From: Cyanidioschyzon merolae
Taxonomy: Eukaryota
Length of the DNA: 64,000 bases
Strand: one strand, 5' to 3'
Assembly (NCBI GenBank): GCA_000091205.1
Contig: AP006502.2
This document shows, piece after piece, positions 1 to 64,000 of this stretch. A model generated the notes under the pieces. That model ran no database searches. It was given only the letters and a program-made list of their open reading frames with translations, and had not been told where the DNA came from. Both the position numbers and the translations under genes were made by a program. Each line of letters opens with the position of its first letter. Positions within the stretch are counted from its first letter, which is position 1.

Positions 1-137
1 CCACGTATGCGGAAGATGGGACTGATGGTAACTTCCGTCAGAAAGATATGCGTCTTTTGAGGTTCTCGAGAGCAAGATACTATCGAGAATCGGGAATCAT
101 GAATGCGAGGTAGAAAATTTGTACGTGGAATTCAGGA

Positions 138-749
138 ATGAAAGATCCCCTGGAAGCTTCGAGCGAGGTGACGAGCCGAGGAGCGGACTTTGAAGCTTTT
201 CGGAAATTCATGGAAGTTCGCATGGCGCATTGGGAGGCGCTGTGGGAGGAGTATACAAAACCCCGGTGGGCTCGTTTGCATATGAATTTGTATTGTGGTA
301 AGCAGCGGGCGTTCGCGAATTTTTTCAATCAGTTAAGTGACCTGAAGGAGGATGGAAATCAGAGGCTCGTCGTAGCATACGGAGCAGGGCACTGGAAGAC
401 CCGAAAAGGGTGTACACCAGCTCCAACGACAAGAACGTACAAAGAGTGTGCACGGCGTTTCGTTACGATACCTGTAGATGAGTTCCGAACCTCGTATACA
501 CACCATGAACTGGGGTGTACACTTCAGAGAGTGGAGATGGAAAAGTGTCAGCGGAGCCCTGAAGATATAAAAAAGTACGGACCGCTGACGGAGGAGCAAA
601 TGGAAAGGAGGGCACAAGTTCCAGGACTTCTTGCATTAGTGAGTACAACGAGTGACGGCAAGAAACGGATGGAGTTTGTGAATTGAGACTTTAACGCCGC
701 AATCAATATCCGGAGATGTGCGGTGCTGGAGAGAAGACCTCCAGAATAG
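138..749 (+). pseudogene. Decayed TnpB/Fanzor-like (IS605 OrfB-type, RuvC-like) nuclease remnant, C-terminal part only. It has in-frame stops and upstream frames are closed; the element probably extends beyond the window start.
   Basis: Translation shows LVVAYGAGHW..KG (G-D-W-like stretch), then VDEFRTSYT (RuvC-II E..TS motif), then a degenerate Zn-finger region. A TGA stop at 684-686 sits immediately before DFNAAINIRRC, which is the RuvC-III D.NAA.NI signature. All three frames upstream of 138 are closed. Confidence 0.6.
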
Positions 750-974
750 ACAAGAGTGAACTTTATTGGACAACCTCTCAAAGTCGAACTATATGAGAAA
801 AAGTTGGAAGCAGTAGTGGGTGGCCGCTCCAAAAAGACGGGAAGGCGTCTGCACCTCAGTTGAAGACTTCTTGTCGAGAGCGGGTTTCTCGCCACTACTG
901 TACACCGTTGGCGTCGTTCGACTTTCGAACGGCGTTGATGGTGCCACTATTCTGCCGTGTGTCATTCTGAGTGC

Positions 975-2636
975 TCAGCGAATCGCGTCGTTCTTATCAC
1001 TGGTCTCCGTTTTGAGGGTTTCGTCAATGCTGAGAATCGTGCATGCAGCCTCCGTTGCCGAAGCAAATGCATTGGCACGAATCAGGACCGGTTCCCAGAC
1101 ATAGTTCTGCCAGCAGTCTTGCGGTTCACCGGTTTCCAGGTTTGCTCCGAACCAGAGATTCTCGTCGCTGGTCGCGTGTTTTGCCCGTAGTTTGTTGAGG
1201 AGGTCAGTGGCGTCAAAACCAGCATTCTCACAGAGTGTGCGGGGTATGGTCTCGAGTGCTTTGCCGTAAGCCGCGAGCAAGAGCTGCGCTTTGCCCTGGA
1301 TATGCCTAGATCGCTCCCGCAGAAACTTGCTGAGCTCCATTTCGACAGCGCCGCCACCAGCCACCAGCTCGGGGTACTTGAGCGTACGTCTGACAATCAT
1401 GATGGCGTCGTGTAGGGAACGCTCGGTTTCATCGAGGAATTGCTCGGATCCGCCGCGGAGTAAAATGGTGGCCGACCGAGCCTCCTTGCATCCAGTGAAA
1501 AAGTTAAAGCGCTCCGCTCCGACCTGCCGCTCTTCGAACCACTCACAGGTACCCAGAGCCTCTTCCACTCGCATATCGTGAACAGTGGTCTGAACGCGGG
1601 CACCGACCGCTCGCGCCACCCGCTGCAGATCGGCATCGGGAACACGACCAGCACAGAAAACTCCGCGATCAGCGAAGTACTGCGTCGCGAGATCGCCAAT
1701 TGCCAGCCGGGAGAGCACAACACGAGCTCCAGTGGCCACTATTTTCTCAAGTTTCTCGTAGATGATATTCCACTCCGCGTCCACGATTTGCTGGTAAGCA
1801 GCAGCGGATTGCACCCGCACCTCCGCATTCTCCTTCTCGGACTTGAGTTCCAGTTCTAAGTTTAACAGCAGAATCTTGGGTTGATGTATCTTCTTCGGCT
1901 GCTGCTCAAAGCCGGCATAGCTGAACGTCTTCTTGAAGCCGACACCCGCGACGAGGCACGAGTCCGTCACACTGCCACCATTGACCTTTTTCACGCCGAT
2001 CATGTCCAGGTCCAGATCATCATCCAGGGCGAGGACTGCATCAACAGCTATACCTGCGAAAAATTCACGGTATTGCGCGATGAGCTTGCTGTTGAGCGCC
2101 GTCCCCGCACAGCGCTGTAGCAGGGCGCGAGCGGCCTCACGTTCTTCTGTGGAAACGCGTTCGGGATCGGCGCGCAGGACCTTCAGTTGACCGCTCACAT
2201 CGACCGCGATCTGCTTCAAGCGCTCCGAGATCATGCGGTGTGCCTCGCGATAAGCGTAGATGATAACGCGTGGGTGCACGCCGTCCTCGAGAAAGCCCTT
2301 CGCCTGACGCAGCAGCTCGCCTGCCAGCAGCACTACCGACGTGGTACCGTCACCGACTTCCTCGTCTTGAGACTTGGCGATGTCAGCTAGCAAACGAGCC
2401 GCAGGATGCACAACTTCGAGCACTCGAAGGATCGTCGCGCCGTCATTCGATATAGTGACCTTGCCGTCGCTCCCCTGGATGAGTTTATCCATGCCTCGCG
2501 GGCCCAGTGTGCTGTGCAACACCTCTACAACCTGCTCGCAGGCGTTGATGTTGGATATGATCTGCCCGATACCTTGTGAAGCGTCCACGTCATCTTTGAG
2601 GATAATGATCGGAGGATAACCAGAAACCTGCGCCAT
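975..2636 (-). CDS. CCT7: T-complex protein 1 subunit eta (CCT7, group II chaperonin). The ORF runs on to 2771, but the conserved start is [16 protein letters not shown] at 2636.
   Basis: 598-aa ORF with [13 protein letters not shown] and the equatorial/apical domain motifs. It aligns near full length to CCT eta (e.g. [16 protein letters not shown] and [11 protein letters not shown] equivalents). Confidence 0.9.
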
Positions 2637-3631
2637 GAACGCGAGCCTAACCACAAGCGCGTAACCCCCGTCGACGCCGAAAGCGCAGGCACGGCAGCCG
2701 CGGACGCACTGCGCACCGCCGAAGCGGATGGAACGCGGCACGCGGGCGCGCGTAACACAAGTTCGGTCCAAGGTACTTCGCAGAACTTTTTAACTCCAGG
2801 CGAGTCGCTCTCTTCTCTAGCCGCACCGGTGGGTCTCCTGGTGGCACCCGGACAGCGCTGGGTGTTCCACTGACGCTTGGAGGTGTCTCGTATACAACGA
2901 CAGCGTTACGTGCAGGATTGCTGACGCCGGCGCCTGGGAACTTTGACCACTGCGTCGCGCACGAGTTGTGCGCTATACGGGCGTCTGAGAAAAGTCACGC
3001 GCACCTGTCGCGGTGTAGCTACTGCTAGTTGGTGACGCTAGCCAATAGTGGGTGAAGCGCAAACCGAGTGCGCTACGGGAACGTTTTCGAGCGAGGAATC
3101 AGGGCGTGAACGATTCGGGACACGAGCGTCTTCGGCAGCACGTTGTCGGCCGTGGACAGTGGTCAAAGTACTGAGACTTGACGCAGTCACACGAACTTGC
3201 GTCTGGGGGGATTGCCTCGCGCCCTCCAGTGACACACGAGGGGTTACCACTGCTGTTCGGCAGTGGCCCGCAGTGGTGGACACGCAGCGTGTCCGTTTCC
3301 CGCCAGTGCACGCATCAGCAGAGCGCGCCTGCGTGCTTGTTGGACACGTGTCCAACGATCCGCTTTGCACTGCAGGGGAAGCGCTTGGGGGCTGTGTTCA
3401 GCAGCTGCGGCTGCAGCAACAACAACACCAGCAAGAACAGCGACAACTGCTCAGGCTTCTCTAGGAAGCAGCTGCGAACCAGAACATTTCTCTGTCGAGA
3501 ATCGAAAAGCCTCGTTCACAAGCGTGTGCTTCATTCTTCAGGAAACATCTAGTCCGACATAGGCGCATTTCTTGGCGACACGCGCTATCTTCTGATCGCT
3601 GTTGTCGCACGAGCTAGTATCGTAGAAACTG

Positions 3632-4678
3632 GTGTTTTCTGCAATGGTGCAGTCGGTAAACCTGGATACGGGGCAAGCGGAGGAATTCGAGTTGAAGCAG
3701 GGGCAGTGCGGTGCCGCACAGGAACCGCTCATACCAATCCGCATCGATGTGCAGTGGAACGATGCCCGTGTTGTCGATGCCTTTCTTTGGAACCAATATG
3801 AAGAACGCCTCACACCGGAGACGTTTGCCCCACACCTGCTCCGGGATCTGCAGCAACCTATGGAGCTTGCAAACGGTGTTGCGTCCGCCATTCGCGAGCA
3901 GATAGAGCAGTACTCTCCCTTTGAACACGAGCTATTCGCGGATCGTTCCGAGTTGCGCCTGCTCTTTACCTTGGATGTGCGAATAGGGAATATCCAGCTA
4001 CAGGATACCTTTGAGTGGGATGCGCTCTCATTCGAAAGCGATCCCGAGCAGTTTTCGCGGATGCTCTGTCGAGAACTGGGCCTTGGAACAGAGTTTAGCA
4101 CCGCCATCGCCCATGCGATTCGTGAACAGTTGCAGGACGTTTGGGCGGGTGTCGCTTACTCCCAAAAAAGCATTCTGGAATCCGTGCATCCGCGTATAAC
4201 GATTCGGGATGGCGAAGATTGGGAGCTTCCGGGTCCCGCGGTGCGCGTGCTCTCCAAGGAGGAACTCGAAGAGGTGGAGCGGCGTGAGGATCGCAGTGCT
4301 CGCGCCATGCGTCGCAGTCAGCGCAAATCCGGGCTGAGCTGGGGCCTGGCCCCAGCGCCAACGCTCCGGGAGCGCTCCGTGGACAGCACTGTGTTTTTCG
4401 GGCCGCGGCAAGCCGTGGCCGAAGAGCGCCCCAAACGGCGTCGCAACCAGAATCCTGTTGACTCTGAGGGTCGGCCCGTCGTAGCCTGCAGCCATTGTGG
4501 TCGACATCCGTCAAAAACGCCTTTAATGCGAGTTGGACCACGTGGTCTCAAGAACGAAATCTGCAATAGTTGTGGCCTGTACTATCGCAAATATGGAGAG
4601 CTTCCCACGCATTATAAGGGCTATCCCATTGGGCCTGGGTATCCGCCACCTCCTGGAAGTCAGGAACATGATGCATAA
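3632..4678 (+). CDS. SNF5/SMARCB1-family protein (SWI/SNF core subunit) with both SNF5 repeats and a C-terminal GATA-like C4 zinc finger.
   Basis: Rpt1 (LIPIRIDVQWNDARVVDAFLWN...ASAIREQIEQY) and Rpt2 (RIGNIQLQDTFEWD...LCRELGLGTEFSTAIAHAIREQL) align to SMARCB1/BSH. The C-terminus reads CSHCG...TPLMRVGPRG...CNSCGLYYRK. Confidence 0.8.
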   Translation: MFSAMVQSVNLDTGQAEEFELKQGQCGAAQEPLIPIRIDVQWNDARVVDAFLWNQYEERLTPETFAPHLLRDLQQPMELANGVASAIREQIEQYSPFEHELFADRSELRLLFTLDVRIGNIQLQDTFEWDALSFESDPEQFSRMLCRELGLGTEFSTAIAHAIREQLQDVWAGVAYSQKSILESVHPRITIRDGEDWELPGPAVRVLSKEELEEVERREDRSARAMRRSQRKSGLSWGLAPAPTLRERSVDSTVFFGPRQAVAEERPKRRRNQNPVDSEGRPVVACSHCGRHPSKTPLMRVGPRGLKNEICNSCGLYYRKYGELPTHYKGYPIGPGYPPPPGSQEHDA

Positions 4679-5950
4679 GGATTCGTCCACACACGAGATA
4701 AGGAGGAGGTGCGAGCGGCACCAAGAACGGCAGCATCGTCGCATTCGACTTGTCCCGGGCGTAGCGCTGGCGCCTTTAGCCCCAGTTGATGCTGCCATTT
4801 TCGAATGCATCGTAGCGCGTATGTCGTCGCCCCGTCAGATGCACGAAAGTATTTGGCAATTGTGTCGCGGTCTGCGCTAGACAGGCGTTTTGGAATCCTA
4901 TGTTTTCAGAACCGCACATGCGCCATGATATCATACGAAGCGCGTATGGCATCGCCACCGATGGTCACAATCCGCAGATGCTGGTGCTAACCTGAAACGA
5001 CGGCGAGTGCTGCGTTCCGGAGACAACGTGTGCCTGCGTGCCTCGCCTCGGTGCGCGGCGTAGCTGCCGGGCTCACTCTGAGCGCCCCATACAGCTCGAG
5101 GAGATGCTGCGAATTGTGTGTCAGTACCGGCTCGTCGTTTTCCTCGTCCGATATCCGCGCTAATTGCTGTGTGCGAATGATACGCTTTAGCTAGTACCGC
5201 TATGCGATAGCCGCTAGCAGCCCAAGACCTGGGAGGCCCAGCGACCTTGCCATCGCCCAGTTCACGCGCATCCGCCAACCATTCCTGGCATGGCGGATGT
5301 GTCTTCCGAATCTGTGTGCCTCGGCCGAAACGGAGGCTTGTATGCATCCATTCCCGAAAAGAAGTTCGGCGAGCCGTGTGCGTCCTCCGGAATTTCGTGT
5401 GGCGATACGTCGACCCGGACTTTGCCCTGTGCTAGATCCATCGGCGGGGGTGGGCTCCATTGCGGGGATGCGCTCTAAAGCCTGCGCATCGGCGCGCAAG
5501 TACCCGGTTGCACGAAAGCGCTTCCCTCAGGTTTCCAGGTGTCACCAGACGCTGTCCTTCGGCTCGCGAATAGGTCCACGCGGACCTGGAATCGCCCTGA
5601 TCGCGCTGCTGGCTTAAGAACGGACGCTAGACGCACATGTACGCTTGAAACTGGGCGCTCGCCAACGGTCCAACGCTTGACCAGAGTCGAGACGAGTGCG
5701 ACCCTAGAAAGGTCCAGAAGACGTCGGTGATTCTGACGGTTTTTGCGCAAATGCATACGGCTCGAGCTAGGCGCCGTTGTTTCCGAACGCGCACACCTAC
5801 GCACAGCGTTCGCTCAGCTGCAGCCGGGCACCGAATCGCGACAACGCCTACGATCCGCCTAGATCCATCGTAATCATGCCGATAGACGGAAGCAATGGCC
5901 GCTTGCCGTGTCTGCTGGTGGCTGCATGCGATGCAGGTACGCTCTAGGCG

Positions 5951-7390
5951 TCACCGGGGCGCTGGTTTCACCGCTCGTAACGCACCAATCACGAATAGGT
6001 TTCGACGAAACCCGCGTATCATCCAACGGATGGCGAGCGCGCTACGAATGACTGGCCAACCGCCTTCAACTAGTCCTAGAAGCGCTTTTCGCTGTAAGGC
6101 GCTGCGCGCAACAGCCGGCCAAAAAGGCAGGGTAGCGCGTGTCCAATCCGCCGTCTCGATATCCACAAGGCCGCATTGCCAGGCATAATTTTCGAACTCA
6201 TCCAGAGTGCATAGAAACGGGATGCAGTAGTACGCACATACCTTGCGATAGATGCGTCGGTCAGCGTCCGTAAACGGAGGCGGACACCGCCGATGACACC
6301 AGGCCGTCATGGCGAGTATGCCGCCGGGTCGCAGCACGCGAGCACATTCCTCCATGAAACGGAACTTGTTCGGCATGTGCTCGGCACTCTCCATACTCCA
6401 GATGACATCGAAAGCGTTGTCTGGAAACGGGAGCGCCAGCGCGTCCGCCACAACGGTCTCGACGCGATCCTCCAAGCGCAGCTGTCGGGTGAGCACCTGC
6501 GCTCGCGAGGCCTGAACCGGGCTCAGGGTGACACCGGTGACGTGCACATCAGCACCGTAGCGCAGTGCAATATACCGCGAAGCACCACCAATGCCACATC
6601 CCACATCCAGCACACGAAGACGTCGATGACCGGCTCCAATGGCGGAGCGGATGGACGCATCCACGCCACTGTAGTGGAGTAAGCGGTCCATCATGTCGAT
6701 CTGGGCTTGGCGATCGTCCTTGCCATCCCGAGTGCCGTCGACGTTGTAAAAGCCGTGATGCATGTGTTCGCCCCATACTTGCTCCCACAGCTCCGACTGG
6801 AGATCGTAGAAGGTCGCGATGCGCTGGGCGAGGCCAGCACTCTCGGTGGCTTTTGTTTCGTCACCGGGGAGGCGCCACTGTGGCCCTGCTGCTGCAGGCG
6901 TCGTATCTAGTCCTAGCGCCTTCCTCTTGAGCAGGTATTCGGTACGTCGTCTCGCCATTATGAAACGGTAGAGCGTTGCGATGGCCAGTATGGTGATCGC
7001 AGCGATGGACAGTGCGCGGCCTGGGTGCACTCTGAGCCGTTCACGTGCGTTCTGTGTCCATGTCGAGAGGGTGTTCCAGGAGAGGCGCTCGTTGATTGTG
7101 CGCTCAGTCGCGGGGACTCGTACGCTGGCCCGATTCGCGGTGGAAAGAACTGACTGCGCAACGAGCTCAGTTTGCAAAAGCGGAGCGCCATACTCTACAG
7201 CGGAAACGCAGGAACTGCGGCGTTGCGCATAGCCGGCGAGACGTGTTATCCGCCGGTGATTCCAGCAGCGCAGTCTGTGCGTTGCGAATCGAGAAAGCCG
7301 ATCGTCCGTGAAGCGAAGCAAACCGCCACGTTTGCCCGGTGCGTGTGACTTGGGCACCGCCCAAGCGTGCGCGAACGCCAGTTGATGCAT
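5951..7390 (-). CDS. Gamma-tocopherol methyltransferase-like SAM-dependent methyltransferase, with a long N-terminal extension containing one hydrophobic helix. The start is uncertain.
   Basis: FYDLQSELWEQVWGEHMHHGFY followed by VLDVGCGIGGASRY (SAM motif I) and VIWSMESAEHMPNK...RPGGILAMTAWCHR match the VTE4/gamma-TMT family closely. Confidence 0.75.
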   Translation of the reverse strand: MHQLAFAHAWAVPKSHAPGKRGGLLRFTDDRLSRFATHRLRCWNHRRITRLAGYAQRRSSCVSAVEYGAPLLQTELVAQSVLSTANRASVRVPATERTINERLSWNTLSTWTQNARERLRVHPGRALSIAAITILAIATLYRFIMARRRTEYLLKRKALGLDTTPAAAGPQWRLPGDETKATESAGLAQRIATFYDLQSELWEQVWGEHMHHGFYNVDGTRDGKDDRQAQIDMMDRLLHYSGVDASIRSAIGAGHRRLRVLDVGCGIGGASRYIALRYGADVHVTGVTLSPVQASRAQVLTRQLRLEDRVETVVADALALPFPDNAFDVIWSMESAEHMPNKFRFMEECARVLRPGGILAMTAWCHRRCPPPFTDADRRIYRKVCAYYCIPFLCTLDEFENYAWQCGLVDIETADWTRATLPFWPAVARSALQRKALLGLVEGGWPVIRSALAIRWMIRGFRRNLFVIGALRAVKPAPR

Positions 7391-9462
7391 GAAAGAGGGC
7401 GCTCAGACACTGGCGGTCGTTCGAGCGGACGTGCAGTCTGGGACTATGCACGGCAACGCTCGTAGGTGACAGCGGTGCAGCGTGTGACTCGCCTTTGCGT
7501 CGTTTGATTCGGAGCTAGAATGTTTGCGTGTGGGTGCCAAGTTGTGCGAAAGATCCGATCACGTCCTCAGATATCGAATACGACACTTGCTGGCGTTCTG
7601 CAGCGTAACCGCACGCTCGGTGCTGGCGCAGCAGCCGACGCTTCTAGCGGTGGCGCACCAGCCACGGGTCGCTGCCAGGCGGAGGCGGGCCCCCATCGCC
7701 AGGGAGAGCGAGTCCACATAAGCTCGATTTTGTCTATAATGTTATGTTTGTTCAGGTTCTAATCTGATCTGCATGCACAATGGAGTGCTGAGCTGCACGC
7801 TCCATGCATGCCTGGCGATGTAGTTCCGAACGCTTCTAGGTGTCCAGCATCGAGAGCCCAGGTACAGCAATGGGGGATCACGGATTCCTTCGTACTTCTA
7901 GGATGATCGGTGGTCTGGTCGCGGGGGTCTCTTCGACGCCCGGCTGCTGGATTTCCTGGCGTCACCGATATCAAGATGCTTCACGACGCTTTCGTACGTG
8001 TGTTCGTCAACCAACCGATACAGTGACACCATGATACAGTTCATTCGCACGTATCTCGACTCTTCTCCATTTCTGACATGCAGTATGTTTAAATCACGAA
8101 ATCTCTACATGATCGATCTTATCTTTTGGGGCTCAAGACAACTCGTGTGCGCACTGCGAGTCGTTCAGCGGGGCCCGCAACGCGAGAAACCCCGACGTGT
8201 CGTCCTCTGACGCATTGTTCACGAGCGCTTGCTGAACGTCCACTGGCCTTGTCACGTCAAATGATCGATTGATTTCGGGAAACAAATCCTCCTTTCGTGA
8301 TGACCAATGAAGAACCGACATTCAGTACCAGCGTGATGCTTCTCAGGGCGCGATGGTGCTGCTGGTGCTGGTGCTGCTGCCAGAAGCGCTCGTCTCTCCT
8401 GTTTTCGCATGGAAAAGGGTACTGGACGCGGACTGGGGTCATCGCAGCACTCGGTACCAGTAGGGCATGCGCCACCGCTACGTACGAGACAAGCGTCCAC
8501 GGATCGGAGTCTATCGGCTTGTTCTTCGGTTTGAACGTACGTTTCTGTACACGTTTCATGGCGGACTAGACCGCATTCCATAACTCCTCCGCCGAATGGA
8601 ACAGCGTGTGCTTGCACCCACAGCCGACAGAATACTCGCTGAGGATATCGCTCAGCTGAAGCGCATGATCCCAGTGTAACGTACGGGGCTCGGGAACGGA
8701 AGCGAGCGCCTCGCTGGCTGTTTCCAGTATGCGTCAAGGGCATCCACCGAGTGATGCCGCGAGCGTTCACGCGCTGCAGGACAGCTCGCGGGGGCAGCGT
8801 TGTCGAGGACGTATTCGATCACCTGCTGACCACAGCCGAGTGTCACTGGTGTGAAGGACGCACTCAGCTTGTGTACGAAGAAGACATGGGAACTGTGACT
8901 TGCGTCTATGCATGCAATACGTGAAAAACTGCAGGACGCTGTGAACTCGGGACTTGAGCGCTACCGTCATCACCCCTTGACTGCTGAAAACGATTTTAGA
9001 GGACAAGAGACGTCCAAGGTATCGCAATCCGCTCGTAAGAGAACGGTGAAGAATCTATTTACAGAGCAAATCCCTCAAATACCTATATTGTCCACAATCG
9101 AAAATCGCGATCCTTTATTGTACACGTCCTTGTTACTCAGTTGCACTTGTTTCGTGCGCCCACCCCGCCGCCCCGCAAACTCCAGGTCACCCCAAAGCAC
9201 CCACACATACGACTACAAAGCCTTGCATTAGCCCCCCAGCCTCGTGTTCTCGATGCATCGCGCGTGCGGTCTGCGGCGCGCCGCGTTGCAACGGCTCTCG
9301 CTGCGACGCATCCTCCATTGCAACGCTGCTCAGCTCCCGTACGCTTCTTCGACGCGTATAGGGACCAGGTTTGCACTAGGACTCGTTCCTCGCTAGCCTG
9401 GATAGGGCAGCGGAAACTGAAAGGGTTTCAGCCTCTCGCTTGAAAGACGAGTCATTACGATC

Positions 9463-12024
9463 GTGCTGATGCCTTTAGCGGCCTTGGGGCAACGCGCAGC
9501 GCTTTTCGCAACTTCAGCAACGACGACACGTAGTCTGTTGGGCAGGTTACGGGAGTCGGGTCCGCAGGATCATCGTTTCGTTTCCACGAGCACACGCTTG
9601 GTCCACCAGTCATCGCAAACGTTCGGTGCAAGGCGGGCTACTTTGCAGCAGCTCGCTCTATTCAAGGCGGTCGGCACTGGGGGGTCGTACGGCGTCCCTG
9701 GCGGCAAGCAGACGCTGAAACGGCAGCTGCACGCGTCCACACCCATGGCCAAGGTGCCGCTTTCACGCTATGAACCGGATACGAGTCTCGAAGAGGTCTA
9801 TGAGCGCATTCGCCAGAATGTCGCGGTGGTTCGGAAACGTCTCGATCGGCCGCTTACGTTGGCGGAGAAGATCCTGTACGGACACCTGTCGAATCCGGAA
9901 ACAGCAGAGCTCGTTCGCGGCAAGTCCTATTTACACTTGCATCCGGATAGAGTGGCGATGCAGGATGCAACAGCACAAATGGCAACGCTGCAGTTCATGT
10001 CGGCGGGGATTTCGCGCACCCAGGCACCAACCACCATCCATTGCGATCATTTGATTACCGCCCAGAGTGGGGCCAAGGAGGATCTCGAACGAGCAGTTCA
10101 GCAGAATCGTGAAGTGTACGACTTTCTGTCAACAGCGGCCGCCAAGTATGGCATGGGTTTTTGGAAACCGGGTTCTGGTATCATTCATCAGATCATACTG
10201 GAGAACTATGCTTTCCCGGGCGGGCTTATGATCGGTACCGACTCGCACACGCCGAATGCCGGCGGTTTAGGGATGGCGGCTATCGGTGTCGGGGGCGCCG
10301 ACGCTGTGGACGTTATGGTTGGGCTCCCGTGGGAACTCAAGGCACCGCGGGTCATCGGCGTGCGCCTCACTGGCAAACTCCACGACTGGACTGCTCCGAA
10401 AGACGTTATTCTCAAGGTTGCGGGAATCCTTACGGTCAAGGGCGGCACCGGCAGCATCATCGAATACTTTGGCCCCGGTGTCGATTCGATTTCCTGCACG
10501 GGCATGGGTACCATATGCAACATGGGTGCCGAAATCGGTGCGACAACCTCGATTTTTCCCTACAGCAAAAGAATGGAGGCGTATCTGAAAGCCACTCGTC
10601 GTGACGCGATCGCGGAACTGGCCAACAAGTACGTCGACCTGCTGCGCGCCGACGAGAACGCAGTCTACGATCGTCTGATAGAAATCAACCTGAGCGAGTT
10701 GGAGCCGCATGTGAACGGTCCCTTCACACCCGACTTGGCGCATCCGTTGAGCAAGCTCAAGGACGCTGTCAAGCAAAACGATTGGCCTGCTGAGATCCGG
10801 GTCAGCCTGATAGGCTCGTGCACCAACTCATCCTATGAGGACATGATGCGAGCGGCTTCGGTCTGCAAGCAGGCAATCGATCACGGTGTCAAGGCGAAGA
10901 CGATTTTCCATATCACTCCGGGCTCAGAGCAAGTTCGTTCGACGATTGAGCGCGACGGTATGATACAGCTGTTTGAAGCGATCGGTGGTGTTGTTCTCGC
11001 GAATGCATGCGGGCCCTGTATCGGCCAATGGAATCGACAGGATGTACCAAAGGGCGTCAAAAACACCATTATCACTTCGTATAATCGCAACTTTGCGCAG
11101 CGCAATGACGGGAATCCGCTTACACATGCGTTCATGGCGAGCCCGGAAATCGTGACTGCGTTTGCGCTCTCCGGACGACTCGATTTCAATCCGGTTACGG
11201 ATGTGCTGACGGATCAGTCAGGAAAGCCGTTCAAACTGCAGAGTCCAAGCGGGGATGAGTTGCCGGCTCGCGGCTTTGACCCCGGACGGGACACGTTCCA
11301 GGCACCTCCGGGGGACGGCTCGAGCGTCGCTGTTCGCATTGATCCGCAAAGCGAACGGTTGCAACAGCTGGAAGCGTTCCCGGCTTGGAACGGCAAAGAT
11401 ATCGAACGGGCGTTCATTCTCCTCAAGGTCAAGGGCAAGTGCACCACGGATCATATCTCCATGGCGGGGCCGTGGCTCAAATACCGCGGCCATCTGGACA
11501 ACATTTCGAACAATCTCTTCATTGGAGCTATCAATGCGGAAAACGGCAAAGCGAACCTCGTGAAGAACCAACTCAACGGTGAGTATGGCCCGGTGCCCGC
11601 AACTGCTCGGGCCTACAAGCAAGCCGGCATTCCGTGGGTCGTGGTCGGCGACGAAAACTACGGCGAGGGGAGCTCGCGGGAGCACGCCGCCCTGGAGCCC
11701 CGCTATCTCGGTGGAGTCGCGATCATCGCGAAAAGCTTTGCACGTATCCATGAGACCAACCTGAAGAAACAGGGTATGCTGCCGCTTACGTTCCAGGACC
11801 CCGCGGACTATGACAAGATCGACCCTTCTGATCGGGTCAGTATCCTCGGACTGACCAAGTTCCGTCCAGATGAACCGTTAACGTTACGCGTTGAAAAGGC
11901 GGATGGGTCGCAGCTTGAGCTCAAAGTCAACCATTCGTTCAACGAGGCTCAGATCGAATGGTTCCGTCACGGTAGCGCCTTGAACAAGATTCGGGCGGAC
12001 CTGGTAGCAGCCGGCAAAGCCTGA
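9463..12024 (+). CDS. ACO: Aconitate hydratase, mitochondrial type, with an N-terminal presequence.
   Basis: 853 aa. The stretch [40 protein letters not shown] and the rest of the protein are collinear with mitochondrial aconitase. The N-terminus is R/S/T-rich. Confidence 0.92.
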
Positions 12025-12897
12025 GCACCGACCGACCGACCGCCCTCGCGGTCCGCTTCCCCAGTGCAGCGCTTTTGCCAGCAGCAGTGCATTGGTTTCC
12101 CCTGATAGTGAGATTCACGACGTACTACCGTTTAAACAGAAAGGAAAGGCGTTTTCTTCTCACGACAATGCGTTACTAGAAACCGCATGCTCAGACGAGC
12201 GGTGAACGTCGGCGCCCCGTAACCTACTCGGTACGAACCGCATCCCGAGGTAATCCAGGGTCATTCGCCTCTTGTCTACAGACAGGCCAGGAGGTCGCAG
12301 CGCGACTCGGGCACGGCGCGGCGGCATAGACGGGTGGTTTCGAAACGCCGCCCGGTCTCGAGCACGCTCACGCCCATGCACCGCGTTCAGGGAGCGCGTT
12401 GCTCAAAGACCGGCACCTGATGCCCCTGGTACAGCTATAGGCGCCGCTGTTCAGTGGCTGATACAATCCAGTCAAAGTCGGCGTGGCGAAATCGGCACTG
12501 TTTCGCATAGCGAGCTGGATCCGAGCACTAGCGGCACCAGCTCCTGCAGTCTGCCGCGCAGCGTGAACGTCGCGCGCGCGACAACAGGCAGGTGCTGCTG
12601 GAGGAGATGCGGCGGGATTCCCCCCGGGGTTGCGTGTCGCTGGACACAGAGCAGCGGGCGGCGCGCTTGTCTCCGTACGCAGCGTCATCGTCTGGGGCGA
12701 GCGGGGCACCAGGCGGGTATTTCGCCAACGTATGCGGTTCCGTTCGCTGCACCAGATATGCATACAAGTCATTGCGGCCTGATGCACGCCACAAAAACGC
12801 GACCCAGCAGTCAGCACTTGCCGCCACAGCTGCTTCGGTGTACGCCACCGCGCCCCTGTCGACCAGAGACGCACCCCCACGTGCCTACGCAAGTCGT

Positions 12898-15600
12898 TCA
12901 CGACGTCGACCGCCGCATGGCACCCAGCTTGACTGCTCGCCGTCGCCGTGCGTCCGCGCTGTTCAACACCAGCGCCCAGTCGTTCGCGTCCGGTACCGAC
13001 GCCAGCGGCTCCGTTGCAGGTCCCTGCGGCTGCTGCACTGCTGCGCCTCCAGCAGCAGCAGCAGCAGCAGGCGCGCCCGCATTCGAGCGCGTACGCATCG
13101 CCGCTGGCGCATCGCGGCAACGTGCCGCTTCCGCAGTGCGCATGCATTCCTCCGCCAGCGCCGCCTCCCAGAGCGATGCCGAAGGCGCACGTGTGGATCT
13201 GGACAAACTGGACATCGATGCGTGCACCGCTGTACTGGACAGCGCCGCAGGTCGATGCGTGTCCGCACTGGGCGATGCGATCGGTGCGGCAAACTGCTCC
13301 GCTGAGAGGCGCGCTGCATTTGGAGGCGCCTCGGGCCGCGTCCCTCGATCGCGTGCGCTCATCGGTGTCGCGGAGCTGGCTTGCGTCTCACGCGTGATCG
13401 ACAGTAGCGCGTTGTCTTCGGCATTGAGCGCGCTGGGTTTCAAAGCAGCACCTGCAACAGCGGAGCGTCTGTCCGCTTCGGCGTGATTCGCTTGGCTCGC
13501 CCGGTTCAGCGATGTGCCCGCAGCGTGTTCTTGCTTCGTAGCATCGAATACGTCGACCAGCGAGGCTGCGAGCGATGCGAAATGCCACGATCCTGCGCGG
13601 TCGCTTTTCGATGCGGCGGCTCTGGCCCCGAGCGCGCTCGCCGTGCTCGTGCCAGGCTGAATCTCGGCGACGCGCTCGCGATCCTCTCGTTCTTTCTCCT
13701 GCTCATGCATGGTGCGTAAACGCCGCAGGTAGGCGTCTGTGACGCGAAACGCCTGTTCGCGCACATCAGCGACTTTATCGCCGAGTCCTTGACAGAGCGC
13801 CGGCAGAATTCGACTCACCATATCATCCCGAGCGTAGAGGTCAGCGGTCGCCTCTAGGGCTGCGATGCCCGCAGCGCGCGCGGGCGGGAATGAGTCGCGC
13901 ATCGCTCGCGTGAACGCCGCAACAAGCACCTTCTTCTGCGTCGTCGCACTCAAAAGGGTCGCGATCTTGCCCAAACAAATCGTAGTATTCGTTCGTATTG
14001 CCGGTTCCGGATCCAGCTGTAACTTGGCGAAATGGTTCATCAGGACGTGATTGCGATTCCGTTCGCTCAAACGCGGAGCTATCCGGGCGATCGTCTTGAG
14101 TACCATGTCCCGCAAAGCCAGCGGTACGACCTGCTCCATCGCGCTGGGTGACCCCGCTCTTGGATCCGACGTGCTCTGCGATGTTGTCGACGCTGTCCCT
14201 GTTTGGATCGTGATTTGGCGCGGCAAGTTGGCCACCATCGCCGGAAACAAAATCTCATTCAACTGACTCGTATCTGCACGCTCGACCAGCCAGTCCAGTG
14301 CCTGGGCAACTTCATTCCGGACGTCGATCGGACTGGCGCGTAGCCAGCGTGCAACCGCTTCCATGAATGCACGTGTTTCCGGTCCTTGTCGGTTCTCGAA
14401 ACGACGATGAATGCGTAACACCACGCGTATGGCAGCTGGATCCGCAACGCCCAAGTCAATGGCCTGCTGCAGCAGTGGTGCTGCCTTGTAGACACAAAAC
14501 GATGGCGGCAGTTTGTCTAGTGACTCTAGTAAAGACTCCATGGTGCTGCGTTTTTCCCAGTGCTCGCTCAGCTGCAGACGGTCGAGCGCTAGATTGAGAC
14601 GCACGAACGGCATCTGCAAAATGTGCTCTTGTGTGAGAAACGACTGGAGCGCTGCGCGTTTCGCGCTATCAGCCGCTAAAAATAGCGAATAAACGGAACG
14701 CAGCTTCTCTGGAATGACCTGGATACGACGCAAATCGTCTACTGTTTGGTATTGGCCGCCCGAGAAAAGCTCATACATGAGACATCCAAAAGCCCATGCG
14801 TCCAACGCGTGCGTCGGTATCGCGGTAGCAGGCGGGACGGGCGTATGAAGTTCTGGAGGCCAGTAGTTGGCGAACTGAAAGTGCCGCGCCTCGCTCAGGC
14901 GTTGCCACTGCGCCGACTCGGTGAGAACTTCCAGGCCGCCGAGTTTCCAGTCGCCTCCCGCTGTCACGAAAACCGTAGCCGGCGATAGCCGACCGTGAAC
15001 GGACTTCATTTCTGTATGAATGAAGTGCAGAGCTCTCGCTATACAAAATAAACCCCATACAATCGTCTCCGCGGTCAGCGAAATTGGATCAGAACGCAAC
15101 ACAAACTGCAACGGAACAACTGCTTCTGTCACCAGTTGCAGAGACTCGCTCTGAGCTGCGCCAGCTGATAGTTCCGACGAGTCAACAAACCGCAAAATAT
15201 CCGGATGTCTCACTGTTCGAAGCCGCTGTACGCCTGCCCTCGCGAGATGCTCGCAGACGTCCGCCCGGCTTCCGTGGTGTCGTCGCCGCTCGAAACGAAA
15301 CAGCGTTACCGGGGGAGCGTTCTCGTCGCGAGTCGAAACAGCATCGTGAACAGTCCAGACTTGCGCCGGATCATCAAGAGGAATGGTGCGTGTCACGCGA
15401 TAGGGCAAGTCTCGGGACTCCTTTCCGATAAGCTTGAGCAGCGTCTGCATAGACGCAGCGCCAGGCGTTGCAGTAGTAACGGTATCGGTGAAGCGGGCGA
15501 TCGACACGTTCCAGGGCGCTGCGGGGGCGACTGCCGCGTGGCGCGCGCCCTGCCCGCATCGTACTTCCGCCTCCAGTGTTTTCTTCTTCATGGACAACAC
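12898..15600 (-). CDS. SCY1-like (SCYL1/NTKL-type) pseudokinase with HEAT repeats and a low-complexity Ala/Ser-rich C-terminus. Both start and stop are uncertain because the 3' end lies in a GC-rich region that is open in several frames.
   Basis: N-terminal kinase-like domain (VTEAVVPLQ, WGLFCIARALHFIH, DWKLGGLEV), HEAT region and the RTNTTICLGKIA motif match SCYL1. Confidence 0.7.
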   Translation of the reverse strand: MLSMKKKTLEAEVRCGQGARHAAVAPAAPWNVSIARFTDTVTTATPGAASMQTLLKLIGKESRDLPYRVTRTIPLDDPAQVWTVHDAVSTRDENAPPVTLFRFERRRHHGSRADVCEHLARAGVQRLRTVRHPDILRFVDSSELSAGAAQSESLQLVTEAVVPLQFVLRSDPISLTAETIVWGLFCIARALHFIHTEMKSVHGRLSPATVFVTAGGDWKLGGLEVLTESAQWQRLSEARHFQFANYWPPELHTPVPPATAIPTHALDAWAFGCLMYELFSGGQYQTVDDLRRIQVIPEKLRSVYSLFLAADSAKRAALQSFLTQEHILQMPFVRLNLALDRLQLSEHWEKRSTMESLLESLDKLPPSFCVYKAAPLLQQAIDLGVADPAAIRVVLRIHRRFENRQGPETRAFMEAVARWLRASPIDVRNEVAQALDWLVERADTSQLNEILFPAMVANLPRQITIQTGTASTTSQSTSDPRAGSPSAMEQVVPLALRDMVLKTIARIAPRLSERNRNHVLMNHFAKLQLDPEPAIRTNTTICLGKIATLLSATTQKKVLVAAFTRAMRDSFPPARAAGIAALEATADLYARDDMVSRILPALCQGLGDKVADVREQAFRVTDAYLRRLRTMHEQEKEREDRERVAEIQPGTSTASALGARAAASKSDRAGSWHFASLAASLVDVFDATKQEHAAGTSLNRASQANHAEADRRSAVAGAALKPSALNAEDNALLSITRETQASSATPMSARDRGTRPEAPPNAARLSAEQFAAPIASPSADTHRPAALSSTAVHASMSSLSRSTRAPSASLWEAALAEECMRTAEAARCRDAPAAMRTRSNAGAPAAAAAAGGAAVQQPQGPATEPLASVPDANDWALVLNSADARRRRAVKLGAMRRSTS

Positions 15601-17292
15601 GTTTCCTTAGGCCAGCGTTCTCCGATTATGCGCTTTTTTCTTTTCTTTCTTTTTTTTCAGTGCGCGGTGAGGTATCCATCAAACGCCCTACTTCCATGTT
15701 ACTTGACCTATACTTCGTCTCGGATATTCTGGTCGTTTCACACGTCCTATTGTGTGTGCCAAGTGCCTGCCGAAAGCGACCGCAATAGCGCCTATAGCGT
15801 CGGTGCGGTCGCTGCACGGAGACAGAGCGGCGTTGCCGTACCACACACAGGGGGCGTCAGCTCGTGTTTCCGCCTCCGATGCGCACACGTTGCACAGCGT
15901 GCATGCGTGCGTGCCTCTTTATCCGTAGAGCGTTCGCTGGCAAGTGCTTCGTAGCATCCATGTGTACCATGGAAGACTAGGGTCGAGCAACTCGCTCCGT
16001 TCGAGCGGGTAGGTAGAATCCAGAATTCATACGGTAGCTCAAATTTTTACATAAACTAGCGGGTGCGACGGCGGAGCTCGCAACTACATCCCGGCTGCGT
16101 CCCCGTCAACTGCCATCACGGATCGAGACACAGCCAACGCTCGGATATTGGATCCATGTATGCATCATGTTTACAGCGTTGGAAAAGTGTCGTCTATGCA
16201 TAGATCATGCCGAGTTGGGGTCTAAGTTACCCAAGCAACGGTCCATGTGCTGCAGGAGGCGCATGCTGCGGTGTGTCGCACAGCGCATCCAACTGAGTTT
16301 GCAGCACGTTTGAAAAGAGCTTCTGAGGGACTGATTTCGTTTCGAACGTGGCTGAGAGTCGTATGCACCTCACGGGTAGTGCTTTCGTTTACAAAAGAGG
16401 CTCAGAAGCAGCTGCACACTTTCCGAATGAACGCGCTCGCAGCGAAGGCGTCAATGCTCTGGATCCATGTGTGCGCGCACGCCCGCTCAACAAAAACGAG
16501 CGTGCCGATACGCATTGCGATTATAGGGAATCCCGGGTTCGCGTCAGTGATCCTGCACACCCCAGCGAAAACGCCATGATACAATGCGATACCGAGAGAG
16601 TACGGCGCTCACTCGATACCGGATCCAGCCGAGAACTGGCGCTGCGTAGGCGAGACGGTTCGAGAAGTGCAGTCAGGCACCAGCGATGACACGCTCCATC
16701 GAGAATAGGTACTGTTTTCTAGGTTGATCGCAGATATCCACGTCTCGATAGCCGATGCACAATACATTCGATGCTTGACGCGCACTTGAATGCCCAAAGA
16801 GGCGTTGATACGTCGCTGGTGAGCATGCGCAGCGGCGATGCCGAGGGTGAAGGTCATCGGGCTCAATGTCACGGGGAGCTCGCGACCAGCGCCATGGATA
16901 CTGCCCGCGATTTCGAGTCCATACGCGGTAGCACCTATTCGTTTCAGATGTATCGTTCCGGAGCGTCACCGGCATCTGCTCATCGTCAGAACCCGACACC
17001 CCCAGGCAGCGGGAGGTCCTCATTGCGCAGTCCAGGCCAGGTTCCCGAGGCCTCACCCGCCCCCCGGATTTGTGCATCGTCTATGGCGGGACCTTCCATG
17101 GGGCACGCATACGCTGCATACCAGTACCGTATGCACGATTTTCGACATCACCATGTAAGGCCCCTTCGCAGGTGCTGCTGGCGTCGCTACGCGCATGCAG
17201 CAGCAACATCGGCGACGAACAGGTATCGCATGTGTTGCCGGCAGACGCTCTGGTCAGCGTCGGCAAAACTCGCAGTGTCCCATGAACCAAGT

Positions 17293-18012
17293 CTACGGAT
17301 CCGGTGATTCTCGCGTTGCCGCAGTTGCCTCGGGCCGGCACCAGGCCAGGAGCATATCAAGTGCTGGACTCGACATGTCCATTTCCAACCAGAGCAAGCG
17401 AATCGGGCCATCTGGGCCTTCGTTATCACGGTTCTCGTCAGCATGCTGGTTCTCGCGGTTTATTCCCGAACCGCCCGTCCATAAATCGTCTTCCAGTATC
17501 TTGAATGAATCTGATTCATTACGTAGCTTCTGAACGGCTTCCCAGCTACACGGCCGATGCGTCTCCGAAGGGCCCAACTGGCGCCCCCGGTACTCAATTC
17601 GACGTCTCCATTCCACCTCGTCTGTGAGTTGGCAGTTCACAATGCGAAGTTCCACTCGTCTGACTCGAGAAGCGTTCGCAACTTTCCCTTCGACAAGTGA
17701 AGGTCGCAAGCGCTCCCTTATCGCCGTCATCAGGGCGACTAAATCCGCACGAAACCGAAACGGAGCGTCTACGAGTATGTAGGGCACACCCAATTGCACC
17801 TGTTCCGCAACGAGCCTCCACAGTAACTGTTTCGAGAGATCGTTGCAGCGCTCCTCGGGGAGCACGTTCGCGCCGTACAGCACATCTTTCAAGTCGTCCT
17901 TGTCAAAGCGCGGCGCTCTGAGACGCTCTGCTATCGCACGCGACAGTGTCGTCTTCCCGACACCGGGAAACCCTTTGAACACCAGGACACGCACCGGAGA
18001 CGCACCCGCCAT
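17293..18012 (-). CDS. P-loop NTPase / small kinase-like protein (AAA_33-like).
   Basis: 239-aa ORF starting VLVFKGFPGVGKTTLSRAIAERL (Walker A) followed by a DxxK/Walker-B-like stretch. No more specific family recognised. Confidence 0.5.
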   Translation of the reverse strand: MAGASPVRVLVFKGFPGVGKTTLSRAIAERLRAPRFDKDDLKDVLYGANVLPEERCNDLSKQLLWRLVAEQVQLGVPYILVDAPFRFRADLVALMTAIRERLRPSLVEGKVANASRVRRVELRIVNCQLTDEVEWRRRIEYRGRQLGPSETHRPCSWEAVQKLRNESDSFKILEDDLWTGGSGINRENQHADENRDNEGPDGPIRLLWLEMDMSSPALDMLLAWCRPEATAATRESPDP

Positions 18013-18242
18013 GCGCTGACGTCGTACCCGTTACGCACAGCAGGCCAAGCGCTTCCTGGAGCGCTTGTCCCGTCGACTTTGACCCCGGAACCGCCACGGG
18101 ACACCACAGCGAGTCCACTGGGGCCCGCCCAACCAGAGACACGAGGCGAAGCGACGCTGCTGCAACGCAGTCGAAAGCGCCTTTTCCGTTTTCGTCTGTT
18201 TTTGGTGTCGAAGGCGGCGACAATTGGAGCGGCGCGTGTTGC

Positions 18243-19127
18243 ATGTACGGCGAGACCGCAGCACCTACGTTCACGAGTCTTCAGGCTGGCGTATTCTCAC
18301 AAAAACAGAAGCGATCCATATTATTGGACAATAAGCTCATACATCAAGCGATGAAACTGATGCGCTGGTTCCGCTCGGCGGATTTGCGGTACGAGATAGG
18401 TGAGCGACTTGTTACGAGGCACCCGTCAACCCAGCGTGTCCCGGTGGCGCTGTCGCACGCAGACAGGCGAAGAGCCCCCAGTCTCTGCGCGCTAACCAGC
18501 GCGAGCACGTCTGCATCTAGCGTCCACAGCAGCTTGCTGCGATACGTGCAGCGTGACCTGGAGGGACGACCTCTTGGGCGCGTTTTATCGAACACGGGAG
18601 CGATCAGAGGCTTTTCGGCAACAAGCGCAGGTGACGCAACGCTGGAGACTGCACCGCTGGACGAGCTGCGGCGGGGACTGGGCGCTCCGGATCTACAGCT
18701 CGAAGACTCGCTGGATACCGGTGACGGGAGACCTGCAAAGCGCGACGCGAGTTTCACGGTGCGCCTCTTGCAGTACCTGGTGCAGCGCTACCGAGGCCGT
18801 GTTCATCCAAACCCGCTTGCAGTGGCGCAAAGCGCTACAGTTAGGGACCTGCTCTACCTCTTTGCGAAACTTGATCGGGATCTGGCGGTTCGCGAAGGTA
18901 GGGACACCGCCGCATGGCGAGCCTGGCGCTTACAGCGTTTCTTCGGCGTCTCCAGCATGGACGAGATACCACCGAACGTAACGATTGACGCTCGACTCTT
19001 GCCGGATGCACCTTCACCGGGTTCCGTTCCGTATAACCGAAGAAAAATCCGTGAGCGTTTACGTCGCGTGCTGGAGTCTGCGCGTGCATCGACGTCGCCT
19101 CAGAATGAGCACGAACCTGGGGCATGA
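18243..19127 (+). CDS. Hypothetical protein, divergently arranged with the P-loop gene (about 230-bp shared upstream region).
   Basis: 294-aa ORF with non-repetitive composition in a gene-sized gap. No recognisable domain. Confidence 0.35.
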   Translation: MYGETAAPTFTSLQAGVFSQKQKRSILLDNKLIHQAMKLMRWFRSADLRYEIGERLVTRHPSTQRVPVALSHADRRRAPSLCALTSASTSASSVHSSLLRYVQRDLEGRPLGRVLSNTGAIRGFSATSAGDATLETAPLDELRRGLGAPDLQLEDSLDTGDGRPAKRDASFTVRLLQYLVQRYRGRVHPNPLAVAQSATVRDLLYLFAKLDRDLAVREGRDTAAWRAWRLQRFFGVSSMDEIPPNVTIDARLLPDAPSPGSVPYNRRKIRERLRRVLESARASTSPQNEHEPGA

Positions 19128-19766
19128 ACGCGTAGCGGTGCGTGCTGTGGGAGACGGGCGCCCAATAAAGCGGCTATTCGAAGTGTGAAAGTGTGCGCTA
19201 GTCGTTGCGCCTGTGCAGCTTGTACCATGAGCATGGGCGTGTCGAGGTTCTGCCACTTTGGCCCCGTGGACTGTTCCCTCAAAAGTGGCTGGGTTGCATG
19301 GTGAAGCGTACTGATCGTAGCTGCGCGAGTGAGCTCTGTTGCAAGCGCGCAAAACGAATGCTCTGCTCTGGTGAGTAACTTGAAGCGGCATCTGCGCAGG
19401 AGGCGCAGGCGCTTATGGCAAAATGCTGATTACTTGCATGTTTGACCGCGAAAATCGCAGTCGATAGACATTGCTGCTGACAGCAGCGATAGAGAGCACG
19501 TCCATTCTACCTAGATGCGATTATTCACATTGCAGATCACTCGGACGACATCTGTCACCATGGAATGTGAGTCAGATCGCTTCCGTTCTGCCTAGTTGTG
19601 GTCAATCACTCTGCAGATCACTTGGACGACATCTCTTGTCATGGCAGGCCAATCGCATGATTCATGGACTCGAATGCCGGGCAACGAGGCAATCGCAACT
19701 GCATCGGAACATTGCCCAGCAGCTGGGTGGCGGCGCGCACCAGACTCCTGTCGCTGCAAATACATT

Positions 19767-21551
19767 TTACGAAGCGTCGAGGTGTACCAAGAGTCCATGG
19801 ATGTTATGCGTATCGCTTTTTGAACCGGACTCTTTTGTCTGGGGCGCTGCTGTAGACTGCACGTTTCCGAAAAGGAGCAGTTCAGGGGCCGGCATACCGT
19901 CACATGATGATTCCGGTGACGCGACTTGATTGGGAGGAGGCATCACGAGCGGTGCCCCTTCTCGCTTAGCTCCCGCTGCTGCATGTGGCCTATTCGACGG
20001 AACACGACTCGTGCAAGGATCCACAGGCTCCATGTGTACATGTGCTTGCGCAGTAGATAACACGCTGCGCTCATCAGCTTTCACTGCCTGTCGAGAGACT
20101 TGCGCGGCACATGGCGATCCGGATGAGCGCAGCTTAGAAGCATCTGGCGACGATTCCTCACGTGGATCCAGATGCGCTGCTGCTCGAGGAGGACTCAGCT
20201 GCTGTGCTGGCCACCAAACATGCCAAGGTTCAGAATCATGAGGCGAGGAAACCAGAGGTGCGTGATCCGGGGATGTCACATCGTTTCTCGTCCTCGAGGA
20301 GCGCATGCCTTGTGACGCAGCGAGCGGCTGGCGCACGTAAGCGGTTTGGTTCCGCAGTGCATAGATCGCTACCTGAACAGTATCCATCATTTCTCGCAGG
20401 CGATGCTCGATGGTCGTTCGATAGCTTTCGGGGCACCGGACGAGGTCGTTCAAGCCTTCCTGTAAATCAACCTGTAATATTTGCAACGCTTGCTCAAGGT
20501 GATTCACATTCTGGCGCAAACTGTTACATTCTTGAAAGAGTCGATGATACGCCATCTCGGTGGCGCAGCGTTCTGCACGTTCGCTTGCAGCGTAGGCCTC
20601 TTGGGCTTGGGCTCGTTCTTTCTCCTTTTCGAGTGCTTCTCTCAAGCGCAAAATCTCCCAATGTGGATGCGACGGCTCAAAGGGCCTCCTCAGAATATGC
20701 CGAGGGCTCTCTTCGATGAGGGAGCGAAAGTCGCCGGGTGAACCCTGTTCCTCGAGCGTGCGCGCTCGGGACCATCGGGACTTGTCAGCGACCACCACGG
20801 CTTCTTTGGTCGTTCCTTGCCCGGGTGCGCGGACTGGACGGCGTCGACTCTGCTGATTGCGGGCCGAGGCTTTCCGAGACTTGGTTCCAGGGCGGCTCGG
20901 TGTTGCAAAACAGGCTGTGCCTCCTGGGGTTGCGGGTTTTCCCGCCGGCGCGAGTTCCGAAGGTTGGTTCTGCAGCTCTCGAAGCACTGCACGCCCGGTT
21001 CGTGACGTATGACGCTTTCCGTGATTCCTCGCGTTTGACGACGACTCGATTTCGGTACGGGTATTGGACAGGGTGCACTGGTTCCCGGGTGCTCTAGTGC
21101 CGCGCGTTTCCTTCAAGTTCTTATGTTCGCGCTCCCTGCGCTCCGGAGTCAAGAGCGAGAACTCCAGCTGCCGTTGAACGATTCTATCCTCAGAATCGAG
21201 GTGTTTTTCCGGTACGCATTCATCATTCGTCATATTAGCGAGTCGTCGTAGTACAGCAGAGTCCTCTGGAGTGAGCATGATGCGCCAAGCGTTCGTTTCG
21301 GACAAGTCGCTGGGCGAGAGCGCCAAACCTGCAGGCGATTTGAAATAGGACGCAGGTTCTGAGCCCCGGGGTGCGCGCGACCGCATTGGAATCCTATACA
21401 CGATAGATAAAAATGTTCCATGATGGACACTGATGCGTTCGCGCATGGCGCCGGCGCCCGCACACCACAGCGGCGGGGGCGGCATCTCCGGGCGGCCACC
21501 GGATCGATGTTTCCTGTCTTCGGGACTGGAACCCGCATCTGAGCCGGTCAA
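19767..21551 (-). CDS. Hypothetical coiled-coil / low-complexity protein.
   Basis: 594-aa ORF. The central region (LRLREALEKEKERAQAQEAY...LEQALQILQVDLQEGLNDL) has heptad-like composition. No domain recognised. Confidence 0.4.
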   Translation of the reverse strand: MTGSDAGSSPEDRKHRSGGRPEMPPPPLWCAGAGAMRERISVHHGTFLSIVYRIPMRSRAPRGSEPASYFKSPAGLALSPSDLSETNAWRIMLTPEDSAVLRRLANMTNDECVPEKHLDSEDRIVQRQLEFSLLTPERREREHKNLKETRGTRAPGNQCTLSNTRTEIESSSNARNHGKRHTSRTGRAVLRELQNQPSELAPAGKPATPGGTACFATPSRPGTKSRKASARNQQSRRRPVRAPGQGTTKEAVVVADKSRWSRARTLEEQGSPGDFRSLIEESPRHILRRPFEPSHPHWEILRLREALEKEKERAQAQEAYAASERAERCATEMAYHRLFQECNSLRQNVNHLEQALQILQVDLQEGLNDLVRCPESYRTTIEHRLREMMDTVQVAIYALRNQTAYVRQPLAASQGMRSSRTRNDVTSPDHAPLVSSPHDSEPWHVWWPAQQLSPPRAAAHLDPREESSPDASKLRSSGSPCAAQVSRQAVKADERSVLSTAQAHVHMEPVDPCTSRVPSNRPHAAAGAKREGAPLVMPPPNQVASPESSCDGMPAPELLLFGNVQSTAAPQTKESGSKSDTHNIHGLLVHLDAS

Positions 21552-21877
21552 TTGCAGAGGCTTGCGGGGTCCAGCGGGAGCCTCTTTCGCGTTTGCAGAA
21601 GGCGCTTATGCCTCGCGCAAGTTCCGATTCTATTCGTGGACATTGCACTATACACAACGCTGCGCATCGAACAGACGAATGGCGGCTGTGTGCACGTAGC
21701 GTGCTGGCGCCGCGCATGGCTCGTACCCGAGGCCACCGGCGGTGGCTGTCGCACCGTCGCTGGCGCCGACTCGAGACTACCGGTCGGTAGTGTGAGGTGG
21801 CGACCCGAGTCGTCGCTGCGCCATCGCACCGGCCCTGCACACACTGACCACGATTGCACCGCGATGCGCATGGCCAA

Positions 21878-22885
21878 CTAGTCTGCCGCGTCCGCAATAC
21901 CACCGGCATTTATTTCGAAAGTAGCCTCGCCTTCGGGTAGGCAAGGACTATCCACCAGCTTTGCGATGCGCTGCTCGCCGCGTCCTTTCCGGAGTGCCAG
22001 TCTCGTGGTCGATGCATGTGCCATGATGTGACCGCCGATCGGCTTCAATGGATTTGAGGAGAACATAGCCGCCGCGCCATCCGGGCACGCCTGTACCTGA
22101 TTCGTAACCAGGGCACAGACGTTGAACTCCTCGGCGAGCTTGCCAAGCGTACTCATAAACTGATTTAAATGTTGCTGGCGTGCACTGAGTTCCCCACGTC
22201 CGCTATAGTCCACGCGATAGAGCGCCGTCGCCGAGTCTACAATCACCAAGGCGAAGCGCGACTCGCACATGAGAGCCGCTGCCTCGCGCAGCAGCTCCAG
22301 CTGCTGATCAGTGGTGTAGGCGCGCGCGTGCGCAATATTCTCGAGCACGTCATCGGCATCGATGCTGAAGCGCGTTGCGATCGCGCGGATGCGCTCCGGG
22401 CGGAAATTGCCCTCGGTATCGATGTAGACGACTCTGCCGGCATGCGACTCGTCCGCTGCTTGAGCGGTCACAGCCAGCGTGTGGCAAAGCTGGGTCTTAC
22501 CACAGCGATATTCTCCATAGACTTCGGTAATCGAAGCAGACTCGAGTCCACCTCCGAGTAGCGTATCGAGTGCATCGCTGCCCGTTCGGAGATGAAAAAC
22601 ACGCTGACGCACCGCCAGACACTCTGTACCGCTGCGGTAGCTGACGTCACCGGCGGCTGTCCTGGCCGCCGCCATGATCTTGTCCACCTTGGCCTCTGAG
22701 AGGCCCTTGATGTCAAGGAGCAAGCGCCGCGGACGCTGCAAAACGCCCAGACAGGTCACAATGCCAGCTTCGCGCAGTTTTTTCACATCTGTCGCGAGCA
22801 CACCTTGCTGTTCAAGTTCCTCGATCGGGTGAAATACCTCGGTCGTTTTCGAGCGGGCCCGCTCTACGACACTAGAGCGACTCAT
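21878..22885 (-). CDS. RAD51/DMC1-family RecA-like recombinase. The ORF extends to 23101 into a repeat region, but the conserved start is MSRSSVVERARSK at 22885.
   Basis: GEYRCGKTQLCHTLAVTAQ (Walker A), LVIVDSATALYRVDYSGRGELSARQQHL, IGGHIMAHASTTRLALRKGRGEQRIAKLVDSP, and N-terminal HhH region KGLSEAKVDKI. Motifs are a mixture of RAD51-like and DMC1-like. Confidence 0.9.
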   Translation of the reverse strand: MSRSSVVERARSKTTEVFHPIEELEQQGVLATDVKKLREAGIVTCLGVLQRPRRLLLDIKGLSEAKVDKIMAAARTAAGDVSYRSGTECLAVRQRVFHLRTGSDALDTLLGGGLESASITEVYGEYRCGKTQLCHTLAVTAQAADESHAGRVVYIDTEGNFRPERIRAIATRFSIDADDVLENIAHARAYTTDQQLELLREAAALMCESRFALVIVDSATALYRVDYSGRGELSARQQHLNQFMSTLGKLAEEFNVCALVTNQVQACPDGAAAMFSSNPLKPIGGHIMAHASTTRLALRKGRGEQRIAKLVDSPCLPEGEATFEINAGGIADAAD

Positions 22886-23039
22886 CCCACGATGCTGGTG
22901 TTGTCCTCGAACTGTCGCTAGACAACGCCAACAAGTTCGCCTTACGATGAATATCGCGATGCAGCGTGTCATCAAAATGATCGGATGCTCCTCCATGATG
23001 CATGTCGGGGCATGCGTGCATGATGATCGCTCAGTTGAC

Positions 23040-23185
23040 GAACACGCATGTATGTGTAGACACGTATATACATATGCACACATATATACACATGCACGCA
23101 TCTATACATATGCACGCATCTATGCAGACACGTATACATGCACGCATCTATACATATGCACGCATCTACGAAGACACGTACGTAG
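23040..23185. repeat. Imperfect tandem repeats (cgcatctatacatatgca-type units, TACA/TGCA-rich) upstream of the recombinase gene.
   Basis: Repeated cgcatctatacatatgcacgcatcta units visible directly. Spurious overlapping ORFs on both strands read HMYRCVHVYI-like peptides. Confidence 0.7.
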
Positions 23186-23437
23186 GTCGATGGTGCCGAA
23201 CCTATGCCTGAAGGCCGTTCGTTCGACAGCTCTGCACCTGTTGACGTGAACATGGTACCGTAACCATGCAGTCAGAATTCGTCGCACCAGGGGTTCCTGG
23301 AATACTCCATTGTAACCGTAGACGCTCAGCATGCTGCAGCGGGACGCTGATCTGCTAGTGTTGCAGGCACCTCTTGCCCCGGGATGAACAGCTGGATTCC
23401 GTGAACGCCCCGGCATGCGAACGTGTACGTAAGCACA

Positions 23438-23453
23438 CACACACACACACACT
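23438..23453. repeat. (AC)8 dinucleotide microsatellite.
   Basis: acacacacacacacac seen directly. Confidence 0.8.
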
Positions 23454-23974
23454 ATTCAGTGTCCGCTCTGAACCTGAACAAAGCACGTTGACAGCGGTTG
23501 GACAGCCTGCATACGACTTGCGGTCCGAGTGGTTTTCATTGAGCGCCCTATCGAGCTGAGGCCTGTCCCTGGCTCGTTTTCCGCTTTGGCACAGCGGCGT
23601 ACCTGGACAACACGAATCCACATCCCGTGTGTGGAAGCTGGTGCGCTCCTTTCCTCACAACAATGAAGGAACACGCAGCGAGCGCCGTTTGTCGCTCGTT
23701 TAGGATCCAGCACGATACCCGTGCGTGTAACACAGCTTGACTCCGTTCGGCGTGTTGCGTTCTGTTGCCAGTACCATCGAGCGCCACATGCTTACTCTTC
23801 ATGATTCTATGCTCTACACATCGAGGAAAAGCATTCCACGAAAGATCGCAAGGCTACCAAGAGAAGCAGACGATGGCGGTTGCGCGGCGGACAACGCCGT
23901 TCCTGCGCGCCTGCATCCGATGCCGACCAGACAAGCACTTTGCATTCGACCGCAAAGCTGCCGCACGAAACAAA

Positions 23975-26900
23975 CTATGTCTCCTGATCGTTGGTCGAAG
24001 ACTCCTCACCGAACAGCTTCGTTCGCGCATAATTCAAGTACACTTGGTCCTCGAAATCGCAGTTTGGCAAGACGCTCGACGCTCCCGAGGTCTCCATCGG
24101 AGGCAGCCGCACAACGACCACGGGCTCGGGTGCGCCGCTGCCCGCCGGCACCGATCCGGCATCTGCGGTTACCGCTGAGCCATGGTATCTTTGCCCAGCC
24201 CGGTCCGAGTTTGCTGGCGCTTCGTCAGTAGCTTCCCTGGAAGTTACAGCCGGGACCCGAATAATCAACGGTGCTTCGAAACGCTCTGGGGGCATCAGAC
24301 TAGCACGCGACCCCGCCACTGCATCATGCGCGTGCATACCCAGGGAGCGCATCTTCAAGCGACGTCCGTACTCGTCACGAGTTAACAGCGGCGCCGGTTC
24401 CCCAAAGCCCCACATGGTTCGGAAGAATTCCACAGCAGCCTGCCTCGCAACCGGGTGACGATACCTCGCAAAGAGGCGCAGAACTTGACGAACCGCCACC
24501 GCAGCCATTTCGTGCTCGCTGCGAAGCAAAATCGCCAGCTTTGTCGTTCGAGAAGCGAACTTGCACATGGCTCGCAAAACCAACACCGGATAGAGCGGCT
24601 CCGGTGCCACCGCAGCAATAACCAGCAGCGATCGAACCACTTCGGGACGATCACCGGCCGTTCGCACGAGACCCTCGACTGCCGCTCGAAACGGACGATG
24701 GAGCCACCAGACGCGGGCCAGGTACTGCTCGAATCGAGATCGAGTGGGCGCCTCATCGAACCGATCGAGCTCGACTCTAACTGGACCAAGCAATGTACTC
24801 CAAACGAGACGCTCGAAATCGTTCTGAATACGAACTGCCTCGGATGACGAGCGGTCGGACGTTACACATTGCCGCTGGATGGAGACCAGCTCGGCTGCGG
24901 CCTCGATACAACCGGCAGTGAGCGCTCGCTGATGACTCGGGAACAGTCGATCACGGTTCAGAAAGCGTTCGATGCAGCGTGCCACCTCCATGGTGCGCAA
25001 GCCTTCATTGGTACTGGACGCAGAGGCAAAAGCCAGCAAAGCATCCCGTAGAAAATACGCATCGTCAAACATATTCGCTTCGTTGTTATGAAAACGCAGC
25101 ACGTGATCTAGCAACGCAAATAGATCGGTAGGCGTGCGCTGAGCGCCTTCACCAGTTTGCGCGACCCGAATGCCCCCGAGGGCTCGCAACATAGCTCTTT
25201 GCAAAAAATATTCCGCCAGATTTCGACTGAAATCCAGCGGTCGTGGAAGTCGTTGCAGCCACTCGCGCCCGAGCCTTGCTCGCTTCTCCTGCAACCGCCC
25301 TGGAGCAGTTGCCGCTGTCGTCGCTGCGTCTGCCTGACTACCTACCAGTGCATCCGAGGCGTCGACGTTCGCCAAATGGTTATCCTCCTTGGCATCCGAA
25401 CGAGGAAGCACTTGGTCCTCACCAACAAGGTACCGATTCGCGTAAAAGTCTACAAGTATTTCAAGGCCGAGAAAGCGGGTTTCGCTACCACCCCAGCGGG
25501 CAATACTTGCCGCTGCAGCGCTGCGCACACGATAGTGAACCTGTTCATTCAGGAGGCCGTGCTCTGCGAGACCGCGCACACCTATTGCGGTTGCATGCAG
25601 ATAAAGAGCATCACAGCAGTCCATCTGACTTGATACGTCGCGTTCTCCGGCAAGCTGACGAACCCAGGCTCGCTCATTCTGGCGCCAGAATACCCCCCTG
25701 ACCCACTCCATGTCAGGGTCGACGCGGATCCACATAATCGGATCATGGGTCAGCGGGAGTCGCTCTCCAGCGGGTGTCGTTGTTGTCGTTGTTGCGTCAG
25801 CGCTGCTGGTACCGCCAATATCCGGGTGATCGACGCTGGTTGCTGCTGCTGCCGCTGCTGCCGCCGCTGCAGCTGCTCGCCCACGTACACCGAGACCTAC
25901 CTTGCGGGTACGGCAGTAGACGTCAAAAACGTGAACGCTTTCTTGAATCTCTAAATCAATGGTGTAGTGCTCTTCGGGTTCACGTATGCTCAAGCGCAGA
26001 GTACCGCGAAATACCAGCGGTTCCGTAACAACACCGCTCTGTCGACGATGATTGGTTTGTCTCACAGCGACCTCGATCTTGTGCTCTTTGGGATCGTATC
26101 GATAGCCGCAATGAAAAAGCGGCATACTATTGCTTACAACGTACTGGCGAACAAATGCGAGCAACTCCACGCCAGTCCGTCGCTCAAGGAGCTTCAGGAA
26201 AGGTTTCAAACCGACGGCATGATGGCGAGGAGGCATCACCAGCAAGCTGTGCAGCGTGGAGCGGATACCTTCACCGACATCGACCCGAGCTGCGTGATGT
26301 TTGCGCCCTGTCGATGCTCCGCTTGTCGACTGGACTTGGATGAGTTTGCGCTCCGCTCGGCGATCGATGGCCGCAATCAGCAGCATACTAAAGCGTCGAG
26401 AAGGCTCGTGCGACTCGGCCGCTGGCTGCTCGGCGGGCGACCAACGCAGCGAGCCTGGAGATTCCACGAGCGACTTCATCGCGTCCCGTAAATACAGACG
26501 GAACCAGGTGTTCCCGAAGAGCTTGCGGAGACAGAGCGCACCGACGTATTCCTCGATACCCACAAACAACCAGAGGTCAGCAGTATGCAGTGGTCGCAGC
26601 AAGCGACGCATCCAGAAGGATGCCAGCGCAGTCACCATGCGCCGGTGCGAGTCAAACACGTCATCCACGACTCGATCCGAGAACAGTAAAATCGAGGAAA
26701 GCACGACGAGACCTCCACCGGGATACACACTCGGCAGATGCATGCCGAATCCATCCACAAAGACAAACTTGAGCGAAGCGCAGGGACAGGGCACACCAAA
26801 ATAGTTCTCGAGGAATTCCATTGCCGCGGGCAAAAAGTCTACCGTGTTCACTAACTGGCGAACAAAGCCAGGTAAACAAAAATAGGTGACGCTCTGAGGT

Positions 26901-28399
26901 CGTATTCGATCGGGAAGCACCCGAAACAAGCCGGCAGAAAACGCGATATCGCTCGCAAGTACTGGCTCCGGAACCTGGAAAACAAAACGTGTGCGAGATG
27001 CTCGACCCGCCTCAGTGCTCTCTTCTAGGCTGCTGCCTTTGAGTTCCCCGGAGGCAACCGCAATCATCCCAGTTGGCACGGTTATCTCCAGGTCATAGGC
27101 GCAGCGCACTCCACTGTTGGCGAGCACTGCGTTCGGCGGGTTCAGACACGGCATCCACGTTGACGCCAAACCGCTGTGCGACTCCACGTACATGTGTTCC
27201 ACGAGAATCGGTAGAGGCTGTTGCTGCAGCAGCAGCAGCTGCTGCTGCTCCGGCAGGCGTTGGTCGAAGAGCAGCGCATCTTCAGCGGCTCCGCTGCCAT
27301 CGAAAACGTCAAGGGGCTCTCCGTTAGCATGTCCGCAAAAATGCACCGCTGGTGACTCTGGAAGCGTCGTATACTCTACCTGCAGACGGAGACCTATGCT
27401 TACAGTCGGTTTGGTCCAAGTCGCGTCGATTTTCGTCCCCAGTGGTGCCGTTGTCGAGCGCGGCTCCGTCTCTGAGCGAGGTATGCGGTCCACCAGCGCG
27501 TCCGCTTCCGCCACTGAAACTGGCTCCGCTTGTGGATCTTTGCATGCGCTTCGTGCTTCGGACGACGACTTTGAAAGATCATTCGGAGATGTTCCAGTAA
27601 CGTCCACGGGGTTCGTGGCAGCAGTGGGATCCCCTGGTGGTGGCAGCGGCTCTGCGGTTCGGCTGGCTCCCAATATCGACCATGGAACGAAAACCAGAAG
27701 CTCACCATGGGCGGCGTGACGAGCCTGTCGTGAGAGCATCATTTCCAGCTCCTCCATTGTTGGCGGAGGGTAGATTCTATCAGCAATAGCCTGCATAACC
27801 TCGGTACCGTCGAGCGGACTCTGCAAGCGATACTCCACAGCGCGGTCGTTCACGGTTACCGCCTGAATCGCACAACACCGGAGGTTTATGCGCAGTTCTA
27901 GGGTATCGGATGCGTCTCCCTTATATTTTGTCGTCCCTGGCTGACGCAGTGCATTCGGTACCTGGAAATAGAGCAGTGCTCGGCCGCGTAGTTTGCGCTC
28001 GGCAAAGTCGACGTCCACTCGCAGTTGCACGCGATCAAGGCGAGGTCCGAGACCACCGCCCTGACTAGCGTCACCGCGGGTATGCTCCGCGCGGGCTTGG
28101 GCCTTCCGATCAGTCCCTGGGTTGTTTGCGTGCGTAGGCTGCAACACACCGGCGCCATGACTCGTTGGCAAGCGCAAAAGCGTTGGCGCTGCAGCTGATG
28201 ACGCTTTGGAGCGGTGCTTGCGCGCTCGTAGCTCCTCAGCTCCTCTTTCCTGCGGCGTACGGCTCCCTGTCGTTTTTCTCAGTGTAGGACTGGAACGGTT
28301 ACCGTCCATTGCCGCTGTAGCGGCACGTCCAGTGGAACTTTGCGAGGCAACCGGGAGGTATCTGGCTTGAGCTCGAAGCGCTCGCTGAACGCGCTGCAA
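23975..28399 (-). CDS. TAF2: TFIID subunit TAF2 (M1-aminopeptidase-like fold) with internal poly-Ala and poly-Thr tracts. The N-terminal roughly 30-130 aa may be ORF extension.
   Basis: 1474 aa. DPIMWIRVDPDMEWVRGVFWRQ aligns with human TAF2 PLLWIRIDPDMSVL..QADFMWQYQ. The aminopeptidase-N-like N-terminal region and length are consistent. The (GCN)n runs encode AAAAAAAAAAAA. Confidence 0.75.
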   Translation of the reverse strand: MQRVQRALRAQARYLPVASQSSTGRAATAAMDGNRSSPTLRKTTGSRTPQERGAEELRARKHRSKASSAAAPTLLRLPTSHGAGVLQPTHANNPGTDRKAQARAEHTRGDASQGGGLGPRLDRVQLRVDVDFAERKLRGRALLYFQVPNALRQPGTTKYKGDASDTLELRINLRCCAIQAVTVNDRAVEYRLQSPLDGTEVMQAIADRIYPPPTMEELEMMLSRQARHAAHGELLVFVPWSILGASRTAEPLPPPGDPTAATNPVDVTGTSPNDLSKSSSEARSACKDPQAEPVSVAEADALVDRIPRSETEPRSTTAPLGTKIDATWTKPTVSIGLRLQVEYTTLPESPAVHFCGHANGEPLDVFDGSGAAEDALLFDQRLPEQQQLLLLQQQPLPILVEHMYVESHSGLASTWMPCLNPPNAVLANSGVRCAYDLEITVPTGMIAVASGELKGSSLEESTEAGRASRTRFVFQVPEPVLASDIAFSAGLFRVLPDRIRPQSVTYFCLPGFVRQLVNTVDFLPAAMEFLENYFGVPCPCASLKFVFVDGFGMHLPSVYPGGGLVVLSSILLFSDRVVDDVFDSHRRMVTALASFWMRRLLRPLHTADLWLFVGIEEYVGALCLRKLFGNTWFRLYLRDAMKSLVESPGSLRWSPAEQPAAESHEPSRRFSMLLIAAIDRRAERKLIQVQSTSGASTGRKHHAARVDVGEGIRSTLHSLLVMPPRHHAVGLKPFLKLLERRTGVELLAFVRQYVVSNSMPLFHCGYRYDPKEHKIEVAVRQTNHRRQSGVVTEPLVFRGTLRLSIREPEEHYTIDLEIQESVHVFDVYCRTRKVGLGVRGRAAAAAAAAAAAATSVDHPDIGGTSSADATTTTTTPAGERLPLTHDPIMWIRVDPDMEWVRGVFWRQNERAWVRQLAGERDVSSQMDCCDALYLHATAIGVRGLAEHGLLNEQVHYRVRSAAAASIARWGGSETRFLGLEILVDFYANRYLVGEDQVLPRSDAKEDNHLANVDASDALVGSQADAATTAATAPGRLQEKRARLGREWLQRLPRPLDFSRNLAEYFLQRAMLRALGGIRVAQTGEGAQRTPTDLFALLDHVLRFHNNEANMFDDAYFLRDALLAFASASSTNEGLRTMEVARCIERFLNRDRLFPSHQRALTAGCIEAAAELVSIQRQCVTSDRSSSEAVRIQNDFERLVWSTLLGPVRVELDRFDEAPTRSRFEQYLARVWWLHRPFRAAVEGLVRTAGDRPEVVRSLLVIAAVAPEPLYPVLVLRAMCKFASRTTKLAILLRSEHEMAAVAVRQVLRLFARYRHPVARQAAVEFFRTMWGFGEPAPLLTRDEYGRRLKMRSLGMHAHDAVAGSRASLMPPERFEAPLIIRVPAVTSREATDEAPANSDRAGQRYHGSAVTADAGSVPAGSGAPEPVVVVRLPPMETSGASSVLPNCDFEDQVYLNYARTKLFGEESSTNDQET

Positions 28400-28589
28400 T
28401 ACCGAATGCCCCGTTGTGTTCTGGCGCTGCCGAGTGCTGAGCGCACTTTTGCTGCTGCTGTCGTTGTGGAAACGATCAGAGAGGGCTTGTGAAGCGACTT
28501 TTGCGGTTTGGGGTCAGAGGGCCATACGAGGCGGCTATGGTCCGGTTTGCAGGAGACCGGCCGCATGGTCGTGCAGGTCCGTAACCTCC

Positions 28590-28590
<1 letters not shown>

Positions 28591-28633
<43 letters not shown>
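28591..28633. repeat. (CAG)14 trinucleotide microsatellite, about 190 bp upstream of the TAF2 ORF.
   Basis: Uninterrupted cagcag... run seen directly. Confidence 0.9.
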
Positions 28634-28634
<1 letters not shown>

Positions 28635-29099
28635 TGCATACGGTCTTCTGTCAGACGGTCGTTCCCGGGAACGTCTAGAGCTGGAAGCTGCACTCGCTGC
28701 CCAAGTCGAGAGTCGTGTCCGAGTCAACGCGCGCAACATGGACTGGTCAACGATGCAGCTTTCGATGCGGGGCTTTCCCGTGGCTACCGCGGTCGACGAC
28801 CGTCGAGGGTGCTAACGAGCCTAGCCGCGACATAGACCAGCGCTTGGATTTGATTCACTTTTCAGGCAAGCTGAAGAGCTGTCCGGACTTGTTTAGACTG
28901 CAGACCTGGGAAGCTCACGTGGACCGCTTTTTGCTTGGCACTTTTTCGGTGCAGGCACCGGAAGGCGCAACGGGTGGCGTCTACGAACGCCACGCGACGT
29001 TTTGACCAGAGCAACGGATGCAGCTTGAAGTCTGCTTCGGGTGAGGTGCACCTTGGTTGGATGCGGAAAGTGCTTGCACCCTGTTGCTCTTCGAGTTAC

Positions 29100-29435
29100 T
29101 CAGTTACCGGGAATTGAGACCTGCGGACCGTGCATGAACTGCACGCATACACGATACTTTGGACACTTTTGATACTTCGGATACGGTTCGATTCCAGTGA
29201 GTTGCAGCACCCGCGCTAGATCGTTTTTCCAATCTTTCGCCAGAAAGAACGGCATCCCTGTGTTGCGACGAGCTCGGCACGGACGAGTAGTCGCTATCAG
29301 TGAACCTGTCGCAGCCAAGTATGACAGCCAGCGGATTGTCCCCGTGACTGGGTCGTTAGGGACTATGTAGCCCCATCGTGGGGTGCTTTCGAGTTTACGA
29401 ACGACTTTTTCGGCACTGCGAATCGCCGACTCCAA
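29100..29435 (-). CDS. Possible small protein gene (111 aa). Function unknown.
   Basis: Non-repetitive ORF in a 1.6-kb gap between TAF2 and the ANTH gene. Composition is protein-like (WGYIVPNDPVTG..., KDWKNDLARVLQLTGIEPYPKYQK). No family assignment. Confidence 0.25.
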   Translation of the reverse strand: MESAIRSAEKVVRKLESTPRWGYIVPNDPVTGTIRWLSYLAATGSLIATTRPCRARRNTGMPFFLAKDWKNDLARVLQLTGIEPYPKYQKCPKYRVCVQFMHGPQVSIPGN

Positions 29436-29980
29436 TCAGTCAAGCGGTTTAGTCGACAGGGCGTCGGCGCTAGTGCAGGTACACGTCGAGCAGCCGCCGC
29501 CTCTTCTGGGATCCTCTGCAACCTGATACCACACGAGATCAGCCACGAGACAGACATGACCATGGACCTATAGATGCTGAGCAGGTGGCAACAACAGCTG
29601 CTACCAGCGCTCCAACAGGCTGAATGCGAGGACGCTTGGATACCACCTGTGTCGATGGCTCACCGCTTCGACATTTTCATGCACTGGATAGGCAATGGCC
29701 GTTTCAACCTGCTGGATTCGCTGCAACAGAGAGCGTTCTGGTTTCGAGATTCCTCTCTGCGCTGGAATCCAGAAGCCGCATGCTAGAGTTTCTGGTCCTG
29801 AACAGAGCTCTCGCTTCAAGGTGACGCTTTGTGGTCGCACCCGGAGCACTGAGCATGCTCGCGAATATGCGTTATGTGAGATCCTTCTCTGGATACCGTG
29901 ACTAGGCTCGCCACTGACGTCTACGAGTACCTATAAACCACCCGCGTGTACCCGCCTGAACATTGTACATCTTCGATTTC

Positions 29981-32728
29981 CTAAACAGATGGGCGGCGTG
30001 CATCCGCGACTCGGAGTACTTGCAATGGCCGAGTGAGTATTTCTTCTCTCTTCTTCTGATAAAGTTTCTCCAACGCAGACTTGCACGACTCATAGGTCTG
30101 CTCTAGTACGCGAAGCTCATCCTCAATTACCTGTGTCATATGGGGTCCACGTTCGCAAAGAGCGCGACTCTGCTCCTGCGCTTTGGCGCCGGCACGCAGC
30201 AGCGTCTCCATTGCTTTCATCATATCTCGTAGCGAGGGTGTTTTGCTCATCGCGTTTCCGCTGTCCTCATTCAAAGAAACGCCCACTGATCCTGTTGCTG
30301 TATGCAACGGTTCGTGACCCATCGACAGGAACAGCGAGCTGCAGCCCGACGCAGGTGCCTGTGCCGAATAGGTACGCTCGCGTGGCTGCTGTGTCCCGCG
30401 GGAGCGCCCTTCCGCTGCCGCTGCGTGTGACGATTCTCTTCTCGTTTCGCTGCGCTCTGCAGTGCGGACGTTTCCAGTATCCGATGCTCGACACCGATGA
30501 TCACCGTCACCGCTACCGTCATGATCTTCTTCTGGTTTTTCATCGGAGAGATTCGCCCACCAGCCCCGCGCGATGAGGTCGAGGGGCGCGTGCTCGAGTT
30601 CGCCTCGAAGCATCGCATCCGCAGCGGCGTTGCCGAGCGCACGCCGACCGTGTCGTTTGTCGTGTGCGGATGCAGCATCGAAACCGAGCAAGCATCGATG
30701 AATGCTCGCAAGCCATTCTCGAAGTCTATTGGTCGCGTCCACAAAGCTTCGATAGAGGGCACGCGATCGACGCATCAGCGCCAGGTGATTGCTTCCGAGC
30801 AAGAGCTGCTGTTCCAGCACAGATTCCATCATCTGATTCAAGGTTGCAAACAGCTGCATGGCGTCGTGAACGATAAGTCGCGCAGCCTCTTGCATGATTT
30901 CATTATGGACGTTCACCGAGGCCATGCTTTCGTTGACGTGCGCGTGCGGCACGGGACTTGTCGCCACCTCTACAACGCTCTCCAGGCGCACTTCTGTGAC
31001 TGCGTTCAGTTCATAGAGCAGCACTGGGATGACTTCTCGAAGCGCTCTCTCGAACGGGACGCGCTCCGAGAGCTCCTCGCCGAGTCTCGACGACACGACC
31101 CCCATTTCATCGACACAGCAGGGCGTCCGCTCTGCCGCCGGAGGTAACGATGCGAAACGATCGCCGAGCTCATCCAAAATTTTCGATTCCTGACGCTCGC
31201 CCAGGTAGAGGATGCGAAAACTTTCCAATCGTGTCCAGAGATACCGAGCGTATTCTCTGACAAAGAGCGAGCACGCTGTTGCTTCGGGCCTGGTGCGGCT
31301 TTCGTCGCGGAATGCCCGCGCCACAGCTTCCAAACTCATGACATGATGTGCAACCGCAGGCAACGGTTCAGCATTTGTCTCGCTAGAAACGCTACTTCCA
31401 CTGGCGGTCGCTGCACCAGCCTGACTCGAGCGCGTGATCAGACGGCGCGTCCAGTCACGTTGTCCGCGAGGGGACACGCCGCTTGAATGCGCAGCCAATC
31501 GCTCCAGTAAGTTGAGCATCGGCGAGTCGCTCGCTGTCCGTTGAGAACGTGTCGCCCCCGGGTGACTGCAGGCGTCGTCCGAATCGACGTCGTGGATGCG
31601 CGCTGGACGCTGCAGCCGCTCGTAGTAGGTCGCCCAGAGGCGAAACGCCACACTATCTGCGTAATGCGCTGCATCGCGCATGAGGCGATGCGCCACCATC
31701 AGAACCTTACAGACAATCCGCCAGTCCCGTTCCTGGCCGTGTCGCCAGAGCTTGCGAACAATGTCCCCGCAGAGCAGCATGCGTTCGACGGCGAGTGCAA
31801 CGTCTTCGGCACGCTCGCCGCCGTCGCTGGACCAGGTACCCGTCGGGGGATTCCGTTGACGATGATGTGGAAGCCGCTGGACGTGGAATGTCGATACCTT
31901 ATTGAGGCCGTACTGGGGTTTTGTGCTCAAGATCGCCACCGCAGTCTTTCTTGGGGCAGGCGTGTTGCTGTTGCTATTGTTGCTGCTGCTTTCGGGGCCC
32001 GGCTCCAGCGGCACGCCACCAGTCGTGGTGTGGGTCAGCGCGTCGGTGCCTCGCGCCTCGGGTGTCCCACCGGTCTGCGTGTTCTCAAGCAAATAAAAAA
32101 GGGCATCACCGCACCCTTGCAGTGAAGCTAACAGCGTCAGAACATATTTCTCTTTCGGGGCGGTGTACTTGGGCTTGCTCGCTTTGAGAACCGCTGCCTC
32201 GACGTCAGAGGAAAACGCCGCGGAGATCTTGCGTGTCAGTCTCTTCGTCGTATTCCCCAGCGTCGTTGCTTGAAGCGGCTTCCCCGGTGCCGACGTTCTG
32301 GTCCAATCGGACACCTCGCTTCCTGACGGAACAGGAGCCCTGCCCGGGTGCGTAGAAGCGCTCGTGCCAGTGAGGTCACCGGGTGGTAAACCTGCTCGCA
32401 GCGCCCTATCAGTTGTTTCACTCGTTGTACCCAAGTTTTTCCGAGGTGTCACTGAGTTCTTTTCGTATTGTACGTTCATGAAGAAAACTCGTGTAGCTCG
32501 CAGCTTCACCGTGCCCTGCTTCTGTTCGAAGGAGAAAATATGGAATTCATGCCGTTTTTGGCATCGACGCGCGCCTATACGGCGCTGCTCCGGCACAGCT
32601 GATGCGACATGGTCGTATCTTCTATAAAAGGTAAGTTTTGAATCTATTTTGACAGATTTATCTAGCCGATGCGCATCCGTGACGCACATCGTCATGGCAG
32701 TCATAGGACCTGCGCCTGGAGATACCAT
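29981..32728 (-). CDS. ANTH/ENTH-domain (AP180/CALM-like) clathrin-adaptor-type protein with a low-complexity insertion and a long C-terminal region. The true start is probably internal.
   Basis: AAVLKASKPKYTAPKEKYVLTLL resembles CKATTHEVMGPKKKHLDYL, and WRIVCKVLMVAHRLMRDAAHY resembles WVVVFKALVTVHHLMVHG in ANTH domains. The rest is non-repetitive ORF of 915 aa. Confidence 0.45.
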   Translation of the reverse strand: MVSPGAGPMTAMTMCVTDAHRLDKSVKIDSKLTFYRRYDHVASAVPEQRRIGARRCQKRHEFHIFSFEQKQGTVKLRATRVFFMNVQYEKNSVTPRKNLGTTSETTDRALRAGLPPGDLTGTSASTHPGRAPVPSGSEVSDWTRTSAPGKPLQATTLGNTTKRLTRKISAAFSSDVEAAVLKASKPKYTAPKEKYVLTLLASLQGCGDALFYLLENTQTGGTPEARGTDALTHTTTGGVPLEPGPESSSNNSNSNTPAPRKTAVAILSTKPQYGLNKVSTFHVQRLPHHRQRNPPTGTWSSDGGERAEDVALAVERMLLCGDIVRKLWRHGQERDWRIVCKVLMVAHRLMRDAAHYADSVAFRLWATYYERLQRPARIHDVDSDDACSHPGATRSQRTASDSPMLNLLERLAAHSSGVSPRGQRDWTRRLITRSSQAGAATASGSSVSSETNAEPLPAVAHHVMSLEAVARAFRDESRTRPEATACSLFVREYARYLWTRLESFRILYLGERQESKILDELGDRFASLPPAAERTPCCVDEMGVVSSRLGEELSERVPFERALREVIPVLLYELNAVTEVRLESVVEVATSPVPHAHVNESMASVNVHNEIMQEAARLIVHDAMQLFATLNQMMESVLEQQLLLGSNHLALMRRSRALYRSFVDATNRLREWLASIHRCLLGFDAASAHDKRHGRRALGNAAADAMLRGELEHAPLDLIARGWWANLSDEKPEEDHDGSGDGDHRCRASDTGNVRTAERSETRRESSHAAAAEGRSRGTQQPRERTYSAQAPASGCSSLFLSMGHEPLHTATGSVGVSLNEDSGNAMSKTPSLRDMMKAMETLLRAGAKAQEQSRALCERGPHMTQVIEDELRVLEQTYESCKSALEKLYQKKREEILTRPLQVLRVADARRPSV

Positions 32729-34332
32729 CTCGGACGCTGCTTCTGTCTATCCAGTACGCGCAGGTGCCTGGAGCCATGGATATGACTTGCTAGCGCTGAT
32801 CCTCTTCTAGTTGCAGGCTGCACGAGTTGGTATGATGTCACGCGTGACGCCGCGTCCCGCAAGGTGTCTGCTGGACGGCACTGTCTGCGGGTAACGGGTA
32901 TGGCGTGCTGCTACGGGTTGCTGTTACAGTGGACGCGCACCGCACAGGGGTTTTCAGTGCAGGTTTTGAGCGGGGCTCTGCGAATGCAAACACGAATGCT
33001 TGGGCGTCAGTGTGACTTGGCGTCACGTTCGTGCAGACCGAGCTTATCGGGAACGGGTGCACGATACACGCTGCCATTAGCTTCTGATCGCCCGGCGGAG
33101 GAGGTTGGTACGACGCAGTCTTGGTCGTTTCTCCTCAAGCCGTCGTTTCTTCTGAGGCACTTACTAAGACTCTTTACGGCTCGTCGGCATTCGTTTGGTG
33201 CAGCGGTAAAGCATCCAGGCGGCTTTTGGTGCACCAAGCGGTCCGTTTCGAGACTTGTTCACAGTGCGTTGCGCTTGTGACCGGGTTGCTTCGCATCCTT
33301 GGTCAATTGATATCGGAATATGTGTCACGCTTGTGTGGCCGCGCAACGACGTTGCCGGTTGATTGAAGACTCTCTTGACGGAGGCAAACATCGACGAGCG
33401 AGAAGTTTCCATTTGCTGCGATCGATTGCTTGAGTCTTTCGGAATCAAGCCTTGGTGTATATCTAGTTAATTCAGGCAATCGTGATCGCTATCTGCGAAA
33501 TTCCCGCTGTCTCGCCAACATCATCCGATTTGGGCTTCTGAGGCAGTGCGGGAACCATAGCAGTGGACGAACTTTGCGAATGGCCGTCCTCACGTCTGAG
33601 AACGACAAAGGAGTAACACCACACGCGTCAAGCATCCTAGCTGGAACTCTATGCAGTGTGGAACGATGTGGCATGCTCGCGAATACCGAATCATGGAAGA
33701 GCATTATCGTTTGTCCATTTTCTGAGCAAAGCGTTCCCGGTTTATGTATATTGGACTGCATCCTTGCTGGTTTGTTGATCATTCTGTACCAGAGGATTGC
33801 TCCGGGCGAGAAGAAGTTGTCCGGCGCTTGGCCACGTATCCCTTTTCATCAAAAGTCTTCAGCATTTTAGCAAAATGCACTTACTGATTGCTTAGAGATT
33901 TCCGCGAAAGTTCGCTCGACACAAAACCGCGGGACGTTTCGGATACATGTGAAATTTCCGAATGTTGTTTCCAAGGTGTTCGAGTCCTGGTGCGGAAAGT
34001 GCCTGCGCGCATAGTTGCTAGAGAAACCGCACCATCACAAGCCACTGAACTGCGTTTGCCTCATAATCTGTCATTCGGTGAGCTCACTGCACACCTTCCC
34101 GTGCACCTGTCTCTATTTCGTGCTCTGTCTCTGTGACGGTGTCAATGTACACCTGGAATCGTGGTGCATGTATGGCGCCCAGAATTTTTCGATAGGTAAC
34201 CTGCGGAATCGGGTACTGGAGTCGCCGTCATCGTCGTCCGCTCTCGTCCGAGCAGGAGTGCAGCCTGTGCGCGCTGGAGCACGTCCAGCCCAATACGATA
34301 CCAGGAAACGACGCGACGTATTGGTCATTTTC

Positions 34333-34944
34333 TTAGCCAGCACGTTGAACGCTTCGGCGAATACGCGTTTCGTGCTTCCGCGTTACCGAAGAAGTTCTCG
34401 ACCGCAGCGCGGTCTCATGGTTTTCTACCAAAGATCGTCCGCATGTGCGATTTCGACGCTCGTTTTCGCTTTGAATCAAGAATGCAATGCATCCGTCTTC
34501 GCTCAGTACGGTGCTCCGAGCGTCTAGATGGGCAATGAGTGCGCCTATCCGCTTGGTAATATGCCTGCTGGCGTCGTGCATGCGTGACTCCCGACAAAAT
34601 CCTGGCATGGAAAAGAAGAGCAGCATCATTTGCTTCCCGTTCAGATCTTCGGGTCCGTCCTCATGATTTAGAAGTACGACAACGGCCAAGACATCTTTCA
34701 ACTCAGGAGTTTTACGCTCTATCAAATCTTTCTCTTCATCTACCTGGATCAGTTGAACATGAGTTTCGTTGGTTTTCTTATAACTAGGTTTCATAAAGTG
34801 CATGCAGATAGATATTCCATCGTTCTCCATGGGCCATGTACATTGCTGTCGAGTTCCTCCCTGTAGATGAAGATCCTTGATAGAGCTCGTCGAATACGCT
34901 TTGGAAAGCGGTTTGAGTGCTTCGTATTTGGCCGCAGAGGCCAT
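34333..34944 (-). CDS. Hypothetical ORF (203 aa) inside the lower-GC island. It may be spurious or a decayed element.
   Basis: ORF only, with no recognisable motif. Lies in the compositionally atypical 33.4-37.1 kb region. Confidence 0.15.
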   Translation of the reverse strand: MASAAKYEALKPLSKAYSTSSIKDLHLQGGTRQQCTWPMENDGISICMHFMKPSYKKTNETHVQLIQVDEEKDLIERKTPELKDVLAVVVLLNHEDGPEDLNGKQMMLLFFSMPGFCRESRMHDASRHITKRIGALIAHLDARSTVLSEDGCIAFLIQSENERRNRTCGRSLVENHETALRSRTSSVTRKHETRIRRSVQRAG

Positions 34945-37038
34945 CCATCGTTCACTGGCAAGTCCATATAGTCAAGTACACAAATCTCGCTGGCGGTATC
35001 ATGGGCACTGTTCTCACACATACCGACAACATCGAATGGAGAACCTTGGGGAGGCTAGGGCGCCCGCATACTGCACTTAGATAGTCTGCTTTGCTCTGGG
35101 CAGCTATCATCAGAAACACGCAGCATCGCAAGGTGCAAGCAAGGTAGGCAAACATCATGTTTGATCCATCGTTTGGATGCCACGTCCGCCGATCCGAGGC
35201 CGCGAACAGTGCCATAAGCTCGGATGATCCGAAGCGACTTTCGCTCTTGTCACAACATGCCGTCCAAAGTCGCCACATTCTAGTTCCACCGCCGCCACTA
35301 GCCCATCATTTGCATGAATAGACATCCCGAAGATGCATTCCACCAATCCCCATTTTTCTGGACACGCGGCGTGATGCTACAACGTCTTCAGAGTATCCCA
35401 TGTGAGGCGTTCGATATTCACCGGCATGTAGTGTCTGAGGTTGATTTGATACTTTTTGGAACCTGTGCTCCAGATGCTCCGATCGCCCACGTCGCCCAGC
35501 TACGATTCAGGGGTGCTCCGGAAACCACCAGGGCTTTTCTTTGGTCATCGAATCTGGCAGTATGGCATCTTATTTCTAGGGCATCTTTTGCGTCCTCGCA
35601 AGGAATTGATTGAAAAATTTGCGAATAATCTGGATAGCGGGCAACTCTGGGCCCGGAACTCCCACCTGCAGTTGCTTGAACAGAGGCTTCAAGGCGAGGA
35701 AGTCTAGTAGAGCGTTCCGCGGATAAGCAGCTTCGCGATCTGGAATCGTATCCTGCGATCTTCGGCGTCATGATGTCGAACGACCCGTCTACGAGCTCCT
35801 GAGCCTCATACGGCATTCGATATCGGAGAAGACGCCTGTGGCTGAATTGTGCTATGGAGAATAGACTGGAGCGGAGAGCAGCTCAACGTCGATCCGAGCA
35901 ACGTGTTCCTTGACTACGCTCGAGTGACGAAATGCGACCTTGTCTGAAAGCATCATTGAGGAATTTGGATAGAGGAAGCCCCGAAAACTGCTTCAATGAA
36001 CGATGCAGTTTTGACGAATCCAATATCTTTTGCGATTCTGGAGGAGGACTATATGATTGCATATTAGCTAAGGCTGATGTTTGTCGTACGGCTCGCTTGT
36101 CGCTTCTTAACGAACACCGATCTGTATCGGTTTGGGAATCCATTTCCAGGACAAGCATCTCCCTTGGATGAGGTCTCATCGAGTGAGACGAAGACTCGTT
36201 CCTCCTGTGCTCATTTTCGCGTTCCAATTCGAAATCGATAGCGTGTTGATCAAAGCGCGATCATCAGTTATAGAAGCGTGCTTCTTTCTTTGTTCATCCG
36301 TGTCTTGCTATTACCGATCGTATCAAAGGCCCGGAAACTTTACATTCTATGGGTTATTTCATGGCCTTTCTTCGAGAATAAATGGAATGGAATGAACTGA
36401 TCAGGAGATCGTAGTGTCAACAGAGATTCATACCTTCCGTTTTTAACTTACGACAGGCAGAACAGGGACCAGGAAAAGTACGGTTTAGCTACCTGCTGAA
36501 GGTAGAACAAATTAATTGTAAGTGTCCGGGCATCTCCCACAAGCTAGCAGTGACAGCATAACGTCTCGTCGCGACATGTCCCCAACTGCAATGTACATTT
36601 CTTCTGTTGAATACATTCCATCATAAACAAACCAAAAGAAAAGTGCCTGCTAGTACAGGCATTCCAGAATGCTGTTCCCCAAGTACAATCGTGTTTGACG
36701 GTACGGCTGATAGCCACCACGCTCGCTGGGCATTCCACGACGCCGCAACAGGCATGCTGGTTTCGCAACGACACCTGTTAGCATGTCGATAACCAAACTG
36801 ACATGGTGAGGATATTTCAATAAAACATCAAAGCGTCTTACTTTGAAGGGAATACTGCCGGTTGTCCGGGGCGCTTTTCGTCCGAAAGGCTGCAAACTGT
36901 CCAGGTGCCAACCATCAAGGACGCAACGATGATTTCTTCCTACCCAATGCGTATACGACCGCGAAAGACGTGCTTCGATCCTCGCTAACCACGCACTGGA
37001 CCATGCCGTTCTGCATGAATCGGAGAAACACCGATGAT

Positions 37039-37217
37039 CAAGAGAAGCTTGCCGCTAACCAGAATGGAGCCGGAGTAGCTCCTCGGGGAGCCACAAAAAG
37101 CACTGGGAACATGGGCACAATATAGTCCGGCTGGGTGACAAGATCACGTAATGTTCGGACACACACGGTATCGCGTGGCAACCGTGCCGCATCAAGTCCG
37201 ATATCGTCAAGAAGAAC
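37039..37217 (-). CDS. TTC4: TTC4/Cns1-like, putative exon 2 (C-terminal end of the CNS1 domain), separated from exon 1 by an intron of about 406 nt (37218-37623).
   Basis: A GTAAGT donor sits immediately after codon W. A phase-0 acceptor ...aaacag|GTT restores the frame VLLDDIGLDAARLPRDTVCVRTLRDLVTQPDYIVPMFPVLFVAPRG, which aligns with the human TTC4 C-terminus DEDRAELYRVPAKSTLLQVLQHQRYFVKALTPAFLVCVGSSP. Confidence 0.5.
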
Positions 37218-37623
37218 CTGTTTCCAAGTGCCTTGCTCCTCTGGAGGTAACAGGGAGCCACAAAACTCGTTATCCTGTACTCTTGTCAGGTCACGTAAGA
37301 GCGCTGGGTCGCCGACATCGACCAGCGTTCGGGTCCATTGCGTTGCATACCTGGCGTGCAGAAGTGCATCTCACTGGGCGGTTAGTTCTGTGTTCTGCAT
37401 ATCGCGGTGGTCACTCTACGAGCATCACAGTATACGTTTCGCTCTCAGACGGGTAAACGGCGTTTCGGGGTGCGAGGGCAACGCGCGTCGAAGCGCCCGT
37501 TGCAAAAGACTTGCGCAACGCATCACGGACCCGTTCTCTACTCACGGGTCAGATATGATCAAGTCCGTCATCCTCGAACGGGGTCCAGTTGGGCAGCATG
37601 CTCGCTGCCTGATGCGAAGAAAC

Positions 37624-38625
37624 TTACCAAAAAGCAACTCGATCGCAGCGATATCGTCCTTCTGGGTCGAAGGTTAACGCAGGCGGTCCCTCAACGGGTA
37701 ATAGATCAGAAAAGAGCGCTTGCAGCTCTGCGTCATCGTCAACGTTTTCGAAAAAATCGCTTTGTTGAACTAACGGGTACACCACCATGAACGGCCAGCT
37801 GAACTTGATGGACACAGTGCTTTCCGAATCAGGATTGGGCTCGTCCCGTGCCACGGGTACGGGTTTCGGTTGCCAGTTTGAGACTTTTTTCTGTTGCGCA
37901 AATAGCGGCATCCCGAGGCGAATTCGCTGGCGTTCTAGGGTATCGAGCAAGCGCTGACTCTGGTCGACTCGCTGCTGGAGCAGGGCGTCCTTCTCAGCGA
38001 GCAAGCGCTGGGCACGTACCATCTCCTCGGCGATTCGTTCTTCGAGACGCTGAAGCGCTCTGCGCTCGAGCACATGTTCCGGGGCTTTGGTGCGTTCCAA
38101 GCCCTGTTCGCAAAATGTTCGCGCTTCAGGCAGCTTGCCCAGAGCTAGAGCACACGCACTTGCCCGATAAAAGGCTTTCGGGTGTTCCAGACCGCACGAA
38201 CGGATACACTGCTGTGCATCATGCAGGCCTCGCGCATAGTTTCCAAGTCGTCGATGTACCTCCGCTCGGTTTAGGTAGAGTGCACCTCGAACGGTTGAGG
38301 AGACTCCTGGTAAAGCTAGTGCTTCCGTGTACGACGCCATCGCCTGATGGAACAACGCGTGAGCACGTTTTCGTAACGTCGCCACGCTTTGCTCACCGCC
38401 AGGGAGTGTTAAATCTGCACCGGGATCATTTCCGCGGTCGAGTAGACGGCAGCCAAGGCGGTATCTCTGGTTGCCACGTTGACGCAAAAGCTCGGCCTGC
38501 TCATCAGCGGTCTCGTCGCCTTGTATCAGACGTCGCAGGGCCGAGTCAGCCGGAAGCTCTTCAGCGTTCTCAGCAAAAAGGTCTGGAAGTAGATCGTTAT
38601 TCTCGGAAAACGAGTGCTCTTTCAT
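37624..38625 (-). CDS. TTC4: TTC4/Cns1-like TPR co-chaperone, exon 1 (TPR repeats plus the first part of the CNS1/wheel domain).
   Basis: TPR region (QRGNQRYRLG..., YLNRAEVHRRLGNYARGLHDAQQCI, KAFYRASACALALGKLPEA) and WPFMVVYPLVQQSDFF..DPEGRYRCDRVAFW align with human TTC4 WPVLFLYPEYAQSDFI..DLEQKYCPDNLEVYFE. The ORF ends in TGG|TAAGT. Confidence 0.8.
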   Translation of the reverse strand: MKEHSFSENNDLLPDLFAENAEELPADSALRRLIQGDETADEQAELLRQRGNQRYRLGCRLLDRGNDPGADLTLPGGEQSVATLRKRAHALFHQAMASYTEALALPGVSSTVRGALYLNRAEVHRRLGNYARGLHDAQQCIRSCGLEHPKAFYRASACALALGKLPEARTFCEQGLERTKAPEHVLERRALQRLEERIAEEMVRAQRLLAEKDALLQQRVDQSQRLLDTLERQRIRLGMPLFAQQKKVSNWQPKPVPVARDEPNPDSESTVSIKFSWPFMVVYPLVQQSDFFENVDDDAELQALFSDLLPVEGPPALTFDPEGRYRCDRVAFW

Positions 38626-40232
38626 GGACGTTCTCGGATGCCGAACGCTCCGAAGCCGGCCGCCGCCGTGCAGCTGTAGTTGCTGAACCTCACGGATACC
38701 GAGCGGTTACGCTGCACCGCCTTTTTTGACGCGTTCTGAAACCCTCTTTCGCTTTACAAACCGCTGAATTATCGCCAACCCACTTTATGGCACTTGTCAA
38801 TGCCGCAACTAAAGCCGCTCGGCACGAAGATCCGACTCCCTATCCCTACACAGTACGTATCAAGGGGTGCAGGGAATACCAGCGGATCGAAATTGTCGCT
38901 CAGCGGCTGGCGATGCATTGCTGCAGCGGCGCGAGCGCCCAGCTTCGTACGGGCGCGCTCATGTGATTCTCCCGAGTGCGCCTTCATTGAGGCCGGTGCA
39001 CGACGAGCAGTCCCTGCAACGAATGCGACGAGCATTTTCCAGTATCAGCAACGACTATGATACCAGGAGTACGTGTTCGACTCCCGATCAAGGTCTGACA
39101 CGGTGAAGCGACACCGACGCTGCGCGCTTTACAAACTACACTAGTGTTTATTCAGCTAGTCCACATTTGTACAAGATTCAAGCAATTTGTTGCGGAAGAA
39201 AGATTTTTGTGTGTGCCTCAAAAAAGATTGCACCTCATATCAATGAGACAAATGCTAAGGTATCACCCGGGAGCTGGGATAGTCGTTGAACCACTGCAAT
39301 CAGTGTCTGGTTTCATGACGTGTTCACCTGAAGCGGCGATCAGCGTTCGTTTCGCATGCGGTCTCGGATACCTGCACCAAGGCAATCGTGGCAAGCATTT
39401 GTTTATTCTGTTTTATAGCTGGGAAGGAGAGATTTGGGAACGATTTTCCCACAACGAGCAGCATCGCATGGGTTGCATCAGTGTGCTCCAAATGAACCAG
39501 AGGCTATGAGAATGCTTTGTTTCCGAGTGGATAGAGTCAACGGCGACCTTGTATGCTGCTGCTTACCTGTACCCCAAAGTAGCCGAATGCCAGCGCAAAA
39601 GCCTGCTGGACTGTCTGCGTGCGATGTTTCACATGCATGTAAGCGTATCCATAGAACCTGGCACACATACGCCTTGTGGAGGTACCCGCAAGGGCCCCGC
39701 CACACTGTCCTGTTACCATTCGGCGACCGCGAAGGCAGCGCACCCAGGATCGAAGCAAGCGCCTAGGGCAGGCTCAGGGCTCGCCAATAGGTCGTTGAAG
39801 CTTTGATGACTCTGTCGAAGAGGGAAAATCTGGAACGAGCTTACAGAAGGTGTTAGCCTCTGCGCACGAACGGATATCTCTTGCTCGCATATCAGCAGCA
39901 GCACCAGCAGCAGCACTTGAACATACTGTAGCGTCTGTTCGAATCATCGAAACGTGTCCGGGATGCAGGATCCCATCAACGATCCTGGATATCCCCGACT
40001 GCGCAATGGGCATCGGTATCTGGGAAATCATCTATCCTTCCCCAAAGTACCTTTAAGAGATCCTCCACTCCATCACCAACGCTACCTCATCGTGCTACCT
40101 TGCTTGCTTTTCGCATCAACGATGCAGCGCGCTGGGCACCGACACGCCGGCCGCCGGCGTTCAATAGAGCTCCCCTAGGCTCGATATACGACCGCGTTGT
40201 GTTACGATTATTTTTTGCGTAGGTGAGTTTCC

Positions 40233-42494
40233 ATGAAACAATTCGCATTCGTGGAGCACGCTGCTTTCGTTTACCCGGCGCTTCGACACACTCCGCGTCC
40301 AGAGAAGACTTGGAGTGCTTCACTCGCGTGCGGTGCGATCCCAGGGAACACTGGTCAGGTTCCAGGCTCTCGGTTGTTGCCGCGCTGGAGACACCGTGGC
40401 CTCGGTCTGACAACCGGCGTACACAAACGCACTGCCAAATACCGATCTCACAGGGGTACAAGCTCCCTGCACTCCGCTCAAGAGAATGCGAACTCGGCAA
40501 AGCCACTAGAGCCCGTGAGCGAGCACCGGCCGCTGCGCATCATTTTGGCTGGCCCGCCGGCTTCTGGAAAGGGTACCCAAGCTGCTCTTTTAGTTGAACG
40601 GTATGGTCTCGTACATATATCTACAGGGGATATGCTTCGGGCTGCCGTCGAAGCGGGCAGTGAGCTGGGCCTCGCTGCCAAAAAGTACATGGACGCGGGG
40701 GAGCTTGTCCCCGACGAGCTTGTCATAGGGCTCATGCAACAGCGCATGGCTGCGCCTGATGTGCAGACAAGTGGTTGGCTCCTGGACGGCTTTCCTCGAA
40801 CCGCTGCGCAGATTGTAGCTATGGATGCGGCGGGTATCGAACCTGACCTGGTGATCAGCTTGGATGTGCCCTTCGAGATCCTCAAGGAGAGGGTCTCCGG
40901 TCGCCGGCTGGATCCGGAAACTGGTCGGATTTATCACCTGCGTTTCGATCCACCGCCAGCGTCGGACAAAGCCCTTTTAGATCGTCTCATCCAGCGTTCA
41001 GATGATGATGTGCAAAAGCTTGCCGTGAGGTTTGAGAACTACCGGGAGAACGTGGATGCGCTAAGGCAACGATATGGCGCGATTATGGCGGAGATCGACG
41101 GGCGTCGCTCAAAAGAGCAAGTCTTCGAAAATATTACCCGTGCAGTTGGCATGCTACGAATGCGACGTAGCTGGCAGATGAAGCGCTCGAGGCCGCCAAG
41201 AATCATCCTCCTTGGACCACCGTTATCGGGAGTGGAAAAGTACGCCGCGAGGCTCTGTAAAGATCTCGGCTGTATCCGCATCTCTACGGAACAAGTCATT
41301 CGAGATGCAGCAGCAGCAGAGCAGACGAGAACGGGTCTCATGATCCGGCAGCATTTGGAGAATAACGAGTTGGTGCCGGATCATCTGGTCGCTCATGTGC
41401 TTGGGAAGCGCCTCGCCGCCGCAGATGTGGAGCAACACGGATGGCTGCTCGACGATGTGCCGCGACGTATCATGAAAGCCAGTTCGCTACTGGATGCAGG
41501 TATCGAACCTGATCTCGTTTTGTTGCTCTATTTACCACATGAAGATCTGGAAGAACGAATGGTTCAACGTCTCTGGGACCCGGAAACCGGTCGCTACTTC
41601 CATGAGAAATATGATCCGCCCTCAGCAGATGATGCAGCCCTCAGAGCGCGATTGATTCACCGCACCGATGAGGATGAGAATCTGGCGCGATGGTTACTCG
41701 GAACGTACTACGTCGTAGAGTCAGAGCTTGAGGCTCAATACGCCGGTAGAATTGTTCAGATCGATGGGCTTGCCCCCGACGAGGAAATTTACAAGCAAAT
41801 GACAGCGGCAATAGAAGCGCGAGGGATTCCTCTGCTGTCCGACTTGACACGCGCCACCTTCGAGGACCTGGAACTCGGGAGTGCATTCATGGTGCTCTAC
41901 CGTGATCCCAAGCCCGCCACAATCCATGAAGTCCGTTGGCGAGGCAAAGGCGCATGGCCAGACCTTTTTACACGGCCACTGCTTGCGATTGGTGATCTGA
42001 TTGCGCTCTTGGTTGCGAGTAGCGTGTTGCGTCTGCTTTATGGCGGCAGACTCATCTTGGATGCGATCGTTTGGAAAACAGCTGCACCGTTTATCATTGT
42101 GTGGATCGTTGGCGCCCCGTACATAGACGCTTTCACGCAGAATGCCCTTCGAGATCGCCGGGAAGCTTTGCTATCTCTATTTCGAGCCTGGCGAGTCTGC
42201 ATGCCCTTTGCGGTCTTTGTTCGAGCGCAGTCCATGGGCTTCGCGCCACCTCTACATTTCATCGTCGCGTTGCTTCTGCTCACCTACGTATTCTTGGCTC
42301 TGTGGCGTCTCTGTTATGTCATTTTTCTACAGGGCGAGTATGATTCAGAGGGTAATAGGACGCTGAGCCTTCGGGATTTGGGGCCATGGCGTCGACCAGT
42401 CGACAGGGGGGCGCCCTATCCCGGCAGCGTTCGTTCCCAGACGCCTCCGTTGACCGACTCTTCATTGTTTCGCGAAACTCTAGGACCAACGTGA
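40233..42494 (+). CDS. Tandem adenylate-kinase protein. AK domain 1 is canonical, AK domain 2 has a degenerate P-loop, and the C-terminal domain is hydrophobic (3-4 predicted TM helices). An N-terminal presequence is possible.
   Basis: Domain 1: ILAGPPASGKGTQAALLVERYGLVHISTGDMLRAAV...GWLLDGFPRTAAQ plus a LID region. Domain 2: IILLGPPLSGVEKYAARL...GWLLDDVPRRIMKA, with P-loop K and G lost. The C-terminus has LLAIGDLIALLVASSVL, FIIVWIVGAPYI and HFIVALLLLTYVFLALWRL. Confidence 0.8.
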   Translation: MKQFAFVEHAAFVYPALRHTPRPEKTWSASLACGAIPGNTGQVPGSRLLPRWRHRGLGLTTGVHKRTAKYRSHRGTSSLHSAQENANSAKPLEPVSEHRPLRIILAGPPASGKGTQAALLVERYGLVHISTGDMLRAAVEAGSELGLAAKKYMDAGELVPDELVIGLMQQRMAAPDVQTSGWLLDGFPRTAAQIVAMDAAGIEPDLVISLDVPFEILKERVSGRRLDPETGRIYHLRFDPPPASDKALLDRLIQRSDDDVQKLAVRFENYRENVDALRQRYGAIMAEIDGRRSKEQVFENITRAVGMLRMRRSWQMKRSRPPRIILLGPPLSGVEKYAARLCKDLGCIRISTEQVIRDAAAAEQTRTGLMIRQHLENNELVPDHLVAHVLGKRLAAADVEQHGWLLDDVPRRIMKASSLLDAGIEPDLVLLLYLPHEDLEERMVQRLWDPETGRYFHEKYDPPSADDAALRARLIHRTDEDENLARWLLGTYYVVESELEAQYAGRIVQIDGLAPDEEIYKQMTAAIEARGIPLLSDLTRATFEDLELGSAFMVLYRDPKPATIHEVRWRGKGAWPDLFTRPLLAIGDLIALLVASSVLRLLYGGRLILDAIVWKTAAPFIIVWIVGAPYIDAFTQNALRDRREALLSLFRAWRVCMPFAVFVRAQSMGFAPPLHFIVALLLLTYVFLALWRLCYVIFLQGEYDSEGNRTLSLRDLGPWRRPVDRGAPYPGSVRSQTPPLTDSSLFRETLGPT

Positions 42495-43931
42495 AGCTCG
42501 TGCGATCAAAGCAGCTCCGTCAGGGGGTTATCGAGGTGCTTGTGCGGGCGTGTTCCGTTGGTAAGCGCGGGACTATGCGGGTGCTTCAGCGGTGGCAGGT
42601 GGTTCACGCAGTGCTGTTCGCGTTCGCAAGCGCTCCACCCCGAGACCAGAGCGCCAGCAAAAGGCCTTGGGCGCCTCGAGCAACAAGCAGGCCAATGACC
42701 ACTAGCAGACTCGCATAAAGCGTGCAGTGAATGGGGTTGCAGTGTTCCGAGCGAGCCGCATTAAGTGTCAGCGTACTGAGAGCTTGAAGCGCGTTGCAGA
42801 TACGGTAGCGAGCAGCAACAACCAAGTACTCGACGTACTCCGAATAGAAGAGATTTCTGCCAGCTGCATCCGTCTAGCAGCGTTCGTATAACGACCTGTC
42901 AAGCAGCTGTTCTGCCGCCGACCTGCTCAGCAACGAGCAAAGCGTTTTGGATGACCTGTTCCGCAACGATATTTCAATGACACTGGGCTTTTTAGGAGTC
43001 GTTCGAGCCTTTATTTGTGGAAGCGGGTAAGCAGAATCGCGGCACCAAATTGCACGTTTACTTGAGCGCTCCTAGCCAGGCATGCTTTCTTCGAAATGAC
43101 GATAGACAACGAACGTTCCAATGATGCTTTGGTGCCGTCCAGAACAGGTCACTTTCGAAGCGTTTTCACACTCTTCGCTGGACTCGGCAGCAAATTTGCT
43201 GCTCTGTGATCCTGTTGCGTCCACGAGAGCGCCCGGCGGCGGAACTTTCACCCAGGCTCACAACCTGCGATTCAGGTTGGTAGTCACATTCTTTTCCGTT
43301 GACCTCCTGCTGCATCGTCGCAACAGCGGTGGATGTTCCTCTAAGCAAGCCAACCTGCCTGCGCAGATGCGAGCACGCGCTACGTCCAAGGTCCATAGAC
43401 ACCGTATCGTGCGAAATGCTCTCGTCTGAAACGAGCCGGGCGCTTTCGTTGCGCAGGCTCCCAACTGGAGTACGCTGCTGCAGCGTAGCGCTCATAAGCG
43501 CGCGATTCCCTCAGAGTGAACACGCTGCACATGCGCAAAACCTTCGACAAGCGCCGAATCCGACTACGGATCAACGACGATAGGTGGAAAACGCATCCAT
43601 AGTGAAGTCGTCTTTGGAAATGATCTGTTTTGGTATCGAGGTGAGCGTCGCGCTTCCTATCAAGTTCGCTACGATGAGAAACGGTTGCTGCCACGAGCGG
43701 GAGCATGCGCTCCTGGACGTTGCCCGGGATACTGCCAGCATGGTCGCAAGAGCACCGTTCTAGGTCTGCCTTCTTTGCACCTATCCAGAACTTGTCAGTT
43801 CATCAGAAATACTGCTTTGAGTGACGTGTGCAGTGCTGGACAATAGCACCAGGGCGCCCGATGCTCCCCAGAAGATGCACCCGGGCTGCCTCCATAGCAT
43901 CTATCCAGAACGTGCCAAGTCGTCAGGGACA

Positions 43932-45257
43932 CTACTGTGAGCCTCGCATCCACTGCTGGACGAGGGCACCAAGGCGCCGGATGCTCGCCAGCGGATGCTC
44001 GGGACCGAACCTTGCTCGTGCTGTACTGCCTTTGCTCTCGAGCGCCTGGTGAACAGCTCTTCGCCAACATCCGGAACGCAACTCCTCGATGGTGAGCTCT
44101 ACACATAGTCCCTGGAGGTCGCGACGGAGCGCCTCTTCTTCCAAGAAGAGCGGTCGCCGAACATACACCAGCGGTGTACCAGCTGCGAGACATTCCGCAC
44201 TGATCCCGTATCCGAGTTTACCGAGTACCACGTCCGCTGCCTGGATCAAGTCCGGTACATATGTCGCTGCGCTAGGATGTACGAAGCGTACCCTGGGCGA
44301 TGATGATACCGCGTCGTATTCGGTGAGCAGCATCATTCGCCAAGGCGAGCCCGGTTCCCGAATGAGGTCCACTTGTTCCAGAAACGAGTGCAACGGACAG
44401 CCTTGCTCCCCGAATAGCGTCTTACAGTCGAAACTACCAAAACAGACCAACAAAACACGGGCGGATAGCGAAATGCCCAGACGACGACGCGTTTCAGCTC
44501 TTGTCGACTTCCACGGACGCGATACAGGCCCAGCTGAGAAGCATCGACCGCCAAATGACCGCAACGGAGGCACCAGCCCTGGCGACAGCTGAACCCAAAC
44601 GGGTGCCTCAGACTCATCCATGGCCATGCGCTCGACCAGTGCCCGGTTCTGAGGCGTGTTCAGGCTCGGGATTTCTGATAGAAATTGGTCATAAATAGCA
44701 CTGAACAAGAAGTTCGTGACAAAGACGAATCGATCGGAGAGCGCAGCAGCTTTCGCGGCAGCCGCTGCAAGCGCAACGGCATCGGCAAGAATGAGCTGCG
44801 GCTGCAACCTCCGCAGCATAGCAGACTCGACTCGGATGAGTGTCTGGCGACGTTCATTGATCTCTCGATAAGCCGTCAGTGTAGCCGCTGCGTCGATCGT
44901 GAGTGCATCGCTTTGGATGCAACCAACGTCAAGCTTGACCGCGCGAACGCGCAGCTGCTCTTCAGGACGTAAGCTTTGCGGGAACTCGACGGCGTGCGTT
45001 CGGTAGGCCCCGAGGAGCAGCAGCAGCTGTGCATGAACCGCATCTGGAGACACAGGCGTGCAGAGGAGTACGCAGAACTGGTGCGTGAGCAACTCACAAG
45101 CCAAAGCCAAGGATCGAGTCAAGTGCCCCCAACCGTGACCAGAAACATAGTAGGCTACCAAGCCTCGGGCTTTGTGTAGAGCACCCCAGTCCAAGAAGTC
45201 CTGCTCGCCGTTTTCCGGGGATACCACGGAGCTTTCACGATACCCGTCCGATATCAT
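43932..45257 (-). CDS. Stand-alone L-arabinokinase-type N-terminal glycosyltransferase-like domain protein. No GHMP kinase domain is visible downstream.
   Basis: LVAYYVSGHGWGHLTRS resembles ARA1 FAYYVTGHGFGHATR. LDVGCIQSDALTID resembles LDCGAVQADALTVD. LVYVRRPLFLEEEALRRDLQGLCVEL...SGCW resembles FVFVRRDYFNEEPFLRNMLEFYQCGVEM..MGQW. Confidence 0.65.
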   Translation of the reverse strand: MISDGYRESSVVSPENGEQDFLDWGALHKARGLVAYYVSGHGWGHLTRSLALACELLTHQFCVLLCTPVSPDAVHAQLLLLLGAYRTHAVEFPQSLRPEEQLRVRAVKLDVGCIQSDALTIDAAATLTAYREINERRQTLIRVESAMLRRLQPQLILADAVALAAAAAKAAALSDRFVFVTNFLFSAIYDQFLSEIPSLNTPQNRALVERMAMDESEAPVWVQLSPGLVPPLRSFGGRCFSAGPVSRPWKSTRAETRRRLGISLSARVLLVCFGSFDCKTLFGEQGCPLHSFLEQVDLIREPGSPWRMMLLTEYDAVSSSPRVRFVHPSAATYVPDLIQAADVVLGKLGYGISAECLAAGTPLVYVRRPLFLEEEALRRDLQGLCVELTIEELRSGCWRRAVHQALESKGSTARARFGPEHPLASIRRLGALVQQWMRGSQ

Positions 45258-46656
45258 AGATTGGGCGAGCAGGTCTCTGGAAGCGGCCAGAGTCTGAAAG
45301 AATGGCGCATATTCGATCTTTATGGATCATGGATCTGTCCCGCTGGTCCACGCCAGTGGGAAGCACGCTGGTCAAAGTCCCGCCCGCGCTACGCCCAAGT
45401 CGAACTGGCATAGAACAGGTCCTTTCGCACTGACGTACAAGTCCATGTTTGGGTCTCCTCTGACCGTCATCAGCGCCGGCTGCTGCGGGGCTATTTCTGG
45501 GACTGCCTCGTTTGCTTTTCTTATATCTGCGGCTTTCAATTCGCCGGTTTCCCCGGTTCTTCCATATCCGTTCATAGCAGTCGATTTCGAGATTTGATGG
45601 CAGCATTCAAATCCCAAATTCGCAGCTTCCAGTTGTTCCCGACACACTGCACGCAAAGACGCTAGTCGTGCACTACGCTTCGCTTACCCGTTTTGACTTA
45701 TTCGTGTATAGCCTTCAGTGTGCACGTCGCAGTGGCGATATCTGGCTGTGATCAGGTATTCCCATGCAGCCGCCGGACATTTTCCGCCCCTGAAGGCTGC
45801 CCTGCTGCCCGTGAACGCTTGCTTCATCGATTGGCGCATGCGTTTGACGGGTAAACAAGATGCTCCTGGATGTCGTTCTCCATAGTCGCGCCCAGTACCG
45901 CGTCCTACGATGACGGGCGCTTCTTCTAGCCGATCGTCTCGAAATGTACGCCGTCCGCTGCTAGTGCAAACGCACGCTGTCTCATGCGGTAGAGGATTTG
46001 TGGAACGCGATGTCGTCCACAATGAAACAAGTACCGAGAAGAAAACCCAGGCTGGCGACTGCGTAGAGAAAACTCGATCCGTTGGCGTTCCCGTCGAGCA
46101 TAAGCGCTGATGCATTCTCCACTGGGAGTGAGCGATGCGACGAAGCAAGTCCGAGTCCAAGACCCTATTCGATGTAAACAAAAGAGAGGGCGGCGCCTGA
46201 GCGCATATCGCGTAAGAGGTATCGAGCTGCTGTGAAATGCGGTTTCGTAGATGGCTACCAATACAAGAGGGGAATTTCGGCATTCGAACGTCATCGATCA
46301 CTTGACATGACAAGTCTGGCAACTTTGTGGCATGTGTTTGTGAAGATGTCGTCGAGCGACGGAATCGACATTGTTTGATAGTCAATTCAGCGACGCAAAA
46401 TGCTCCACTCATGTGTTGCCTTGAAACGGTACGACCGACCAACCTGAAGACCATATGATTTGACCATACTGCACATTGGGAACGAAAAACGTCTGCAGGC
46501 TTCCACCTATGCATAGGATCCATACATCAGTTCTCTTATGAACCAGTTTTTTCGAGGTTGACGCGAATCATCTTGATTCCGATAGCGTTACCAAATCCAG
46601 CGAAGAAGCCTGGACGGAGCCTCTCCGAAAAGACACCCGAGCATTCCCCAAAACTA

Positions 46657-46670
46657 CGTATATATATATA
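46657..46670. repeat. (TA)7 dinucleotide run in the divergent intergenic region between the GT-like and RER genes.
   Basis: tatatatatatata seen directly. Confidence 0.6.
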
Positions 46671-46944
46671 TACGTACGCTCTCCTTGCTGCATTTTGAAT
46701 CTCGAAGCTGCACATCGAAGCATCTTCGGAAAAAGATGTCAAGGCAGGAACAGAGCGACCAGTACAGTGTTACATGTGAATGCCCAATGGGTGTAGAACT
46801 CGACAGCGCAGCGCTATAGCGCTATGCCACCGATCCCGTGTTGGGAGCACTGGCTCCAGCTCCTTCCCCTATGCTCCGAATATCACATCATGCCTCATCC
46901 AGAGCTGTTTGTATTGATCTCGGCACAAATTCCGATAAAAAACG

Positions 46945-48408
46945 TTGCCTGATGCTGCAGTGGATGTGCTCGCGAAACGACGCCATGCCGTCTTGACCAC
47001 TCCTGGTACGTTGTCGTTGCCTCCGGTTTCTCAAGCAACTGCTGCGTGTAGAATGACAGCGGCTAGGCCAGTCAAAGCATTTTTATCGGTTTCGAATTGT
47101 TGGTACCTTTCATCTAGAGATCATTCCTCACGCCGCTCGACTTCTGGAAACAGCGACTTGCATCGAGCGCGTTCTCAGCAGGCAGTGCGCTTCCCTCGGA
47201 CACGTTGCCTACCGAGTCGCTGCGTTGGCCGAGTCAGACGCCACGGACTTGCCCTTGAAACGCTGCTCCTACAGTTGCAAGGCTTGGGGCCGCAGAAATC
47301 GCCCTTGGGAAGACAGCAGCTTCAAGTCCCAAACGACAGGGGCACAGACTTAGCTCCGACGCTCGCTGTTGCTTCTGGTGACGATGGCGGTTGCGGGGGC
47401 CGGATCAGCACGCCCGGTCGAGGATGGTACTATCGCTGGGGAGCTGGTGGGTACGCATCTTCGTCCGATGAAAGGGACAACGGCGATGCGGAGCACCAGA
47501 GCTTCGAGCAACCAGGACAGGAGGCTGCCGGTCACGCGAGCTCCGGTACCGGGAGTGACGCGTCCGACCACGAACAGCTGCTGCGAAAGATGAACCGCCC
47601 TGTGGAATCTGTGCCACGGGAACTCTTTACTCTAGACCTGAAAACTGCGCAAACGTACCTTGTAGCAACGGCAAGCGGCCTACCTCGGTTCCTCACCGAC
47701 CGCTTTCCCGCATGGCAAGCGAAAATGCTCGCTGATCCGAACTTTTTCTTCAAACTTGTCATGGAGGAAACCGTCGGCATGGGCCTCTGTCTGACTGGGG
47801 TCGTTCTTGCTCGTGGCGATCGTCTCATGAAAGAACTAGATTTTGTGCTCATCGACACCCTGGTGGGCGCAGCGCTCAGCTTCGTGCTCCTGTGGTTGCT
47901 CGCACCCAGTGCAACGATGCAGTCGCTTCATCAGAGACATCTATCGAGTTCGTCAAATGCAGGACCAGTGAGCGCTCTGCAACATTATTTTCGCACACTT
48001 CCATCATGTGCGTTGGCACCAGCATCGTCAGCGACGTCCTACTCATGGAGTCAACGAGCGGTTGCCTTTCTCTACAAGGGATCGCTCTTTGCAATCGCCG
48101 GTTTCATGGCCAGTGTGATTGGCACCTCCATGGGCTACGCTTTATTGGCTCTACGGAAGCGCCTCACCGGAAAGGAACCGGAAAACCGAATGCCTCCCAT
48201 TCTCATCATGAGTCTGGGTTGGGCAAGTTTCATGTTCGTTTCCGCGAATCCTCGGTACCAGGTGGTGACGGCGGCAGAGCTTTTCATTTATGAAAAGGCG
48301 TCACCTGCGGTTGCCAAAGCCAGCACGGCTATTCTGCGCACCGTAAACAGTATTGCCGGAGGTGCAACTTGGGTGCTCTGGGCTCGAGCGTTTGGACTCA
48401 ACCAGTAG
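46945..48408 (+). CDS. RETICULATA-related (DUF3411) chloroplast-envelope-type membrane protein with a long low-complexity N-terminal region. The start is uncertain.
   Basis: DPNFFFKLVMEETVGMGLCLTGVVLARGDRLMKELDFVLIDTLVGAALSFVLLWLLAPS and downstream TM segments match the conserved core of RER/DUF3411 proteins as recalled from memory. Confidence 0.5.
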   Translation: MPDAAVDVLAKRRHAVLTTPGTLSLPPVSQATAACRMTAARPVKAFLSVSNCWYLSSRDHSSRRSTSGNSDLHRARSQQAVRFPRTRCLPSRCVGRVRRHGLALETLLLQLQGLGPQKSPLGRQQLQVPNDRGTDLAPTLAVASGDDGGCGGRISTPGRGWYYRWGAGGYASSSDERDNGDAEHQSFEQPGQEAAGHASSGTGSDASDHEQLLRKMNRPVESVPRELFTLDLKTAQTYLVATASGLPRFLTDRFPAWQAKMLADPNFFFKLVMEETVGMGLCLTGVVLARGDRLMKELDFVLIDTLVGAALSFVLLWLLAPSATMQSLHQRHLSSSSNAGPVSALQHYFRTLPSCALAPASSATSYSWSQRAVAFLYKGSLFAIAGFMASVIGTSMGYALLALRKRLTGKEPENRMPPILIMSLGWASFMFVSANPRYQVVTAAELFIYEKASPAVAKASTAILRTVNSIAGGATWVLWARAFGLNQ

Positions 48409-50378
48409 TGTTCGCTCAAGAGCTTCCTCTAGAAGTAAAAGTTTTGGTCTTAGAGGGGAAGCATGTCAAGAAATGGCGGTCGAGGCGCGTTACAGCCTCC
48501 CGGTGCCACACATTGTTTTCCTCTGACTCGTCTCGGAACTCGATGTTGGCACTGCAAAGCCATTTTATGAATGTGGGCCAAGTCGGAATTTATCGCTCTC
48601 GCCCTAGCCGCTTCGAAAATTGACTGGTCTCTGTATTCTAGCGCTTTCCATGGTAAGTTGCGGGTGCTCGTCCAGAAGTGCGCTGCTAGATGCAACAGGA
48701 GACCACCGACAACGATCAGGGCTTGATTCGAAGCGGAACAGGGCGCTCACTGAGTATCCAGAGCACCTGTTTTTTTTTGAGGAAAATTGAGACGTATCAG
48801 CGCCAAGATCCACAAATACGATCGTGCGCGATTCTATTCAGAGCCTCGCATACCCGTTACAGACTTGAATGAAACACTGAACTGCTCGCCCGGTTCCCGC
48901 CATGAGCGTATTTTTCCAGACATTCTTTCGGTGTCGAGACCCCGCATTCCGAGTGCTGCCATGAACGCTTGCAGATCCATGCGTCGTTTTGAGATTCTCG
49001 GTCATTTTTTTCGGATTGGCTCTTTCGACGCTTTAGAACTGGAATTCGTCAAGTCATCGGAATCGCGATGATTCTCGACGTCCTCGTAAAAGGTTCGTAA
49101 AGTGACCAATATCCTTATCCAATACATTCCTAGAAGCCTCCGTTATTCTGCTCTGATTGCAAGCAGCATGCTCGAATCACGCATTCTTCGGGTTTTCGAA
49201 CTTTCTGTTTCGAGGCACGTCGTCGGCGCAGGAATTCATTCCGCTGGATTGACAAGGAAAAGTACACAGCGTCTTCTATTGACGCATGGTTCACAGGCTC
49301 ATGCAGAACATTCACTGAACGTCCCATGTCCAATCATCGATTCCGTTCGAAAGACAAATCGTCCACTCTTTGTGACCATCGATGAAACGGCCTTGGAAAA
49401 CAGCCTGATGCGTCTGACGGCTTATGCTCCATGAGGCTCACTTCTCTTCTGTGTGCATGGAAACGTGTCGTGGACGTGGTCATGCGTCATCGCAACGATC
49501 GCTTCCTGTCGAGCGTGCGCCACAGCTTTGCACGAAGCGGGCGTAGACGGATCGAAATATCTTGACGACTTGGCCAGTTTGTATTTTTCTTCTGGTACGT
49601 GTCTCATCAAGGACGTTCCCGTGTCTCATAGCTCCTCAGTCGAATGGAACAGCATACGACTGCTCATGCAGCCGACAGCAAAGTCGTCAATGGAATCCCG
49701 CAGAAGAAGCCCATGATCGTAGTGTCCGGCATGGAGCACAGTTACGGAGTAGCGCAACCATGGGAGCATTCCGTAGCTAACACGCGCACGTACCGAGCAA
49801 TGAAGCGAGCGTCAATGCGGTACAGGTCAGCGCTCGCAGAAGCAGGTATGGTGTACATCTGGGAACGCTTGACCAGAGCCAAATGTTACCGTTGCGAAGC
49901 ACGCGACGGAGCTACACGCAAAGAACATGAAAACGGCAAGTGAAACGCAGATCGCAACAACTGCCGGTGCTTGGAATGCGTCGAAAACAGCCGGAAGCTA
50001 CGCACTAGGCACTTGCAAGCTGCCATCAATATCCTTTGACCGCTGAAAATGCATCTGTAGGGATCCGAGCGACCAGCGTATTGAGAGCCGGAGCTCGACC
50101 AGAGGAATACCAATCCGTCGCGCAAAAAACCCACAAATGCTGGTTTTCCTGACAGCGGAAAGTGTCCCAAACGTTCGCATGTACGCTCCGCTAGTAGACC
50201 AGTTCCATTTCCCTTCGATCTTGGATCAACGGCTACTGGTACTACAAGAATCTGCACGGCAGACAAACGATTACGATTCCGAAATGCTTTGCATACCTTT
50301 CATGCGTACAGACCAAGATCCTGCTTCATTGCTAGCTCGATCCTTGCCGGCCATTTTCACCGAAACGCTCAGGGAACC

Positions 50379-51725
50379 TCAACTTGCAACATCTACGAAT
50401 GCCGGCACGCTACGCGTCCCCGTTGAGTCATCTGCATTCTCGAGTAGCTGCTTCTCTTTCGGAGACTCGCTACTCGGCGAACCGCTACTCCTCAATCGCT
50501 GTTCCGTGTCTGGGTTGCTTCCTTTAGACGACTTCGCTTGTCGTTCGGCTTTCTCAGCCGATCGCAGCCGGGCAGCGCGTCGCTTCTGTTTCTTTGTCGA
50601 CCTGGCTGCAGCGCGTTGCTGCTGTTGTTTCTCCATCTTGACTAAATCGCGTTCCCAGATGTCCGCCATCAGCTTGTAGATTCGCAACGCGGTGGTTGCA
50701 TCCTCTACGGAATCGTGACCCGGCCCGTGGGCGGTCCCCTTCTGAATTACCTGATCCAGGAGTTCTGCAGCGAGCGTTCGAAGGGACGGCGTTCGAAAGG
50801 TCCGCATGGGCAGCAGCCTCCGTAACCGCAGATAATGGGCAGTGTCCCGAATGTGTCGACGAGGATGACTCAGTTGCAGAACCGTGAGATCCTTGCGAAG
50901 CTCGTGACCCACAATGATCCGACCTTTCATTAACGAGGCTACTGCGCGTTGTGCCTCCGCAAACGGGACGCAGCTCGGATCTTGCAAATGATGAGGCTGG
51001 ATCCCACTGTAGGGAGTACGAAAGTCAACCACTCGGGTATCCACCTGCACAAAGCGATCATAGAGCACGGCCTCATCGTAGTCAACGACGGATATGCGGG
51101 CAAGTGCATCCGTGGACCCGCCTGGGCCTATGCCCACAAACTCACCGTCAAGAGCGATAATCGAGCCCAAAGGTGCTGCTCGCTCCTGTGGATAGAGTCC
51201 AAGAGGTCCGGCTTTTCGCAAAGGCTCCTTTTCTGGAGCGTGCAGCTCTGCTCGGACGTTTTCCAAAGAGGAACCCTCCGTGTCGTTTGGTTGTTTCGTT
51301 CCATCCGTGCGAACGCTTGTCGCTACTCGGTCAGAAGAGCGGTGGCGTTCAGGCGATGGCTTGACCTGAGCTGGACTTGCAGCTGGCACGCTTTCGCCAA
51401 GTGATTGGTTGCTAGTGCCCGAGTCTCCCAAGTTACCGATTGCATCACTGTTTTGTTTGGAGACGGAACTTGTTGCAGAAGACCGATGCAGTTGTCGTGG
51501 GGCCTGTCCCGTATTCAGCTGTTGCTTCAGCGCTCTCCAGTTATCGTCCGCAGTTGGCAGACGCTTCTTGCGCCGACCTCGTGGCTGCCCGCTCTCTACT
51601 TGCGGTCGTTCAAGGTCGTCTGCGCTTGCTTCCACTTGCTGGCTACTGCCCGTGAGGCATTTTACCCCCAGGTCCTCTTCGGACACCGTCTTGCCGCTGT
51701 TCTTTGCTGACTTGGACACCGTCAT
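50379..51725 (-). CDS. REX4: REX4/ISG20-like DEDDh 3'-5' exoribonuclease with low-complexity N- and C-terminal extensions.
   Basis: IIALDGEFVG (Exo I, DxE), IIVGHELRKDLTVLQL (Exo II) and HDSVEDATTALRIYK (Exo III, H...D) lie in a 448-aa ORF. Confidence 0.75.
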   Translation of the reverse strand: MTVSKSAKNSGKTVSEEDLGVKCLTGSSQQVEASADDLERPQVESGQPRGRRKKRLPTADDNWRALKQQLNTGQAPRQLHRSSATSSVSKQNSDAIGNLGDSGTSNQSLGESVPAASPAQVKPSPERHRSSDRVATSVRTDGTKQPNDTEGSSLENVRAELHAPEKEPLRKAGPLGLYPQERAAPLGSIIALDGEFVGIGPGGSTDALARISVVDYDEAVLYDRFVQVDTRVVDFRTPYSGIQPHHLQDPSCVPFAEAQRAVASLMKGRIIVGHELRKDLTVLQLSHPRRHIRDTAHYLRLRRLLPMRTFRTPSLRTLAAELLDQVIQKGTAHGPGHDSVEDATTALRIYKLMADIWERDLVKMEKQQQQRAAARSTKKQKRRAARLRSAEKAERQAKSSKGSNPDTEQRLRSSGSPSSESPKEKQLLENADDSTGTRSVPAFVDVAS

Positions 51726-52292
51726 TGCTGTAACCTGAACTAGGACTCCTACGTTTGCAGGTCGTGTCCGTTACGTTTCGGGAGCGGACCTCCCCAGGGG
51801 ACGCACGCCTCCTCCTGTACCTCCAGGTTGGCACGCGGGTGACAAATGCGTTCTCGACAAGTTGTACTAAAATTAAGGTTTGCAGAGACACTGCTCCACC
51901 TGAAAGAAGCGCGTTTCCGGACGACGCTGCAACGTTAGGTCCGAAATAGAAGCCTGTTCGATGCGAGAGTTCGCACAGCGGATTGCAGAGACAATCCTCC
52001 TCCCGAAAGGTGCGCTTTTTTCGACACAACGCTGCAACGTCCAGTCGAACCAACAGTGCCAACGACAGTGTTCAGGGTAGAGCGTGTCTGCAGACTCGAA
52101 GTCTGCAGCTGTTGCACAACCGACCCTGCTGACCTGCTGACAAGCGTTGCGTTGCGTTGGAGTGCGCCCCGCATCTTCTCGAGGCGTTCGAGACGAAAGC
52201 CGTGTTCCCGTTCGAAATGTCAGTGCTAAAGGCAAAGACAGCACGATGAATCAATGAATTAACTTGACAGTGTGATGTGGAAAGTCTAAAAA

Positions 52293-55200
52293 TTGAACGT
52301 CGCGCGTTCCATGACGCTTTCTCTGGAGTGCTTGGGGGTGCACCTGCCTTGCGAGAGCGTAGAGGTAGCGTTGGTTGCACCGGCGGGCCCTTGCCACTGT
52401 TGGGTGAGCACTAATCGAGAGACCGTGCAGCAATGGTACCGGGAGTCGGCTGAGGGTCTAGATCGTTCATCAACGGGTTCAGAAAGCCCTGTTGGCGTGC
52501 AGAACAAAGACCGAAGCGTTTGGCGGATCGTGGCTGAGTTCCGCGCTCCTGGCAGAGTCGCCTTTCTAGTACACCTGGGCAAACACGGTCTGCTTGCTCA
52601 GACGGCAGACTGCAAGTTCTTGTTCGTGGCTGGTCACTGGCGCAGCGTGAAACTCCCAACATGGAACGAACGCATAACCGCTGTCACAGTGGTCTCAGGG
52701 AGTCTCCGTTCACTGGCGGATGAGCCGGAGAGTCGCACGTCGCCTACCAGGTTTGAGCGAACGCCCCAGGCCTCTACGTCTTCGTTGCACCTTTTGCTTG
52801 GTACGGCGCAGGGAACGCTGTATAGCTGTTTGGTGCCGCAGTTTAAGATGACTGCCATCTGGAGTACAACAACGGCTTGTTCCGGGGCAGAGCCGATCTG
52901 CGGGTTGCGCTATCTGCATGCTGCTCGTACGGGTTCTCCGGGCCACGAGCTTCTGATCCTCAGCACACCAACGAGGTTGTATTACGTCATGGATCCCTTC
53001 TCGGTATCGGAGAGCGCTCGCGAGCGGCTCAACTTGGATCGCTTCATGGAGACGGCGCCGTGTGCATCCGCAGACGCAACGATGACCGCAGCAGGCATGG
53101 TGGAAAGCATCCCGCAGAATAAGATCGGATCCCTCTTTGGGGACTGGAACTGGTTAAGTCGCACCGGTATCTTGCACTTTCAAGTGAATCGCTCGGCGCT
53201 AGCGGCTGGGCAGTTGCCAGTGGTCTGGGAAAAATCCTGGATCGACTTGTCTGGGATTTTCTCTGCATCGAAGGAACCATATGCGGTCTTTGGGGCAGTC
53301 GACATAGAGCCTGGTTGCGTTCTTCTTGGAATCCAAAGTGCTTCTGCCGCCGATGGTGCAGTATTTCCAGCGCAAGGCGAGCGAGCCGTAGTCAGCGACG
53401 ACAATGAACCGTCGCTAGTGACCAGTCTGCAGGAATGTTCGATCACTGAGCACGCTCCGACACCAAGTCGAAACGCTGCACCAGAAGAGTGTTTCGTAGA
53501 GGAGCGTGATTCAGGAGTACGGGTGCTTCCCAGCTCGGAGCGTGGTCACACACGTGGAAGAGATTCTGCATCAGAGGCGTGTACCTCAGATGAGCTGCAC
53601 CCAAACACACGAGCATATAGCGCTTTGGCTTTAGAAAGTGTGACTTCATCGGTGGACCAACTTGATCGCTCTTTAAGCGCAGAGACGGCAGAGATCAGTC
53701 CCGGTGACTGCATGAACATCACTCATGTTGAGCGTTCTTCAGTCTTGCCTTCGGTTCGCGATAGCAACGCCGCATTTGAATCAGAGACCTTCGCATTCAC
53801 GCAAACACCCGCTGCGGATCCACAGCTCCCAGAGGCCGTGTCAGCTGATTCATCGGTATCCTGCGCAGCGTTCGAGCACGCCTTGCCCTCAACGGGGACG
53901 AGGACAGAGCAGGTGTCGCTGGACGCTCGCAGCGAGGCAGCATCAACGGATGTCGACCCGGTGCTTGGATTCATTGCTCTGTACTCCCTGGTAGATGGCC
54001 GTTTGCGCGCTCGCATGGCCGTGCGAAAAGAGCACGGACGACCGCTAGCGCTTCTACCTGGTGGACTGCTCGTGACGAGTCGCGCAACGTACTGTTGTCG
54101 TGTCTCGGGCGACGTACTGAAGGCGGTCCAAGAAGCGTTCGTCGAACGATACCGCCTTGCGGAAGCGCTAGCAAACTGCAAAACGACCGAACAAAAAGAT
54201 GTAGTGTTTCTTCAGTACGCAGAGAAACTTTTCAGTGAACTGGGTGGAATCCACGAGGCAGCCACGGAGGCGGATCTACAAGCACAACGAATCCGCAAGC
54301 AGCAAATTGCTTTCTACCTCGCTCGCTGCCGCTCTTTACAAGTCCAGGATGCACTGAAACGAATGATTGAACATTGCGCTGTCGATGCCGAGATGGTACT
54401 CGCCTACGTCGAGCAACGTGTTCTTGTAGAAGAGGACACGCTCAGTACAGGCGCCCTCGAATCGTTACAAAAGGCGCTCCAAGACTATCGCAGCGGTGCT
54501 GATGCGGAAACGTTTTTATCGCAACCCTGTGTATTACGAGACCAGTCAGCGACGGATGCTATGTACGGGCGCCTCTATCGGCTGATGAAACCGGGCTCCA
54601 CAGCGCAAGTTCAGTTACGAGAGCAGATCTTGCAGCGCGCTCTGGTCTTGCCCCCGATTGCGGAACGAAAGCATGGATCATTTTCAAATAACGAACATGA
54701 GGCGATCAAGTTGCTGCAGTGGGCAGCAGTGCTGCTCGCTGAGCAAGGCAACGAGGCAGATCTGTTCGCCCTTATTCAGAAGCATGCCCCTGCGGTGCAT
54801 GAAGATCGCTCGTTCTCAGGTTTTCTGTTGTGGCTGGTCAACCGATACGGTCTGTGGCACGTGCACATTGAGTTGCTCTTGATGCTGGACAAACAGGTCG
54901 GGTCCGACGCGGGTTATCGTGAGGACGCCTTGGATGTTGCTTTCGAGCATGCCGCAGAAATGGCCCTGGAGGCGAGTCCTCTTCTGGAGCGCCTCCTGGA
55001 TCGGATTTGTGGTGAGGATCGGGCACTCTGGCGCCAAGCGTTGGACCGAGCGCCCGCCTCGTGTCGCACTGCAGTTTGGAGCCGGGCCCTTCTCGAACGC
55101 CGCGTGGTCACGCTTGGTGAAGCGCTCGACGATCGCAGCACCACAAGGACGACTTCGCCCGTGGACTGCCCGTTGCCGGCGCAGGCGCTCAGCCACTTGT

Positions 55201-55688
55201 TTCGTGATATGGAACATTCCCTGGCAATTGAGCAAGCCAAGATACAGGATCTGATTTCAGTCCTCGAGCGCCTGGATCGGGCGCTAGAACACCAGTCTGC
55301 CGTGCGCCATGCAACGGAAGCTGTGTGGCGACGACAGTCCACGAACTGCACGGAATCGACACCTGGTCGAGAAACTCCGCAGACTGCATGGTTCCCTGGC
55401 CACGCTAGATCGCTGCTTCCCGACTGGATGACGCGTTCGCTACAGGCCGACGCGCTTTATGGCGCGAAAGCTGGAGCAAGCAACGCCCCAGCCGAGATGC
55501 AGGCCCGCGCCGCTCTCTGTCGAGTGCGTTCGCGAAACCGGTCGCTATCGAGCGCATGCGTCACCGGCAGCACCAGCGAGGCAACGCAGCAGCCAACCGA
55601 CACAAGTGCATCTGTTGCGACACGTGAACATGATGTTACATGGTTCAGCCCTTTCTGGCTCGAATCCCTGAACGCATCGTACCGCTGA
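52293..55688 (+). CDS. Large Vps18/Pep3-like protein (HOPS/CORVET-type tethering subunit: N-terminal beta-propeller-like region plus alpha-solenoid). No C-terminal RING finger is found in this ORF.
   Basis: LHLLLGTAQGTLYSCLV resembles Vps18 ILVGTAQGHIFEAEL, and LLILSTPTRLYYV resembles FVIATTRQRLFQF. The middle-region pattern DVLKAVQEAFVERYRLAEALANC resembles DVWRTYLDMNRFDLAKEYCRERPDC. Length is 1131 aa. Confidence 0.35.
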   Translation: MNVARSMTLSLECLGVHLPCESVEVALVAPAGPCHCWVSTNRETVQQWYRESAEGLDRSSTGSESPVGVQNKDRSVWRIVAEFRAPGRVAFLVHLGKHGLLAQTADCKFLFVAGHWRSVKLPTWNERITAVTVVSGSLRSLADEPESRTSPTRFERTPQASTSSLHLLLGTAQGTLYSCLVPQFKMTAIWSTTTACSGAEPICGLRYLHAARTGSPGHELLILSTPTRLYYVMDPFSVSESARERLNLDRFMETAPCASADATMTAAGMVESIPQNKIGSLFGDWNWLSRTGILHFQVNRSALAAGQLPVVWEKSWIDLSGIFSASKEPYAVFGAVDIEPGCVLLGIQSASAADGAVFPAQGERAVVSDDNEPSLVTSLQECSITEHAPTPSRNAAPEECFVEERDSGVRVLPSSERGHTRGRDSASEACTSDELHPNTRAYSALALESVTSSVDQLDRSLSAETAEISPGDCMNITHVERSSVLPSVRDSNAAFESETFAFTQTPAADPQLPEAVSADSSVSCAAFEHALPSTGTRTEQVSLDARSEAASTDVDPVLGFIALYSLVDGRLRARMAVRKEHGRPLALLPGGLLVTSRATYCCRVSGDVLKAVQEAFVERYRLAEALANCKTTEQKDVVFLQYAEKLFSELGGIHEAATEADLQAQRIRKQQIAFYLARCRSLQVQDALKRMIEHCAVDAEMVLAYVEQRVLVEEDTLSTGALESLQKALQDYRSGADAETFLSQPCVLRDQSATDAMYGRLYRLMKPGSTAQVQLREQILQRALVLPPIAERKHGSFSNNEHEAIKLLQWAAVLLAEQGNEADLFALIQKHAPAVHEDRSFSGFLLWLVNRYGLWHVHIELLLMLDKQVGSDAGYREDALDVAFEHAAEMALEASPLLERLLDRICGEDRALWRQALDRAPASCRTAVWSRALLERRVVTLGEALDDRSTTRTTSPVDCPLPAQALSHLFRDMEHSLAIEQAKIQDLISVLERLDRALEHQSAVRHATEAVWRRQSTNCTESTPGRETPQTAWFPGHARSLLPDWMTRSLQADALYGAKAGASNAPAEMQARAALCRVRSRNRSLSSACVTGSTSEATQQPTDTSASVATREHDVTWFSPFWLESLNASYR

Positions 55689-55827
55689 GGGCACGCGAGC
55701 GACCTTCTGCATGCACCAGCCTCGATACCAGATTTATCCACAAATGTCTCTAATACCACACCGGCACACGCACGAACAGAGCAGAGCCCCGTACCCGCGA
55801 CGCCACAGGATTGGATGCGTATCTCCC

Positions 55828-55860
55828 GGGGCAGGGGCAGGGGCAGGGGCAGGGGCGTCT
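55828..55860. repeat. (GGGGCA)5-6 hexanucleotide repeat with a canonical G-quadruplex-forming motif on the + strand.
   Basis: ggggcaggggcaggggcaggggcaggggc seen directly, about 140 bp downstream of the Vps18-like stop. Confidence 0.85.
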
Positions 55861-57096
55861 GTGCTCGATGAAAACGGAAAGCGCGCGTGCTGCTGCGTGC
55901 TGTGCCATGCGTGCGTCGTTGCCCGGCTGAAAGTGCACGCATTTTAGAAACAGAACAAATTTGAACATGGTGAATGTGCACGCGCACGGATCAGGTGCCA
56001 GCGCTATCGCTCATTGATTCGTCGCTGTGTCATGCCGTGTCACGTCGAGGCACTGACAGCACCGCTGGGATGTGTCCACGTTGCAGGATCCGTCTATTTC
56101 TGGTGTACGATCGATGCGTAAAACGAGAATCCAGGGGTATGGAAACGCTGCTGGTAAACAGGACAAGGACCATCGCATCCCCGTAGACGTCTCCGTGTAC
56201 GATGGATCTTCGACTATTCCCTCGGTCGAGATGGCAACTACATGCCTCCAGCGACTTTGAGCGTGGCGCGTCTATCCCAAACGCTTGCTTGGACGCCCGA
56301 TGCGCCGCTGCTGCTGTCGCCTGAGGGATACAGGACGGCCCCGCGGCTCGTTTAGGGACATCGGCTCGCGATTCGGAGTAGTCGGTGCGGAGCAAGCGGC
56401 CTCTCGAGGAAGGATGTCTGCGAGCGCTTCGACGCGAGCGCGCGCTGCCTAGACGAATGCTCCTTTGACGCAGTATATGCACGGGCACCGATTATTACCG
56501 TTGTGGTGCGCAGCGGACAACGAGTGTGGCGAAAATGGCCAGTTTCTGTTTCCGCCCGAGAGCGGCATCCGTGATGTTCGTCTACGCTCGAGCCGGTGCA
56601 TGCCTGGGTCCGCAGCCAGCGACACAGCGCATCGTGCACATATTCAAACCACGAGCGCCGACGAGACCGAGTCTGGTGGAAACCAGCCAGGCGCCACCGA
56701 TGAAGTGGCACCGCGCCTAGTATCGCCGCAAGCGCTGGTCGCATGCGATACACTACTGGCGACGGGTGCCGGTGTGCGTATTCACAACTCGTTCGTGTAA
56801 GCGAAGCTTCCGCCGAATAGCAGAGAATCTGGCGAGGGTTTGTCGAGCAAGCTACTAGATTATCGATCGTGACTGCCCGCAGAAACTTCTGATTCGCCAC
56901 ATGTACGTACGTGGACGTGAGGCACCAGTCATCCACCCGCGAGTCTTGATGATCTGCGTTGAGACGCATATCATGAGACGCTTTTTTCGTGCTTGCGGTG
57001 CGACGTCGGGAAGCCTCGATAGATGCATGCGTTGCGGCAGCAGGGCTCGCCATCACCAGCCCTAGCGCCAGTGACACTTGAAAAACACTCTTCACT

Positions 57097-58053
57097 CTAC
57101 ACTTGTCTACTGCAAACGTTCTGTACCGACGGGTCCAACTTGTCCGCATCCACTTCCTCATCGCATGTTGTCGAGCCGGGCGCCGGTGCTGTCTCCACCA
57201 AATCACTTGTCTTGTGCAGCCTCGCGTTTGCGCTCGAAAACCATTCTCGCGGTCGCATTGATGCCGGCAAGTGCACCAGATCCTGCGCTGTGTCCACGTC
57301 GTTGAGCGTTACCGGTAAACATATCGTCCTGACGCCATCATTGCGCAGAGCTTCGACGGTGCGCGCGCATACATCATTCTGACTGAATACGAGGTGTGGG
57401 CCGAACGCAGCGTAGATGACTCTCGCCCAACGGGTTCGTTCTGCTGCCGCAAATGCTAAACCGAGCAAATAATAACCGCCGTCCTGCGCTGGTCCAATCA
57501 CCGCTCCATGACCGGCATGGAGCGCAGCGAATGCCTGCTGTAGCACCGCGGTATCAAGCGCCGGGCAGTCGCTTCCGATGACCACAACGTGCGCATCCCT
57601 CGATTCGTCTACCAGGCTTGTCACCTCCGTAAACGCTTGGATGAGTCGAGAGCCTAGCGGATCCTGCTTTTGATCACCAGTGCTCTGCACTTTAGAGGCT
57701 TTCTGTGGTGCGATCCGAAACGCCGGGTAACGATGACGAACCGAGTCGTCGAGCCAGCGTTCTACGCACTCCGCCTTCGCCTGCTCGCTCTCCACTGGGG
57801 TATAGTATAGGTGGACGGCGCCTGTTCCTCCAGCTTGCAGATCAAGGCCCTGCAACCAGTCATACGCCGTCGCAAGGGTGTTTTCTACCAGAGCGGCACT
57901 GATGCGCGTCGCAAGTGTCGAACCTATCTCCCGACTCAAACGCTGTTTCGTCAGGCCCGCTATCGGAGGCTTGGTGAAAACGACCAGGTGCAGCTCTTGT
58001 TCCGCACTCCACGTGGAGATTGGCTGCGCATGGTCAACATTTTCCCCTTGCAT
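57097..58053 (-). CDS. DUF2064-family protein (GT-A-like nucleotidyltransferase fold, TIGR04282-type). This is a bacterial/cyanobacterial-type gene.
   Basis: LHLVVFTKPPIAGLTKQRLSREIG...AALVENTL (the N-terminal KxP.xG..KTRL motif) and VVIGSDCPALDTAVLQQAFAAL...AVIGPAQDGGYYLLGL (the DUF2064 hallmark). Confidence 0.7.
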   Translation of the reverse strand: MQGENVDHAQPISTWSAEQELHLVVFTKPPIAGLTKQRLSREIGSTLATRISAALVENTLATAYDWLQGLDLQAGGTGAVHLYYTPVESEQAKAECVERWLDDSVRHRYPAFRIAPQKASKVQSTGDQKQDPLGSRLIQAFTEVTSLVDESRDAHVVVIGSDCPALDTAVLQQAFAALHAGHGAVIGPAQDGGYYLLGLAFAAAERTRWARVIYAAFGPHLVFSQNDVCARTVEALRNDGVRTICLPVTLNDVDTAQDLVHLPASMRPREWFSSANARLHKTSDLVETAPAPGSTTCDEEVDADKLDPSVQNVCSRQV

Positions 58054-58254
58054 ATCGTCATCGACAGCATCAACTCACTCGCTCAGTGCGTCATCCCTAT
58101 AAGCAAACAAGAGCAGCAACAGCAGCAGCAGCAGCACGGCAAGTGCGCCCTCGTTAGCAAGCGACCGGGTACGCAGGCGGCATCGATGGCACCGTGCACC
58201 GGCGTCCGGCAGAGCGCAAGTGCGCGCTGGCCCCGCGCCGCTGCTAGTCGCCTG

Positions 58255-58812
58255 AACATGAACGCGTGTGTGCTCACCAGCGGCAATGCTTTCTCTCCAG
58301 GTGCACGATCGATGAATGGACGCAGATTCCTCGATCATGAACGCGTGTGTGCTCACCAGCGGCAATGCTTTCTCTCCAGGTGCACGATCGATGAATGGAC
58401 GCAGATTCCTCGATCATGAACGCGTGTATGCTCACCAGCGGCAATGCTTTCTCTCCAGGTGCATGAACAATGAATGGACGCAGATTCCTCGATCATGAAC
58501 GCGTGTGTGCTCACCAGCGGCAATGCTTTCTCTCCAGGTGCATGAACAATGAATGGACGCAGATTCCTCGATCATGAACGCGTGTGTGCTCACCAGCGGC
58601 AATGCTTTCTCTCCAGGTGCACGATCGATGAATGGACGCAGATTCCTCGATCATGAACGCGTGTGTGCTCACCAGCGGCAATGCTTTCTCTCCAGGTGCA
58701 CGATCGATGAATGGACGCAGATTCCTCGATCATGAACGCGTGTGTGCTCACCAGCGGCAATGATTTCTCTCCAGGTGCATGAACAATGAATGGACGCAGA
58801 TTCCTCGATAAT
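58255..58812. repeat. 79-bp minisatellite of about 7 tandem copies with two variant units, lying in the divergent intergenic region between the DUF2064 and MGMT genes.
   Basis: Unit acgcgtgtgtgctcaccagcggcaatgctttctctccaggtgcacgatcgatgaatggacgcagattcctcgatcatga recurs at 58262, 58341, 58420, 58499, 58578, 58657 and 58736. The ORF track shows identical 60-aa artefact ORFs repeating. Confidence 0.95.
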
Positions 58813-58991
58813 ATGTGCATGGATAGAGCGTGGGAAGAGACTCCAGCTCATTTATCGGTGCTTGAAGCTTGTCATCGCTGCTCGGCTCCGTAGTCGCCCG
58901 TGTAAGAAAAGCGTGATCGATCTGGGAGCATCTTCGGTGCTGGATGCGTTCCCGCCACCTTTCCCGTACGCAGACAAGAGAGCAACACTGT

Positions 58992-59034
58992 GTCTCTGTT
59001 TCTGTCTCTGTCTCTCTCTGTGTGTGTATGTGTG
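58992..59034. repeat. (CT)n/(GT)n compound dinucleotide microsatellite.
   Basis: ctctgtttctgtctctgtctctctctgtgtgtgtatgtgtgtg seen directly. Confidence 0.8.
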
Positions 59035-59141
59035 TGAACGCTGACTCGAGGACGTTGGCTCCGGAGAGCTGTGTGCTCACTCGGCGCGTCGTCCTGCAAA
59101 ATAAGGGCAGGCGCCAGCACCCGCATGCCGCCTTTGCCCAG

Positions 59142-59780
59142 ATGAACACCGTTGGCGGCTCGAGATATCGGGGCGAGCGTCTTGTTCCTCAGTGCCAACG
59201 CATGGCGAGGTCTACTGGGACCTCTTTTAAGGAGAAACGTAGGCGTTTGGCCTCGGGAAGCGTTCTGTTTTCCAAGTGCTTACGCAAGTCATGTTGCGTT
59301 TGCCTGGACGCGACGCTGTCTGACTTTGAGAAAGCGGTTTATCACGTGGCCGCGAGTATCGAGCCGGGACGTGTCGCGACATACGGCACCATAGCGCAGG
59401 TGATTAAGCCAACGGAAGGCGCGCGAGCTGCTCGAGCCGTTGGCACTGCGTTGCGGAAGAATCCTTACTGGAAAGAGGGCTGCGTTCCTAAAGTTCCTTG
59501 CCACCGTGTCGTAGCGGCAGATCGGACGCTCGGTGGTTACATGGGCGTTAAAGACCCCAAAAGCACGCAGCTGGAGCGGAAACGCTGCATCATGCTTGAA
59601 GAGGGCGTGCCGCTGACGCGAAACAAGCGTGGTCAATGGGTCGTTGTGGAAAACGTCGCTGGAGGCGGCGGCACGAGCGCTGGGCAGCCGCTTCTGAGCC
59701 CCGCAGAGCTGCGCGCAATAGCTGCTACCTTCGCCAGCGCTTCTAGTCTTTCACCTGAAGGGTGTTCGACCCCCAGATGA
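59142..59780 (+). CDS. MGMT: O6-methylguanine-DNA methyltransferase (MGMT/Ogt), short form. Only the C-terminal DNA-binding/active-site domain is recognisable. The start is either ATG 59142 or ATG 59202.
   Basis: DFEKAVYHVAASIEPGRVATYGTIA...AVGTALRKNP...VPCHRVVAADRTLGGY contains the HTH, the Asn hinge and the PCHRV active-site cysteine motif. Confidence 0.75.
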   Translation: MNTVGGSRYRGERLVPQCQRMARSTGTSFKEKRRRLASGSVLFSKCLRKSCCVCLDATLSDFEKAVYHVAASIEPGRVATYGTIAQVIKPTEGARAARAVGTALRKNPYWKEGCVPKVPCHRVVAADRTLGGYMGVKDPKSTQLERKRCIMLEEGVPLTRNKRGQWVVVENVAGGGGTSAGQPLLSPAELRAIAATFASASSLSPEGCSTPR

Positions 59781-59799
59781 GTGTCATCAAAAGCGTTTT

Positions 59800-60200
59800 C
59801 GCGGTTTACATTAGATGCGTTCGAAGTGCGTTCCTTTGAAGAAATAAAAATCCAAGGGAGATGTATGAGCGTACAAGTCGGGGATCCTAGCGGGCCGTCC
59901 TAACCAGATTCTACGAAGACATGAAAAAATGCTCATCGCACCGACCCTCGATCGAAGAGGAACATATTCCGAAAAAGATGAAGAAGAGGGGAGACAGGCG
60001 AGAAATGGTGTTTGCTGCACGTCTCGATAACGAGACTGTAGTGGCACAGGGGCCGCGCGTTCGATGAACCCTTGCACTGGTGCGTTCAACCAGCGTCAAT
60101 GCACGCGAGGAGTTCGTGAACCGAGTCTTCAATGCCACCATCAATATCAGACGATGTGTGGTACTAAAGACGAGACCCGCGAAGCTGGCGCCGTTTATGT
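59800..60200 (+). pseudogene. Second, more degraded copy of the TnpB/Fanzor-like nuclease 3' region (about 75% nucleotide identity to 540-749). It has frameshifts and a stop.
   Basis: Translation R*TLALVRSTSVNAREEFVNRVFNATINIRRCVVLKTRP aligns with copy 1 GLLALVSTTSDGKKRMEFVN*DFNAAINIRRCAVLERRP. The catalytic D is replaced by V. Upstream, LDAFEVRSF corresponds to VDEFRTSYT in another frame. Confidence 0.55.
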
Positions 60201-62247
60201 TTCTGGGGCATGCTCTCAAACTCGTATCGTGCCTGGATAAACTGGAACCGACACCAGCCGGCCGATCAAAAAAGCGAGAGGCGTCTGCGCATCGATGCAT
60301 ATATACCCGTCATGGGCTGGAAACGTTTTTCGTTTTACGAACTATAACATATAGTATTGCTTGGGCATCGTATTCCAGGGGAATTCGCACTTGTTGCTGT
60401 CAGGGAGCATTGAGCTGTAATGGTGCATCCTGCGCTTCGAGTGATGCGTCGATGCAGCAACCATGCCACCGGAGCATGCGTCTCTACGAGAGGCGGTCAA
60501 TGCTGGGGCCGCACCGCATTGCGACGCGCCCCACGAGCAGACGTGCCTGCTGAGACGCCGCAAACCGGTTCTGAGTCCGTCCAACGACGCATTCAGCATC
60601 GTGTCGAGCGTTCACGGCACGCTGACCACACGAAAGCTCACTGGATGCATCAAGCCGGTAACCCGAACGGAAGTCTGGTCTGGGGTCAGTGAAACGGAGC
60701 GGTGACAGGAGCGGCGTGGCGAGCGCTTCGCACCTTGCGCTCATCAAGCACTCGTGGGTGGAGCTGCTCGTTCGAATCATCGAACGTTTGCCATTACAAA
60801 CTGTGCATCTCTGAACTTATTTCAGTGAAGAATGGCATAGGCCCACTTGGCTGGACCGGGTGTACGCGCTCAGGTTTGGTTCTCATGCTCTGATTGTCAG
60901 TACCAGTTATGGCAGGCGCTTCCTGCGACTGCCTCGGTTTCCTCTCTCACATCTTCGGCTTCCAGTACGTCGAGTTCTCCTTTCCCTATAGATTTGTTAT
61001 CAGCAATCGAAAGATATTGACGGCAGCGTTAAAGCCCCAATGTCGCAGCTTCCTCCCGTTATTCTCCTGAGGTACACTCAGCGAGAAGTTGCGATCTACG
61101 TTTCGCATGTCATTTCTATGCTCTTCGTATGCAGCCGCGGTGCACCTGTTGCAGCGGTACCATCGGGCCGAGTGCAAGCGTTCCCATGTGTATACCATAT
61201 CTTGGCGTTCGGTCGCCGCCCTGTGGCACGTAAAGGACTGCTTCAGCGGTCAGCACACGCCCATGACGGGTTCAGAAGGCTCACTTCGATATCCTCTTCT
61301 GTTTCCGCGCCCGGTGCCGTATCCGACGCTCGCGAGCTTGGTCTGGGCGATCCCCGCAGCGAGAACTCCATCTGCCGCACACGCAAGTGCACGCTGCCCC
61401 GCTCAGGAGAGGATTCGTGGTGCGCGATACTGTCCATAATGAACCCAAGTTTCTGAGGGACAAATGCAGGCCCAGGCAGAAATCGAGGAATTTCGATTTG
61501 TCGAAGCGCGCTTCCCGCAAAGCACTGATACGGTCCATTGGGATCAGTTGTTGCGGGGATCGTCGGTCGAGTCCCAGAAACTCTTGTGCGCAAACGGAAG
61601 ACACGTTAGCCTCTGAGAGAGTATCACGTAACAGGTGTCATGCTGGCGTGGAATTCCTTTTTTCGTCGATGAACAGAAGGAGAGGAGGATTCGTCTGTTG
61701 AACGAAATCCATGATCTAAGGTGACAAGTTCACCAGTTTTTGGGCAGGTGCTTGAGAACAAGTCGACAAGGCCCGACGTCGAGATGCTCTGGTCGTTAGT
61801 GCAGCGGCGGAGAACGCTGCACGCACGAGTTGCGTTGAAACAGAAACATTCAAAATCTCGAAGAATGCATGAGTTGAACATGCTATTCATGAGGAAAGGA
61901 CACGGTCGGAGGCTTCTACGCACGAACCAGATGATGATATCGCTCACTTGACGAATCTCTGTTTGGGGGCTTCACGAAGTATACTGGTGGCGGTGACGAC
62001 ACGAACCCGATGGTGAGCGCCTCGAGGCCACAAGTATCCGCAGCCGCTACTTCATACTGCTGGTGCTGCTGGTGCCGCCCTCGAGTCGCACCAGGGACAC
62101 ACTCGTATGTCTGAGAGGCACCGGGCCTCACGAGCGCATGGACACCCAAGCCTCTGCATATACTCGGGTCGAGTGACTCTGGCTTGTGCTCGCTGCGTGC
62201 ACGCGGTGCAATAACCATGGAGCAGGTCGAATCAAGACGCTTCGTCT

Positions 62248-64000
62248 TTACAGTTCGTCGTGTTCCTCGCTATCCCGATCATCATCTGCCGACGAGTCTG
62301 CTGACGAGTCCTTGCCGGTTCCCTTTGCGGACTCGTAGGTCTTCAGAATAATCGGCTGAACAACGTCTTGGAAGGCCTTCATCCGTTCCTCGATGGCGGC
62401 CGCATCCGAGGCTTCACCGTGCTCGTCCAGCCAGTCCTGAGCGCTCTCAACACTGTCTTTGAGCTTGTCTATATCGTCTGTGCTGAGTTTGGTCTTTTTG
62501 TCCTTGTCCTCGTACATCTGACGCACCTGGTAGATGTAGTTTTCAAAGTTATTTTTGGCGTCCACCTTGCGTTTGAGCTTGGCATCGACCTCGGCGTACT
62601 CCTCTGCCTCACGAACCATTCGCTGGATTTCTTCGTCCTTGAGGCGTCCTTTGTCGTTTCGAATGGTGATCTTCTCGCGTTTGCCTGCCGTCTTCTCCTC
62701 TGCACTGACCTGGAGAATGCCGTTTGCGTCGATCTCAAACGTGACTTCTATTTGTGGAACACCGCGCGGAGCAGGCGGAATGCCCGTCAGTTCAAACTTA
62801 CCCAGCAGATGGTTGTCCTTGGTTGCAACGCGCTCGCCCTCGTACACTTGAATGAGCACGGAACTCTGCCGGTCCACATGGGTCGTAAATATCTGACTCT
62901 TCTTCGTTGGGATGGTGGTTCCGCGGTTAATGATTTTGGTCATGACACCACCAACGGTCTCAATGCCAAGCGACAAGGGCGTCACGTCTAGAAGCAGGAT
63001 GTCTTTGGTGGTTTCCCCACCCTCGCCAGATAAGATCGCGCCTTGCACCGCCGCGCCGTACGCGACAGCCTCGTCAGGATTGATGCCTTTCGAGGGCTGC
63101 TTCCCGTCGAAGAACTCCGTAATGAGTTCCTGTATCTTGGGAATGCGCGTGGAGCCACCAACCAAAACGATCTCGTCGATATCCTTCTTCTCCTTCTTGG
63201 CATCTTTGAGGACGATCTCCACTGGCTTGAGCGTCTTGCGAAACAGATCCATGTTCAGGTTTTCGAAGCGAGCTCGTGTCAGCTCCTCGATGAGATCCTT
63301 CCCATCCATGATGGATTCAATCTCGATCCGCACCTGCGTCTGGTAACTGAGCGCTCGCTTCGCCTTTTCCACTTCGCGCCGAAGCTTAGCCATCGCACGT
63401 TTATCGGTCCGCAAGTCCAAGCCATCGTTCTTCTTCTTGAATTGTTTCACCAAATAATCCATCACCCGCTGGTCAAAATCTTCGCCTCCTAAGTGGGTAT
63501 CGCCGTTCGTCGCGAGCACTTCAAAGACACCGTCATCGAGGGTAAGTAGCGTCACGTCAAAGGTACCACCACCTAGGTCGAAAACAAGAATGTTCTTCTC
63601 AGAGCCGCCCTTGTCGAGCCCGTATGCAATGGCGGCAGCGGTCGGCTCATTGATGATGCGCTGAACCGTCAGGCCGGCGATGGTGCCTGCATCCTTCGTA
63701 GCCTGCCGCTGTGCGTCATTGAAATATGCCGGCACGGTGACGACCGCGTTCTTCACAGGCTTACCTAAATAGTCTTCAGCAATTTTCTTCATTTTGCCTA
63801 GGATCATTGCACTTATCTCTTCGGGCGAGAACGTCTTCACTTCCCCATCGCGCACTTCTACCCGAATGTAAGGTTTGCCGTCCTTGTTCACGACTTTGTA
63901 CGGCAATAACTTTATATCTTTCTGGACAGTCTCTTCATCGAAACGCCTTCCGATGAGTCGTTTCACGTCGAAAATCGTCCGCTCCGGGTTCAGTGCCAGC
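62248..64000 (-). CDS. BIP: ER luminal Hsp70 BiP/GRP78, partial. The N-terminal roughly 100+ aa lie beyond the window end.
   Basis: Typical Hsp70 sequence ([28 protein letters not shown], the substrate-binding domain) ending in the ER-retention signal HDEL immediately before the stop. The ORF is open to the window edge. Confidence 0.95.

Follow-up and report, generated by a model that had tools for sequence, protein, structure and literature searches.

A degenerate copy of the Fanzor1-encoding element CMe-1A beside a CCT chaperonin gene of Cyanidioschyzon merolae

The first 943 or so nucleotides (plus strand) of a 64,000-nucleotide stretch of the Cyanidioschyzon merolae genome (GenBank assembly GCA_000091205.1, contig AP006502.2), referred to here as the window, constitute the 3' portion of a CMe-1A copy that is dead and truncated at its 5' side; CMe-1A is an element of about 3.2 kb whose consensus encodes a Fanzor1 protein of 734 amino acids. 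The probability of this reading was put at roughly 0.94. Fanzor proteins were named by Bao and Jurka in 2013 (Mob DNA 4:12, PMC3627910), who listed a single Fanzor1 family for C. merolae, namely CMe-1A, with a consensus of 3169 bp and about 150 copies, each about 80% identical to the consensus and some still intact; the element has no terminal inverted repeats and no listed transposase, and its class was given as unknown (PMC3627910). The family was published in 2013, so the finding is already known. A previous interpretation of this DNA, the sequence-only reading, had seen in positions 138 to 749 the fossil of a TnpB/Fanzor-type RuvC nuclease or transposon copy. This view was supported, the fossil being a degenerate CMe-1A copy with a Fanzor1 affinity that emerged from profile searches, profile-profile comparison and a predicted fold.

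The published consensus was taken from Additional file 2 of Bao and Jurka 2013 (PMC3627910). In a blastn comparison, positions 8-934 of the window aligned with CMe-1A nt 2240-3169 at 89% nucleotide identity over 930 nt (E=0), which is above the approximately 80% identity to the consensus that delimits the family. The alignment contained no frameshift and one 3-nt gap, which lay outside the coding sequence, and it stopped at the last consensus base; consensus nt 3169 corresponds to window position 934, and the copy thus carries the 3' terminus of the family. Moreover, a tblastn search gave 90% amino acid identity between the translation and residues 446-723 of the published CMe-1 protein. The stretch had 266 database homologues with 57-98% identity (E<=1e-3), nearly all of them in JGI and ENA metagenomes. 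An independent consensus built from 47 metagenomic copies held a single long open frame of about 730-790 amino acids, the length of which varied with repeat number, compared with 734 amino acids in the published protein. Six long ORFs of the window were exact matches to the C. merolae 10D proteins BAM83473-BAM83487. The window copy thus shares with CMe-1A its host genome, its motifs and its 3' tail, but differs from the consensus in carrying four nonsense codons, in being truncated at the 5' side near nt 2093, as judged from its ortholog, and in belonging to a subfamily whose 3' end lies about 9 nt past that of the published consensus, which completes a 19-bp hairpin. The coordinates of all features are collected in Table 1.

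Table 1. Features of the CMe-1A copy, with positions in the window (L002, orthologous metagenome contig)
Feature	Position	Strand	Remarks
CMe-1 Fanzor1 gene, coding remnant	1-878	+	Frame 3, codons from base 3; left side cut by window edge
Nonsense substitution AAG (K) to TAG	111-113	+	Relative to CMe-1A consensus; also in L002
RuvC-II motif VDEFRTS	474-494	+	Catalytic Glu codon 480-482, C-terminally shifted as typical of Fanzors
Equivalent of TNB/zinc-ribbon insert	495-683	+	Two His and two Cys; without CxxC...CxxC
Nonsense substitution CGA (R) to TGA	684-686	+	Arg of NRD motif lost, directly before RuvC-III Asp; also in L002
RuvC-III motif DFNAAINIRRC	687-719	+	Catalytic Asp codon 687-689, intact
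Nonsense substitution TTG (L) to TAG	747-749	+	Relative to CMe-1A consensus; also in L002
Nonsense substitution TGG (W) to TGA	861-863	+	Five codons ahead of family stop
Conserved non-coding 3' tail, right end of element	879-943	+	Candidate omega-RNA scaffold
Terminal hairpin, arms 903-921 and 925-943	903-943	+	19-bp stem with 5 G.U pairs, 3-nt loop

The translation of positions 138-749 in frame 3 reads LVVAYGAGHWKTRKG, VDEFRTSYTHHELGC and MEFVN up to a TGA stop, and continues as DFNAAINIRRCAVLERRPPE up to a TAG stop. The motifs claimed previously for this segment (VDEFRTS, TGA, DFNAAINIRRC) were borne out exactly by the translation, as was the position of the TGA directly before the catalytic RuvC-III aspartate. 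Several boundaries drawn in the sequence-only reading had to be moved. That reading held all upstream frames to be closed; homology in fact runs on in the same frame, as TYAEDGTDGNFRQKDMRLLRFSRARYYRESGIMNAR, to the first bases of the window (base 3/9), broken by the TAG at 111-113, and it is the window itself that cuts the copy. Its end point at 749 was too early, since the same frame continues as TRVNFIGQPLKVELYEKKLEAVVGGRSKKTGRRLHLS and the family coding region extends to about position 878. Finally, four nonsense codons were counted in place of the single interrupting stop. The coding remnant corresponds to CMe-1 consensus residues of about 444-734, that is, to CMe-1A nt 2233-3110. In the profile alignment, VDEFRTS pairs with DEFRTS of PpFz1 and DEYKTS of SpuFz1. 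The RuvC-III motif of the window coincides with the end of Pfam PF07282 (below threshold) and aligns with NRDxxAxxN of the solved Fanzor1 proteins; the intact family motif is NRDFNAAINI, of which the window copy has kept the Asp codon and lost the Arg codon to the TGA. The RuvC-I motif FVVGADPGNTNI, which contains DPG, is present in the family consensus, in longer homologues and in the orthologous contig, where it was found just left of the window start and hence outside the window, as a search upstream of the window had been expected to reveal.

At the right end of the element, the 47 copies stay conserved beyond the stop codon until window positions 934-946, where the conservation breaks down. 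The published consensus ends at position 934, while the subfamily of the window copy continues to about 943, and other copies show matching extensions. An omega-RNA-like region had earlier been guessed at 700-900, which proved misplaced, the conserved non-coding tail lying at 879-943. Besides the terminal hairpin, this tail holds small hairpins. When folded in the window, the terminal hairpin was more stable on the plus strand (-28.7 kcal/mol, z -5.7) than on the minus strand (-17.2 kcal/mol, z -2.4), and the sense strand was the more stable one in 30 of 34 distinct copies (mean -19.9 versus -14.1 kcal/mol, Wilcoxon p=4e-7), a bias behind which G+T-rich composition could partly lie. Two subfamily variants, with TCGACTTTCGA or TTTTTCTTTTGAAA in the loop region, both form a terminal hairpin in different registers. 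Because of these registers, RNAalifold sees almost nothing over the 3' tail (a weak consensus of -3.2 kcal/mol with 8 pairs). An Rfam scan of positions 1-1100 gave nothing meaningful. The omega-RNA of the TnpB and Fanzor systems characterised so far is a transcript of the element's right end that can overlap the stop codon; that of Fanzor1 is made up of stem-loops with the guide behind them. This makes the tail a plausible candidate for the end of the scaffold, and by analogy with these systems the hairpin is a candidate omega-RNA stem.

The same hairpin may instead be a cis-element of transposition, namely a single-stranded DNA hairpin comparable to the 3' hairpin of Helitrons or to the subterminal ones of IS200/IS605, which we consider possible but on balance unlikely, the two roles being mutually compatible. 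It forms the extreme end of the element and is kept in two subfamily variants, and its strand bias would equally suit a structure of top-strand single-stranded DNA, although G.T wobbles lend little stability in DNA. Chlamydomonas Fanzor1 genes ride in Helitron2 elements with terminal hairpins; CMe-1A, however, has no associated RepHel or HUH transposase and its class was reported as unknown (PMC3627910), and every TnpB or Fanzor system characterised so far has its omega-RNA encoded at the right end. A further point in favour of a transposition signal was noticed by eye: the 5' terminus of CMe-1A, GACAAAACGT (nt 5-14), is the reverse complement of ACGTTTTGTC (nt ~3099-3108) in the 3' tail. The latter site corresponds to window positions 867-876, where it is mutated, and lies upstream of the terminal hairpins. 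This pairing is reminiscent of the asymmetric terminal inverted repeats of Helitron2, with a rough chance of about 1e-3 that was estimated post hoc.

The death of this copy is evident from its own sequence and from an orthologous locus. It carries four nonsense codons (Table 1), and the TAG stop of the family reads GAG at positions 876-878. A contig from a hot-spring metagenome, L002, is colinear with window positions 13-4842 at 98.8% identity over 4.8 kb without a gap, which makes it the orthologous locus of a close strain, and it carries at least the first three of the stops, its protein alignment ending ahead of the fourth. To the left of the window, the copy in L002 includes FVVGADPGNTNI but breaks off near consensus nt 2093, against an inverted second CMe-1A fragment (nt 2140-2691). 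The window begins inside the copy, at consensus nt 2233, so the 5' truncation near nt 2093 is visible in the orthologous contig only; the locus in that strain therefore lacks the REC/WED half of the protein, and by inference so does the one in strain 10D. The relic differs from L002 at 21 positions in 846 nt, with 12 nonsynonymous and 8 synonymous codon changes, whereas the adjacent CCT chaperonin gene differs at 6 positions in 1704 nt, all of them synonymous (0 nonsynonymous). Such a pattern marks an unconstrained pseudogene older than the split of the two strains. In view of its four nonsense codons and its fast and unconstrained divergence, the copy does not have the intact ORF of a functional Fanzor1 member, and the earlier opinion that it is a fossil and not an active gene was upheld.

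It is very improbable that the 182-codon ORF at 138-686 is instead a short Fanzor-derived gene that has been domesticated and is still live, or that the stops are read through. The ORF is indeed open, a 98%-identical ORF of 182 amino acids has been called in a metagenome (P0001), and the catalytic Glu and Asp codons are intact. However, RuvC-II is the only RuvC motif within this ORF, RuvC-I being cut off by the upstream TAG and RuvC-III by the TGA; the stops at positions 111, 684 and 747 are fixed in the strain of the orthologous contig as well; the sequence has diverged about 7 times as much as the neighbouring CCT gene, mostly by nonsynonymous changes; the sequence was not found in the C. 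merolae 10D protein set; and the neighbouring genes use standard stop codons. We thus retain the reading of a dead copy. With its REC/WED half absent, as judged from the ortholog, and with four nonsense codons, the copy is unable to act as a nuclease and is inert sequence lying about 30 bp beyond the stop codon of the CCT gene. This gene (975-2771, minus strand) is intron-less, lies to the right of the relic and is convergent with it. The G+C content is 53% in the first 2 kb, compared with 55-60% in most of the window. In L002, two 5'-truncated CMe-1A fragments (13-563, minus strand; 560-1708, plus strand) stand head to head as a large, imperfect inverted repeat, and window positions 1-459 also align in reverse with L002 470-13 at 76% identity.

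The affinity of the family to Fanzor1 could not be read from curated models. A Pfam scan of the window translation and the reconstructed consensus returned only PF07282 (Cas12f1-like TNB, formerly OrfB_Zn_ribbon) with E values of 0.4-0.8 and 10-11 bits against a cut-off of 26.3, the match covering the last 11 profile positions; sub-threshold matches to this model also occurred at the right place in 5 of 10 sampled relatives. The score stays below threshold because the clade has lost the zinc ribbon. PF01385 did not match the window translation or the family consensus, an NCBIfam scan returned nothing, an exact look-up of the window ORF returned no record, and phmmer and hmmsearch runs against the PDB with the single sequence, the consensus or the narrow, window-anchored family profile (A1) yielded only noise. 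The sequence-only reading had declared that it should be abandoned if OrfB/TnpB profiles gave no significant match; none was significant, and applied as a rule this would wrongly reject the relic. A HMMER search with the family profile retrieved 1256 cluster representatives (50% clustering, E<=1e-3), many of them intact and 600-740 amino acids long. A second profile (A4), built from an alignment of 45 intact relatives of 600-740 amino acids, had exactly three matches in the PDB, all of them Fanzor1 proteins, namely Parasitella parasitica PpFz1 (9CF0, E 6e-19), Spizellomyces punctatus SpuFz1 (8GKH, 2e-10) and Guillardia theta GtFz1 (9CER, 5e-5). The two profiles matched each other in hhalign with a probability of 100% (E 5e-83), and the DPG, DEFRTS and NRD motifs of the family align with their counterparts in the three solved proteins.

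In addition, an AlphaFold (AF2) model of a family member (P0008), obtained with the deeper alignment, reached a pLDDT of 82 and a pTM of 0.78, compared with a pLDDT of 46 with a shallow within-family alignment, which was kept out of the fold search. In Foldseek, the top seven matches of this model were all structures of SpuFz1, PpFz1 and GtFz1 (E 3e-10 to 4e-7); Cas12 variants and ISDra2 TnpB (rank 9) came next, with E values of 6.5e-5 and weaker. Yoon et al. described DPG in RuvC-I and a C-terminally shifted RuvC-II glutamate as the Fanzor signature; both are present in the family, and the shifted glutamate is carried by VDEFRTS in the window. The CMe-1 clade shares with SpuFz1, PpFz1 and GtFz1 the RuvC fold and the order of DPG, shifted Glu and (N)RD, but is only 12-19% identical to them and does not have the CCCC zinc finger in the TNB segment. 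With prokaryotic TnpB (ISDra2, 8H1J) and Cas12f/Cas12 it shares the RuvC core, as found in the fold search, yet this similarity is far weaker than that to Fanzor1; unlike prokaryotic TnpB, the CMe-1 element, with a single long ORF in its consensus and no listed transposase, apparently lacks a TnpA, encodes a large N-terminal half and resides in a eukaryotic nuclear genome. It is thus hardly credible that the relic derives, by transfer or contamination, from the TnpB (OrfB) of a prokaryotic IS200/IS605 or IS607 element and not from a eukaryotic Fanzor, for although the RuvC-II and RuvC-III motifs are TnpB-like, PF07282 matches weakly and ISDra2 TnpB appears among the fold matches, the locus has genuine nuclear genes of C. 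merolae around it, Fanzor1 accounts for each of the three significant sequence matches in the PDB and for the top seven fold matches, the Pfam TnpB models stay below threshold, and DPG, the shifted Glu and a region of about 440 amino acids upstream of RuvC-I are as in Fanzor1.

The zinc finger requires separate consideration. The sequence-only reading had taken the two remaining cysteines of the Zn finger as a sign of decay. The count is true of the window sequence; its interpretation is not, since the intact family consensus has the same HH...C...C arrangement and the clade is alike. A CxxC between RuvC-II and RuvC-III was absent in 26 of 27 parsed distant intact relatives, which have 0-3 cysteines in total. 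A CCCC zinc finger, which SpuFz1 and TnpB are described as having in common and which serves as a mark of Fanzor1, was accordingly found neither in the window copy nor in the consensus nor in these 26 relatives. The loss is therefore a trait of the clade and not a consequence of decay; it weakens strict membership by motif, under the definition of Bao and Jurka (PMC3627910), and leaves the homology untouched.

For the intact relatives of this copy, a mechanism can be proposed by analogy. From the solved SpuFz1, PpFz1 and GtFz1, an intact CMe-1 member would be expected to be a RuvC endonuclease that binds an omega-RNA transcribed from the right end of its element, with the bases just beyond this end serving as the guide for cutting matching DNA; the intact relatives are thus most likely omega-RNA-guided RuvC nucleases. 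In the window copy, the structured tail with its sense-strand hairpin would be the likely scaffold end. We tentatively suggest, as a proposal that may well fail in one of its parts, that CMe-1 is a member of a large, zinc-ribbon-less Fanzor1 lineage with many intact representatives in environmental eukaryotes, that its long, sense-strand-specific right-end hairpin is the guide-proximal stem of the omega-RNA, and that a structurally divergent RNA-guided nuclease adapted to acid and heat could perhaps be recovered from it. The last part follows from the persistence of near-intact copies in hot-spring Cyanidioschyzon.

One such copy is a near-intact family member from a hot-spring Cyanidioschyzon population. 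In this locus (L007, 2429-4762, plus strand), an open frame of 778 codons covers CMe-1 residues 11-699 with DPG, DEFRTS and NRDFNAAINI intact, and extra copies of an acidic repeat of about 24 amino acids (KHEExKEADPATQEVQDNDxVVDA) lie just before RuvC-I. The CMe-1-like Fanzor1 clade represented in profile A4 (proteins P0204-P0348) has many intact members from metagenome or Logan assemblies. About twenty copies (loci L005-L081) begin at consensus nt ~640-700, without a 5' segment of 635 bp that resembles TE-N2_CMe; two elements may therefore have been merged in the published CMe-1A consensus.

Further traces of such elements were noted elsewhere in the window. A second, far more decayed Fanzor1-like relic (33978-35490, minus strand) covers family residues of about 130-660 with 26-31% amino acid identity to CMe-1 in its main segments; it contains stops and frameshifts, has lost the catalytic motifs and lies inside a gene-free stretch of lower G+C content at 32.8-37.6 kb. 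It may represent an older family, Bao and Jurka having listed one alone for C. merolae (PMC3627910). Two segments on the plus strand (59744-59850 and 60056-60316), about 200 bp apart, match CMe-1A nt 788-896 and 2850-2971 at about 75% nucleotide identity; with 54% amino acid identity over residues 648-721, reading NRVFNATINIRRC, they resemble a single copy with an internal deletion, from a diverged CMe-1 subfamily. The beginning of this copy coincides with the 3' end of an ORF (58944-59780) that contains a PCHRV motif and that we take to be methyltransferase-like. Moreover, a 178-bp match (15687-15864, plus strand) is 76% identical to CMe-1A nt 84-253, the part that CMe-1A is said to have in common with TE-N2_CMe, a separate element. 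An ORF on the minus strand (60986-61198) with HWGFNAAVNI, ending in HWGFNAAVNIFRLL, resembled RuvC-III at first sight and was rejected; no family protein aligns there, and the likeness is therefore probably due to chance.

In conclusion, the locus itself is of little weight, being one of about 150 decayed CMe-1A copies, and it is to be masked as a repeat or a pseudogene. As a calibration it is useful, given that a reading at the level of motifs recognized a Fanzor relic missed by curated HMM libraries, which fail here because the clade has lost the zinc ribbon on which those models rely. The clade-wide loss of the zinc finger and the strand-specific hairpin past the published end are leads for the reconstitution of a red-algal Fanzor1, and they belong to the family and are not properties of this dead copy.

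Follow-up and report, generated by a model that had tools for sequence, protein, structure and literature searches.

What occupies a 4309-bp non-coding gap on chromosome 20 (1,621,617 bp) of Cyanidioschyzon merolae 10D, and why is it poor in both GC and genes? The gap was analysed within a stretch of 64,000 nucleotides (the window), seven ORFs of which match C. merolae 10D proteins exactly (BAM83473, 83478, 83481 (exon 1), 83482, 83483, 83485 and 83488). Its boundaries, the start of the ORF of an ANTH-domain protein and the stop codon of a TTC4/Cns1-like gene, were taken from the ORF map and the TTC4 exons:

29981–32728, minus strand: ORF of an ANTH-domain protein, the left flank (ORF map; PF07651 ANTH match in the orthologue of a related species)
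32729–37037, no strand: the island proper, a non-coding gap of 4309 bp
37038–38625, minus strand: TTC4/Cns1-like TPR protein BAM83481.1, the right flank (100% tblastn match)
37627–38625, 37350–37626 and 37041–37349, minus strand: exon 1, intron and exon 2 of TTC4 (exon 2 with stop codon 37038–37349; tblastn of BAM83481.1)

A preliminary description, made from the letters alone, had put a low-GC, gene-poor island at 33400–37100. The low-GC island stands, but the true non-coding gap is 32729–37037, and the TTC4 intron and exon 2 had gone unseen. In the BAM order, 83478 is DMC1, 83479 and 83480 are two genes which we infer to be TAF2 and ANTH, 83481 is TTC4 and 83482 is adenylate kinase. The numbers are consecutive and leave none spare for a gene in the gap, which implies that no protein gene is annotated in 32729–37037; the island thus appears to be without an annotated protein gene in strain 10D.

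The GC dip is real, and it is modest. In sliding windows over the 64 kb, 33351–37050 is the 3.7-kb stretch with the lowest GC content (0.495, against a median of 0.569 with an SD of 0.022, i.e. ~3.4 SD below); the lowest value that does not overlap it is 0.523. Between 33 and 37 kb, successive 1-kb bins reach GC contents of 0.510, 0.508, 0.519 and 0.466, with ~0.56 for the whole window, and the lowest 1-kb value of the window (0.458 at 35851–36850) also falls within the island. The segment at 36240–36500 that had been pointed out as AT-richer is indeed so, with the 300-bp minimum of 0.427 at 36250–36549. The lack of long ORFs was confirmed as well: the longest stretch of the 64-kb window without a stop-to-stop frame of ≥250 aa is 32747–37626 (4880 bp; the runner-up measures 2473 bp). 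A satellite or tandem repeat, which had not been apparent at first sight, can be discarded, as TRF with a minimum score of 30 found none.

Homology of the island to anything else was first revealed by a repeat copy at the left edge of the window. It belongs to a family that has a further, internally deleted member near the right end:

1–937, plus strand: ordinary element copy, 3' 930 bp, cut at the window edge (nhmmer E = 1.5e-304; 83–86% DNA identity to three fetched copies)
59741–60293, plus strand: third copy, internally deleted and reduced to one 5' and one 3' piece (nhmmer, element positions 186–424 at E = 6.6e-13 and 2332–2571 at E = 9.9e-22)

The copy at 1–937 carries a 182-aa Fanzor1 ORF fragment at 138–686, and the third copy has a protein-level Fanzor1 match at 60068–60550. 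The three fetched copies are 2.45–2.67 kb long, have a GC content of 0.48–0.49 and are 71–86% identical to each other in DNA; the family consensus restores an ORF of ~720 aa. There are 248 homologous protein clusters of truncated ORFs, all of which are metagenomic and none of which is annotated at NCBI. Fanzor1 is a eukaryotic TnpB-like RuvC nuclease. One Fanzor1 family, CMe-1A, has been reported in C. merolae, with ~150 copies of ~3 kb, no TIRs and ~80% DNA identity to the consensus (Bao & Jurka 2013, Mob DNA 4:12), and the multi-copy family of the window fits this published element. Going by copy number, size and the WSSV link, the 253 interspersed repeats of 3.2 kb described earlier, whose truncated ORF is WSSV-like (WSV486-like; Nozaki et al. 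2007, BMC Biol 5:28), are probably CMe-1A as well.

Two Fanzor1 profiles were used, A1 (C. merolae family) and A3 (36 distant full-length relatives); searched against the PDB, A3 matches the Fanzor1 proteins of Parasitella parasitica (9CF0, E = 1.8e-17) and Guillardia theta (9CER, E = 6e-5), while A1 found nothing useful there, so that significance was reached by A3 alone. When the C. merolae consensus was searched directly against the PDB, the best match was SpuFz1 (8GKH), at E = 1.4 only. Pfam and NCBIfam searches with the 138–686 ORF, the consensus and family members yielded only sub-threshold matches to Cas12f1-like_TNB (E = 0.2 for the best C. merolae sequence); one distant relative, P0245, matches this domain at E = 0.0023. 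An AlphaFold2 model of family member P0134, built from the 36-sequence alignment, had a pLDDT of 36.6 and no usable fold. D, E and RDxNAAxNI are invariant in the 36 full-length proteins distantly related to the C. merolae family, which keep the D...E...RDxNAAxNI arrangement of Fanzor1 9CF0 and 9CER, of Spizellomyces punctatus 8GKH and of bacterial TnpB.

When the two profiles were run with hmmsearch against 1813 six-frame pieces of the window, the whole-window six-frame background serving as control, the core of the island was found to contain a degenerate relative of this family:

33901–35487, minus strand: degenerate Fanzor1 (TnpB-like) pseudogene, matched extent; four collinear blocks in changing frames (hmmsearch, tblastn, phmmer, tblastx, nhmmer)
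35386–35487, minus strand: relic block 1, Fanzor1 N-terminal half, A3 positions 136–169, GDRSIWSTGSKKYQINLRHYMPVNIERL (E = 2e-4 with A3)
34510–34971, minus strand: relic block 2, A3 positions 280–424, containing ENDGISICMHFMKP and the RuvC motif I site (E = 2.1e-8 with A3)
34333–34944, minus strand: 203-aa ORF, sharing the frame of block 2; an open piece of the Fanzor1 pseudogene and not an independent gene
34143–34379, minus strand: relic block 3, A3 positions 467–544, RuvC motif II region, in a frame different from that of block 2
33901–33966, minus strand: relic block 4, A3 positions 582–603, tail after RuvC motif III, NIRKFHMYPKRPAVLCRANFRG (E = 0.014 with A3)

Block 3 scores E = 1.3e-13 with A1, 4.7e-11 with the consensus and 1.4e-3 with A3; its sequence RFLVSYWAGRAPARTGCTPA...RFRRLPIEKFWAPYMHH aligns to RLVVAYGAGRWKT.KGTTPA...RFVTIPVDEFRTSYTHH of the family, and stops are seen in its translation. 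Block 2 reaches E = 3e-4 with A1, and block 1 matches the C. merolae consensus at E of about 0.01 (0.007 in tblastn). Block 4 is weak by itself, its order, strand and spacing being all as expected. In tblastx, 34475–34038 of the island (minus strand) matches 198–629 of the window (plus strand) at E = 5.5e-16, and tblastn of the consensus against the island gives a summed E of 1.9e-18. In a search with the conceptual translation of the relic, 148 family proteins were matched at E < 1e-3, with 2.4e-22 for the top match. Elsewhere in the 64 kb, apart from the three element sites, neither A1 nor A3 found anything better than E of about 2–3. Altogether, positions 136–603 of the 615 in A3 are matched; the first ~135 profile positions have no detectable counterpart in the island.

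At the DNA level, nhmmer gives collinear but marginal matches of the island to the element profile (E = 0.078 and E = 2), and the ends of the element cannot be fixed. Extrapolation from the profile would place the coding relic at ~33865–35890 and the element at ~33.65–36.25 kb. A blastn self-comparison found no second DNA-level copy of the island within the window; the link is visible at the protein level only, where the related sequences make up a multi-copy family. A look for terminal repeats and target-site duplications at the island element gave none, there being only short direct and inverted repeats at chance level, and to our knowledge none are known for the CMe-1A family.

The relic is severely damaged. 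Its four blocks lie in frames 0, 0, 2 and 0 with stops between them, which requires two or more frameshifts and one or more in-frame stops, and one continuous ORF of ~600–720 aa is absent from the island copy. The intact RuvC triad (D of motif I, E of motif II and the D of RDxNAAxNI) is not kept: the family DPG of motif I has become TPE in block 2, the catalytic E of motif II has become K in block 3, and of motif III the tail alone is recognisable. Because of the frameshifts, the stops and the loss of motif I and of the motif II E, the island copy cannot be an active nuclease, and it differs in these same respects from the solved Fanzor1 structures. The suggestion of a decayed transposon, one of several made for this island, is therefore borne out by a frameshifted, stop-ridden Fanzor1 pseudogene in its core.

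The relic resembles CMe-1A in its host genome, its protein family and the extent of the A3 match. Both also have a broken or truncated ORF, TIRs were found in neither, and the 64-kb window contains two ordinary copies besides the relic. Its inferred length of ~2.6 kb is similar to that of CMe-1A (~3 kb) and of the 3.2-kb repeats of Nozaki et al., and its GC content is ~0.50 compared to 0.49 (0.501 for the island core at 33681–36280, 0.48–0.49 for CMe-1A-type copies). Unlike the ordinary copies, however, it is barely detectable in DNA, and its amino-acid identity to any family member is only 25–30%, whereas ordinary copies share 63–98% among themselves. On these sequence comparisons, the island copy would be either older by far than the main burst or derived from a separate, extinct sub-lineage.

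The element does not account for the whole island. The left 950 bp have a GC content of 0.55 and are ordinary spacer; the promoter of the ANTH gene must lie in this left part. On the other side of the relic is the segment of lowest GC:

36240–36850, no strand: AT-richest part of the island (300-bp GC 0.43–0.47), flanked by the extrapolated relic 5' end and by the TTC4 3' end

This segment is presumed to be spacer together with the 3'-UTR and terminator of TTC4, and possibly includes element 5' sequence that is no longer recognisable. From 36.3 to 37.0 kb, nhmmer, tblastx and Rfam found homology to nothing. Part of the island is thus unexplained spacer, without homology in the AT-richest 0.7 kb.

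In a related species (locus L008) the gene order ANTH–TTC4 is kept. Translated homology stops at TTC4 exon 2 and restarts in the ANTH gene, where it spans 32368–29981; the interval between measures 1.13 kb there versus 4.6 kb here, and no Fanzor match was found in 21 kb of the related species. With two genomes compared and no outgroup, the difference in spacer length reflects either insertion or retention here or a deletion in the relative.

Could the Fanzor similarity be chance or compositional, in a long spacer of no particular origin? The DNA-level matches are marginal, as described above, and two of the four protein blocks are weak when taken alone (E = 0.014 and 2e-4). However, the other two are strong against 1813 pieces (E = 1.3e-13 and E = 2e-8), all four lie on one strand in profile order and with the right spacing, the rest of the window yields nothing comparable, and the conceptual translation has 148 family matches; we give this explanation almost no credence. 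Somewhat more can be said for an unannotated functional gene or long ncRNA hidden in the island, such as an orphan or domesticated Fanzor fragment encoded by the 203-aa ORF, although we consider it very unlikely. This ORF is uninterrupted in each of the five strain sequences examined and has been called as a gene by metagenome pipelines, and the interspersed repeats of C. merolae are transcribed (Nozaki et al. 2007, BMC Biol 5:28). But the strain sequences are ~99% identical, and the open frame in all five therefore carries no evidence of selection; with an SNP density of ~1.6% in the island and 0.9–1.7% in the flanking genes, the strain comparison is uninformative about constraint. The ORF has no Pfam domain and, among 5.8 billion proteins, no homologue outside its own locus; its database relatives come only from the same locus in 99%-identical environmental strains, none from NCBI annotation. 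Moreover, its alignment falls in the middle part of Fanzor1, where the catalytic DPG is destroyed, and continues in another frame. The preliminary description had rightly called it unconvincing as a gene, yet it is an informative pseudogene fragment and not noise. Pfam searches with ten island ORFs gave no match, and an ordinary missed protein gene was rejected on this ground and for want of a homologue outside the locus. The proposed large regulatory or ncRNA locus is likewise unsupported: no match reached the Rfam gathering threshold over the window, the island matched none of the Rfam families at E ≤ 1, no tRNA or tmRNA was found, and there is no conservation in the syntenic relative. A cluster of tRNA or ncRNA genes was dismissed for lack of Rfam and tRNA matches.

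The most far-reaching proposal was that of a centromere. On this reading, CENH3 would bind the island as the regional centromere of chromosome 20, a short, AT-shifted region devoid of genes and perhaps founded on the old transposon. The kind of organism behind this idea had been guessed correctly: as quoted in later literature, Kanesaki et al. (2015, FEBS Lett 589:1219) describe C. merolae centromeres as one 2–3-kb region per chromosome with ~48.4% GC, compared to 55% genome-wide, and no shared motif. To judge from sequence composition, the island resembles them in being short, gene-free, repeat-free and AT-shifted, and with 4.3 kb free of genes and a GC content of 49.5% over 3.7 kb and 45.8% over the lowest 1 kb it is the extreme of the window. 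This combination of gene-free DNA and ~48% GC is not specific, however, since any one of the ~150–253 Fanzor elements should have this composition and size (GC 0.48–0.49, ~2.6–3.2 kb), so that a low-GC, gene-free signature is ~10 times likelier to mark a transposon than one of 20 centromeres. TTC4 ranks as number 4754 when the proteins are ordered by chromosome; of the 4775 nuclear genes, 4291 belong to chromosomes 1–19 and 484 to chromosome 20. Assuming sequential numbering, this gene index would put the locus ~94–96% along chromosome 20, near one end, with CMT560C a few genes before. The one centromere taken for comparison, that of chromosome 2, has a published position near the middle (213 of 457 kb). 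In addition, strain-to-strain SNP density is no higher in the island than in its flanks. A centromere is therefore highly improbable here: its low GC would already be explained by the transposon origin, and the claim is unsupported, there being nothing specific for a centromere in the island. If it were true, TnpB-type relics would supply AT-shifted, gene-free DNA for the sequence-independent centromeres of C. merolae; a chromatin function of this kind could be superimposed on a transposon that is itself dead.

The island is thus very probably a long spacer that holds an ancient, dead Fanzor1-element copy of the CMe-1A family, with the GC dip and the gene poverty as by-products of transposon origin and neutral decay. 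In the lineage of Cyanidioschyzon, an element of ~2.6 kb would have entered, or been kept in, the ANTH–TTC4 interval, would then have lost its function and decayed almost to the detection limit, and would now be without a function of its own; the spacer would be long and AT-shifted because it holds this element. Of the remaining ~1.7 kb, the left part (GC 0.55) would be the promoter region of ANTH, and the right part (GC 0.47) spacer together with the 3' end of TTC4.

Beyond annotation the consequences are small: one of the larger gene-free gaps of a very compact, fully sequenced genome would be a transposon fossil, and one candidate for a centromere or an ncRNA would drop out. The relic may be absent from the published CMe-1A counts, and profile searches can find copies which escape repeat counts made at the DNA level. 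Unless Fanzor elements are masked first, islands of low GC and few genes are poor predictors of centromeres in C. merolae. Finally, given the low protein identity of the relic to a family whose ordinary copies are so much closer to each other, Fanzor1 elements had probably been active in this lineage well ahead of the burst from which today's 150–250 copies stem.

The low-GC, gene-poor island described in the preliminary description proved to be real. GC contents in the 1-kb bins across 33-37 kb are 0.510, 0.508, 0.519 and 0.466, compared with ~0.56 for the window, and among all 3.7-kb sliding windows in the 64 kb the lowest GC belongs to 33351-37050 (0.495; median 0.569, SD 0.022; second independent minimum 0.523). 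The lowest-GC 1-kb stretch of the window (35851-36850, 0.458) also lies within the island, and the minimum at the 300-bp scale (0.427, 36250-36549) falls on the AT-rich spot to which the preliminary description had pointed. The accompanying gene poverty is equally borne out: stop-to-stop frames of 250 aa or more are absent over 4880 bp (32747-37626), the longest such run in the window and twice the length of the next. Second to the island in low GC is 46101-50400 (0.522 over 4.3 kb), which includes a 2-kb gap poor in ORFs (48406-50381, GC 0.508) and in which no Fanzor match turned up.

The host had been guessed to be an intron-poor alga, and the window indeed comes from Cyanidioschyzon merolae 10D. 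Seven ORFs are exact matches to 10D proteins (BAM83473, 83478, 83481 (exon 1), 83482, 83483, 83485 and 83488), all of which are on chromosome 20 (1,621,617 bp). The right neighbour of the island is a TTC4/Cns1-like TPR gene, with an annotated protein of 436 aa vs 333 aa for the open frame. The genes bordering the island are:

29981-32728, minus strand: ORF of the ANTH-domain gene, left neighbour
37038-37040, minus strand: TTC4 stop codon, from exon mapping
37041-37349, minus strand: TTC4 exon 2 (100% tblastn match)
37350-37626, minus strand: TTC4 intron, 277 bp, GTAAGT donor (100% tblastn match)
37627-38625, minus strand: TTC4 exon 1 (100% tblastn match)

Introns are rare in C. merolae (0.5% of genes; Nozaki 2007), and that of TTC4 is among the very few of this genome. 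The two gene models of Cyanidiococcus TTC4 (332 aa and 433 aa) suggest that it is conserved there.

As the ANTH ORF starts at 32728 and the TTC4 stop codon occupies 37038-37040, the non-coding gap is 32729-37037 (4309 bp). In the BAM numbering, 83478 is DMC1, the next two numbers serve two genes (TAF2 and ANTH) and 83481 is TTC4, which leaves no number for the gap; we infer that no protein gene is annotated in it. Among the proteins on record there is no exact match to ANTH products of 915, 907, 904 or 902 aa, and the annotated 10D start or gene structure therefore differs from the simple ORF. Given the ANTH start, the spacer could be up to ~360 bp longer. Codons 1 to ~120 of the ANTH ORF (32368-32728, minus strand) have no counterpart in a related species, and the N-terminus is variable among strains, at 12-14 SNPs per 500 bp. 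Close upstream of where the ANTH ORF begins, four metagenome contigs of 6130-6246 bp, drawn from different samples and aligned to 32748-39009, share an end to within 12 bp (32748-32759), their opposite ends lying between ~38841 and 39009; strain polymorphism at the variable N-terminus could account for the shared ends.

The clue to the identity of the island was a protein-level match with another part of the window: 34475-34038 (minus strand) matches 198-629 (plus strand) with E=5.5e-16. The latter segment belongs to an ordinary copy of a Fanzor1 element, whose presence explains the GC of 0.494 in the first kilobase. Its ORF is homologous to 248 clusters of truncated ORFs (116-316 aa, 63-98% identity to this ORF); hot-spring metagenomes are the source of all of them, and NCBI annotates none. 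Three copies fetched with their flanks gave elements of 2.45-2.67 kb with 71-86% identity between copies and a GC of 0.48-0.49, and one continuous ORF of ~720 aa is recovered in their consensus. The C-terminal half of this ORF carries GxDPGNTN, VDEFRTS and NRDFNAAINI, which we take to be the RuvC I, II and III motifs of TnpB/Fanzor. With a profile built from 13 family members, 1303 relatives were retrieved from a library of 1.84 billion proteins, many of them 600-740 aa long and matching at the C-terminus. An alignment of 36 distant relatives (the broad profile A3) shows no variation in the D of DPG, the E of DEF or R-D-x-N-x-A-x-N, and A3 matches the solved Fanzor1 structures of Parasitella parasitica (9CF0, E=1.8e-17) and Guillardia theta (9CER, E=6e-5).

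A single Fanzor1 family, CMe-1A, has been described in C. merolae, with ~150 copies of ~3 kb, ~80% identity to the consensus and no TIRs, together with TE-N2_CMe, a 635-bp derivative in ~70 copies (Bao & Jurka 2013). Nozaki et al. (2007) reported 253 interspersed 3.2-kb repeats that together account for ~5% of the genome; the truncated ORF in each of them has weak similarity to a protein of white spot syndrome virus, a virus which also carries Fanzor1 (Bao & Jurka 2013). From these descriptions, CMe-1A and the 253 repeats are probably the same element. On one environmental contig, a full copy (3214-5801) is accompanied by a partial 3' fragment (1355-1867) ~1.3 kb upstream, which shows local clustering of these repeats.

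A3 and A1, the profile of the C. merolae family, were run against the complete six-frame translation of the window (1813 pieces). The three element sites of the window are:

1-937, plus strand: ordinary Fanzor1 copy at the window start, 3' 930 bp, with ORF 138-686 (182 aa)
35487-35386, minus strand: relic block 1, A3 positions 136-169, E=2e-4
34971-34510, minus strand: relic block 2, A3 positions 280-424, E=2.1e-8
34379-34143, minus strand: relic block 3, A3 positions 467-544, E=1.4e-3; A1 E=1.3e-13
33966-33901, minus strand: relic block 4, A3 positions 582-603, E=0.014
59741-60293, plus strand: internally deleted copy, ~550 bp, element positions ~186-424 and 2332-2571 only

No match outside these sites was better than E ~2-3, and the search of the whole window thus serves as its own control. 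The deleted copy lies between an MGMT-like gene (58944-59780) and the gene after it, and is possibly a non-autonomous derivative of a similar kind to TE-N2_CMe.

All four island blocks are on the minus strand and in profile order. The reconstructed consensus also matches the island (summed tblastn E=1.9e-18, plus an N-terminal block with E=0.007), and a DNA profile gave marginal, collinear matches only (E=0.078 and E=2). Blocks 1-4 lie in frames 0, 0, 2 and 0 with stops between them, TPE replaces DPG, a lysine is aligned with the motif II glutamate, and the conceptual translation matches 148 family proteins at E<1e-3 with only 24-39% identity. Because of these features, the island core appears from its sequence to be a dead Fanzor1 gene, far more decayed than the ordinary copies. 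The 203-aa ORF at 34333-34944 (minus strand), present as previously described, is the fragment of this gene in the frame of block 2. Extrapolation from the profile and the untranslated ends of the element puts its probable span at ~33.65-36.25 kb (core GC 0.501). The left remainder (32729-33680, GC 0.55) must include the promoter of ANTH; the right one (36281-37013, GC 0.47) abuts the TTC4 3' end and matches nothing.

Of the origins initially proposed, a decayed transposon is upheld by the collinear Fanzor1 blocks. The ncRNA locus is not: no Rfam family was found in the island even at E<=1, nor any tRNA. None of 10 island ORFs matched Pfam, and the 203-aa ORF has no relatives among 5.8 billion proteins beyond the same locus in environmental strains, so that a hidden gene or ncRNA is very doubtful. 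Tandem repeats, which the preliminary description had not seen either, were not found in the island. That it is the centromere of chromosome 20 is more doubtful still. Its composition and emptiness do fit C. merolae centromeres, each of which is quoted from Kanesaki 2015 as one CENH3 region, 2-3 kb long, with ~48.4% GC and no motif, but the fit to the 150-253 Fanzor elements is just as good. In the chromosome-ordered protein set TTC4 is number 4754, with 4291 genes on chromosomes 1-19 and 484 on chromosome 20; by this gene-index arithmetic the island would lie near the right chromosome end, with which the tentative assignment of the methyltransferase at 5951-7390 to CMT560C (VTE4) is consistent. 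Least probable is a chance similarity to Fanzor, which the strong E-values and the collinearity of the blocks make very unlikely.

The island is also present in environmental strains that share ~99% identity with 10D, and its SNP density is no different from that of the flanks; these strains are therefore uninformative on constraint. In the related species (TTC4 amino-acid identity 54%, the same figure as for Cyanidiococcus), the gene order adenylate kinase - TTC4 - ANTH - TAF2 is conserved, and its locus gave no Fanzor match. Translated homology to this locus stops at TTC4 exon 2 and restarts in ANTH 1.13 kb further on, compared with 4.6 kb in C. merolae; thus ~3.3 kb occur in the C. merolae lineage only. 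This length fits one element, and both an insertion here and a deletion in the relative are compatible with it.

The island is thus real but ordinary: the spacer holds a fossil copy from a known transposon family, and what is new is the very diverged copy, not the family. Its value is modest and lies in the annotation of the C. merolae genome, ~5% of which consists of such elements. It also warns against reading low-GC, gene-free islands in C. merolae as centromeres, since they are usually Fanzor elements.

Follow-up and report, generated by a model that had tools for sequence, protein, structure and literature searches.

Evidence for a canonical U2-type intron in the TTC4/Cns1 homologue of Cyanidioschyzon merolae, and a candidate box C/D snoRNA in its conserved middle

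In a 64,000-nucleotide (64-kb) stretch of nuclear DNA from Cyanidioschyzon merolae, strain 10D or one almost identical to it, referred to here as the window, the minus strand from 38625 to 37038 very probably (about 94%) carries a homologue of the Hsp90 co-chaperone TTC4/Cns1 that is interrupted once, by a canonical U2-type spliceosomal intron at 37627..37351. We infer the splice junction, 37628/37350, from the reference annotation together with conservation. Because the spliced product is identical to the 436-aa protein of C. merolae 10D (XP_005539517.1 / BAM83481.1), the intron is already in the RefSeq reference annotation and is not new; an initial annotation of this DNA had offered it as a correction. 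That account was right that a spliceosomal intron interrupts the gene and right about its donor, but wrong about its acceptor and its length. In its conserved middle the intron resembles, by sequence, a box C/D snoRNA, and it has quite likely been kept in this intron-poor genome because this part encodes that candidate RNA.

Gene structure and splice signals

The gene and the candidate RNA are laid out in Table 1. In the list of open reading frames, the upstream part of the gene is a 333-codon ORF (38625..37627, minus strand) whose translation ends ...DRVAFW and is followed by TAA, an in-frame stop directly after Trp-333 that in unspliced RNA leads to a 333-aa product; this ORF falls into the same 90% cluster as the 436-aa reference protein. 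When the intron is removed, TG is joined to G to restore Trp-333, and the protein continues YATQWTRTL... to residue 436. By translation and Pfam assignment, exon 1 codes for the TPR domain, a long helix and the N-terminal half of the Wheel domain, and exon 2 supplies the last base of the W333 codon and residues 334-436, that is, the second Wheel half. The exon-2 frame is open for about 109 codons, from approximately 37364 to its TGA, not for the 59 codons first described, and it is offset by +1 from the frame of exon 1 instead of reopening the same phase-0 frame. Two further elements of the initial annotation are borne out: the sequence TAAGT does follow ...DRVAFW, so that the last G of the Trp codon makes a GTAAGT donor, and the downstream ORF ending ...PDYIVPMFPVLFVAPRG... 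is indeed the missing C-terminus.

Table 1. Positions of gene, intron and candidate snoRNA features in the window, listed from 5' to 3' on the minus strand
Feature	Position	Strand	Remarks
Exon 1, TTC4/Cns1 gene	38625..37628	minus	998 nt; from ATG to TG, the first two bases of the Trp-333 codon
Spliceosomal GT-AG intron	37627..37351	minus	277 nt; phase 2
5' splice site GTAAGT, extended TG/GTAAGTTT	37627..37622	minus	read directly
Candidate box C/D snoRNA, long form	37579..37441	minus	139 nt; 5' end ambiguous, short form from about 37530
Candidate snoRNA C box AGGATGA	37574..37568	minus	
Candidate snoRNA D' box CTGA	37552..37549	minus	
Candidate snoRNA C' box GTGATGC	37526..37520	minus	
Candidate snoRNA guide GCCGTTTACCCGT	37461..37449	minus	13 nt
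Candidate snoRNA D box CTGA	37448..37445	minus	
Branch site ACTAACC	37386..37380	minus	branch A at 37382
3' splice site CAG	37353..37351	minus	followed by GTATGC (completes Trp, then Tyr-Ala)
Exon 2	37350..37038	minus	310 nt coding plus TGA stop at 37040..37038
AG proposed as acceptor	37219..37218	minus	rejected; inside exon 2, codons K376-Q377-V378

The three intron signals, GTAAGT, ACTAACC and CAG, equal the consensus GUAAGU / ACUAACC / AG given for C. merolae introns in a recent preprint (Slat, Stark & Rader 2026, bioRxiv 10.64898/2026.05.17.725761). An intron lies after the same TG of the Trp codon in three other Cyanidiales lineages (L001, L002 and L005), and the signals can be followed across them. 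The window, L001 and L002 agree in every base of the donor stretch GTAAGTTT, with L005 reading GTAAGC; the block around the branch site, CACAGAACTAACCGC, is 94% invariant in three lineages, and ACTAACC itself recurs in L005. The acceptor YAG/GTA(T/C)GC is kept in all four lineages. From the branch A to the last base of the intron there are 31 nt, and the orthologous introns have 29, 30 and 48 nt.

ACTAACC is unique in the 64-kb window when both strands are searched. The looser pattern GTAAGT...ACTAAC...AG has three matches on the two strands, against 0.65 expected. Apart from the intron, one of them falls inside a BiP/Hsp70 ORF, in the codons for LLGKFEL, and is a chance match in coding sequence, and the other runs antisense to the TTC4/Cns1 gene and is likewise put down to chance. 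No further stretch of the window matches the full species consensus, which agrees with the initial view of this intron as the only supported one in the window.

Conservation of the product and rival gene models

The 436-aa product is predicted, from sequence comparison and a structural model, to be a TTC4/Cns1 co-chaperone homologue with a complete Wheel domain, and the Pfam, profile and fold matches agree with the gene identity first proposed. On the unspliced ORF, Pfam finds TPR repeats and a Wheel domain (PF18972) covering only profile positions 6-60 of 114. The Wheel scores are 31.7 bits for the 436-aa product, where the match ends at profile position 83 of 114, 24.3 bits for the unspliced ORF and 25.7 bits for the product of the initial annotation; with a gathering cut-off of 27 bits, PF18972 is passed solely when the 277-nt intron is removed. 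In the AlphaFold model (mean pLDDT 89.2), the part encoded by exon 2 also has high pLDDT, and a beta-strand of residues 330-335 spans the exon junction. By sequence as well as by fold, the PDB entries that match best are those of yeast Cns1 (6HFT; E = 3.1e-9, 378 columns) and of the human TTC4 C-domain (6HFO; TM 0.66, normalised by target).

Protein searches by word index, whether started from the ORF or from a four-sequence profile, returned three Cyanidiales clusters only, and an exhaustive HMMER search reached the L005 lineage and homologues in other organisms whose genes are uninterrupted. Seven of these uninterrupted TTC4-like proteins align across the junction and have in common the motifs Y-x-x-x-W-T, F-x-G-S, G-x-W and DYIVP-FPV. 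Against a profile of 386 positions built from the seven alone, the 436-aa product reaches 223.9 bits in a single unbroken match (HMM 22-384 of 386) and the unspliced ORF 157.9 bits. Within the Cyanidiales, protein identity to the C. merolae product is 54% for L001, 54% for L002 and 36% for L005, and the orthologues read W-Y-A-T-x-W-T-R after the junction. Their introns are 266, 276 and 258 nt long, respectively; together with the 277 nt found here, these lengths leave remainders of 2, 0, 0 and 1 on division by three. Scanning metagenomes yielded nothing but C. merolae contigs that are nearly identical to the window; in the metagenome contigs L003 and L004 the intron sequence is identical.

These data bear on three other ways of reading the gene. 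The first supposes that productive splicing does not occur: the gene would close at ...DRVAFW after 333 aa, and the ORF beyond it would be either a relic or some separate feature. Prokaryote-style gene callers do list a 332/333-aa ORF many times, the NCBI Cyanidiococcus record KAF6003661.1 also stops at this point, and the published splicing efficiency of C. merolae is just 42-50% overall, so that unspliced RNA carrying the stop probably exists. This reading is nevertheless highly improbable, since the protein encoded by exon 2 is conserved in four lineages despite their differing intron lengths, has its homologous counterpart in the C-terminal part of TTC4-like proteins that are uninterrupted, and completes the Wheel fold in a confident AlphaFold model, and since RefSeq carries the spliced 436-aa protein.

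The position of the acceptor invites a second alternative. Two AGs intervene between the branch site and the conserved acceptor, a CAG at +8, which is too near the branch A, and a GAG at +12, ending at 37370; the acceptor is therefore not simply the first AG. Were the GAG the main acceptor, as a simple rule of the first usable AG would have it, the intron would be 258 nt long and a TGA at the junction would limit the product to 332 aa. L001 and L005 have comparable upstream AGs, but across three lineages every such AG at a distance of over 10 nt from the branch A belongs to a GAG or AAG, triplets that make poor 3' splice-site acceptors, whereas the conserved site is always YAG. L002 lacks any upstream AG, and the interval from branch to acceptor is unconserved (0.39 identity), in contrast to the conserved AG/GTATGC that follows it. 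Use of the GAG would also forfeit the conserved exon-2 frame, and we regard it as scarcely credible.

The third alternative, the initial proposal in which an intron of roughly 406 nt (or 410 nt) stretches from the Trp codon or its stop to the AG at 37218 and gives a product of 392-393 aa that resumes VLLDDIGL, is refuted on frame and conservation. The sequence aaacag/GTT does exist at 37223..37218/37217, and the true C-terminal frame follows it, reading VLLDDIGLDAARLPRD... to the stop at 37040..37038; the resulting product even gains 29 bits over the unspliced ORF against the uninterrupted homologues. It is nonetheless not the acceptor. A GT-AG intron from 37627 to 37218 is 410 nt long and shifts the frame, giving W-FFLTISDLMRHG... 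(a frameshift to FFLTISD...) and not VLLDD, and an intron of 406 nt that stays in frame must begin TAAGT and hence not with GT. Since a 406-nt intron requires a TA start, the donor consensus and the reading frame claimed for it are incompatible. The proposal also deletes 44 residues, 334-377 (YATQWTRTLVDVGDPALLRDLTRVQDNEFCGSLLPPEEQGTWKQ), which are conserved in the four Cyanidiales lineages and in the uninterrupted homologues; its product stays below the Wheel cut-off, and its match to the seven-homologue profile is broken in two (187.0 bits, HMM 310-355 missing), 37 bits below that of the 436-aa product. No branch-point motif lies in the expected place upstream of 37218, the sole one being 162 nt before that AG, as against 29-48 nt in the four orthologous introns. 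The AG itself is unconserved, the orthologues reading tgg aag cgg/cgc gtg.

A candidate box C/D snoRNA in the intron

Between the donor and the branch site of the 277-nt intron lies a block that is better conserved than its surroundings: pairwise identity is 0.69 over the candidate snoRNA, 0.92 over its guide and D box, and 0.28 and 0.31 over the flanking spacers. The guide GCCGTTTACCCGT is invariant in four lineages, and so is the D box CTGA. The C box reads AGGATGA in three lineages, one base off the consensus RUGAUGA, and is a perfect GTGATGA in the distant L005. A terminal stem GUUC/GAGC of 3-4 bp can be drawn, in which a U-G pair becomes U-A in L002. The complement of the guide, CGGGTAAACGGCG, was found in eukaryotic LSU rRNA (L013, RF02543 at 3239 bits), a sequence taken from eukaryotic rDNA contaminants in the genome collection; a scan of viral contigs returned no LSU target motif of the guide. 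We estimate that a complementary stretch of 13 nt would arise by chance in about 5 kb of rRNA with a probability of the order of 1e-4.

If the block is a snoRNA, the guide next to its D box would target the bracketed G in CGG[G]UAAAC of 25S/28S rRNA, just 5' of helix 69, for 2'-O-methylation. By our own count, we take this G to be human 28S G3723, the site of SNORD87. Human SNORD87 guides LSU-G3723 near bridge B2a and is likewise hosted by an intron, and its C/D'/C'/D boxes, terminal stem and guide directly 5' of the D box have putative counterparts in the candidate. The candidate differs in the AGGAUGA C box of the C. merolae clade, in a hairpin insert of about 45 nt between the C' box and the guide and in its host gene, and the likeness need not reflect common descent. 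From these sequence comparisons we consider it fairly likely that the intron outlasted the loss of some 98% of introns as the host of the snoRNA at 37579..37441, that this RNA guides methylation of the LSU G 5' of helix 69 (human 28S Gm3723), and that the pairing of host and guide predates the split of Cyanidioschyzon/Cyanidiococcus from the GC-rich L005 lineage.

The conserved middle could instead be another stable intronic RNA ("sieRNA") or an element that regulates splicing, a reading that concerns the snoRNA part only and leaves the gene model as it is. According to a preprint, 11 of the 39 C. merolae introns contain sieRNAs that are not snoRNAs, and a count of 11 of 39 is also given for introns with box C/D snoRNAs, without naming the introns; the snoRNA reading agrees with this second count. 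Comparing 37000..37800 with Rfam by cmscan (E <= 10) left the intron without a match, SNORD87 included, and the imperfect C box and the unusually long insert between the C' box and the guide would fit such an element as well. The candidate does not fold better than shuffled sequence (z = -0.61), a measure that is uninformative for box C/D RNAs, and its D' guide is not conserved. Against this alternative stand the C, D', C' and D boxes in correct order together with the putative terminal stem, and above all the 13 nt before the D box, whose invariance in four lineages is coupled with perfect complementarity to a universally conserved LSU segment. We therefore judge it unlikely, and prefer the box C/D snoRNA.

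Known intron systems and implications

In protein architecture, the C. merolae product resembles human TTC4 and yeast Cns1 (6HFT, 6HFO, PF18972), sharing their TPR repeats, the long helix and the Wheel domain at the C-terminus; its sequence identity to yeast Cns1 is only about 14%, and the Cyanidiales proteins carry extra residues in the second Wheel half (approximately 350-395). As an intron, the TTC4/Cns1 intron shows no detected difference from the annotated introns of its species, sharing with them GUAAGU, ACUAACC and AG, the commonest phase (phase 2) and, as in 85% of them, a premature stop at the extreme 5' end. There are 27 C. merolae introns in the NCBI annotation and 39 in the preprint, whose accessible text confirms 26 of the 27 and describes one, which it does not name, as misannotated (Slat, Stark & Rader 2026, bioRxiv 10.64898/2026.05.17.725761). 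The introns of Saccharomyces cerevisiae (GUAUGU / UACUAAC / YAG) offer a parallel, in that near-invariant, strong signals go with an intron-poor genome in both organisms and some yeast introns are likewise retained as snoRNA hosts; the yeast 5' splice site is GUAUGU, as opposed to the GUAAGU found here.

The practical value of the finding is small, since it is ordinary and already known. The 436-aa reference gene model of C. merolae is upheld, and the 332-333-aa versions in metagenome catalogues and in one Cyanidiococcus GenBank record are truncations that stem from intron-blind gene calling. By published accounts C. merolae has no U1 snRNP and its splicing is inefficient; the TTC4/Cns1 locus illustrates cleanly how rigid the splice signals of this minimal, U1-less spliceosome are. 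The Rader laboratory has already put forward in print the idea that hosting a snoRNA may explain why an intron persists. If the snoRNA reading of this intron is true, which snoRNA this is, what it targets and how deeply it is conserved would be new detail beyond the count of 11 of 39 given in preprints, and the locus would illustrate why a genome with hardly any introns still keeps a few.

Frame and boundaries of the TTC4 intron

The minus-strand TTC4 ORF comprises 333 codons (38625..37627) and ends as ...GRYRCDRVAFW before TAA; the strand reads ...ttt tgg taa gtt tct... at this point, and the last G of the Trp codon is the first base of a GTAAGT at 37627..37622. A second frame, shifted by +1 from that of the ORF, stays open from approximately 37364 to a TGA at 37040..37038 and translates as ...ARYATQWTRTLVDVGDPALLRDLTRVQDNEFCGSLLPPEEQGTWKQVLLDDIGLDAARLPRDTVCVRTLRDLVTQPDYIVPMFPVLFVAPRGATPAPFWLAASFS. 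The initial annotation placed an intron of about 406 nt between these frames, with its acceptor at 37218; the sequence aaacag|GTT does occur at 37218|37217, and the 59 downstream codons it reported are the last 59 of the second open frame. Because the frames differ by +1, however, the removed segment must be 1 (mod 3) long. Excision from the GT at 37627 to the AG at 37218 removes 410 nt (2 mod 3) and yields W-FFLTISDLMRHG... rather than VLLDD, and the 406-nt version can keep the frame only by beginning the intron at TAAGT, which leaves it without a GT; a GTAAGT donor and the VLLDD frame are therefore incompatible with that acceptor.

Joining 38625..37628 to 37350..37038, by contrast, gives a product identical to XP_005539517.1. 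In protein searches, the 333-codon ORF belonged to a 90% cluster with C. merolae 10D XP_005539517.1/BAM83481.1, a 436-aa protein encoded on a 1.62-Mb contig. Thus, the proposed intron is real, but it ends at 37351, measures 277 nt and leads to a 436-aa product; as it is already annotated in the reference, it does not constitute the annotation correction that had been suggested.

The intron signals match the published C. merolae consensus (GUAAGU/ACUAACC/AG) exactly, and splicing is of the ordinary U2 type. When both strands of the 64-kb window were scanned, ACTAACC was unique to this intron, and a looser scan for GTAAGT...ACTAAC...AG returned three matches against 0.65 expected. Two of these were rejected: one is coding sequence at 62801, where it falls within the codons LLGKFEL of BiP/Hsp70, and the second is antisense to the TTC4 gene. 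These results uphold the earlier remark of a single intron in the window. The site at 62801, G|GTAAGTTT, is a perfect extended 5' splice site look-alike in conserved Hsp70 codons, with no intron; it belongs to an ER-type Hsp70/BiP ORF (62248..63966, minus strand) that carries HDEL at its C-terminal end and whose N-terminus may extend past the window end.

Features of the TTC4 intron and of the candidate snoRNA within it (window coordinates)
Feature	Position	Strand	Remarks
Spliceosomal intron	37627..37351	-	277 nt, phase 2
5' splice site GTAAGT	37627..37622	-	intron start
Branch site ACTAACC	37386..37380	-	branch A = 37382
Acceptor CAG	37353..37351	-	intron end, 31 nt past branch A
Candidate snoRNA block	37441..37579	-	L001 ~4047..4186, L002 ~2212..2354, L005 ~4003..4103
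Terminal stem GTTC/GAGC	ends of 37579..37441	-	
C box AGGATGA	37574..37568	-	
D' box CTGA	37552..37549	-	
C' box GTGATGC	37526..37520	-	relatives: GTGATGA or CTGATGA
Hairpin insert, ~45 nt	between C' box and guide	-	
Guide GCCGTTTACCCGT	37461..37449	-	
D box CTGA	37448..37445	-	

Conservation across the splice junction

Uninterrupted TTC4-like proteins of other organisms, collected by an exhaustive HMMER search, show no break in their alignment at the junction and share the motifs Y-x-x-x-W-T, F-x-G-S, G-x-W, and DYIVP-FPV there. Against a 386-position profile built solely from seven such proteins, the 436-aa product scored 223.9 bits in one piece (positions 22–384); the 392-aa product of the initial annotation scored 187.0 bits in two pieces, with positions 310–355 missing; and the frameshifted product of a GT-AG intron ending at 37218 and the unspliced 333-aa ORF scored 158.9 and 157.9 bits, each in one piece (positions 22–311 and 22–309, respectively). 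Residues 334–377, the 44 deleted in the 392-aa product, are among the best conserved in four Cyanidiales proteins. Only the 436-aa product passed the 27-bit Pfam cut-off for the C-terminal Wheel domain (31.7 bits, versus 25.7 for the 392-aa product and 24.3 for the unspliced ORF). Its AlphaFold model, with a 64-sequence alignment as input, was confident (mean pLDDT 89.2) and places a beta-strand (residues 330–335) across the junction. Yeast Cns1 was the best PDB match by sequence and also a top match by fold (6HFT, E = 3e-9 over 378 columns), together with the human TTC4 C-domain (6HFO, TM 0.66 normalised by target).

In each of the three further Cyanidiales lineages recovered, an intron interrupts this Trp codon at the equivalent point, directly behind its TG: L001, a JGI hot-spring metagenome contig (266 nt; 54% protein identity); L002, a Logan assembly near Cyanidiococcus yangmingshanensis (276 nt; 54%); and L005, a GC-rich ENA assembly (258 nt; 36%). 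The donor is GTAAGT in L001 and L002 and GTAAGC in L005; all three share ACTAACC and the acceptor YAG|GTA(T/C)GC, after which the frame resumes as W-Y-A-T-x-W-T-R. The spacers are unconserved (pairwise identity 0.28–0.39) and the splice signals invariant, and the analysis describes the intron lengths as non-multiples of three. In the window, L001, and L005 alike, TTC4 lies between an adenylate kinase/DUF3054 gene and an ANTH-domain gene, and the gene order is conserved (window loci 29981..32728, minus strand, and 40233..42494, plus strand). Long spacers surround TTC4 in C. merolae (~35000..37000 and 38700..40200), and neither contains an ORF reaching 200 aa; a 203-aa ORF at 34333..34944 had no match in a Pfam search.

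A candidate box C/D snoRNA within the intron

Unlike the spacers on its two sides, the central part of the intron is conserved, and from its sequence this block reads as a candidate box C/D snoRNA. In L005 the block is shorter and its C box is a perfect GTGATGA; the 13-nt guide and CTGA D box are invariant in all four lineages, L005 included. A perfect 6-bp hairpin (GGCAGC-GAGCAT-GCTGCC) occurs in C. merolae only; L001, L002, and L005 do not share it.

The guide complement, CGGGTAAACGGCG, is found in eukaryotic LSU rRNA just 5' of helix 69, and this target motif was confirmed on L013, a eukaryotic rDNA contaminant (3239 bits against Rfam RF02543). By the fifth-nucleotide rule, the last G of CGGG, approximately 16 nt 5' of the helix-69 GUAAC, is predicted to be methylated. 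In our own numbering, we take this Gm to be human 28S G3723, which would place the predicted target at the position corresponding to that of human SNORD87. SNORD87 guides LSU-G3723 near bridge B2a (PMC10911272). The candidate matched no Rfam family. The class itself is already known: according to a December 2025 preprint, which leaves the details to a later paper, 23 of the 39 C. merolae introns contain stable RNAs, and 11 of these are box C/D snoRNAs. The TTC4-intron candidate is very likely among these 11.

In a genome contig scan (L006–L085), an exact 27-nt eukaryotic LSU rRNA motif was present in >120 contigs whose assemblies carry a bacterial or archaeal label. A single contig, L013 (an Aureibaculum flavum scaffold), was checked against Rfam and proved to be a complete eukaryotic LSU rRNA, indicating that these assemblies are contaminated with eukaryotic rDNA.

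Acceptor choice and truncated products

Counting from branch A, two AGs come before the TTC4 acceptor: the first, at +8, is a CAG and too near branch A, and the second, at +12, is a GAG whose use would create TGA at the junction. Three of the four lineages have non-YAG AGs downstream of the branch site and ahead of the functional acceptor (window 37370..37375, minus strand; L001 4242..4251; L005 ~4183), those upstream in L001 and L005 being GAG or AAG, and the conserved acceptor is always YAG. Use of any of the non-YAG AGs checked (window and L001) would bring in a stop codon at once or soon afterwards, so a simple first-AG rule does not account for the acceptor used. A general preference for YAG at acceptors is well established, and the pattern in the window, L001, and L005 fits it.

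The C. merolae reference model is correct, and annotation errors occur only elsewhere, in other records. Prokaryote-style calls of 332–333 aa are common for the TTC4 homologue in metagenome catalogues, twelve cluster members (among P0001–P0016; JGI/IMG, Logan, and ENA) end at the intron with 333–335 aa, and GenBank KAF6003661.1 from C. yangmingshanensis (332 aa) is truncated there; the 86-aa P0019 corresponds to exon 2 in a Cyanidiococcus-like relative, where it was called as an ORF of its own. Correctly spliced records are KAK4531317.1 (433 aa) and XP_005539517.1 (436 aa).

Since the phase-2 position places GTAAGT after TG and so automatically creates TGG TAA, unspliced RNA encodes a 333-aa protein in which half of the Wheel domain is missing. 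Splicing efficiency in C. merolae is reported to be only 42–50%, and 85% of its introns carry a 5'-biased premature stop; truncated TTC4 messages therefore probably exist in this organism.

Follow-up and report, generated by a model that had tools for sequence, protein, structure and literature searches.

The red alga Cyanidioschyzon merolae encodes a tandem adenylate kinase (ADK) in which the second domain has a degenerate P-loop and the polypeptide continues into a multi-pass membrane domain of the DUF3054 family. The product is probably a nucleus-encoded plastid ADK, held on a plastid membrane and retaining a non-catalytic pseudo-ADK domain. The ADK-DUF3054 fusion is common to all red algae sampled, though previously unstudied.

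A single gene for two ADK domains and a membrane domain

The window, that is, the whole analyzed stretch of 64,000 nucleotides of contig AP006502.2, contains an already annotated C. merolae gene at this position. Its ORF starts at the first ATG past an upstream stop (Table 1), and the product is identical to the C. merolae 10D protein XP_005539518.1 (BAM83482.1; UniProt M1VIP1), annotated as 'probable adenylate kinase, chloroplast precursor'. A sequence search with the 753-aa protein returned hundreds of homologs, and both the ADK-membrane fusion and the surrounding gene order are common to the three cyanidiophyte genomes of C. merolae, Cyanidium and Cyanidiococcus. These homologs and synteny-supported orthologs identify a real gene and exclude a chance ORF.

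The first-pass annotation, made from the sequence, had described a tandem ADK with a dead second P-loop fused to a multi-pass membrane domain, a description now borne out by the ORF, Pfam matches, hydropathy and an AlphaFold model. That the ADK and membrane parts belong to one gene is likewise supported, by the three syntenic genomes and by transcriptome-derived proteins of other red algae in which the ADK-DUF3054 fusion recurs. A literature search found no functional study of this protein, of DUF3054 (PF11255/IPR021414) or of ADK pseudokinases; in the C. merolae literature found, adenylate kinase is mentioned solely within the energy-charge formula.

Table 1. Features of the ADK-DUF3054 gene, with positions in the window
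Feature	Position	Strand	Basis
Complete intron-less CDS, 753 aa + stop	40233..42494	+	Uninterrupted ORF
N-terminal extension, aa 1-100, putative plastid transit peptide	40233..40532	+	Composition, disorder, dN
ADK domain 1, aa 101-312, canonical long-type with LID	40533..41168	+	Pfam, residue table, model
Intact Walker A / P-loop GPPASGKGTQ	40551..40580	+	Read directly
ADK domain 2, aa 322-530, ADK fold with LID	41196..41822	+	Pfam, residue table, model
Degenerate P-loop GPPLSGVEKY	41214..41243	+	Sequence; identical in Cyanidiococcus
Linker, aa 531-579, one predicted helix then low-confidence stretch	41823..41969	+	Model, alignment
DUF3054 (PF11255) four-helix transmembrane bundle, aa 580-701	41970..42335	+	Pfam, hydropathy, AlphaFold
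Disordered, weakly conserved C-terminal tail, aa 702-753	42336..42491	+	Model, alignment

Distribution in red algae and relation to known proteins

The arrangement ADK-(ADK)-DUF3054, in which the second ADK domain is optional, occurs in all red-algal classes sampled, and sequence comparison indicates that it is the normal form of the gene in red algae. The earlier view of the architecture as non-standard has to be corrected in that the fusion is not unique to this gene; only the dead state of domain 2 is lineage-specific, to the Cyanidiophyceae. Orthologs from Porphyridium purpureum (P0022, named 'Adenylate kinase 8') and Rhodosorus marinus (P0019) have the same ADK-ADK-DUF3054 order, and those of the florideophytes Gracilaria (P0113) and Agarophyton (P0091) are ADK-DUF3054 proteins; the florideophyte sequences examined lack domain 2. 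All share the domain 1 signature G[AP]PASGKGTQ, an N-terminal extension and the four-helix DUF3054 C-terminus. A canonical domain 2 occurs in Rhodosorus, Porphyridium and Erythrolobus as well as in three further proteins (P0020, P0026 and P0027), a degenerate one only in the Cyanidiophyceae and one further alga. A neighbour-joining tree of the domains places the degenerate domain 2 sequences at its base; we set this placement aside as long-branch attraction and do not use it to time the duplication.

Among known proteins, mammalian AK8 (bovine axonemal structure 9fqr, chain G8) likewise has two long-type ADK domains in a row. It ranks first both among the sequence matches of domain 2 (2.3e-43) and among the fold matches of the whole model (E 1.9e-24, 440 columns). 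However, AK8 is axonemal and has neither a membrane domain nor an organellar presequence, and its two domains are both active enzymes, whereas the C. merolae protein combines DUF3054 with a dead domain 2. Red algae have no flagella, which makes orthology to AK8 doubtful. Plant chloroplast ADK (maize 1zak; the Arabidopsis AMK2/AMK5 class) is also of the long type, and its fold alignment with domain 1 shows 45% identity. These plant enzymes share the putative stromal site but are single-domain, soluble proteins with neither a pseudo-domain nor a DUF3054 anchor.

An analogous layout is seen in Nannochloropsis oceanica P0041, which has an N-terminal extension, two Pfam ADK stretches (the ADK part is 41% identical) and a polytopic LrgA/LrgB domain unrelated to the DUF3054 of C. 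merolae. LrgA/LrgB is the family to which PLGG1, the glycolate/glycerate transporter of plant plastids, belongs. A strict P-loop pattern had no match in the outgroup tandem ADKs, including those of Guillardia and Nannochloropsis (P0041).

The DUF3054 membrane domain

The C-terminal domain matches PF11255 over aa 585-694 with 41.9 bits (cutoff 25), covering profile positions 1-109 of 110. Hydropathy and AlphaFold agree on four transmembrane helices (aa 582-604, 611-631, 642-668 and 674-700), and the bundle is modeled with a pLDDT above 90. The multi-pass nature of this region had been anticipated, but with three to four helices spread over roughly 200 aa; the bundle has four, in about 120 aa, preceded by a low-confidence linker of about 50 aa and followed by a disordered tail of similar length. 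Some 12 Lys and Arg residues lie on the side of the bundle that carries its N- and C-termini and some three on the opposite side. By the positive-inside rule, both termini would lie on the positive side, which in a plastid would be the stromal side. The bundle would then anchor the protein, and both ADK-fold domains would face the stroma, at either the envelope or the thylakoid membrane.

No variation is seen among red algae at G587-D588, A617, P619-F620, W624, R664 and W691-R692. The C. merolae domain retains the family motifs GD (TM1), TAxPF..W (TM2), R (TM3) and WR (TM4), which bacterial members have as well. Other red-algal proteins also carry the linker motif EFVRKAEEAxE...NWSGQAG, the motif IGRxSHxE at the end of TM1 and the tail GGLLDGxxMxTTLLRRW, all three of which have been lost in cyanidiophytes, the linker motif in C. 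merolae included. Among 13 aligned bacterial members, G45 and H49 of IGRxSHxE are invariant, S48 nearly so, and R46 is present in 11. The corresponding stretch reads VLRLLYGG in C. merolae and IARIVYSG in Cyanidiococcus: Arg is kept, Gly and His are lost, and the motif His is replaced by Tyr or Phe in cyanidiophytes. Having lost this motif and the conserved tail, the cyanidiophyte membrane module may have changed function too.

A search of the DUF3054 bundle with Foldseek found nothing significant. N-terminal four-helix transmembrane bundles are present in large monotopic phosphoglycosyl transferases such as Salmonella enterica WbaP (8t53) and in PglF-like dehydratases, with only 13% identity; the WbaP bundle precedes its enzyme, whereas that of C. 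merolae follows it. The WbaP bundle has no assigned function either (PMC10942596).

One may instead hypothesize that DUF3054 is itself a functional membrane module, that is, a transporter, channel or sensor coupled to adenine nucleotides, with the dead domain 2 as its nucleotide-binding regulator. We regard this as rather unlikely, although it has the most in its favor among the alternatives to simple anchoring. The family is large and ancient, with 1553 representatives at 50% identity in an exhaustive profile search; the charged or polar D588, R664 and W691-R692, in or near the helices, and the PF..W of TM2 are invariant across red algae; and the fusion to ADK has been kept in every red-algal class sampled. 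In Ktedonobacteria, 18 of 80 loci have the DUF3054 gene immediately behind a COX3-like one, which would place it on an energy-transducing membrane, and stramenopile tandem ADKs are fused to a different domain of transporter type, LrgA/LrgB. By 'Rosetta stone' logic, the ADK fusion would link the DUF3054 module to adenine nucleotides, a view that overlaps with the anchoring model and does not exclude it. Against a functional module, the COX3 linkage is limited to a single bacterial order and may reflect nothing but inherited gene order, a four-helix bundle is small for a transporter unless oligomeric, and the conserved His motif of the family is lost in C. merolae. The idea of a bacterial DUF3054-adk neighborhood was rejected, as adk adjoins DUF3054 in none of the 80 bacterial loci.

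N-terminal extension and predicted plastid location

The first 100 residues include 10 Arg, 5 Lys, 9 Ser, 7 Thr, 11 Ala and 5 Glu but no Asp, for a net charge of +10, with Phe at positions 4 and 6. AlphaFold gives them a pLDDT of about 30, that is, predicts them to be disordered, and they diverge fast (dN 1.10 relative to Cyanidiococcus). The initial suggestion of a presequence-like N-terminus agrees with this basic, Asp-free, disordered composition and with the annotators' designation of a chloroplast precursor. Plastid import in glaucophytes, and probably in red algae too, requires an N-terminal Phe (PMC2222254). The C. merolae sequence has the features expected of a red-algal or glaucophyte transit peptide: a Phe near the N-terminus and a basic, hydroxylated and acid-poor composition. 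Orthologs also have Phe near the start (MKRF in Cyanidiococcus, VAFV in Cyanidium and, at an internal Met of the gene model, MAF in Porphyridium). Furthermore, the named eukaryotic homologs in which DUF3054 stands alone (six names among 20 matches queried: Vitrella, Chromera, Fibrocapsa, Nemacystus, Chara and Guillardia) are all from plastid-bearing eukaryotes. Presequence, database name and DUF3054 taxonomy together point to a plastid location, to which the basic presequence of about 100 aa, with its near-start Phe, would direct import.

It is improbable that the protein is sent to the mitochondrion or to some other membrane instead. The presequence is rich in Arg and has no acidic residue in its first 24 positions, which fits the mitochondrial type too, and mitochondria are well known to have ADKs in their intermembrane space. 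However, the C. merolae protein and its orthologs have Phe near the start, as plastid import requires in glaucophytes and probably in red algae (PMC2222254), and the named eukaryotic DUF3054 homologs looked up all belong to photosynthetic lineages. Maize chloroplast ADK (1zak) is, AK8 aside, the nearest solved relative of both ADK domains, and the genome annotators also chose a chloroplast name.

A canonical and a degenerate ADK domain

Domain 1 matches PF00406 on its own with an E-value of 6.9e-45 (153 bits; cutoff 26.8), and the whole protein scores 316.8 bits against TIGR01351 (cutoff 168). Canonical residues occupy all 26 positions checked, including the P-loop GxxGxGKGT, R36, D84, R88, R123, R156, D158, D159 and R167 (E. 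coli numbering), and the domain is modeled with a pLDDT of about 88 in the full-length structure. With P-loop and LID intact, it is as canonical as first described. Such complete motif conservation suggests a working ADK, and domain 1 would catalyze 2 ADP <-> ATP + AMP.

Domain 2 is also recognized as an ADK fold: alone it matches PF00406 with an E-value of 1.1e-19 (71.5 bits; same cutoff), so that Pfam finds two ADK stretches in the protein, and its sequence matches 95 solved ADK sequences, 1zak among them (5e-28). The LID is kept, and the full-length model shows the same order of secondary structures as in domain 1, with a pLDDT of about 83. Yet 11 of the 26 checked positions are lost (G10, K13, G14, T15, Q16, G32, D33, G85, Q92, R124 and R167). 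The P-loop carries G10L, K13V, G14E, T15K and Q16Y; elsewhere, G85D, Q92K, R124L and R167L are found. Decay thus extends beyond the P-loop defect first noticed, and the GWLLDD-type NMP-binding region, first listed as kept, is present but not intact, with G85 replaced by Asp and the adenine-specifying Q92 by Lys. The best reading of these losses is a catalytically dead pseudo-ADK, unable to transfer phosphate.

Comparison among red algae suggests how this state may have arisen. Domain 2 is the tandem paralog of domain 1 and is fully canonical in red algae other than cyanidiophytes. Cyanidium retains K13 and shows D84G, R156H, D158A and R167T. The domain would have decayed stepwise, being intact in Porphyridium, part-way in Cyanidium and fully decayed in C. 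merolae. R167, G85, G32 and Q92 may have been lost in the cyanidiophyte ancestor, and the P-loop (G10L, K13V, G14E, T15K) subsequently in the line of Cyanidioschyzon and Cyanidiococcus, an order drawn from three taxa.

It seems very improbable that domain 2 has kept (d)NMP kinase activity by way of a non-canonical P-loop. R36, D84, R88, R119, R123, R131, R156 and D158 are kept, the altered P-loop is itself under strong purifying selection and identical in two genera, and other kinase families offer examples of a catalytic lysine that has moved; K336, the Lys at P-loop position 15 (VEKY), might in principle partly stand in for K13. This would nevertheless have to compensate for the simultaneous loss of the anion-hole residues G10, K13, G14 and T15 along with R124, R167, G85 and Q92, in a loop important enough to have prompted the E. 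coli ADK Gly-loop mutants G10V and P9L (PDB 1e4v, 1e4y). Domain 2 also sits on a long branch: its identity to its counterparts in other red algae is 31-33%, while domain 1 reaches 52-54%. The pseudo-ADK domain most likely serves domain 1 as a structural or allosteric partner, and its remaining R36, R88, R119, R123, R131 and R156 may still allow it to bind a phosphorylated ligand. The regulatory or nucleotide-sensing role first proposed for domain 2, like adenylate buffering at an organelle membrane, is a hypothesis.

Selection on domain 2

The dead domain 2 is under strong purifying selection. Compared with Cyanidiococcus, the C. merolae protein has a dN of 0.148 in domain 2 and 0.107 in domain 1, with identities of 78% and 83%, respectively; dS is saturated between C. 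merolae and either Cyanidiococcus or Cyanidium, and only comparisons of dN between regions were used. Relative to each of four metagenomic contigs, which represent two protein variants, domain 2 differs by two to three synonymous changes and no non-synonymous change, the counts being small. A single domain 2 substitution, A361T, was seen among 14 full-length variant proteins (the 15 listed of a 28-member cluster, minus one fragment of 384 aa). Selection of this strength implies that domain 2 does a non-catalytic job. Neutral decay of domain 2, or a fusion created by the gene model, has a negligible probability and was rejected together with the idea of separate genes: over long evolutionary distances domain 2 does change more quickly than domain 1, but the ORF is continuous and free of stops, the dN of domain 2 is about seven-fold below that of the presequence, its length and LID are kept, and the fusion recurs with conserved synteny in three genomes and in transcriptome-derived red-algal sequences.

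Implications

The gene does not represent a new kind of system: it was already annotated, pseudo-enzyme domains are common in tandem enzymes, and the evidence for a mechanism goes no further than tethering. Adenylate kinase sets the balance of ATP, ADP and AMP, and to our knowledge the plastid ADKs described so far are all soluble. Red algae as a group would, by contrast, tether a putative plastid ADK to a membrane by means of DUF3054, and in the extremophilic Cyanidiophyceae the second kinase domain has turned into a conserved pseudo-enzyme by steps that can be traced. C. merolae is routinely modified by homologous recombination, which makes this alga a tractable organism in which to address the role of the pseudo-ADK domain and the purpose of DUF3054.

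As a long shot, DUF3054 could be a small module of energy-transducing membranes, in the plastids of all algal lineages and in bacteria such as Chloroflexota, that relies on the local pool of adenine nucleotides or controls it, with the cyanidiophyte domain 2 turned from an enzyme into an AMP/ADP-binding sensor that couples the adenylate state to this module. If so, the ADK fusion would reveal what the DUF3054 family does.

Gene structure and predicted protein architecture

The ADK-ADK-DUF3054 gene of Cyanidioschyzon merolae is already known and annotated: its product is identical to XP_005539518.1 (BAM83482.1, UniProt M1VIP1; strain 10D), named 'probable adenylate kinase, chloroplast precursor'; literature searches found no paper studying this protein. 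The 753-aa uninterrupted ORF is read from the first ATG after a stop. The window averages about 56% G+C and contains long ORFs free of introns, 1-3 kb apart. The representative of its 90% identity cluster, P0001, differs from it at 4 residues, and 14 full-length hot-spring metagenome variants each differ from P0001 at 2-6.

Pfam scans of the full protein, and of its regions one by one, identified two adenylate kinase (ADK) domains and one DUF3054 domain; residues 1-100 had no Pfam match. In the full-length AlphaFold model, domains 1 and 2 (pLDDT about 88 and 83) share one order of strands and helices, LID included, and residues 1-97, 535-572 and 713-753 are disordered. The top fold match, over 440 columns, is the two-domain AK8 of the bovine axoneme; maize chloroplast ADK comes next. 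Modeled separately, the membrane domain (pLDDT above 90 across helices) has four transmembrane helices (residues 582-604, 611-631, 642-668 and 674-700), in agreement with four hydropathy peaks. Because the side bearing both termini is the richer in Lys and Arg (about 12, versus about 3 opposite), the positive-inside rule would place both ADK-fold domains on the stromal or cytoplasm-equivalent side.

We consider it probable that the protein is an ADK tethered to a plastid membrane. Domain 1 would interconvert adenylates on the stromal side of that membrane. Domain 2 would be a conserved ADK-fold partner that has no catalytic role, acts structurally or allosterically and may still bind ligand, and DUF3054 would be the anchor.

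Features of the ADK-ADK-DUF3054 gene, its neighborhood and related loci
Feature	Coordinates	Strand	Match or context
ADK-ADK-DUF3054 gene	window 40233-42494	+	753 aa
Domain 1	aa 101-312		PF00406, E 6.9e-45
Domain 2	aa 322-530		PF00406, E 1.1e-19
C-terminus	aa 531-753		PF11255 (DUF3054), 41.9 bits, cutoff 25
DUF3054 region compared	window 41970-42491	+	alignments A1, A2, A3
Conserved gene order	window 29981-55688		also loci L001 (Cyanidium), L007 (Cyanidiococcus)
Predicted ORF, 203 aa	window 34333-34944	-	no Pfam match
441-aa ORF	window 43932-45257	-	no Pfam match
Predicted ORF, 279 aa	window 45684-46523	-	no Pfam match
RETICULATA-like ORF	window 46945-48408	+	- strand in Cyanidium and Cyanidiococcus
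Tandem ADK of alga P0028	locus L002, 5001-7328		run SRR31152685
Ktedonobacterales loci L008/L009/L013	3681-5453		DUF3054 gene context

Orthology is backed by a gene order common to three cyanidiophyte genera: ANTH, TPR/Wheel, ADK-ADK-DUF3054, an ORF of about 440 aa, RETICULATA-like, RNase_T and Vps18. The opposite strand of the RETICULATA-like ORF in the window relative to the other two genera suggests a local inversion. Beside the ADK gene, Cyanidium (460 aa) and Cyanidiococcus (443 aa) carry a Pfam-negative ORF resembling the 441-aa ORF in size and position. The latter contains YYVSGHGWGHLTRS, which may resemble the N-terminal, glycosyltransferase-like domain of arabinokinase from plants.

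The DUF3054 membrane domain

The first-pass annotation had regarded the combination of ADK, pseudo-ADK and membrane domain as non-standard. This applies to the degenerate domain 2, which is lineage-specific, and not to the fusion itself: across the proteins compared, ADK plus DUF3054 is the red-algal norm. Tandem proteins of this kind come from Cyanidiococcus (65% identical), Cyanidium, Rhodosorus, Porphyridium, Erythrolobus and several red algae represented by metagenomes or transcriptomes. Among florideophytes, the proteins examined (from Gracilaria, Agarophyton and others) carry just one ADK, of domain 1 type (GAPASGKGTQ), ahead of DUF3054. Eight florideophyte models (P0095, P0105, P0106, P0108, P0110, P0113, P0116 and P0120) end abruptly in unrelated residues after the third transmembrane helix, which probably reflects mis-predicted 3' exons rather than real truncation.

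A profile of red-algal C-termini matched 1553 representative DUF3054 proteins. All ADK fusions checked (five long, high-scoring matches) had the red-algal single-ADK architecture, and none was found among named non-red-algal matches. The nearest bacterial members belong to Chloroflexota, where no adk gene lay near DUF3054 in 80 loci. In Ktedonobacteria, a stand-alone DUF3054 gene directly follows a COX3-like gene (18 of the 80 loci, L013-L092) and a conserved 138-aa ORF (25 of 80); at the Ktedonobacterales locus L008, it comes after a complete cox operon (COX2, COX1, subunit IV, COX3).

The invariance of D588, R664 and W691-R692 hints that DUF3054 may do more than anchor passively. It could itself be a nucleotide-coupled membrane module regulated by domain 2, a reading that overlaps with simple tethering and to which we give a minor but real chance. 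Cyanidiophyte proteins have lost the nearly invariant IGRxSHxE motif of DUF3054 (His replaced by Tyr or Phe). Gone as well are two features of other red algae, an EFVRKAEEAxE...NWSGQAG motif ahead of the transmembrane helices and a C-terminal tail reading GGLLDGxxMxTTLLRRW. With these three losses added to the changes in domain 2, the entire C-terminal two-thirds of the protein, by alignment, is remodeled in cyanidiophytes.

Tandem ADKs are joined to other membrane domains in stramenopiles. P0041 of Nannochloropsis oceanica (997 aa) has its two ADKs followed by LrgA (aa 578-668) and LrgB (aa 751-974), the family to which PLGG1, a plastid transporter of plants, belongs; P0032, P0033, P0040, P0046 and P0053, grouped with it, also have tandem ADKs on a non-DUF3054 polytopic domain. 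This looks like independent membrane tethering in algae with red-derived plastids.

Probable targeting to the plastid

The N-terminal 100 residues are disordered, rich in Ser, Thr and Ala, devoid of Asp and of net charge +10, and Phe occupies positions 4 and 6. A Phe close to the start recurs in the orthologs, as MKRF in Cyanidiococcus, VAFV in Cyanidium and, in the Porphyridium model, MAF at an internal Met. An N-terminal Phe is required for plastid import in glaucophytes and probably in red algae (PMC2222254). The six eukaryote-named DUF3054 matches looked up all come from plastid-bearing organisms (Vitrella, Chromera, Fibrocapsa, Nemacystus, Chara and Guillardia). Each is a stand-alone protein, 147-366 aa long, that carries an N-terminal extension. 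The presequence and this distribution of DUF3054 favor a plastid location, short of proof; a location elsewhere is unlikely.

Inactivation and retention of domain 2

Pfam, AlphaFold and an alignment of both domains with E. coli Adk, read at 26 functional positions, bear out the earlier description of a tandem ADK with a dead second P-loop fused to a membrane domain; the interpretation given with it is upheld in part. Domain 1 has all 26 positions. Domain 2, with a P-loop reading GPPLSGVEKY, shows G10L, K13V, G14E, T15K, Q16Y, G32E, D33Q, G85D, Q92K, R124L and R167L. Its decay is, at these positions, more extensive than first listed, and the GWLLDD-type NMP-binding region, thought to be kept, is altered at G85 and Q92. 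By established ADK enzymology, phosphoryl transfer by domain 2 is very unlikely, its P-loop lysine, anion-hole glycines and one catalytic arginine all being gone together. Matches among solved ADKs include the Gly-loop mutants 1e4v and 1e4y. Domain 2 retains R36, D84, R88, R119, R123, R131, R156 and D158; that it is an active kinase of non-canonical type nevertheless seems highly improbable.

Domain 2 of cyanidiophytes is 31-33% identical to that of other red algae (domain 1, 52-54%), and by this comparison evolved fast on the lineage leading to cyanidiophytes. Between C. merolae and Cyanidiococcus, identity is 78% in domain 2 and 83% in domain 1, and dN is 0.148 and 0.107, respectively, versus 0.25 in the transmembrane domain and 1.10 in the presequence (dS is saturated). 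Four environmental contigs (two protein variants) differ in domain 2 by 2-3 synonymous and no non-synonymous changes, albeit small numbers. These conservation patterns therefore identify domain 2 as a retained pseudo-enzyme domain rather than debris; a decaying remnant, or an artefactual fusion, is scarcely credible.

Every non-cyanidiophyte tandem protein has a second domain of fully canonical sequence, with GAPGSGKGTQ and a complete set of arginines. A further alga, GC-rich and seemingly intron-poor (P0028), has the same three-part protein with a differently degenerate domain 2 (GAPGAGRRAQ, with K13R and G14R, plus D84S), which may represent a related or an independent inactivation. Within Cyanidiophyceae, decay looks stepwise. 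Cyanidium keeps K13 and shows D84G, R156H, D158A and R167T. In Cyanidioschyzon and Cyanidiococcus the P-loop is lost too, GPPLSGVEKY being identical in both. Since all three genera have changes at G32, G85, Q92 and R167, we infer that domain 2 was inactivated in their common ancestor and that the P-loop collapsed later.

What is new here is the documentation in Cyanidiophyceae of a lineage-specific pseudo-ADK domain under selection, and the realization that this ADK is tethered through DUF3054 in red algae.

Follow-up and report, generated by a model that had tools for sequence, protein, structure and literature searches.

Positions 57097 to 58053 of the window, the 64,000-nucleotide stretch of Cyanidioschyzon merolae DNA that was analyzed, are read here as a functional nuclear gene of the Cyanidiophyceae that is of bacterial ancestry, has long been resident in its host, and encodes a probably cytosolic, divergent DUF2064/TIGR04282-like nucleotide transferase of the MobA/CofC-like (GT-A-like) type. 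This reading as a whole is assigned a probability of roughly 70%. The coding sequence, the motifs within it, and the nearest flanking open reading frames (ORFs) are located as follows.

57097 to 58053, minus strand: DUF2064/TIGR04282-like coding sequence, complete and intronless, with an ATG start, 318 codons, and a TAG stop
58075 to 58077, minus strand: in-frame TGA, the eighth codon upstream of the ATG, with seven sense codons between
57937 to 57984, minus strand: N-terminal loop VVFTKPPIAGLTKQRL, residues 24 to 39, with F26, G33, K36, R38, and L39 invariant in 19 homologs
57562 to 57582, minus strand: VIGSDCP motif, residues 158 to 164, with invariant D162 aligned to metal-binding D116 of M. 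tuberculosis FbiD
57457 to 57501, minus strand: VIGPAQDGGYYLLGL motif, residues 185 to 199, a DUF2064 signature, with P188, A189, D191, G192, G193, and Y194 invariant
57280 to 57300, minus strand: DVDTAQD motif, residues 252 to 258, with invariant D252 and D254 aligned to metal-binding D188 and D190 of FbiD
57100 to 57234, minus strand: C-terminal tail, residues 274 to 318, predicted to be disordered (pLDDT, 32 to 46)
52293 to 55688, plus strand: flanking ORF, Vps18
58944 to 59780, plus strand: flanking ORF, MGMT-type methyltransferase

The 318-amino-acid product was 100% identical to C. merolae 10D protein BAM83487.1 (XP_005539523.1), which is encoded on a 1,621,617-bp record and annotated as "hypothetical protein, conserved." The databases therefore already contain it under a hypothetical-protein entry, and it is a member of a known but uncharacterized enzyme family. 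UniProt labels it "Glycosyltransferase," and the near-identical metagenomic proteins in its cluster carry the JGI label "GT-A superfamily protein (DUF2064 family)"; the database word "glycosyltransferase" is not established for this protein. The original prediction, made from the letters of the window alone, had assigned the ORF to DUF2064 on the basis of two motifs, VVFTKPPIAGLTKQRL near the N terminus and VIGSDCP followed by VIGPAQDGGYYLLGL, both of which are present. Within them, the GSDxP signature (G160-S-D-C-P164) and the GPAxDGGYYLxG signature (G187-P-A-Q-D-G-G-Y-Y-L-L-G198) were recovered, with key residues that were invariant in an alignment of 19 diverse algal and bacterial homologs, the set over which all invariant residues were counted. 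A significant match to the DUF2064 profile had been named beforehand as the test of this assignment, and the match to Pfam family PF09837 was significant (E = 2.2e-22; 79.5 bits, compared with a gathering score of 25.8).

The best-matching curated model was NCBIfam TIGR04282 (glyco_like_cofC), which is named "arsenosugar biosynthesis glycosyltransferase," was formerly named "rSAM/selenodomain-associated transferase 1," and represents a family whose own function is predicted from gene context. The C. merolae protein has the same motifs and belongs to the same fold family, and it was aligned over the full length of the model (residues 23 to 259 against profile positions 1 to 189 of 189; E = 5.9e-34), but its score of 117.5 bits was below the curated cutoff of 134 bits. 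The scores of four other Cyanidiales orthologs (110 to 121 bits) were also below this cutoff, whereas mesophilic red-algal and cyanobacterial controls were above it (173 to 225 bits), and the red-algal homologs among these controls (173 to 201 bits) are bona fide members. The Cyanidiales proteins further differ from the model in being longer by approximately 45 internal residues and by a tail of 45 to 60 residues. The cutoffs of the CofC/FbiD families were likewise missed by the C. merolae protein (PF01983, 14.4 versus 22 bits; TIGR03552, 28.5 versus 105 bits). As had been predicted, the protein is longer than typical DUF2064 proteins, with its bacterial relatives being mostly about 195 to 230 amino acids in length. 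The extra length is accounted for by internal insertions (approximately residues 85 to 131 and 200 to 212) and by the disordered tail, which was poorly conserved even within Cyanidiales and was missing in bacterial and other red-algal homologs.

The AlphaFold model of the protein (pLDDT, 76.8; pTM, 0.76) was confident except in the loop of residues 122 to 128 and in the tail. Comparison of the model to the PDB with Foldseek returned 98 chains at E ≤ 0.001, and the fold is a Rossmann-like alpha/beta/alpha sandwich of the MobA-like/GT-A type. The top match was PDB entry 3CGX (E = 2e-14), a putative nucleotide-diphospho-sugar transferase (DUF2064) from Desulfovibrio desulfuricans G20 that was deposited as a structural-genomics entry with its activity unassigned. 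Among solved structures it is the nearest, both in sequence (E = 2.7e-8 with the single protein and 3.2e-49 with the family profile) and in fold (TM score of 0.73 on the target). At 242 residues, however, it is without the insertions and tail of the algal protein, and identity over the Foldseek alignment is 24%. The next-closest folds were FbiD (6BWG and 6BWH) and CofC (7P97 and 2I5E), the phosphoenolpyruvate (PEP), 2-phospho-L-lactate, or 3-phosphoglycerate guanylyltransferases of F420 biosynthesis, and these were followed by IspD and KdsB and then by remoter GT-A enzymes. FbiD and CofC share with the C. merolae protein an AKTRL-type N-terminal loop and, as predicted for the latter, a three-aspartate site for two Mg2+ ions, but identities over the Foldseek alignments were 15 to 19%.

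The family profile was aligned with FbiD in three segments, namely, the AKTRL loop, the end of the G-D-x-P-A-L strand, and the D-V-D-T-x-x-D-L motif. In FbiD, the PEP phosphate is anchored by two Mg2+ ions bound to D116, D188, and D190 (PMC6450877). These residues were aligned to D162, D252, and D254 of the C. merolae protein, all three of which were invariant in the 19 homologs; the alignment of the DVD motif to FbiD was weak by sequence (−1.8 bits) and depends on the structural match. The VVFTKPPIAGLTKQRL loop corresponds to the AKTRL/AKSRL loop of FbiD and CofC and is thus a putative nucleotide- or phosphate-binding loop. By analogy with these enzymes, D162, D252, and D254 would bind two Mg2+ ions, through which the phosphate group of a small substrate would be anchored, and the nucleotide would be bound by the N-terminal loop, of the form F-T-K-x-P-x-x-G-x-x-K-x-R-L. 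We infer that the protein is a nucleotide-dependent transferase that uses two metal ions and acts on a small substrate, either phosphorylated or ribosyl. As part of a small-molecule pathway, it would make or transfer an intermediate that is nucleotide activated or ribosyl.

The original prediction had also noted that the sequence has no N-terminal presequence, and this was borne out by both the DNA and the structure model. Because of the in-frame TGA upstream of the ATG, an N-terminal transit or signal extension is excluded unless an intron is present. In the model, the first beta-strand begins at residue 19, with only about 18 residues ahead of it, so that the transit peptide of a plastid-targeted protein has no space. 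The C. merolae DUF2064 protein is thus probably cytosolic.

The setting of the gene is that of an ordinary eukaryotic nuclear locus, as had been proposed. The flanking genes encode Vps18, an MGMT-type methyltransferase, Hsp70, an RNase T-type exonuclease, a RETICULATA-related protein, and an adenylate kinase/DUF3054 fusion. The order Hsp70-MGMT-DUF2064-Vps18-RNaseT-RETICULATA-ADK was kept in three Cyanidiophyceae lineages with DUF2064 proteins 35 to 52% identical. In addition to that of C. merolae, these were a Cyanidioschyzon-like lineage represented by 118-kb metagenomic contigs (protein P0003, 48 to 52% identical depending on the alignment) and a Cyanidium-like lineage represented by a 74-kb contig (protein P0004, 35 to 37% identical). 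Among the Cyanidiophyceae proteins, 82 alignment columns were invariant. As judged from this gene order, the gene has occupied the same chromosomal neighborhood since before the split between Cyanidium and Cyanidioschyzon.

Comparison of base composition and codon usage with the neighboring genes, a check to which the original prediction lent itself, placed the DUF2064 gene within their range on both counts (GC3 of 0.60 versus 0.50 to 0.66 for the neighbors; codon-usage correlation with the pooled neighbors of 0.855 versus 0.65 to 0.93 for the neighbors themselves). This agreement argues for an ancient transfer and, together with the conserved synteny, for an old, ameliorated resident and not a contaminant. 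Contamination, an assembly artefact, or a functionless, decaying pseudogene relic might be suspected from the Pfam name of the family ("conserved in bacteria") and from the hypothetical-protein annotation, the only one that the product carries. Such an origin is nevertheless highly improbable, given that the same eukaryotic genes flank it in three lineages, in assemblies and metagenomes that are independent of one another, that the composition matches that of the host, and that the reading frame is intact, with catalytic-motif residues that were all invariant across lineages otherwise so divergent. Relative to the metagenomic alleles, the gene showed three nucleotide differences (one synonymous and two nonsynonymous), too few for an informative dN/dS ratio.

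The family had been described as essentially prokaryotic, and the searches agreed. In a search with the single sequence, orthologs were found only in Cyanidiococcus yangmingshanensis (54% identity), the lineages of P0003 and P0004, and Cyanidium caldarium (36%), below which the matches dropped to bacterial proteins (E of approximately 1e-17; about 33% identity). An exhaustive profile search over 1.84 billion representatives returned 15,267 representative matches, among which only three Cyanidiales clusters reached E < 1e-30, with the rest forming a flat gradient from 1.6e-27 downwards. The best named nonalgal matches were to bacteria of many phyla (26 to 36% identity), and named matches outside the red algae were all bacterial.

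One of the best matches remaining after those to Cyanidiales was a protein of the mesophilic red alga Compsopogon caeruleus (A0A7S1T617). A profile built around it recovered proteins of Gracilaria domingensis, Gracilariopsis chorda (BWQ96_08683), Agarophyton chilense, and Purpureofilum apyrenoidigerum, as well as approximately 40 further sequences from sequencing-run assemblies. No named eukaryotes other than Cyanidiales and these mesophilic red algae had a member of the family. The genes of the latter are likewise nuclear and have no presequence, but the proteins differ from that of C. merolae in being bacterial-like in form (214 to 254 amino acids) and 29 to 35% identical to it, and the genes lie in another neighborhood (Nrap, cyclin, and VDAC). 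In G. chorda, the neighbors were genes for Nrap, VDAC, a class II aminoacyl-tRNA synthetase (Pfam tRNA-synt_2), and a SNARE, and the order Nrap-DUF2064-cyclin was kept on a contig related to this locus. A short-chain dehydrogenase/reductase (SDR) and a methyltransferase near the Gracilariopsis gene were considered as parts of a cotransferred cluster and rejected, as they showed only generic family similarity to their counterparts in a bacterial ArsS cluster. The survey of related algae thus showed that the gene is not peculiar to C. merolae. Among named matches, the eukaryotic members of the family are all red algae, of several classes. No Galdieria-named protein was present among the 120 best matches of either the C. 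merolae-based or the Compsopogon-based search, which suggests that the gene is missing from Galdieria.

By its sequence relationships, the gene is clearly of bacterial ancestry, and the original alternative of an endosymbiont-derived or a horizontally acquired gene stands insofar as the gene is of bacterial type. The direct cyanobacterial sister that would be the classical endosymbiotic signal is disfavored: in quartet sampling, Cyanidiales grouped with cyanobacteria in 6% of quartets, the least favored arrangement. In neighbor-joining trees, the Cyanidiales proteins formed a clade on a long branch (bootstrap, 97 to 98.5%), and the mesophilic red-algal proteins formed a clade of 45 sequences with no known bacteria inside it (bootstrap, 57%); the best-supported sister of the Cyanidiales clade had a bootstrap value of 25% or less. 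Maximum likelihood (ML) placement was carried out under a Gonnet-derived model with four gamma categories on the fixed neighbor-joining backbone, using a grid and four-parameter optimization. Edges containing only cyanobacteria received zero weight, and two cyanobacteria-rich placements were 27 to 30 lnL units worse, a provisional value from an incompletely optimized run. Scores of the Cyanidiales proteins against group-specific HMMs were 138.5 for the red algae, 119.6 for cyanobacteria, and 155.9 for other bacteria, a comparison that was judged to be biased because the last set had been picked by similarity to the query.

One acquisition in an ancient red alga and two separate transfers appear about equally likely on these data. 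It is possible that a single gene, perhaps from the cyanobacterial endosymbiont, entered the red-algal ancestor, was inherited vertically in both red-algal groups, evolved faster in Cyanidiales, and was lost in Galdieria and others. Consistent with this history, the gene was present in nuclear contexts or transcriptomes of named mesophilic red algae from several classes, representatives of the red clade ranked 1st, 7th, and 10th against the Cyanidiales profile among the non-Cyanidiales matches of the 15,267-match list, and 46% of quartets united Cyanidiales with the red clade against cyanobacteria and other bacteria. Placement of Cyanidiales on the red-clade stem cost 12.4 ± 14.6 lnL units, which is less than 1 standard deviation and is not rejected, and the smallest mean distance of the red clade was to cyanobacteria (0.608), which also provided most of the next-best named matches to the red-clade profile, including a member of the Gloeomargaritaceae. 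The two groups were joined with a bootstrap value of only 6.5%, however, and the sister of the red clade shifted between replicates from a Verrucomicrobia protein to cyanobacteria. The scarcity of quartets joining Cyanidiales to cyanobacteria, the lack of common synteny between the Cyanidiales and florideophyte loci, and the TIGR04282 cutoff, failed by one group and passed by the other, also argue against a single acquisition, as does the ML analysis, in which 99% of the likelihood weight fell on noncyanobacterial bacterial branches.

An equally tentative alternative is that a noncyanobacterial bacterium donated the gene to the common ancestor of Cyanidium and Cyanidioschyzon by a horizontal gene transfer (HGT) separate from the event in mesophilic red algae. 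The best ML placements, beside an Eisenbacteria metagenome-assembled genome (MAG) and Solidesulfovibrio (summed likelihood weight ratio, 0.94), point to such a transfer, as do the 48% of quartets that paired Cyanidiales with other bacteria and the red clade with cyanobacteria. The absence of Galdieria-named proteins from the best matches is also consistent with it, and approximately 1% of genes in Cyanidiales are known to be HGT derived, according to Rossoni et al. (PMC6629376). Against an independent transfer, bacterial identity topped out at 36% along the flat gradient of E values, and the advantage over the red-stem placement was within 1 standard deviation. Moreover, the bacterial loci in the tree had been selected for being the most similar to the C. 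merolae protein, which biases the result towards a "closest" bacterium, and the long Cyanidiales stem makes long-branch attraction likely. The similarity-selected bacterial set and the long stem both favor artefactual bacterial sisters.

Under either history, the gene is read as an ancient bacterial acquisition whose function may be approached through its bacterial relatives. There, the enzyme would partner a TIGR04283-like GT2 glycosyltransferase and often also the radical-SAM protein ArsS. A TIGR04283-like GT2 gene was located within 6 kb, mostly adjacent, in 49 of the 80 closest bacterial loci, and fused DUF2064-GT2 proteins were among the matches listed. The radical-SAM/DUF3641 gene ArsS was nearby in 19 of these 80 loci, with none within 6 kb in the other 61. 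ArsS adenosylates dimethylarsenite to yield 5′-deoxy-5′-dimethylarsinoyladenosine, the first arsenosugar intermediate (PMC13598754). The arsenosugar name given by NCBI to TIGR04282 stems from the association with GT2 and ArsS genes in bacteria. The literature search found no experiment on any DUF2064 or TIGR04282 protein, so that this name derives from gene neighborhood only. The search also found no text naming DUF2064, no paper joining arsenosugar, ArsS, and glycosyltransferase, and none that dealt with ArsS in a red alga or any other eukaryote; all of the papers that mentioned TIGR04282 were unrelated studies of metagenomes or isolates.

The leading functional guess for the C. merolae protein, albeit an unlikely one, is a part in arsenosugar-type riboside metabolism. 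In contrast to the bacterial loci, the Cyanidiales loci have no linked partners; neither the GT2 gene nor ArsS was found by tblastn in the window or in algal loci L001 to L004. With the partners absent from the window, the TIGR04282 cutoff missed, and ArsS not nearby even in most of the bacterial loci, the arsenosugar role is only a lead, and because other red-algal proteins scored above that cutoff, the Cyanidiales enzyme may have changed substrate. The more specific proposal that red-algal DUF2064/TIGR04282 enzymes, including the Cyanidiales form, catalyze an arsenosugar step after ArsS, in which 5′-deoxy-5′-dimethylarsinoyladenosine or ribose would be converted towards the glycerol or phosphate ribosides, is more doubtful still.

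As an ancient bacterial gene retained by a eukaryote and common to related algae, the DUF2064 gene is a fairly ordinary case. It adds one more bacterial-type gene to the foreign-gene complement that is well documented for Cyanidiales (PMC6629376). Like the HGT genes described by Rossoni et al. (2019, eLife; PMC6629376), it is a metabolic gene of bacterial type that has become established in the nucleus of a polyextremophilic red alga and conforms fully to the composition of its host, but the homologs in mesophilic red algae make an acquisition specific to extremophiles less clear. The main text of that study, which reported 96 HGT orthogroups, does not name the gene. What the present survey adds is the restriction of the named eukaryotic members to red algae and the link of the bacterial neighborhoods to GT2 and ArsS. 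Eukaryotic algae hold most environmental arsenosugar, and red algae are major producers, with arsenosugars being abundant in red seaweeds. We know of no description of the arsenosugar steps that follow ArsS. C. merolae inhabits arsenic-rich springs and is genetically tractable, with targeted knockouts being routine. Given the production of arsenosugars by red algae and the gap in the pathway after ArsS, the gene is a cheap, testable candidate in C. merolae. If the link to arsenic fails, the gene remains that of an uncharacterized CofC-like transferase; if a role after ArsS is true, eukaryotic algae would have their first candidate gene for that step, with C. merolae as the test system. The gene is of value mainly in offering a tractable candidate for working out what DUF2064/TIGR04282 enzymes do.

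In the window, the following features overlapped DUF2064 or lay on its 5' side:

56352-57206 (-), 284-aa ORF overlapping the DUF2064 3' end
57023-57382 (+), 119-aa ORF overlapping the DUF2064 3' end
58108-58136, short run of a (CAG/CTG)n-type trinucleotide, repeated about 8 times
58257-58809, head-to-tail tandem repeat, 79-bp unit × 7.0 (TRF score, 1029; 97% matches)
58944-59780 (+), mechanically called MGMT-type methyltransferase ORF, 278 aa

The 79-bp repeat was located in the intergenic stretch that separates the DUF2064 start (58053) from the divergently oriented MGMT gene, and both metagenomic contigs carrying a near-identical DUF2064 allele stopped 95 to 390 bp upstream of the gene, as would be expected if assembly broke at this minisatellite. 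The trinucleotide run preceded the ATG of DUF2064 by about 55 bp and gave poly-Leu or poly-Gln in spurious ORFs. The N-terminus of the MGMT-type ORF extended about 90 residues beyond the 183- to 186-aa orthologs called in related loci, and its DNA_binding_1 domain began at residue 127; the real start in the window is probably an internal Met. The MGMT-DUF2064 interval of the Cyanidium-like contig contained an additional gene that was missing from Cyanidioschyzon-type loci and had no Pfam match:

L004 3302-4165 (-), 287-aa gene

Gene callers also placed 258- to 265-aa ORFs at the DUF2064 3' end in metagenomic alleles L090 and L091. Neither these ORFs nor the 284-aa and 119-aa ORFs matched Pfam, and the overlapping ORFs have probably arisen spuriously because the sequence is GC-rich. 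They were the only annotations in the 1.4-kb gap between DUF2064 and Vps18.

Two enzyme genes were annotated at the DUF2064 locus of Gracilariopsis chorda (L087):

8465-9478 (-), short-chain dehydrogenase, in head-to-head orientation with DUF2064
758-1576 (+), UbiE-type methyltransferase, 9 kb from the DUF2064 gene

Both enzyme classes were also present in one bacterial ArsS cluster (L006). This match is probably coincidental, because pairwise comparison of the respective dehydrogenases and methyltransferases revealed only generic family similarity.

Elsewhere in the window, an adenylate kinase-DUF3054 fusion was predicted:

40233-42494 (+), 753-aa ORF with two adenylate kinase domains and a C-terminal DUF3054 membrane domain

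This fusion was retained in all three of the Cyanidiophyceae lineages examined.
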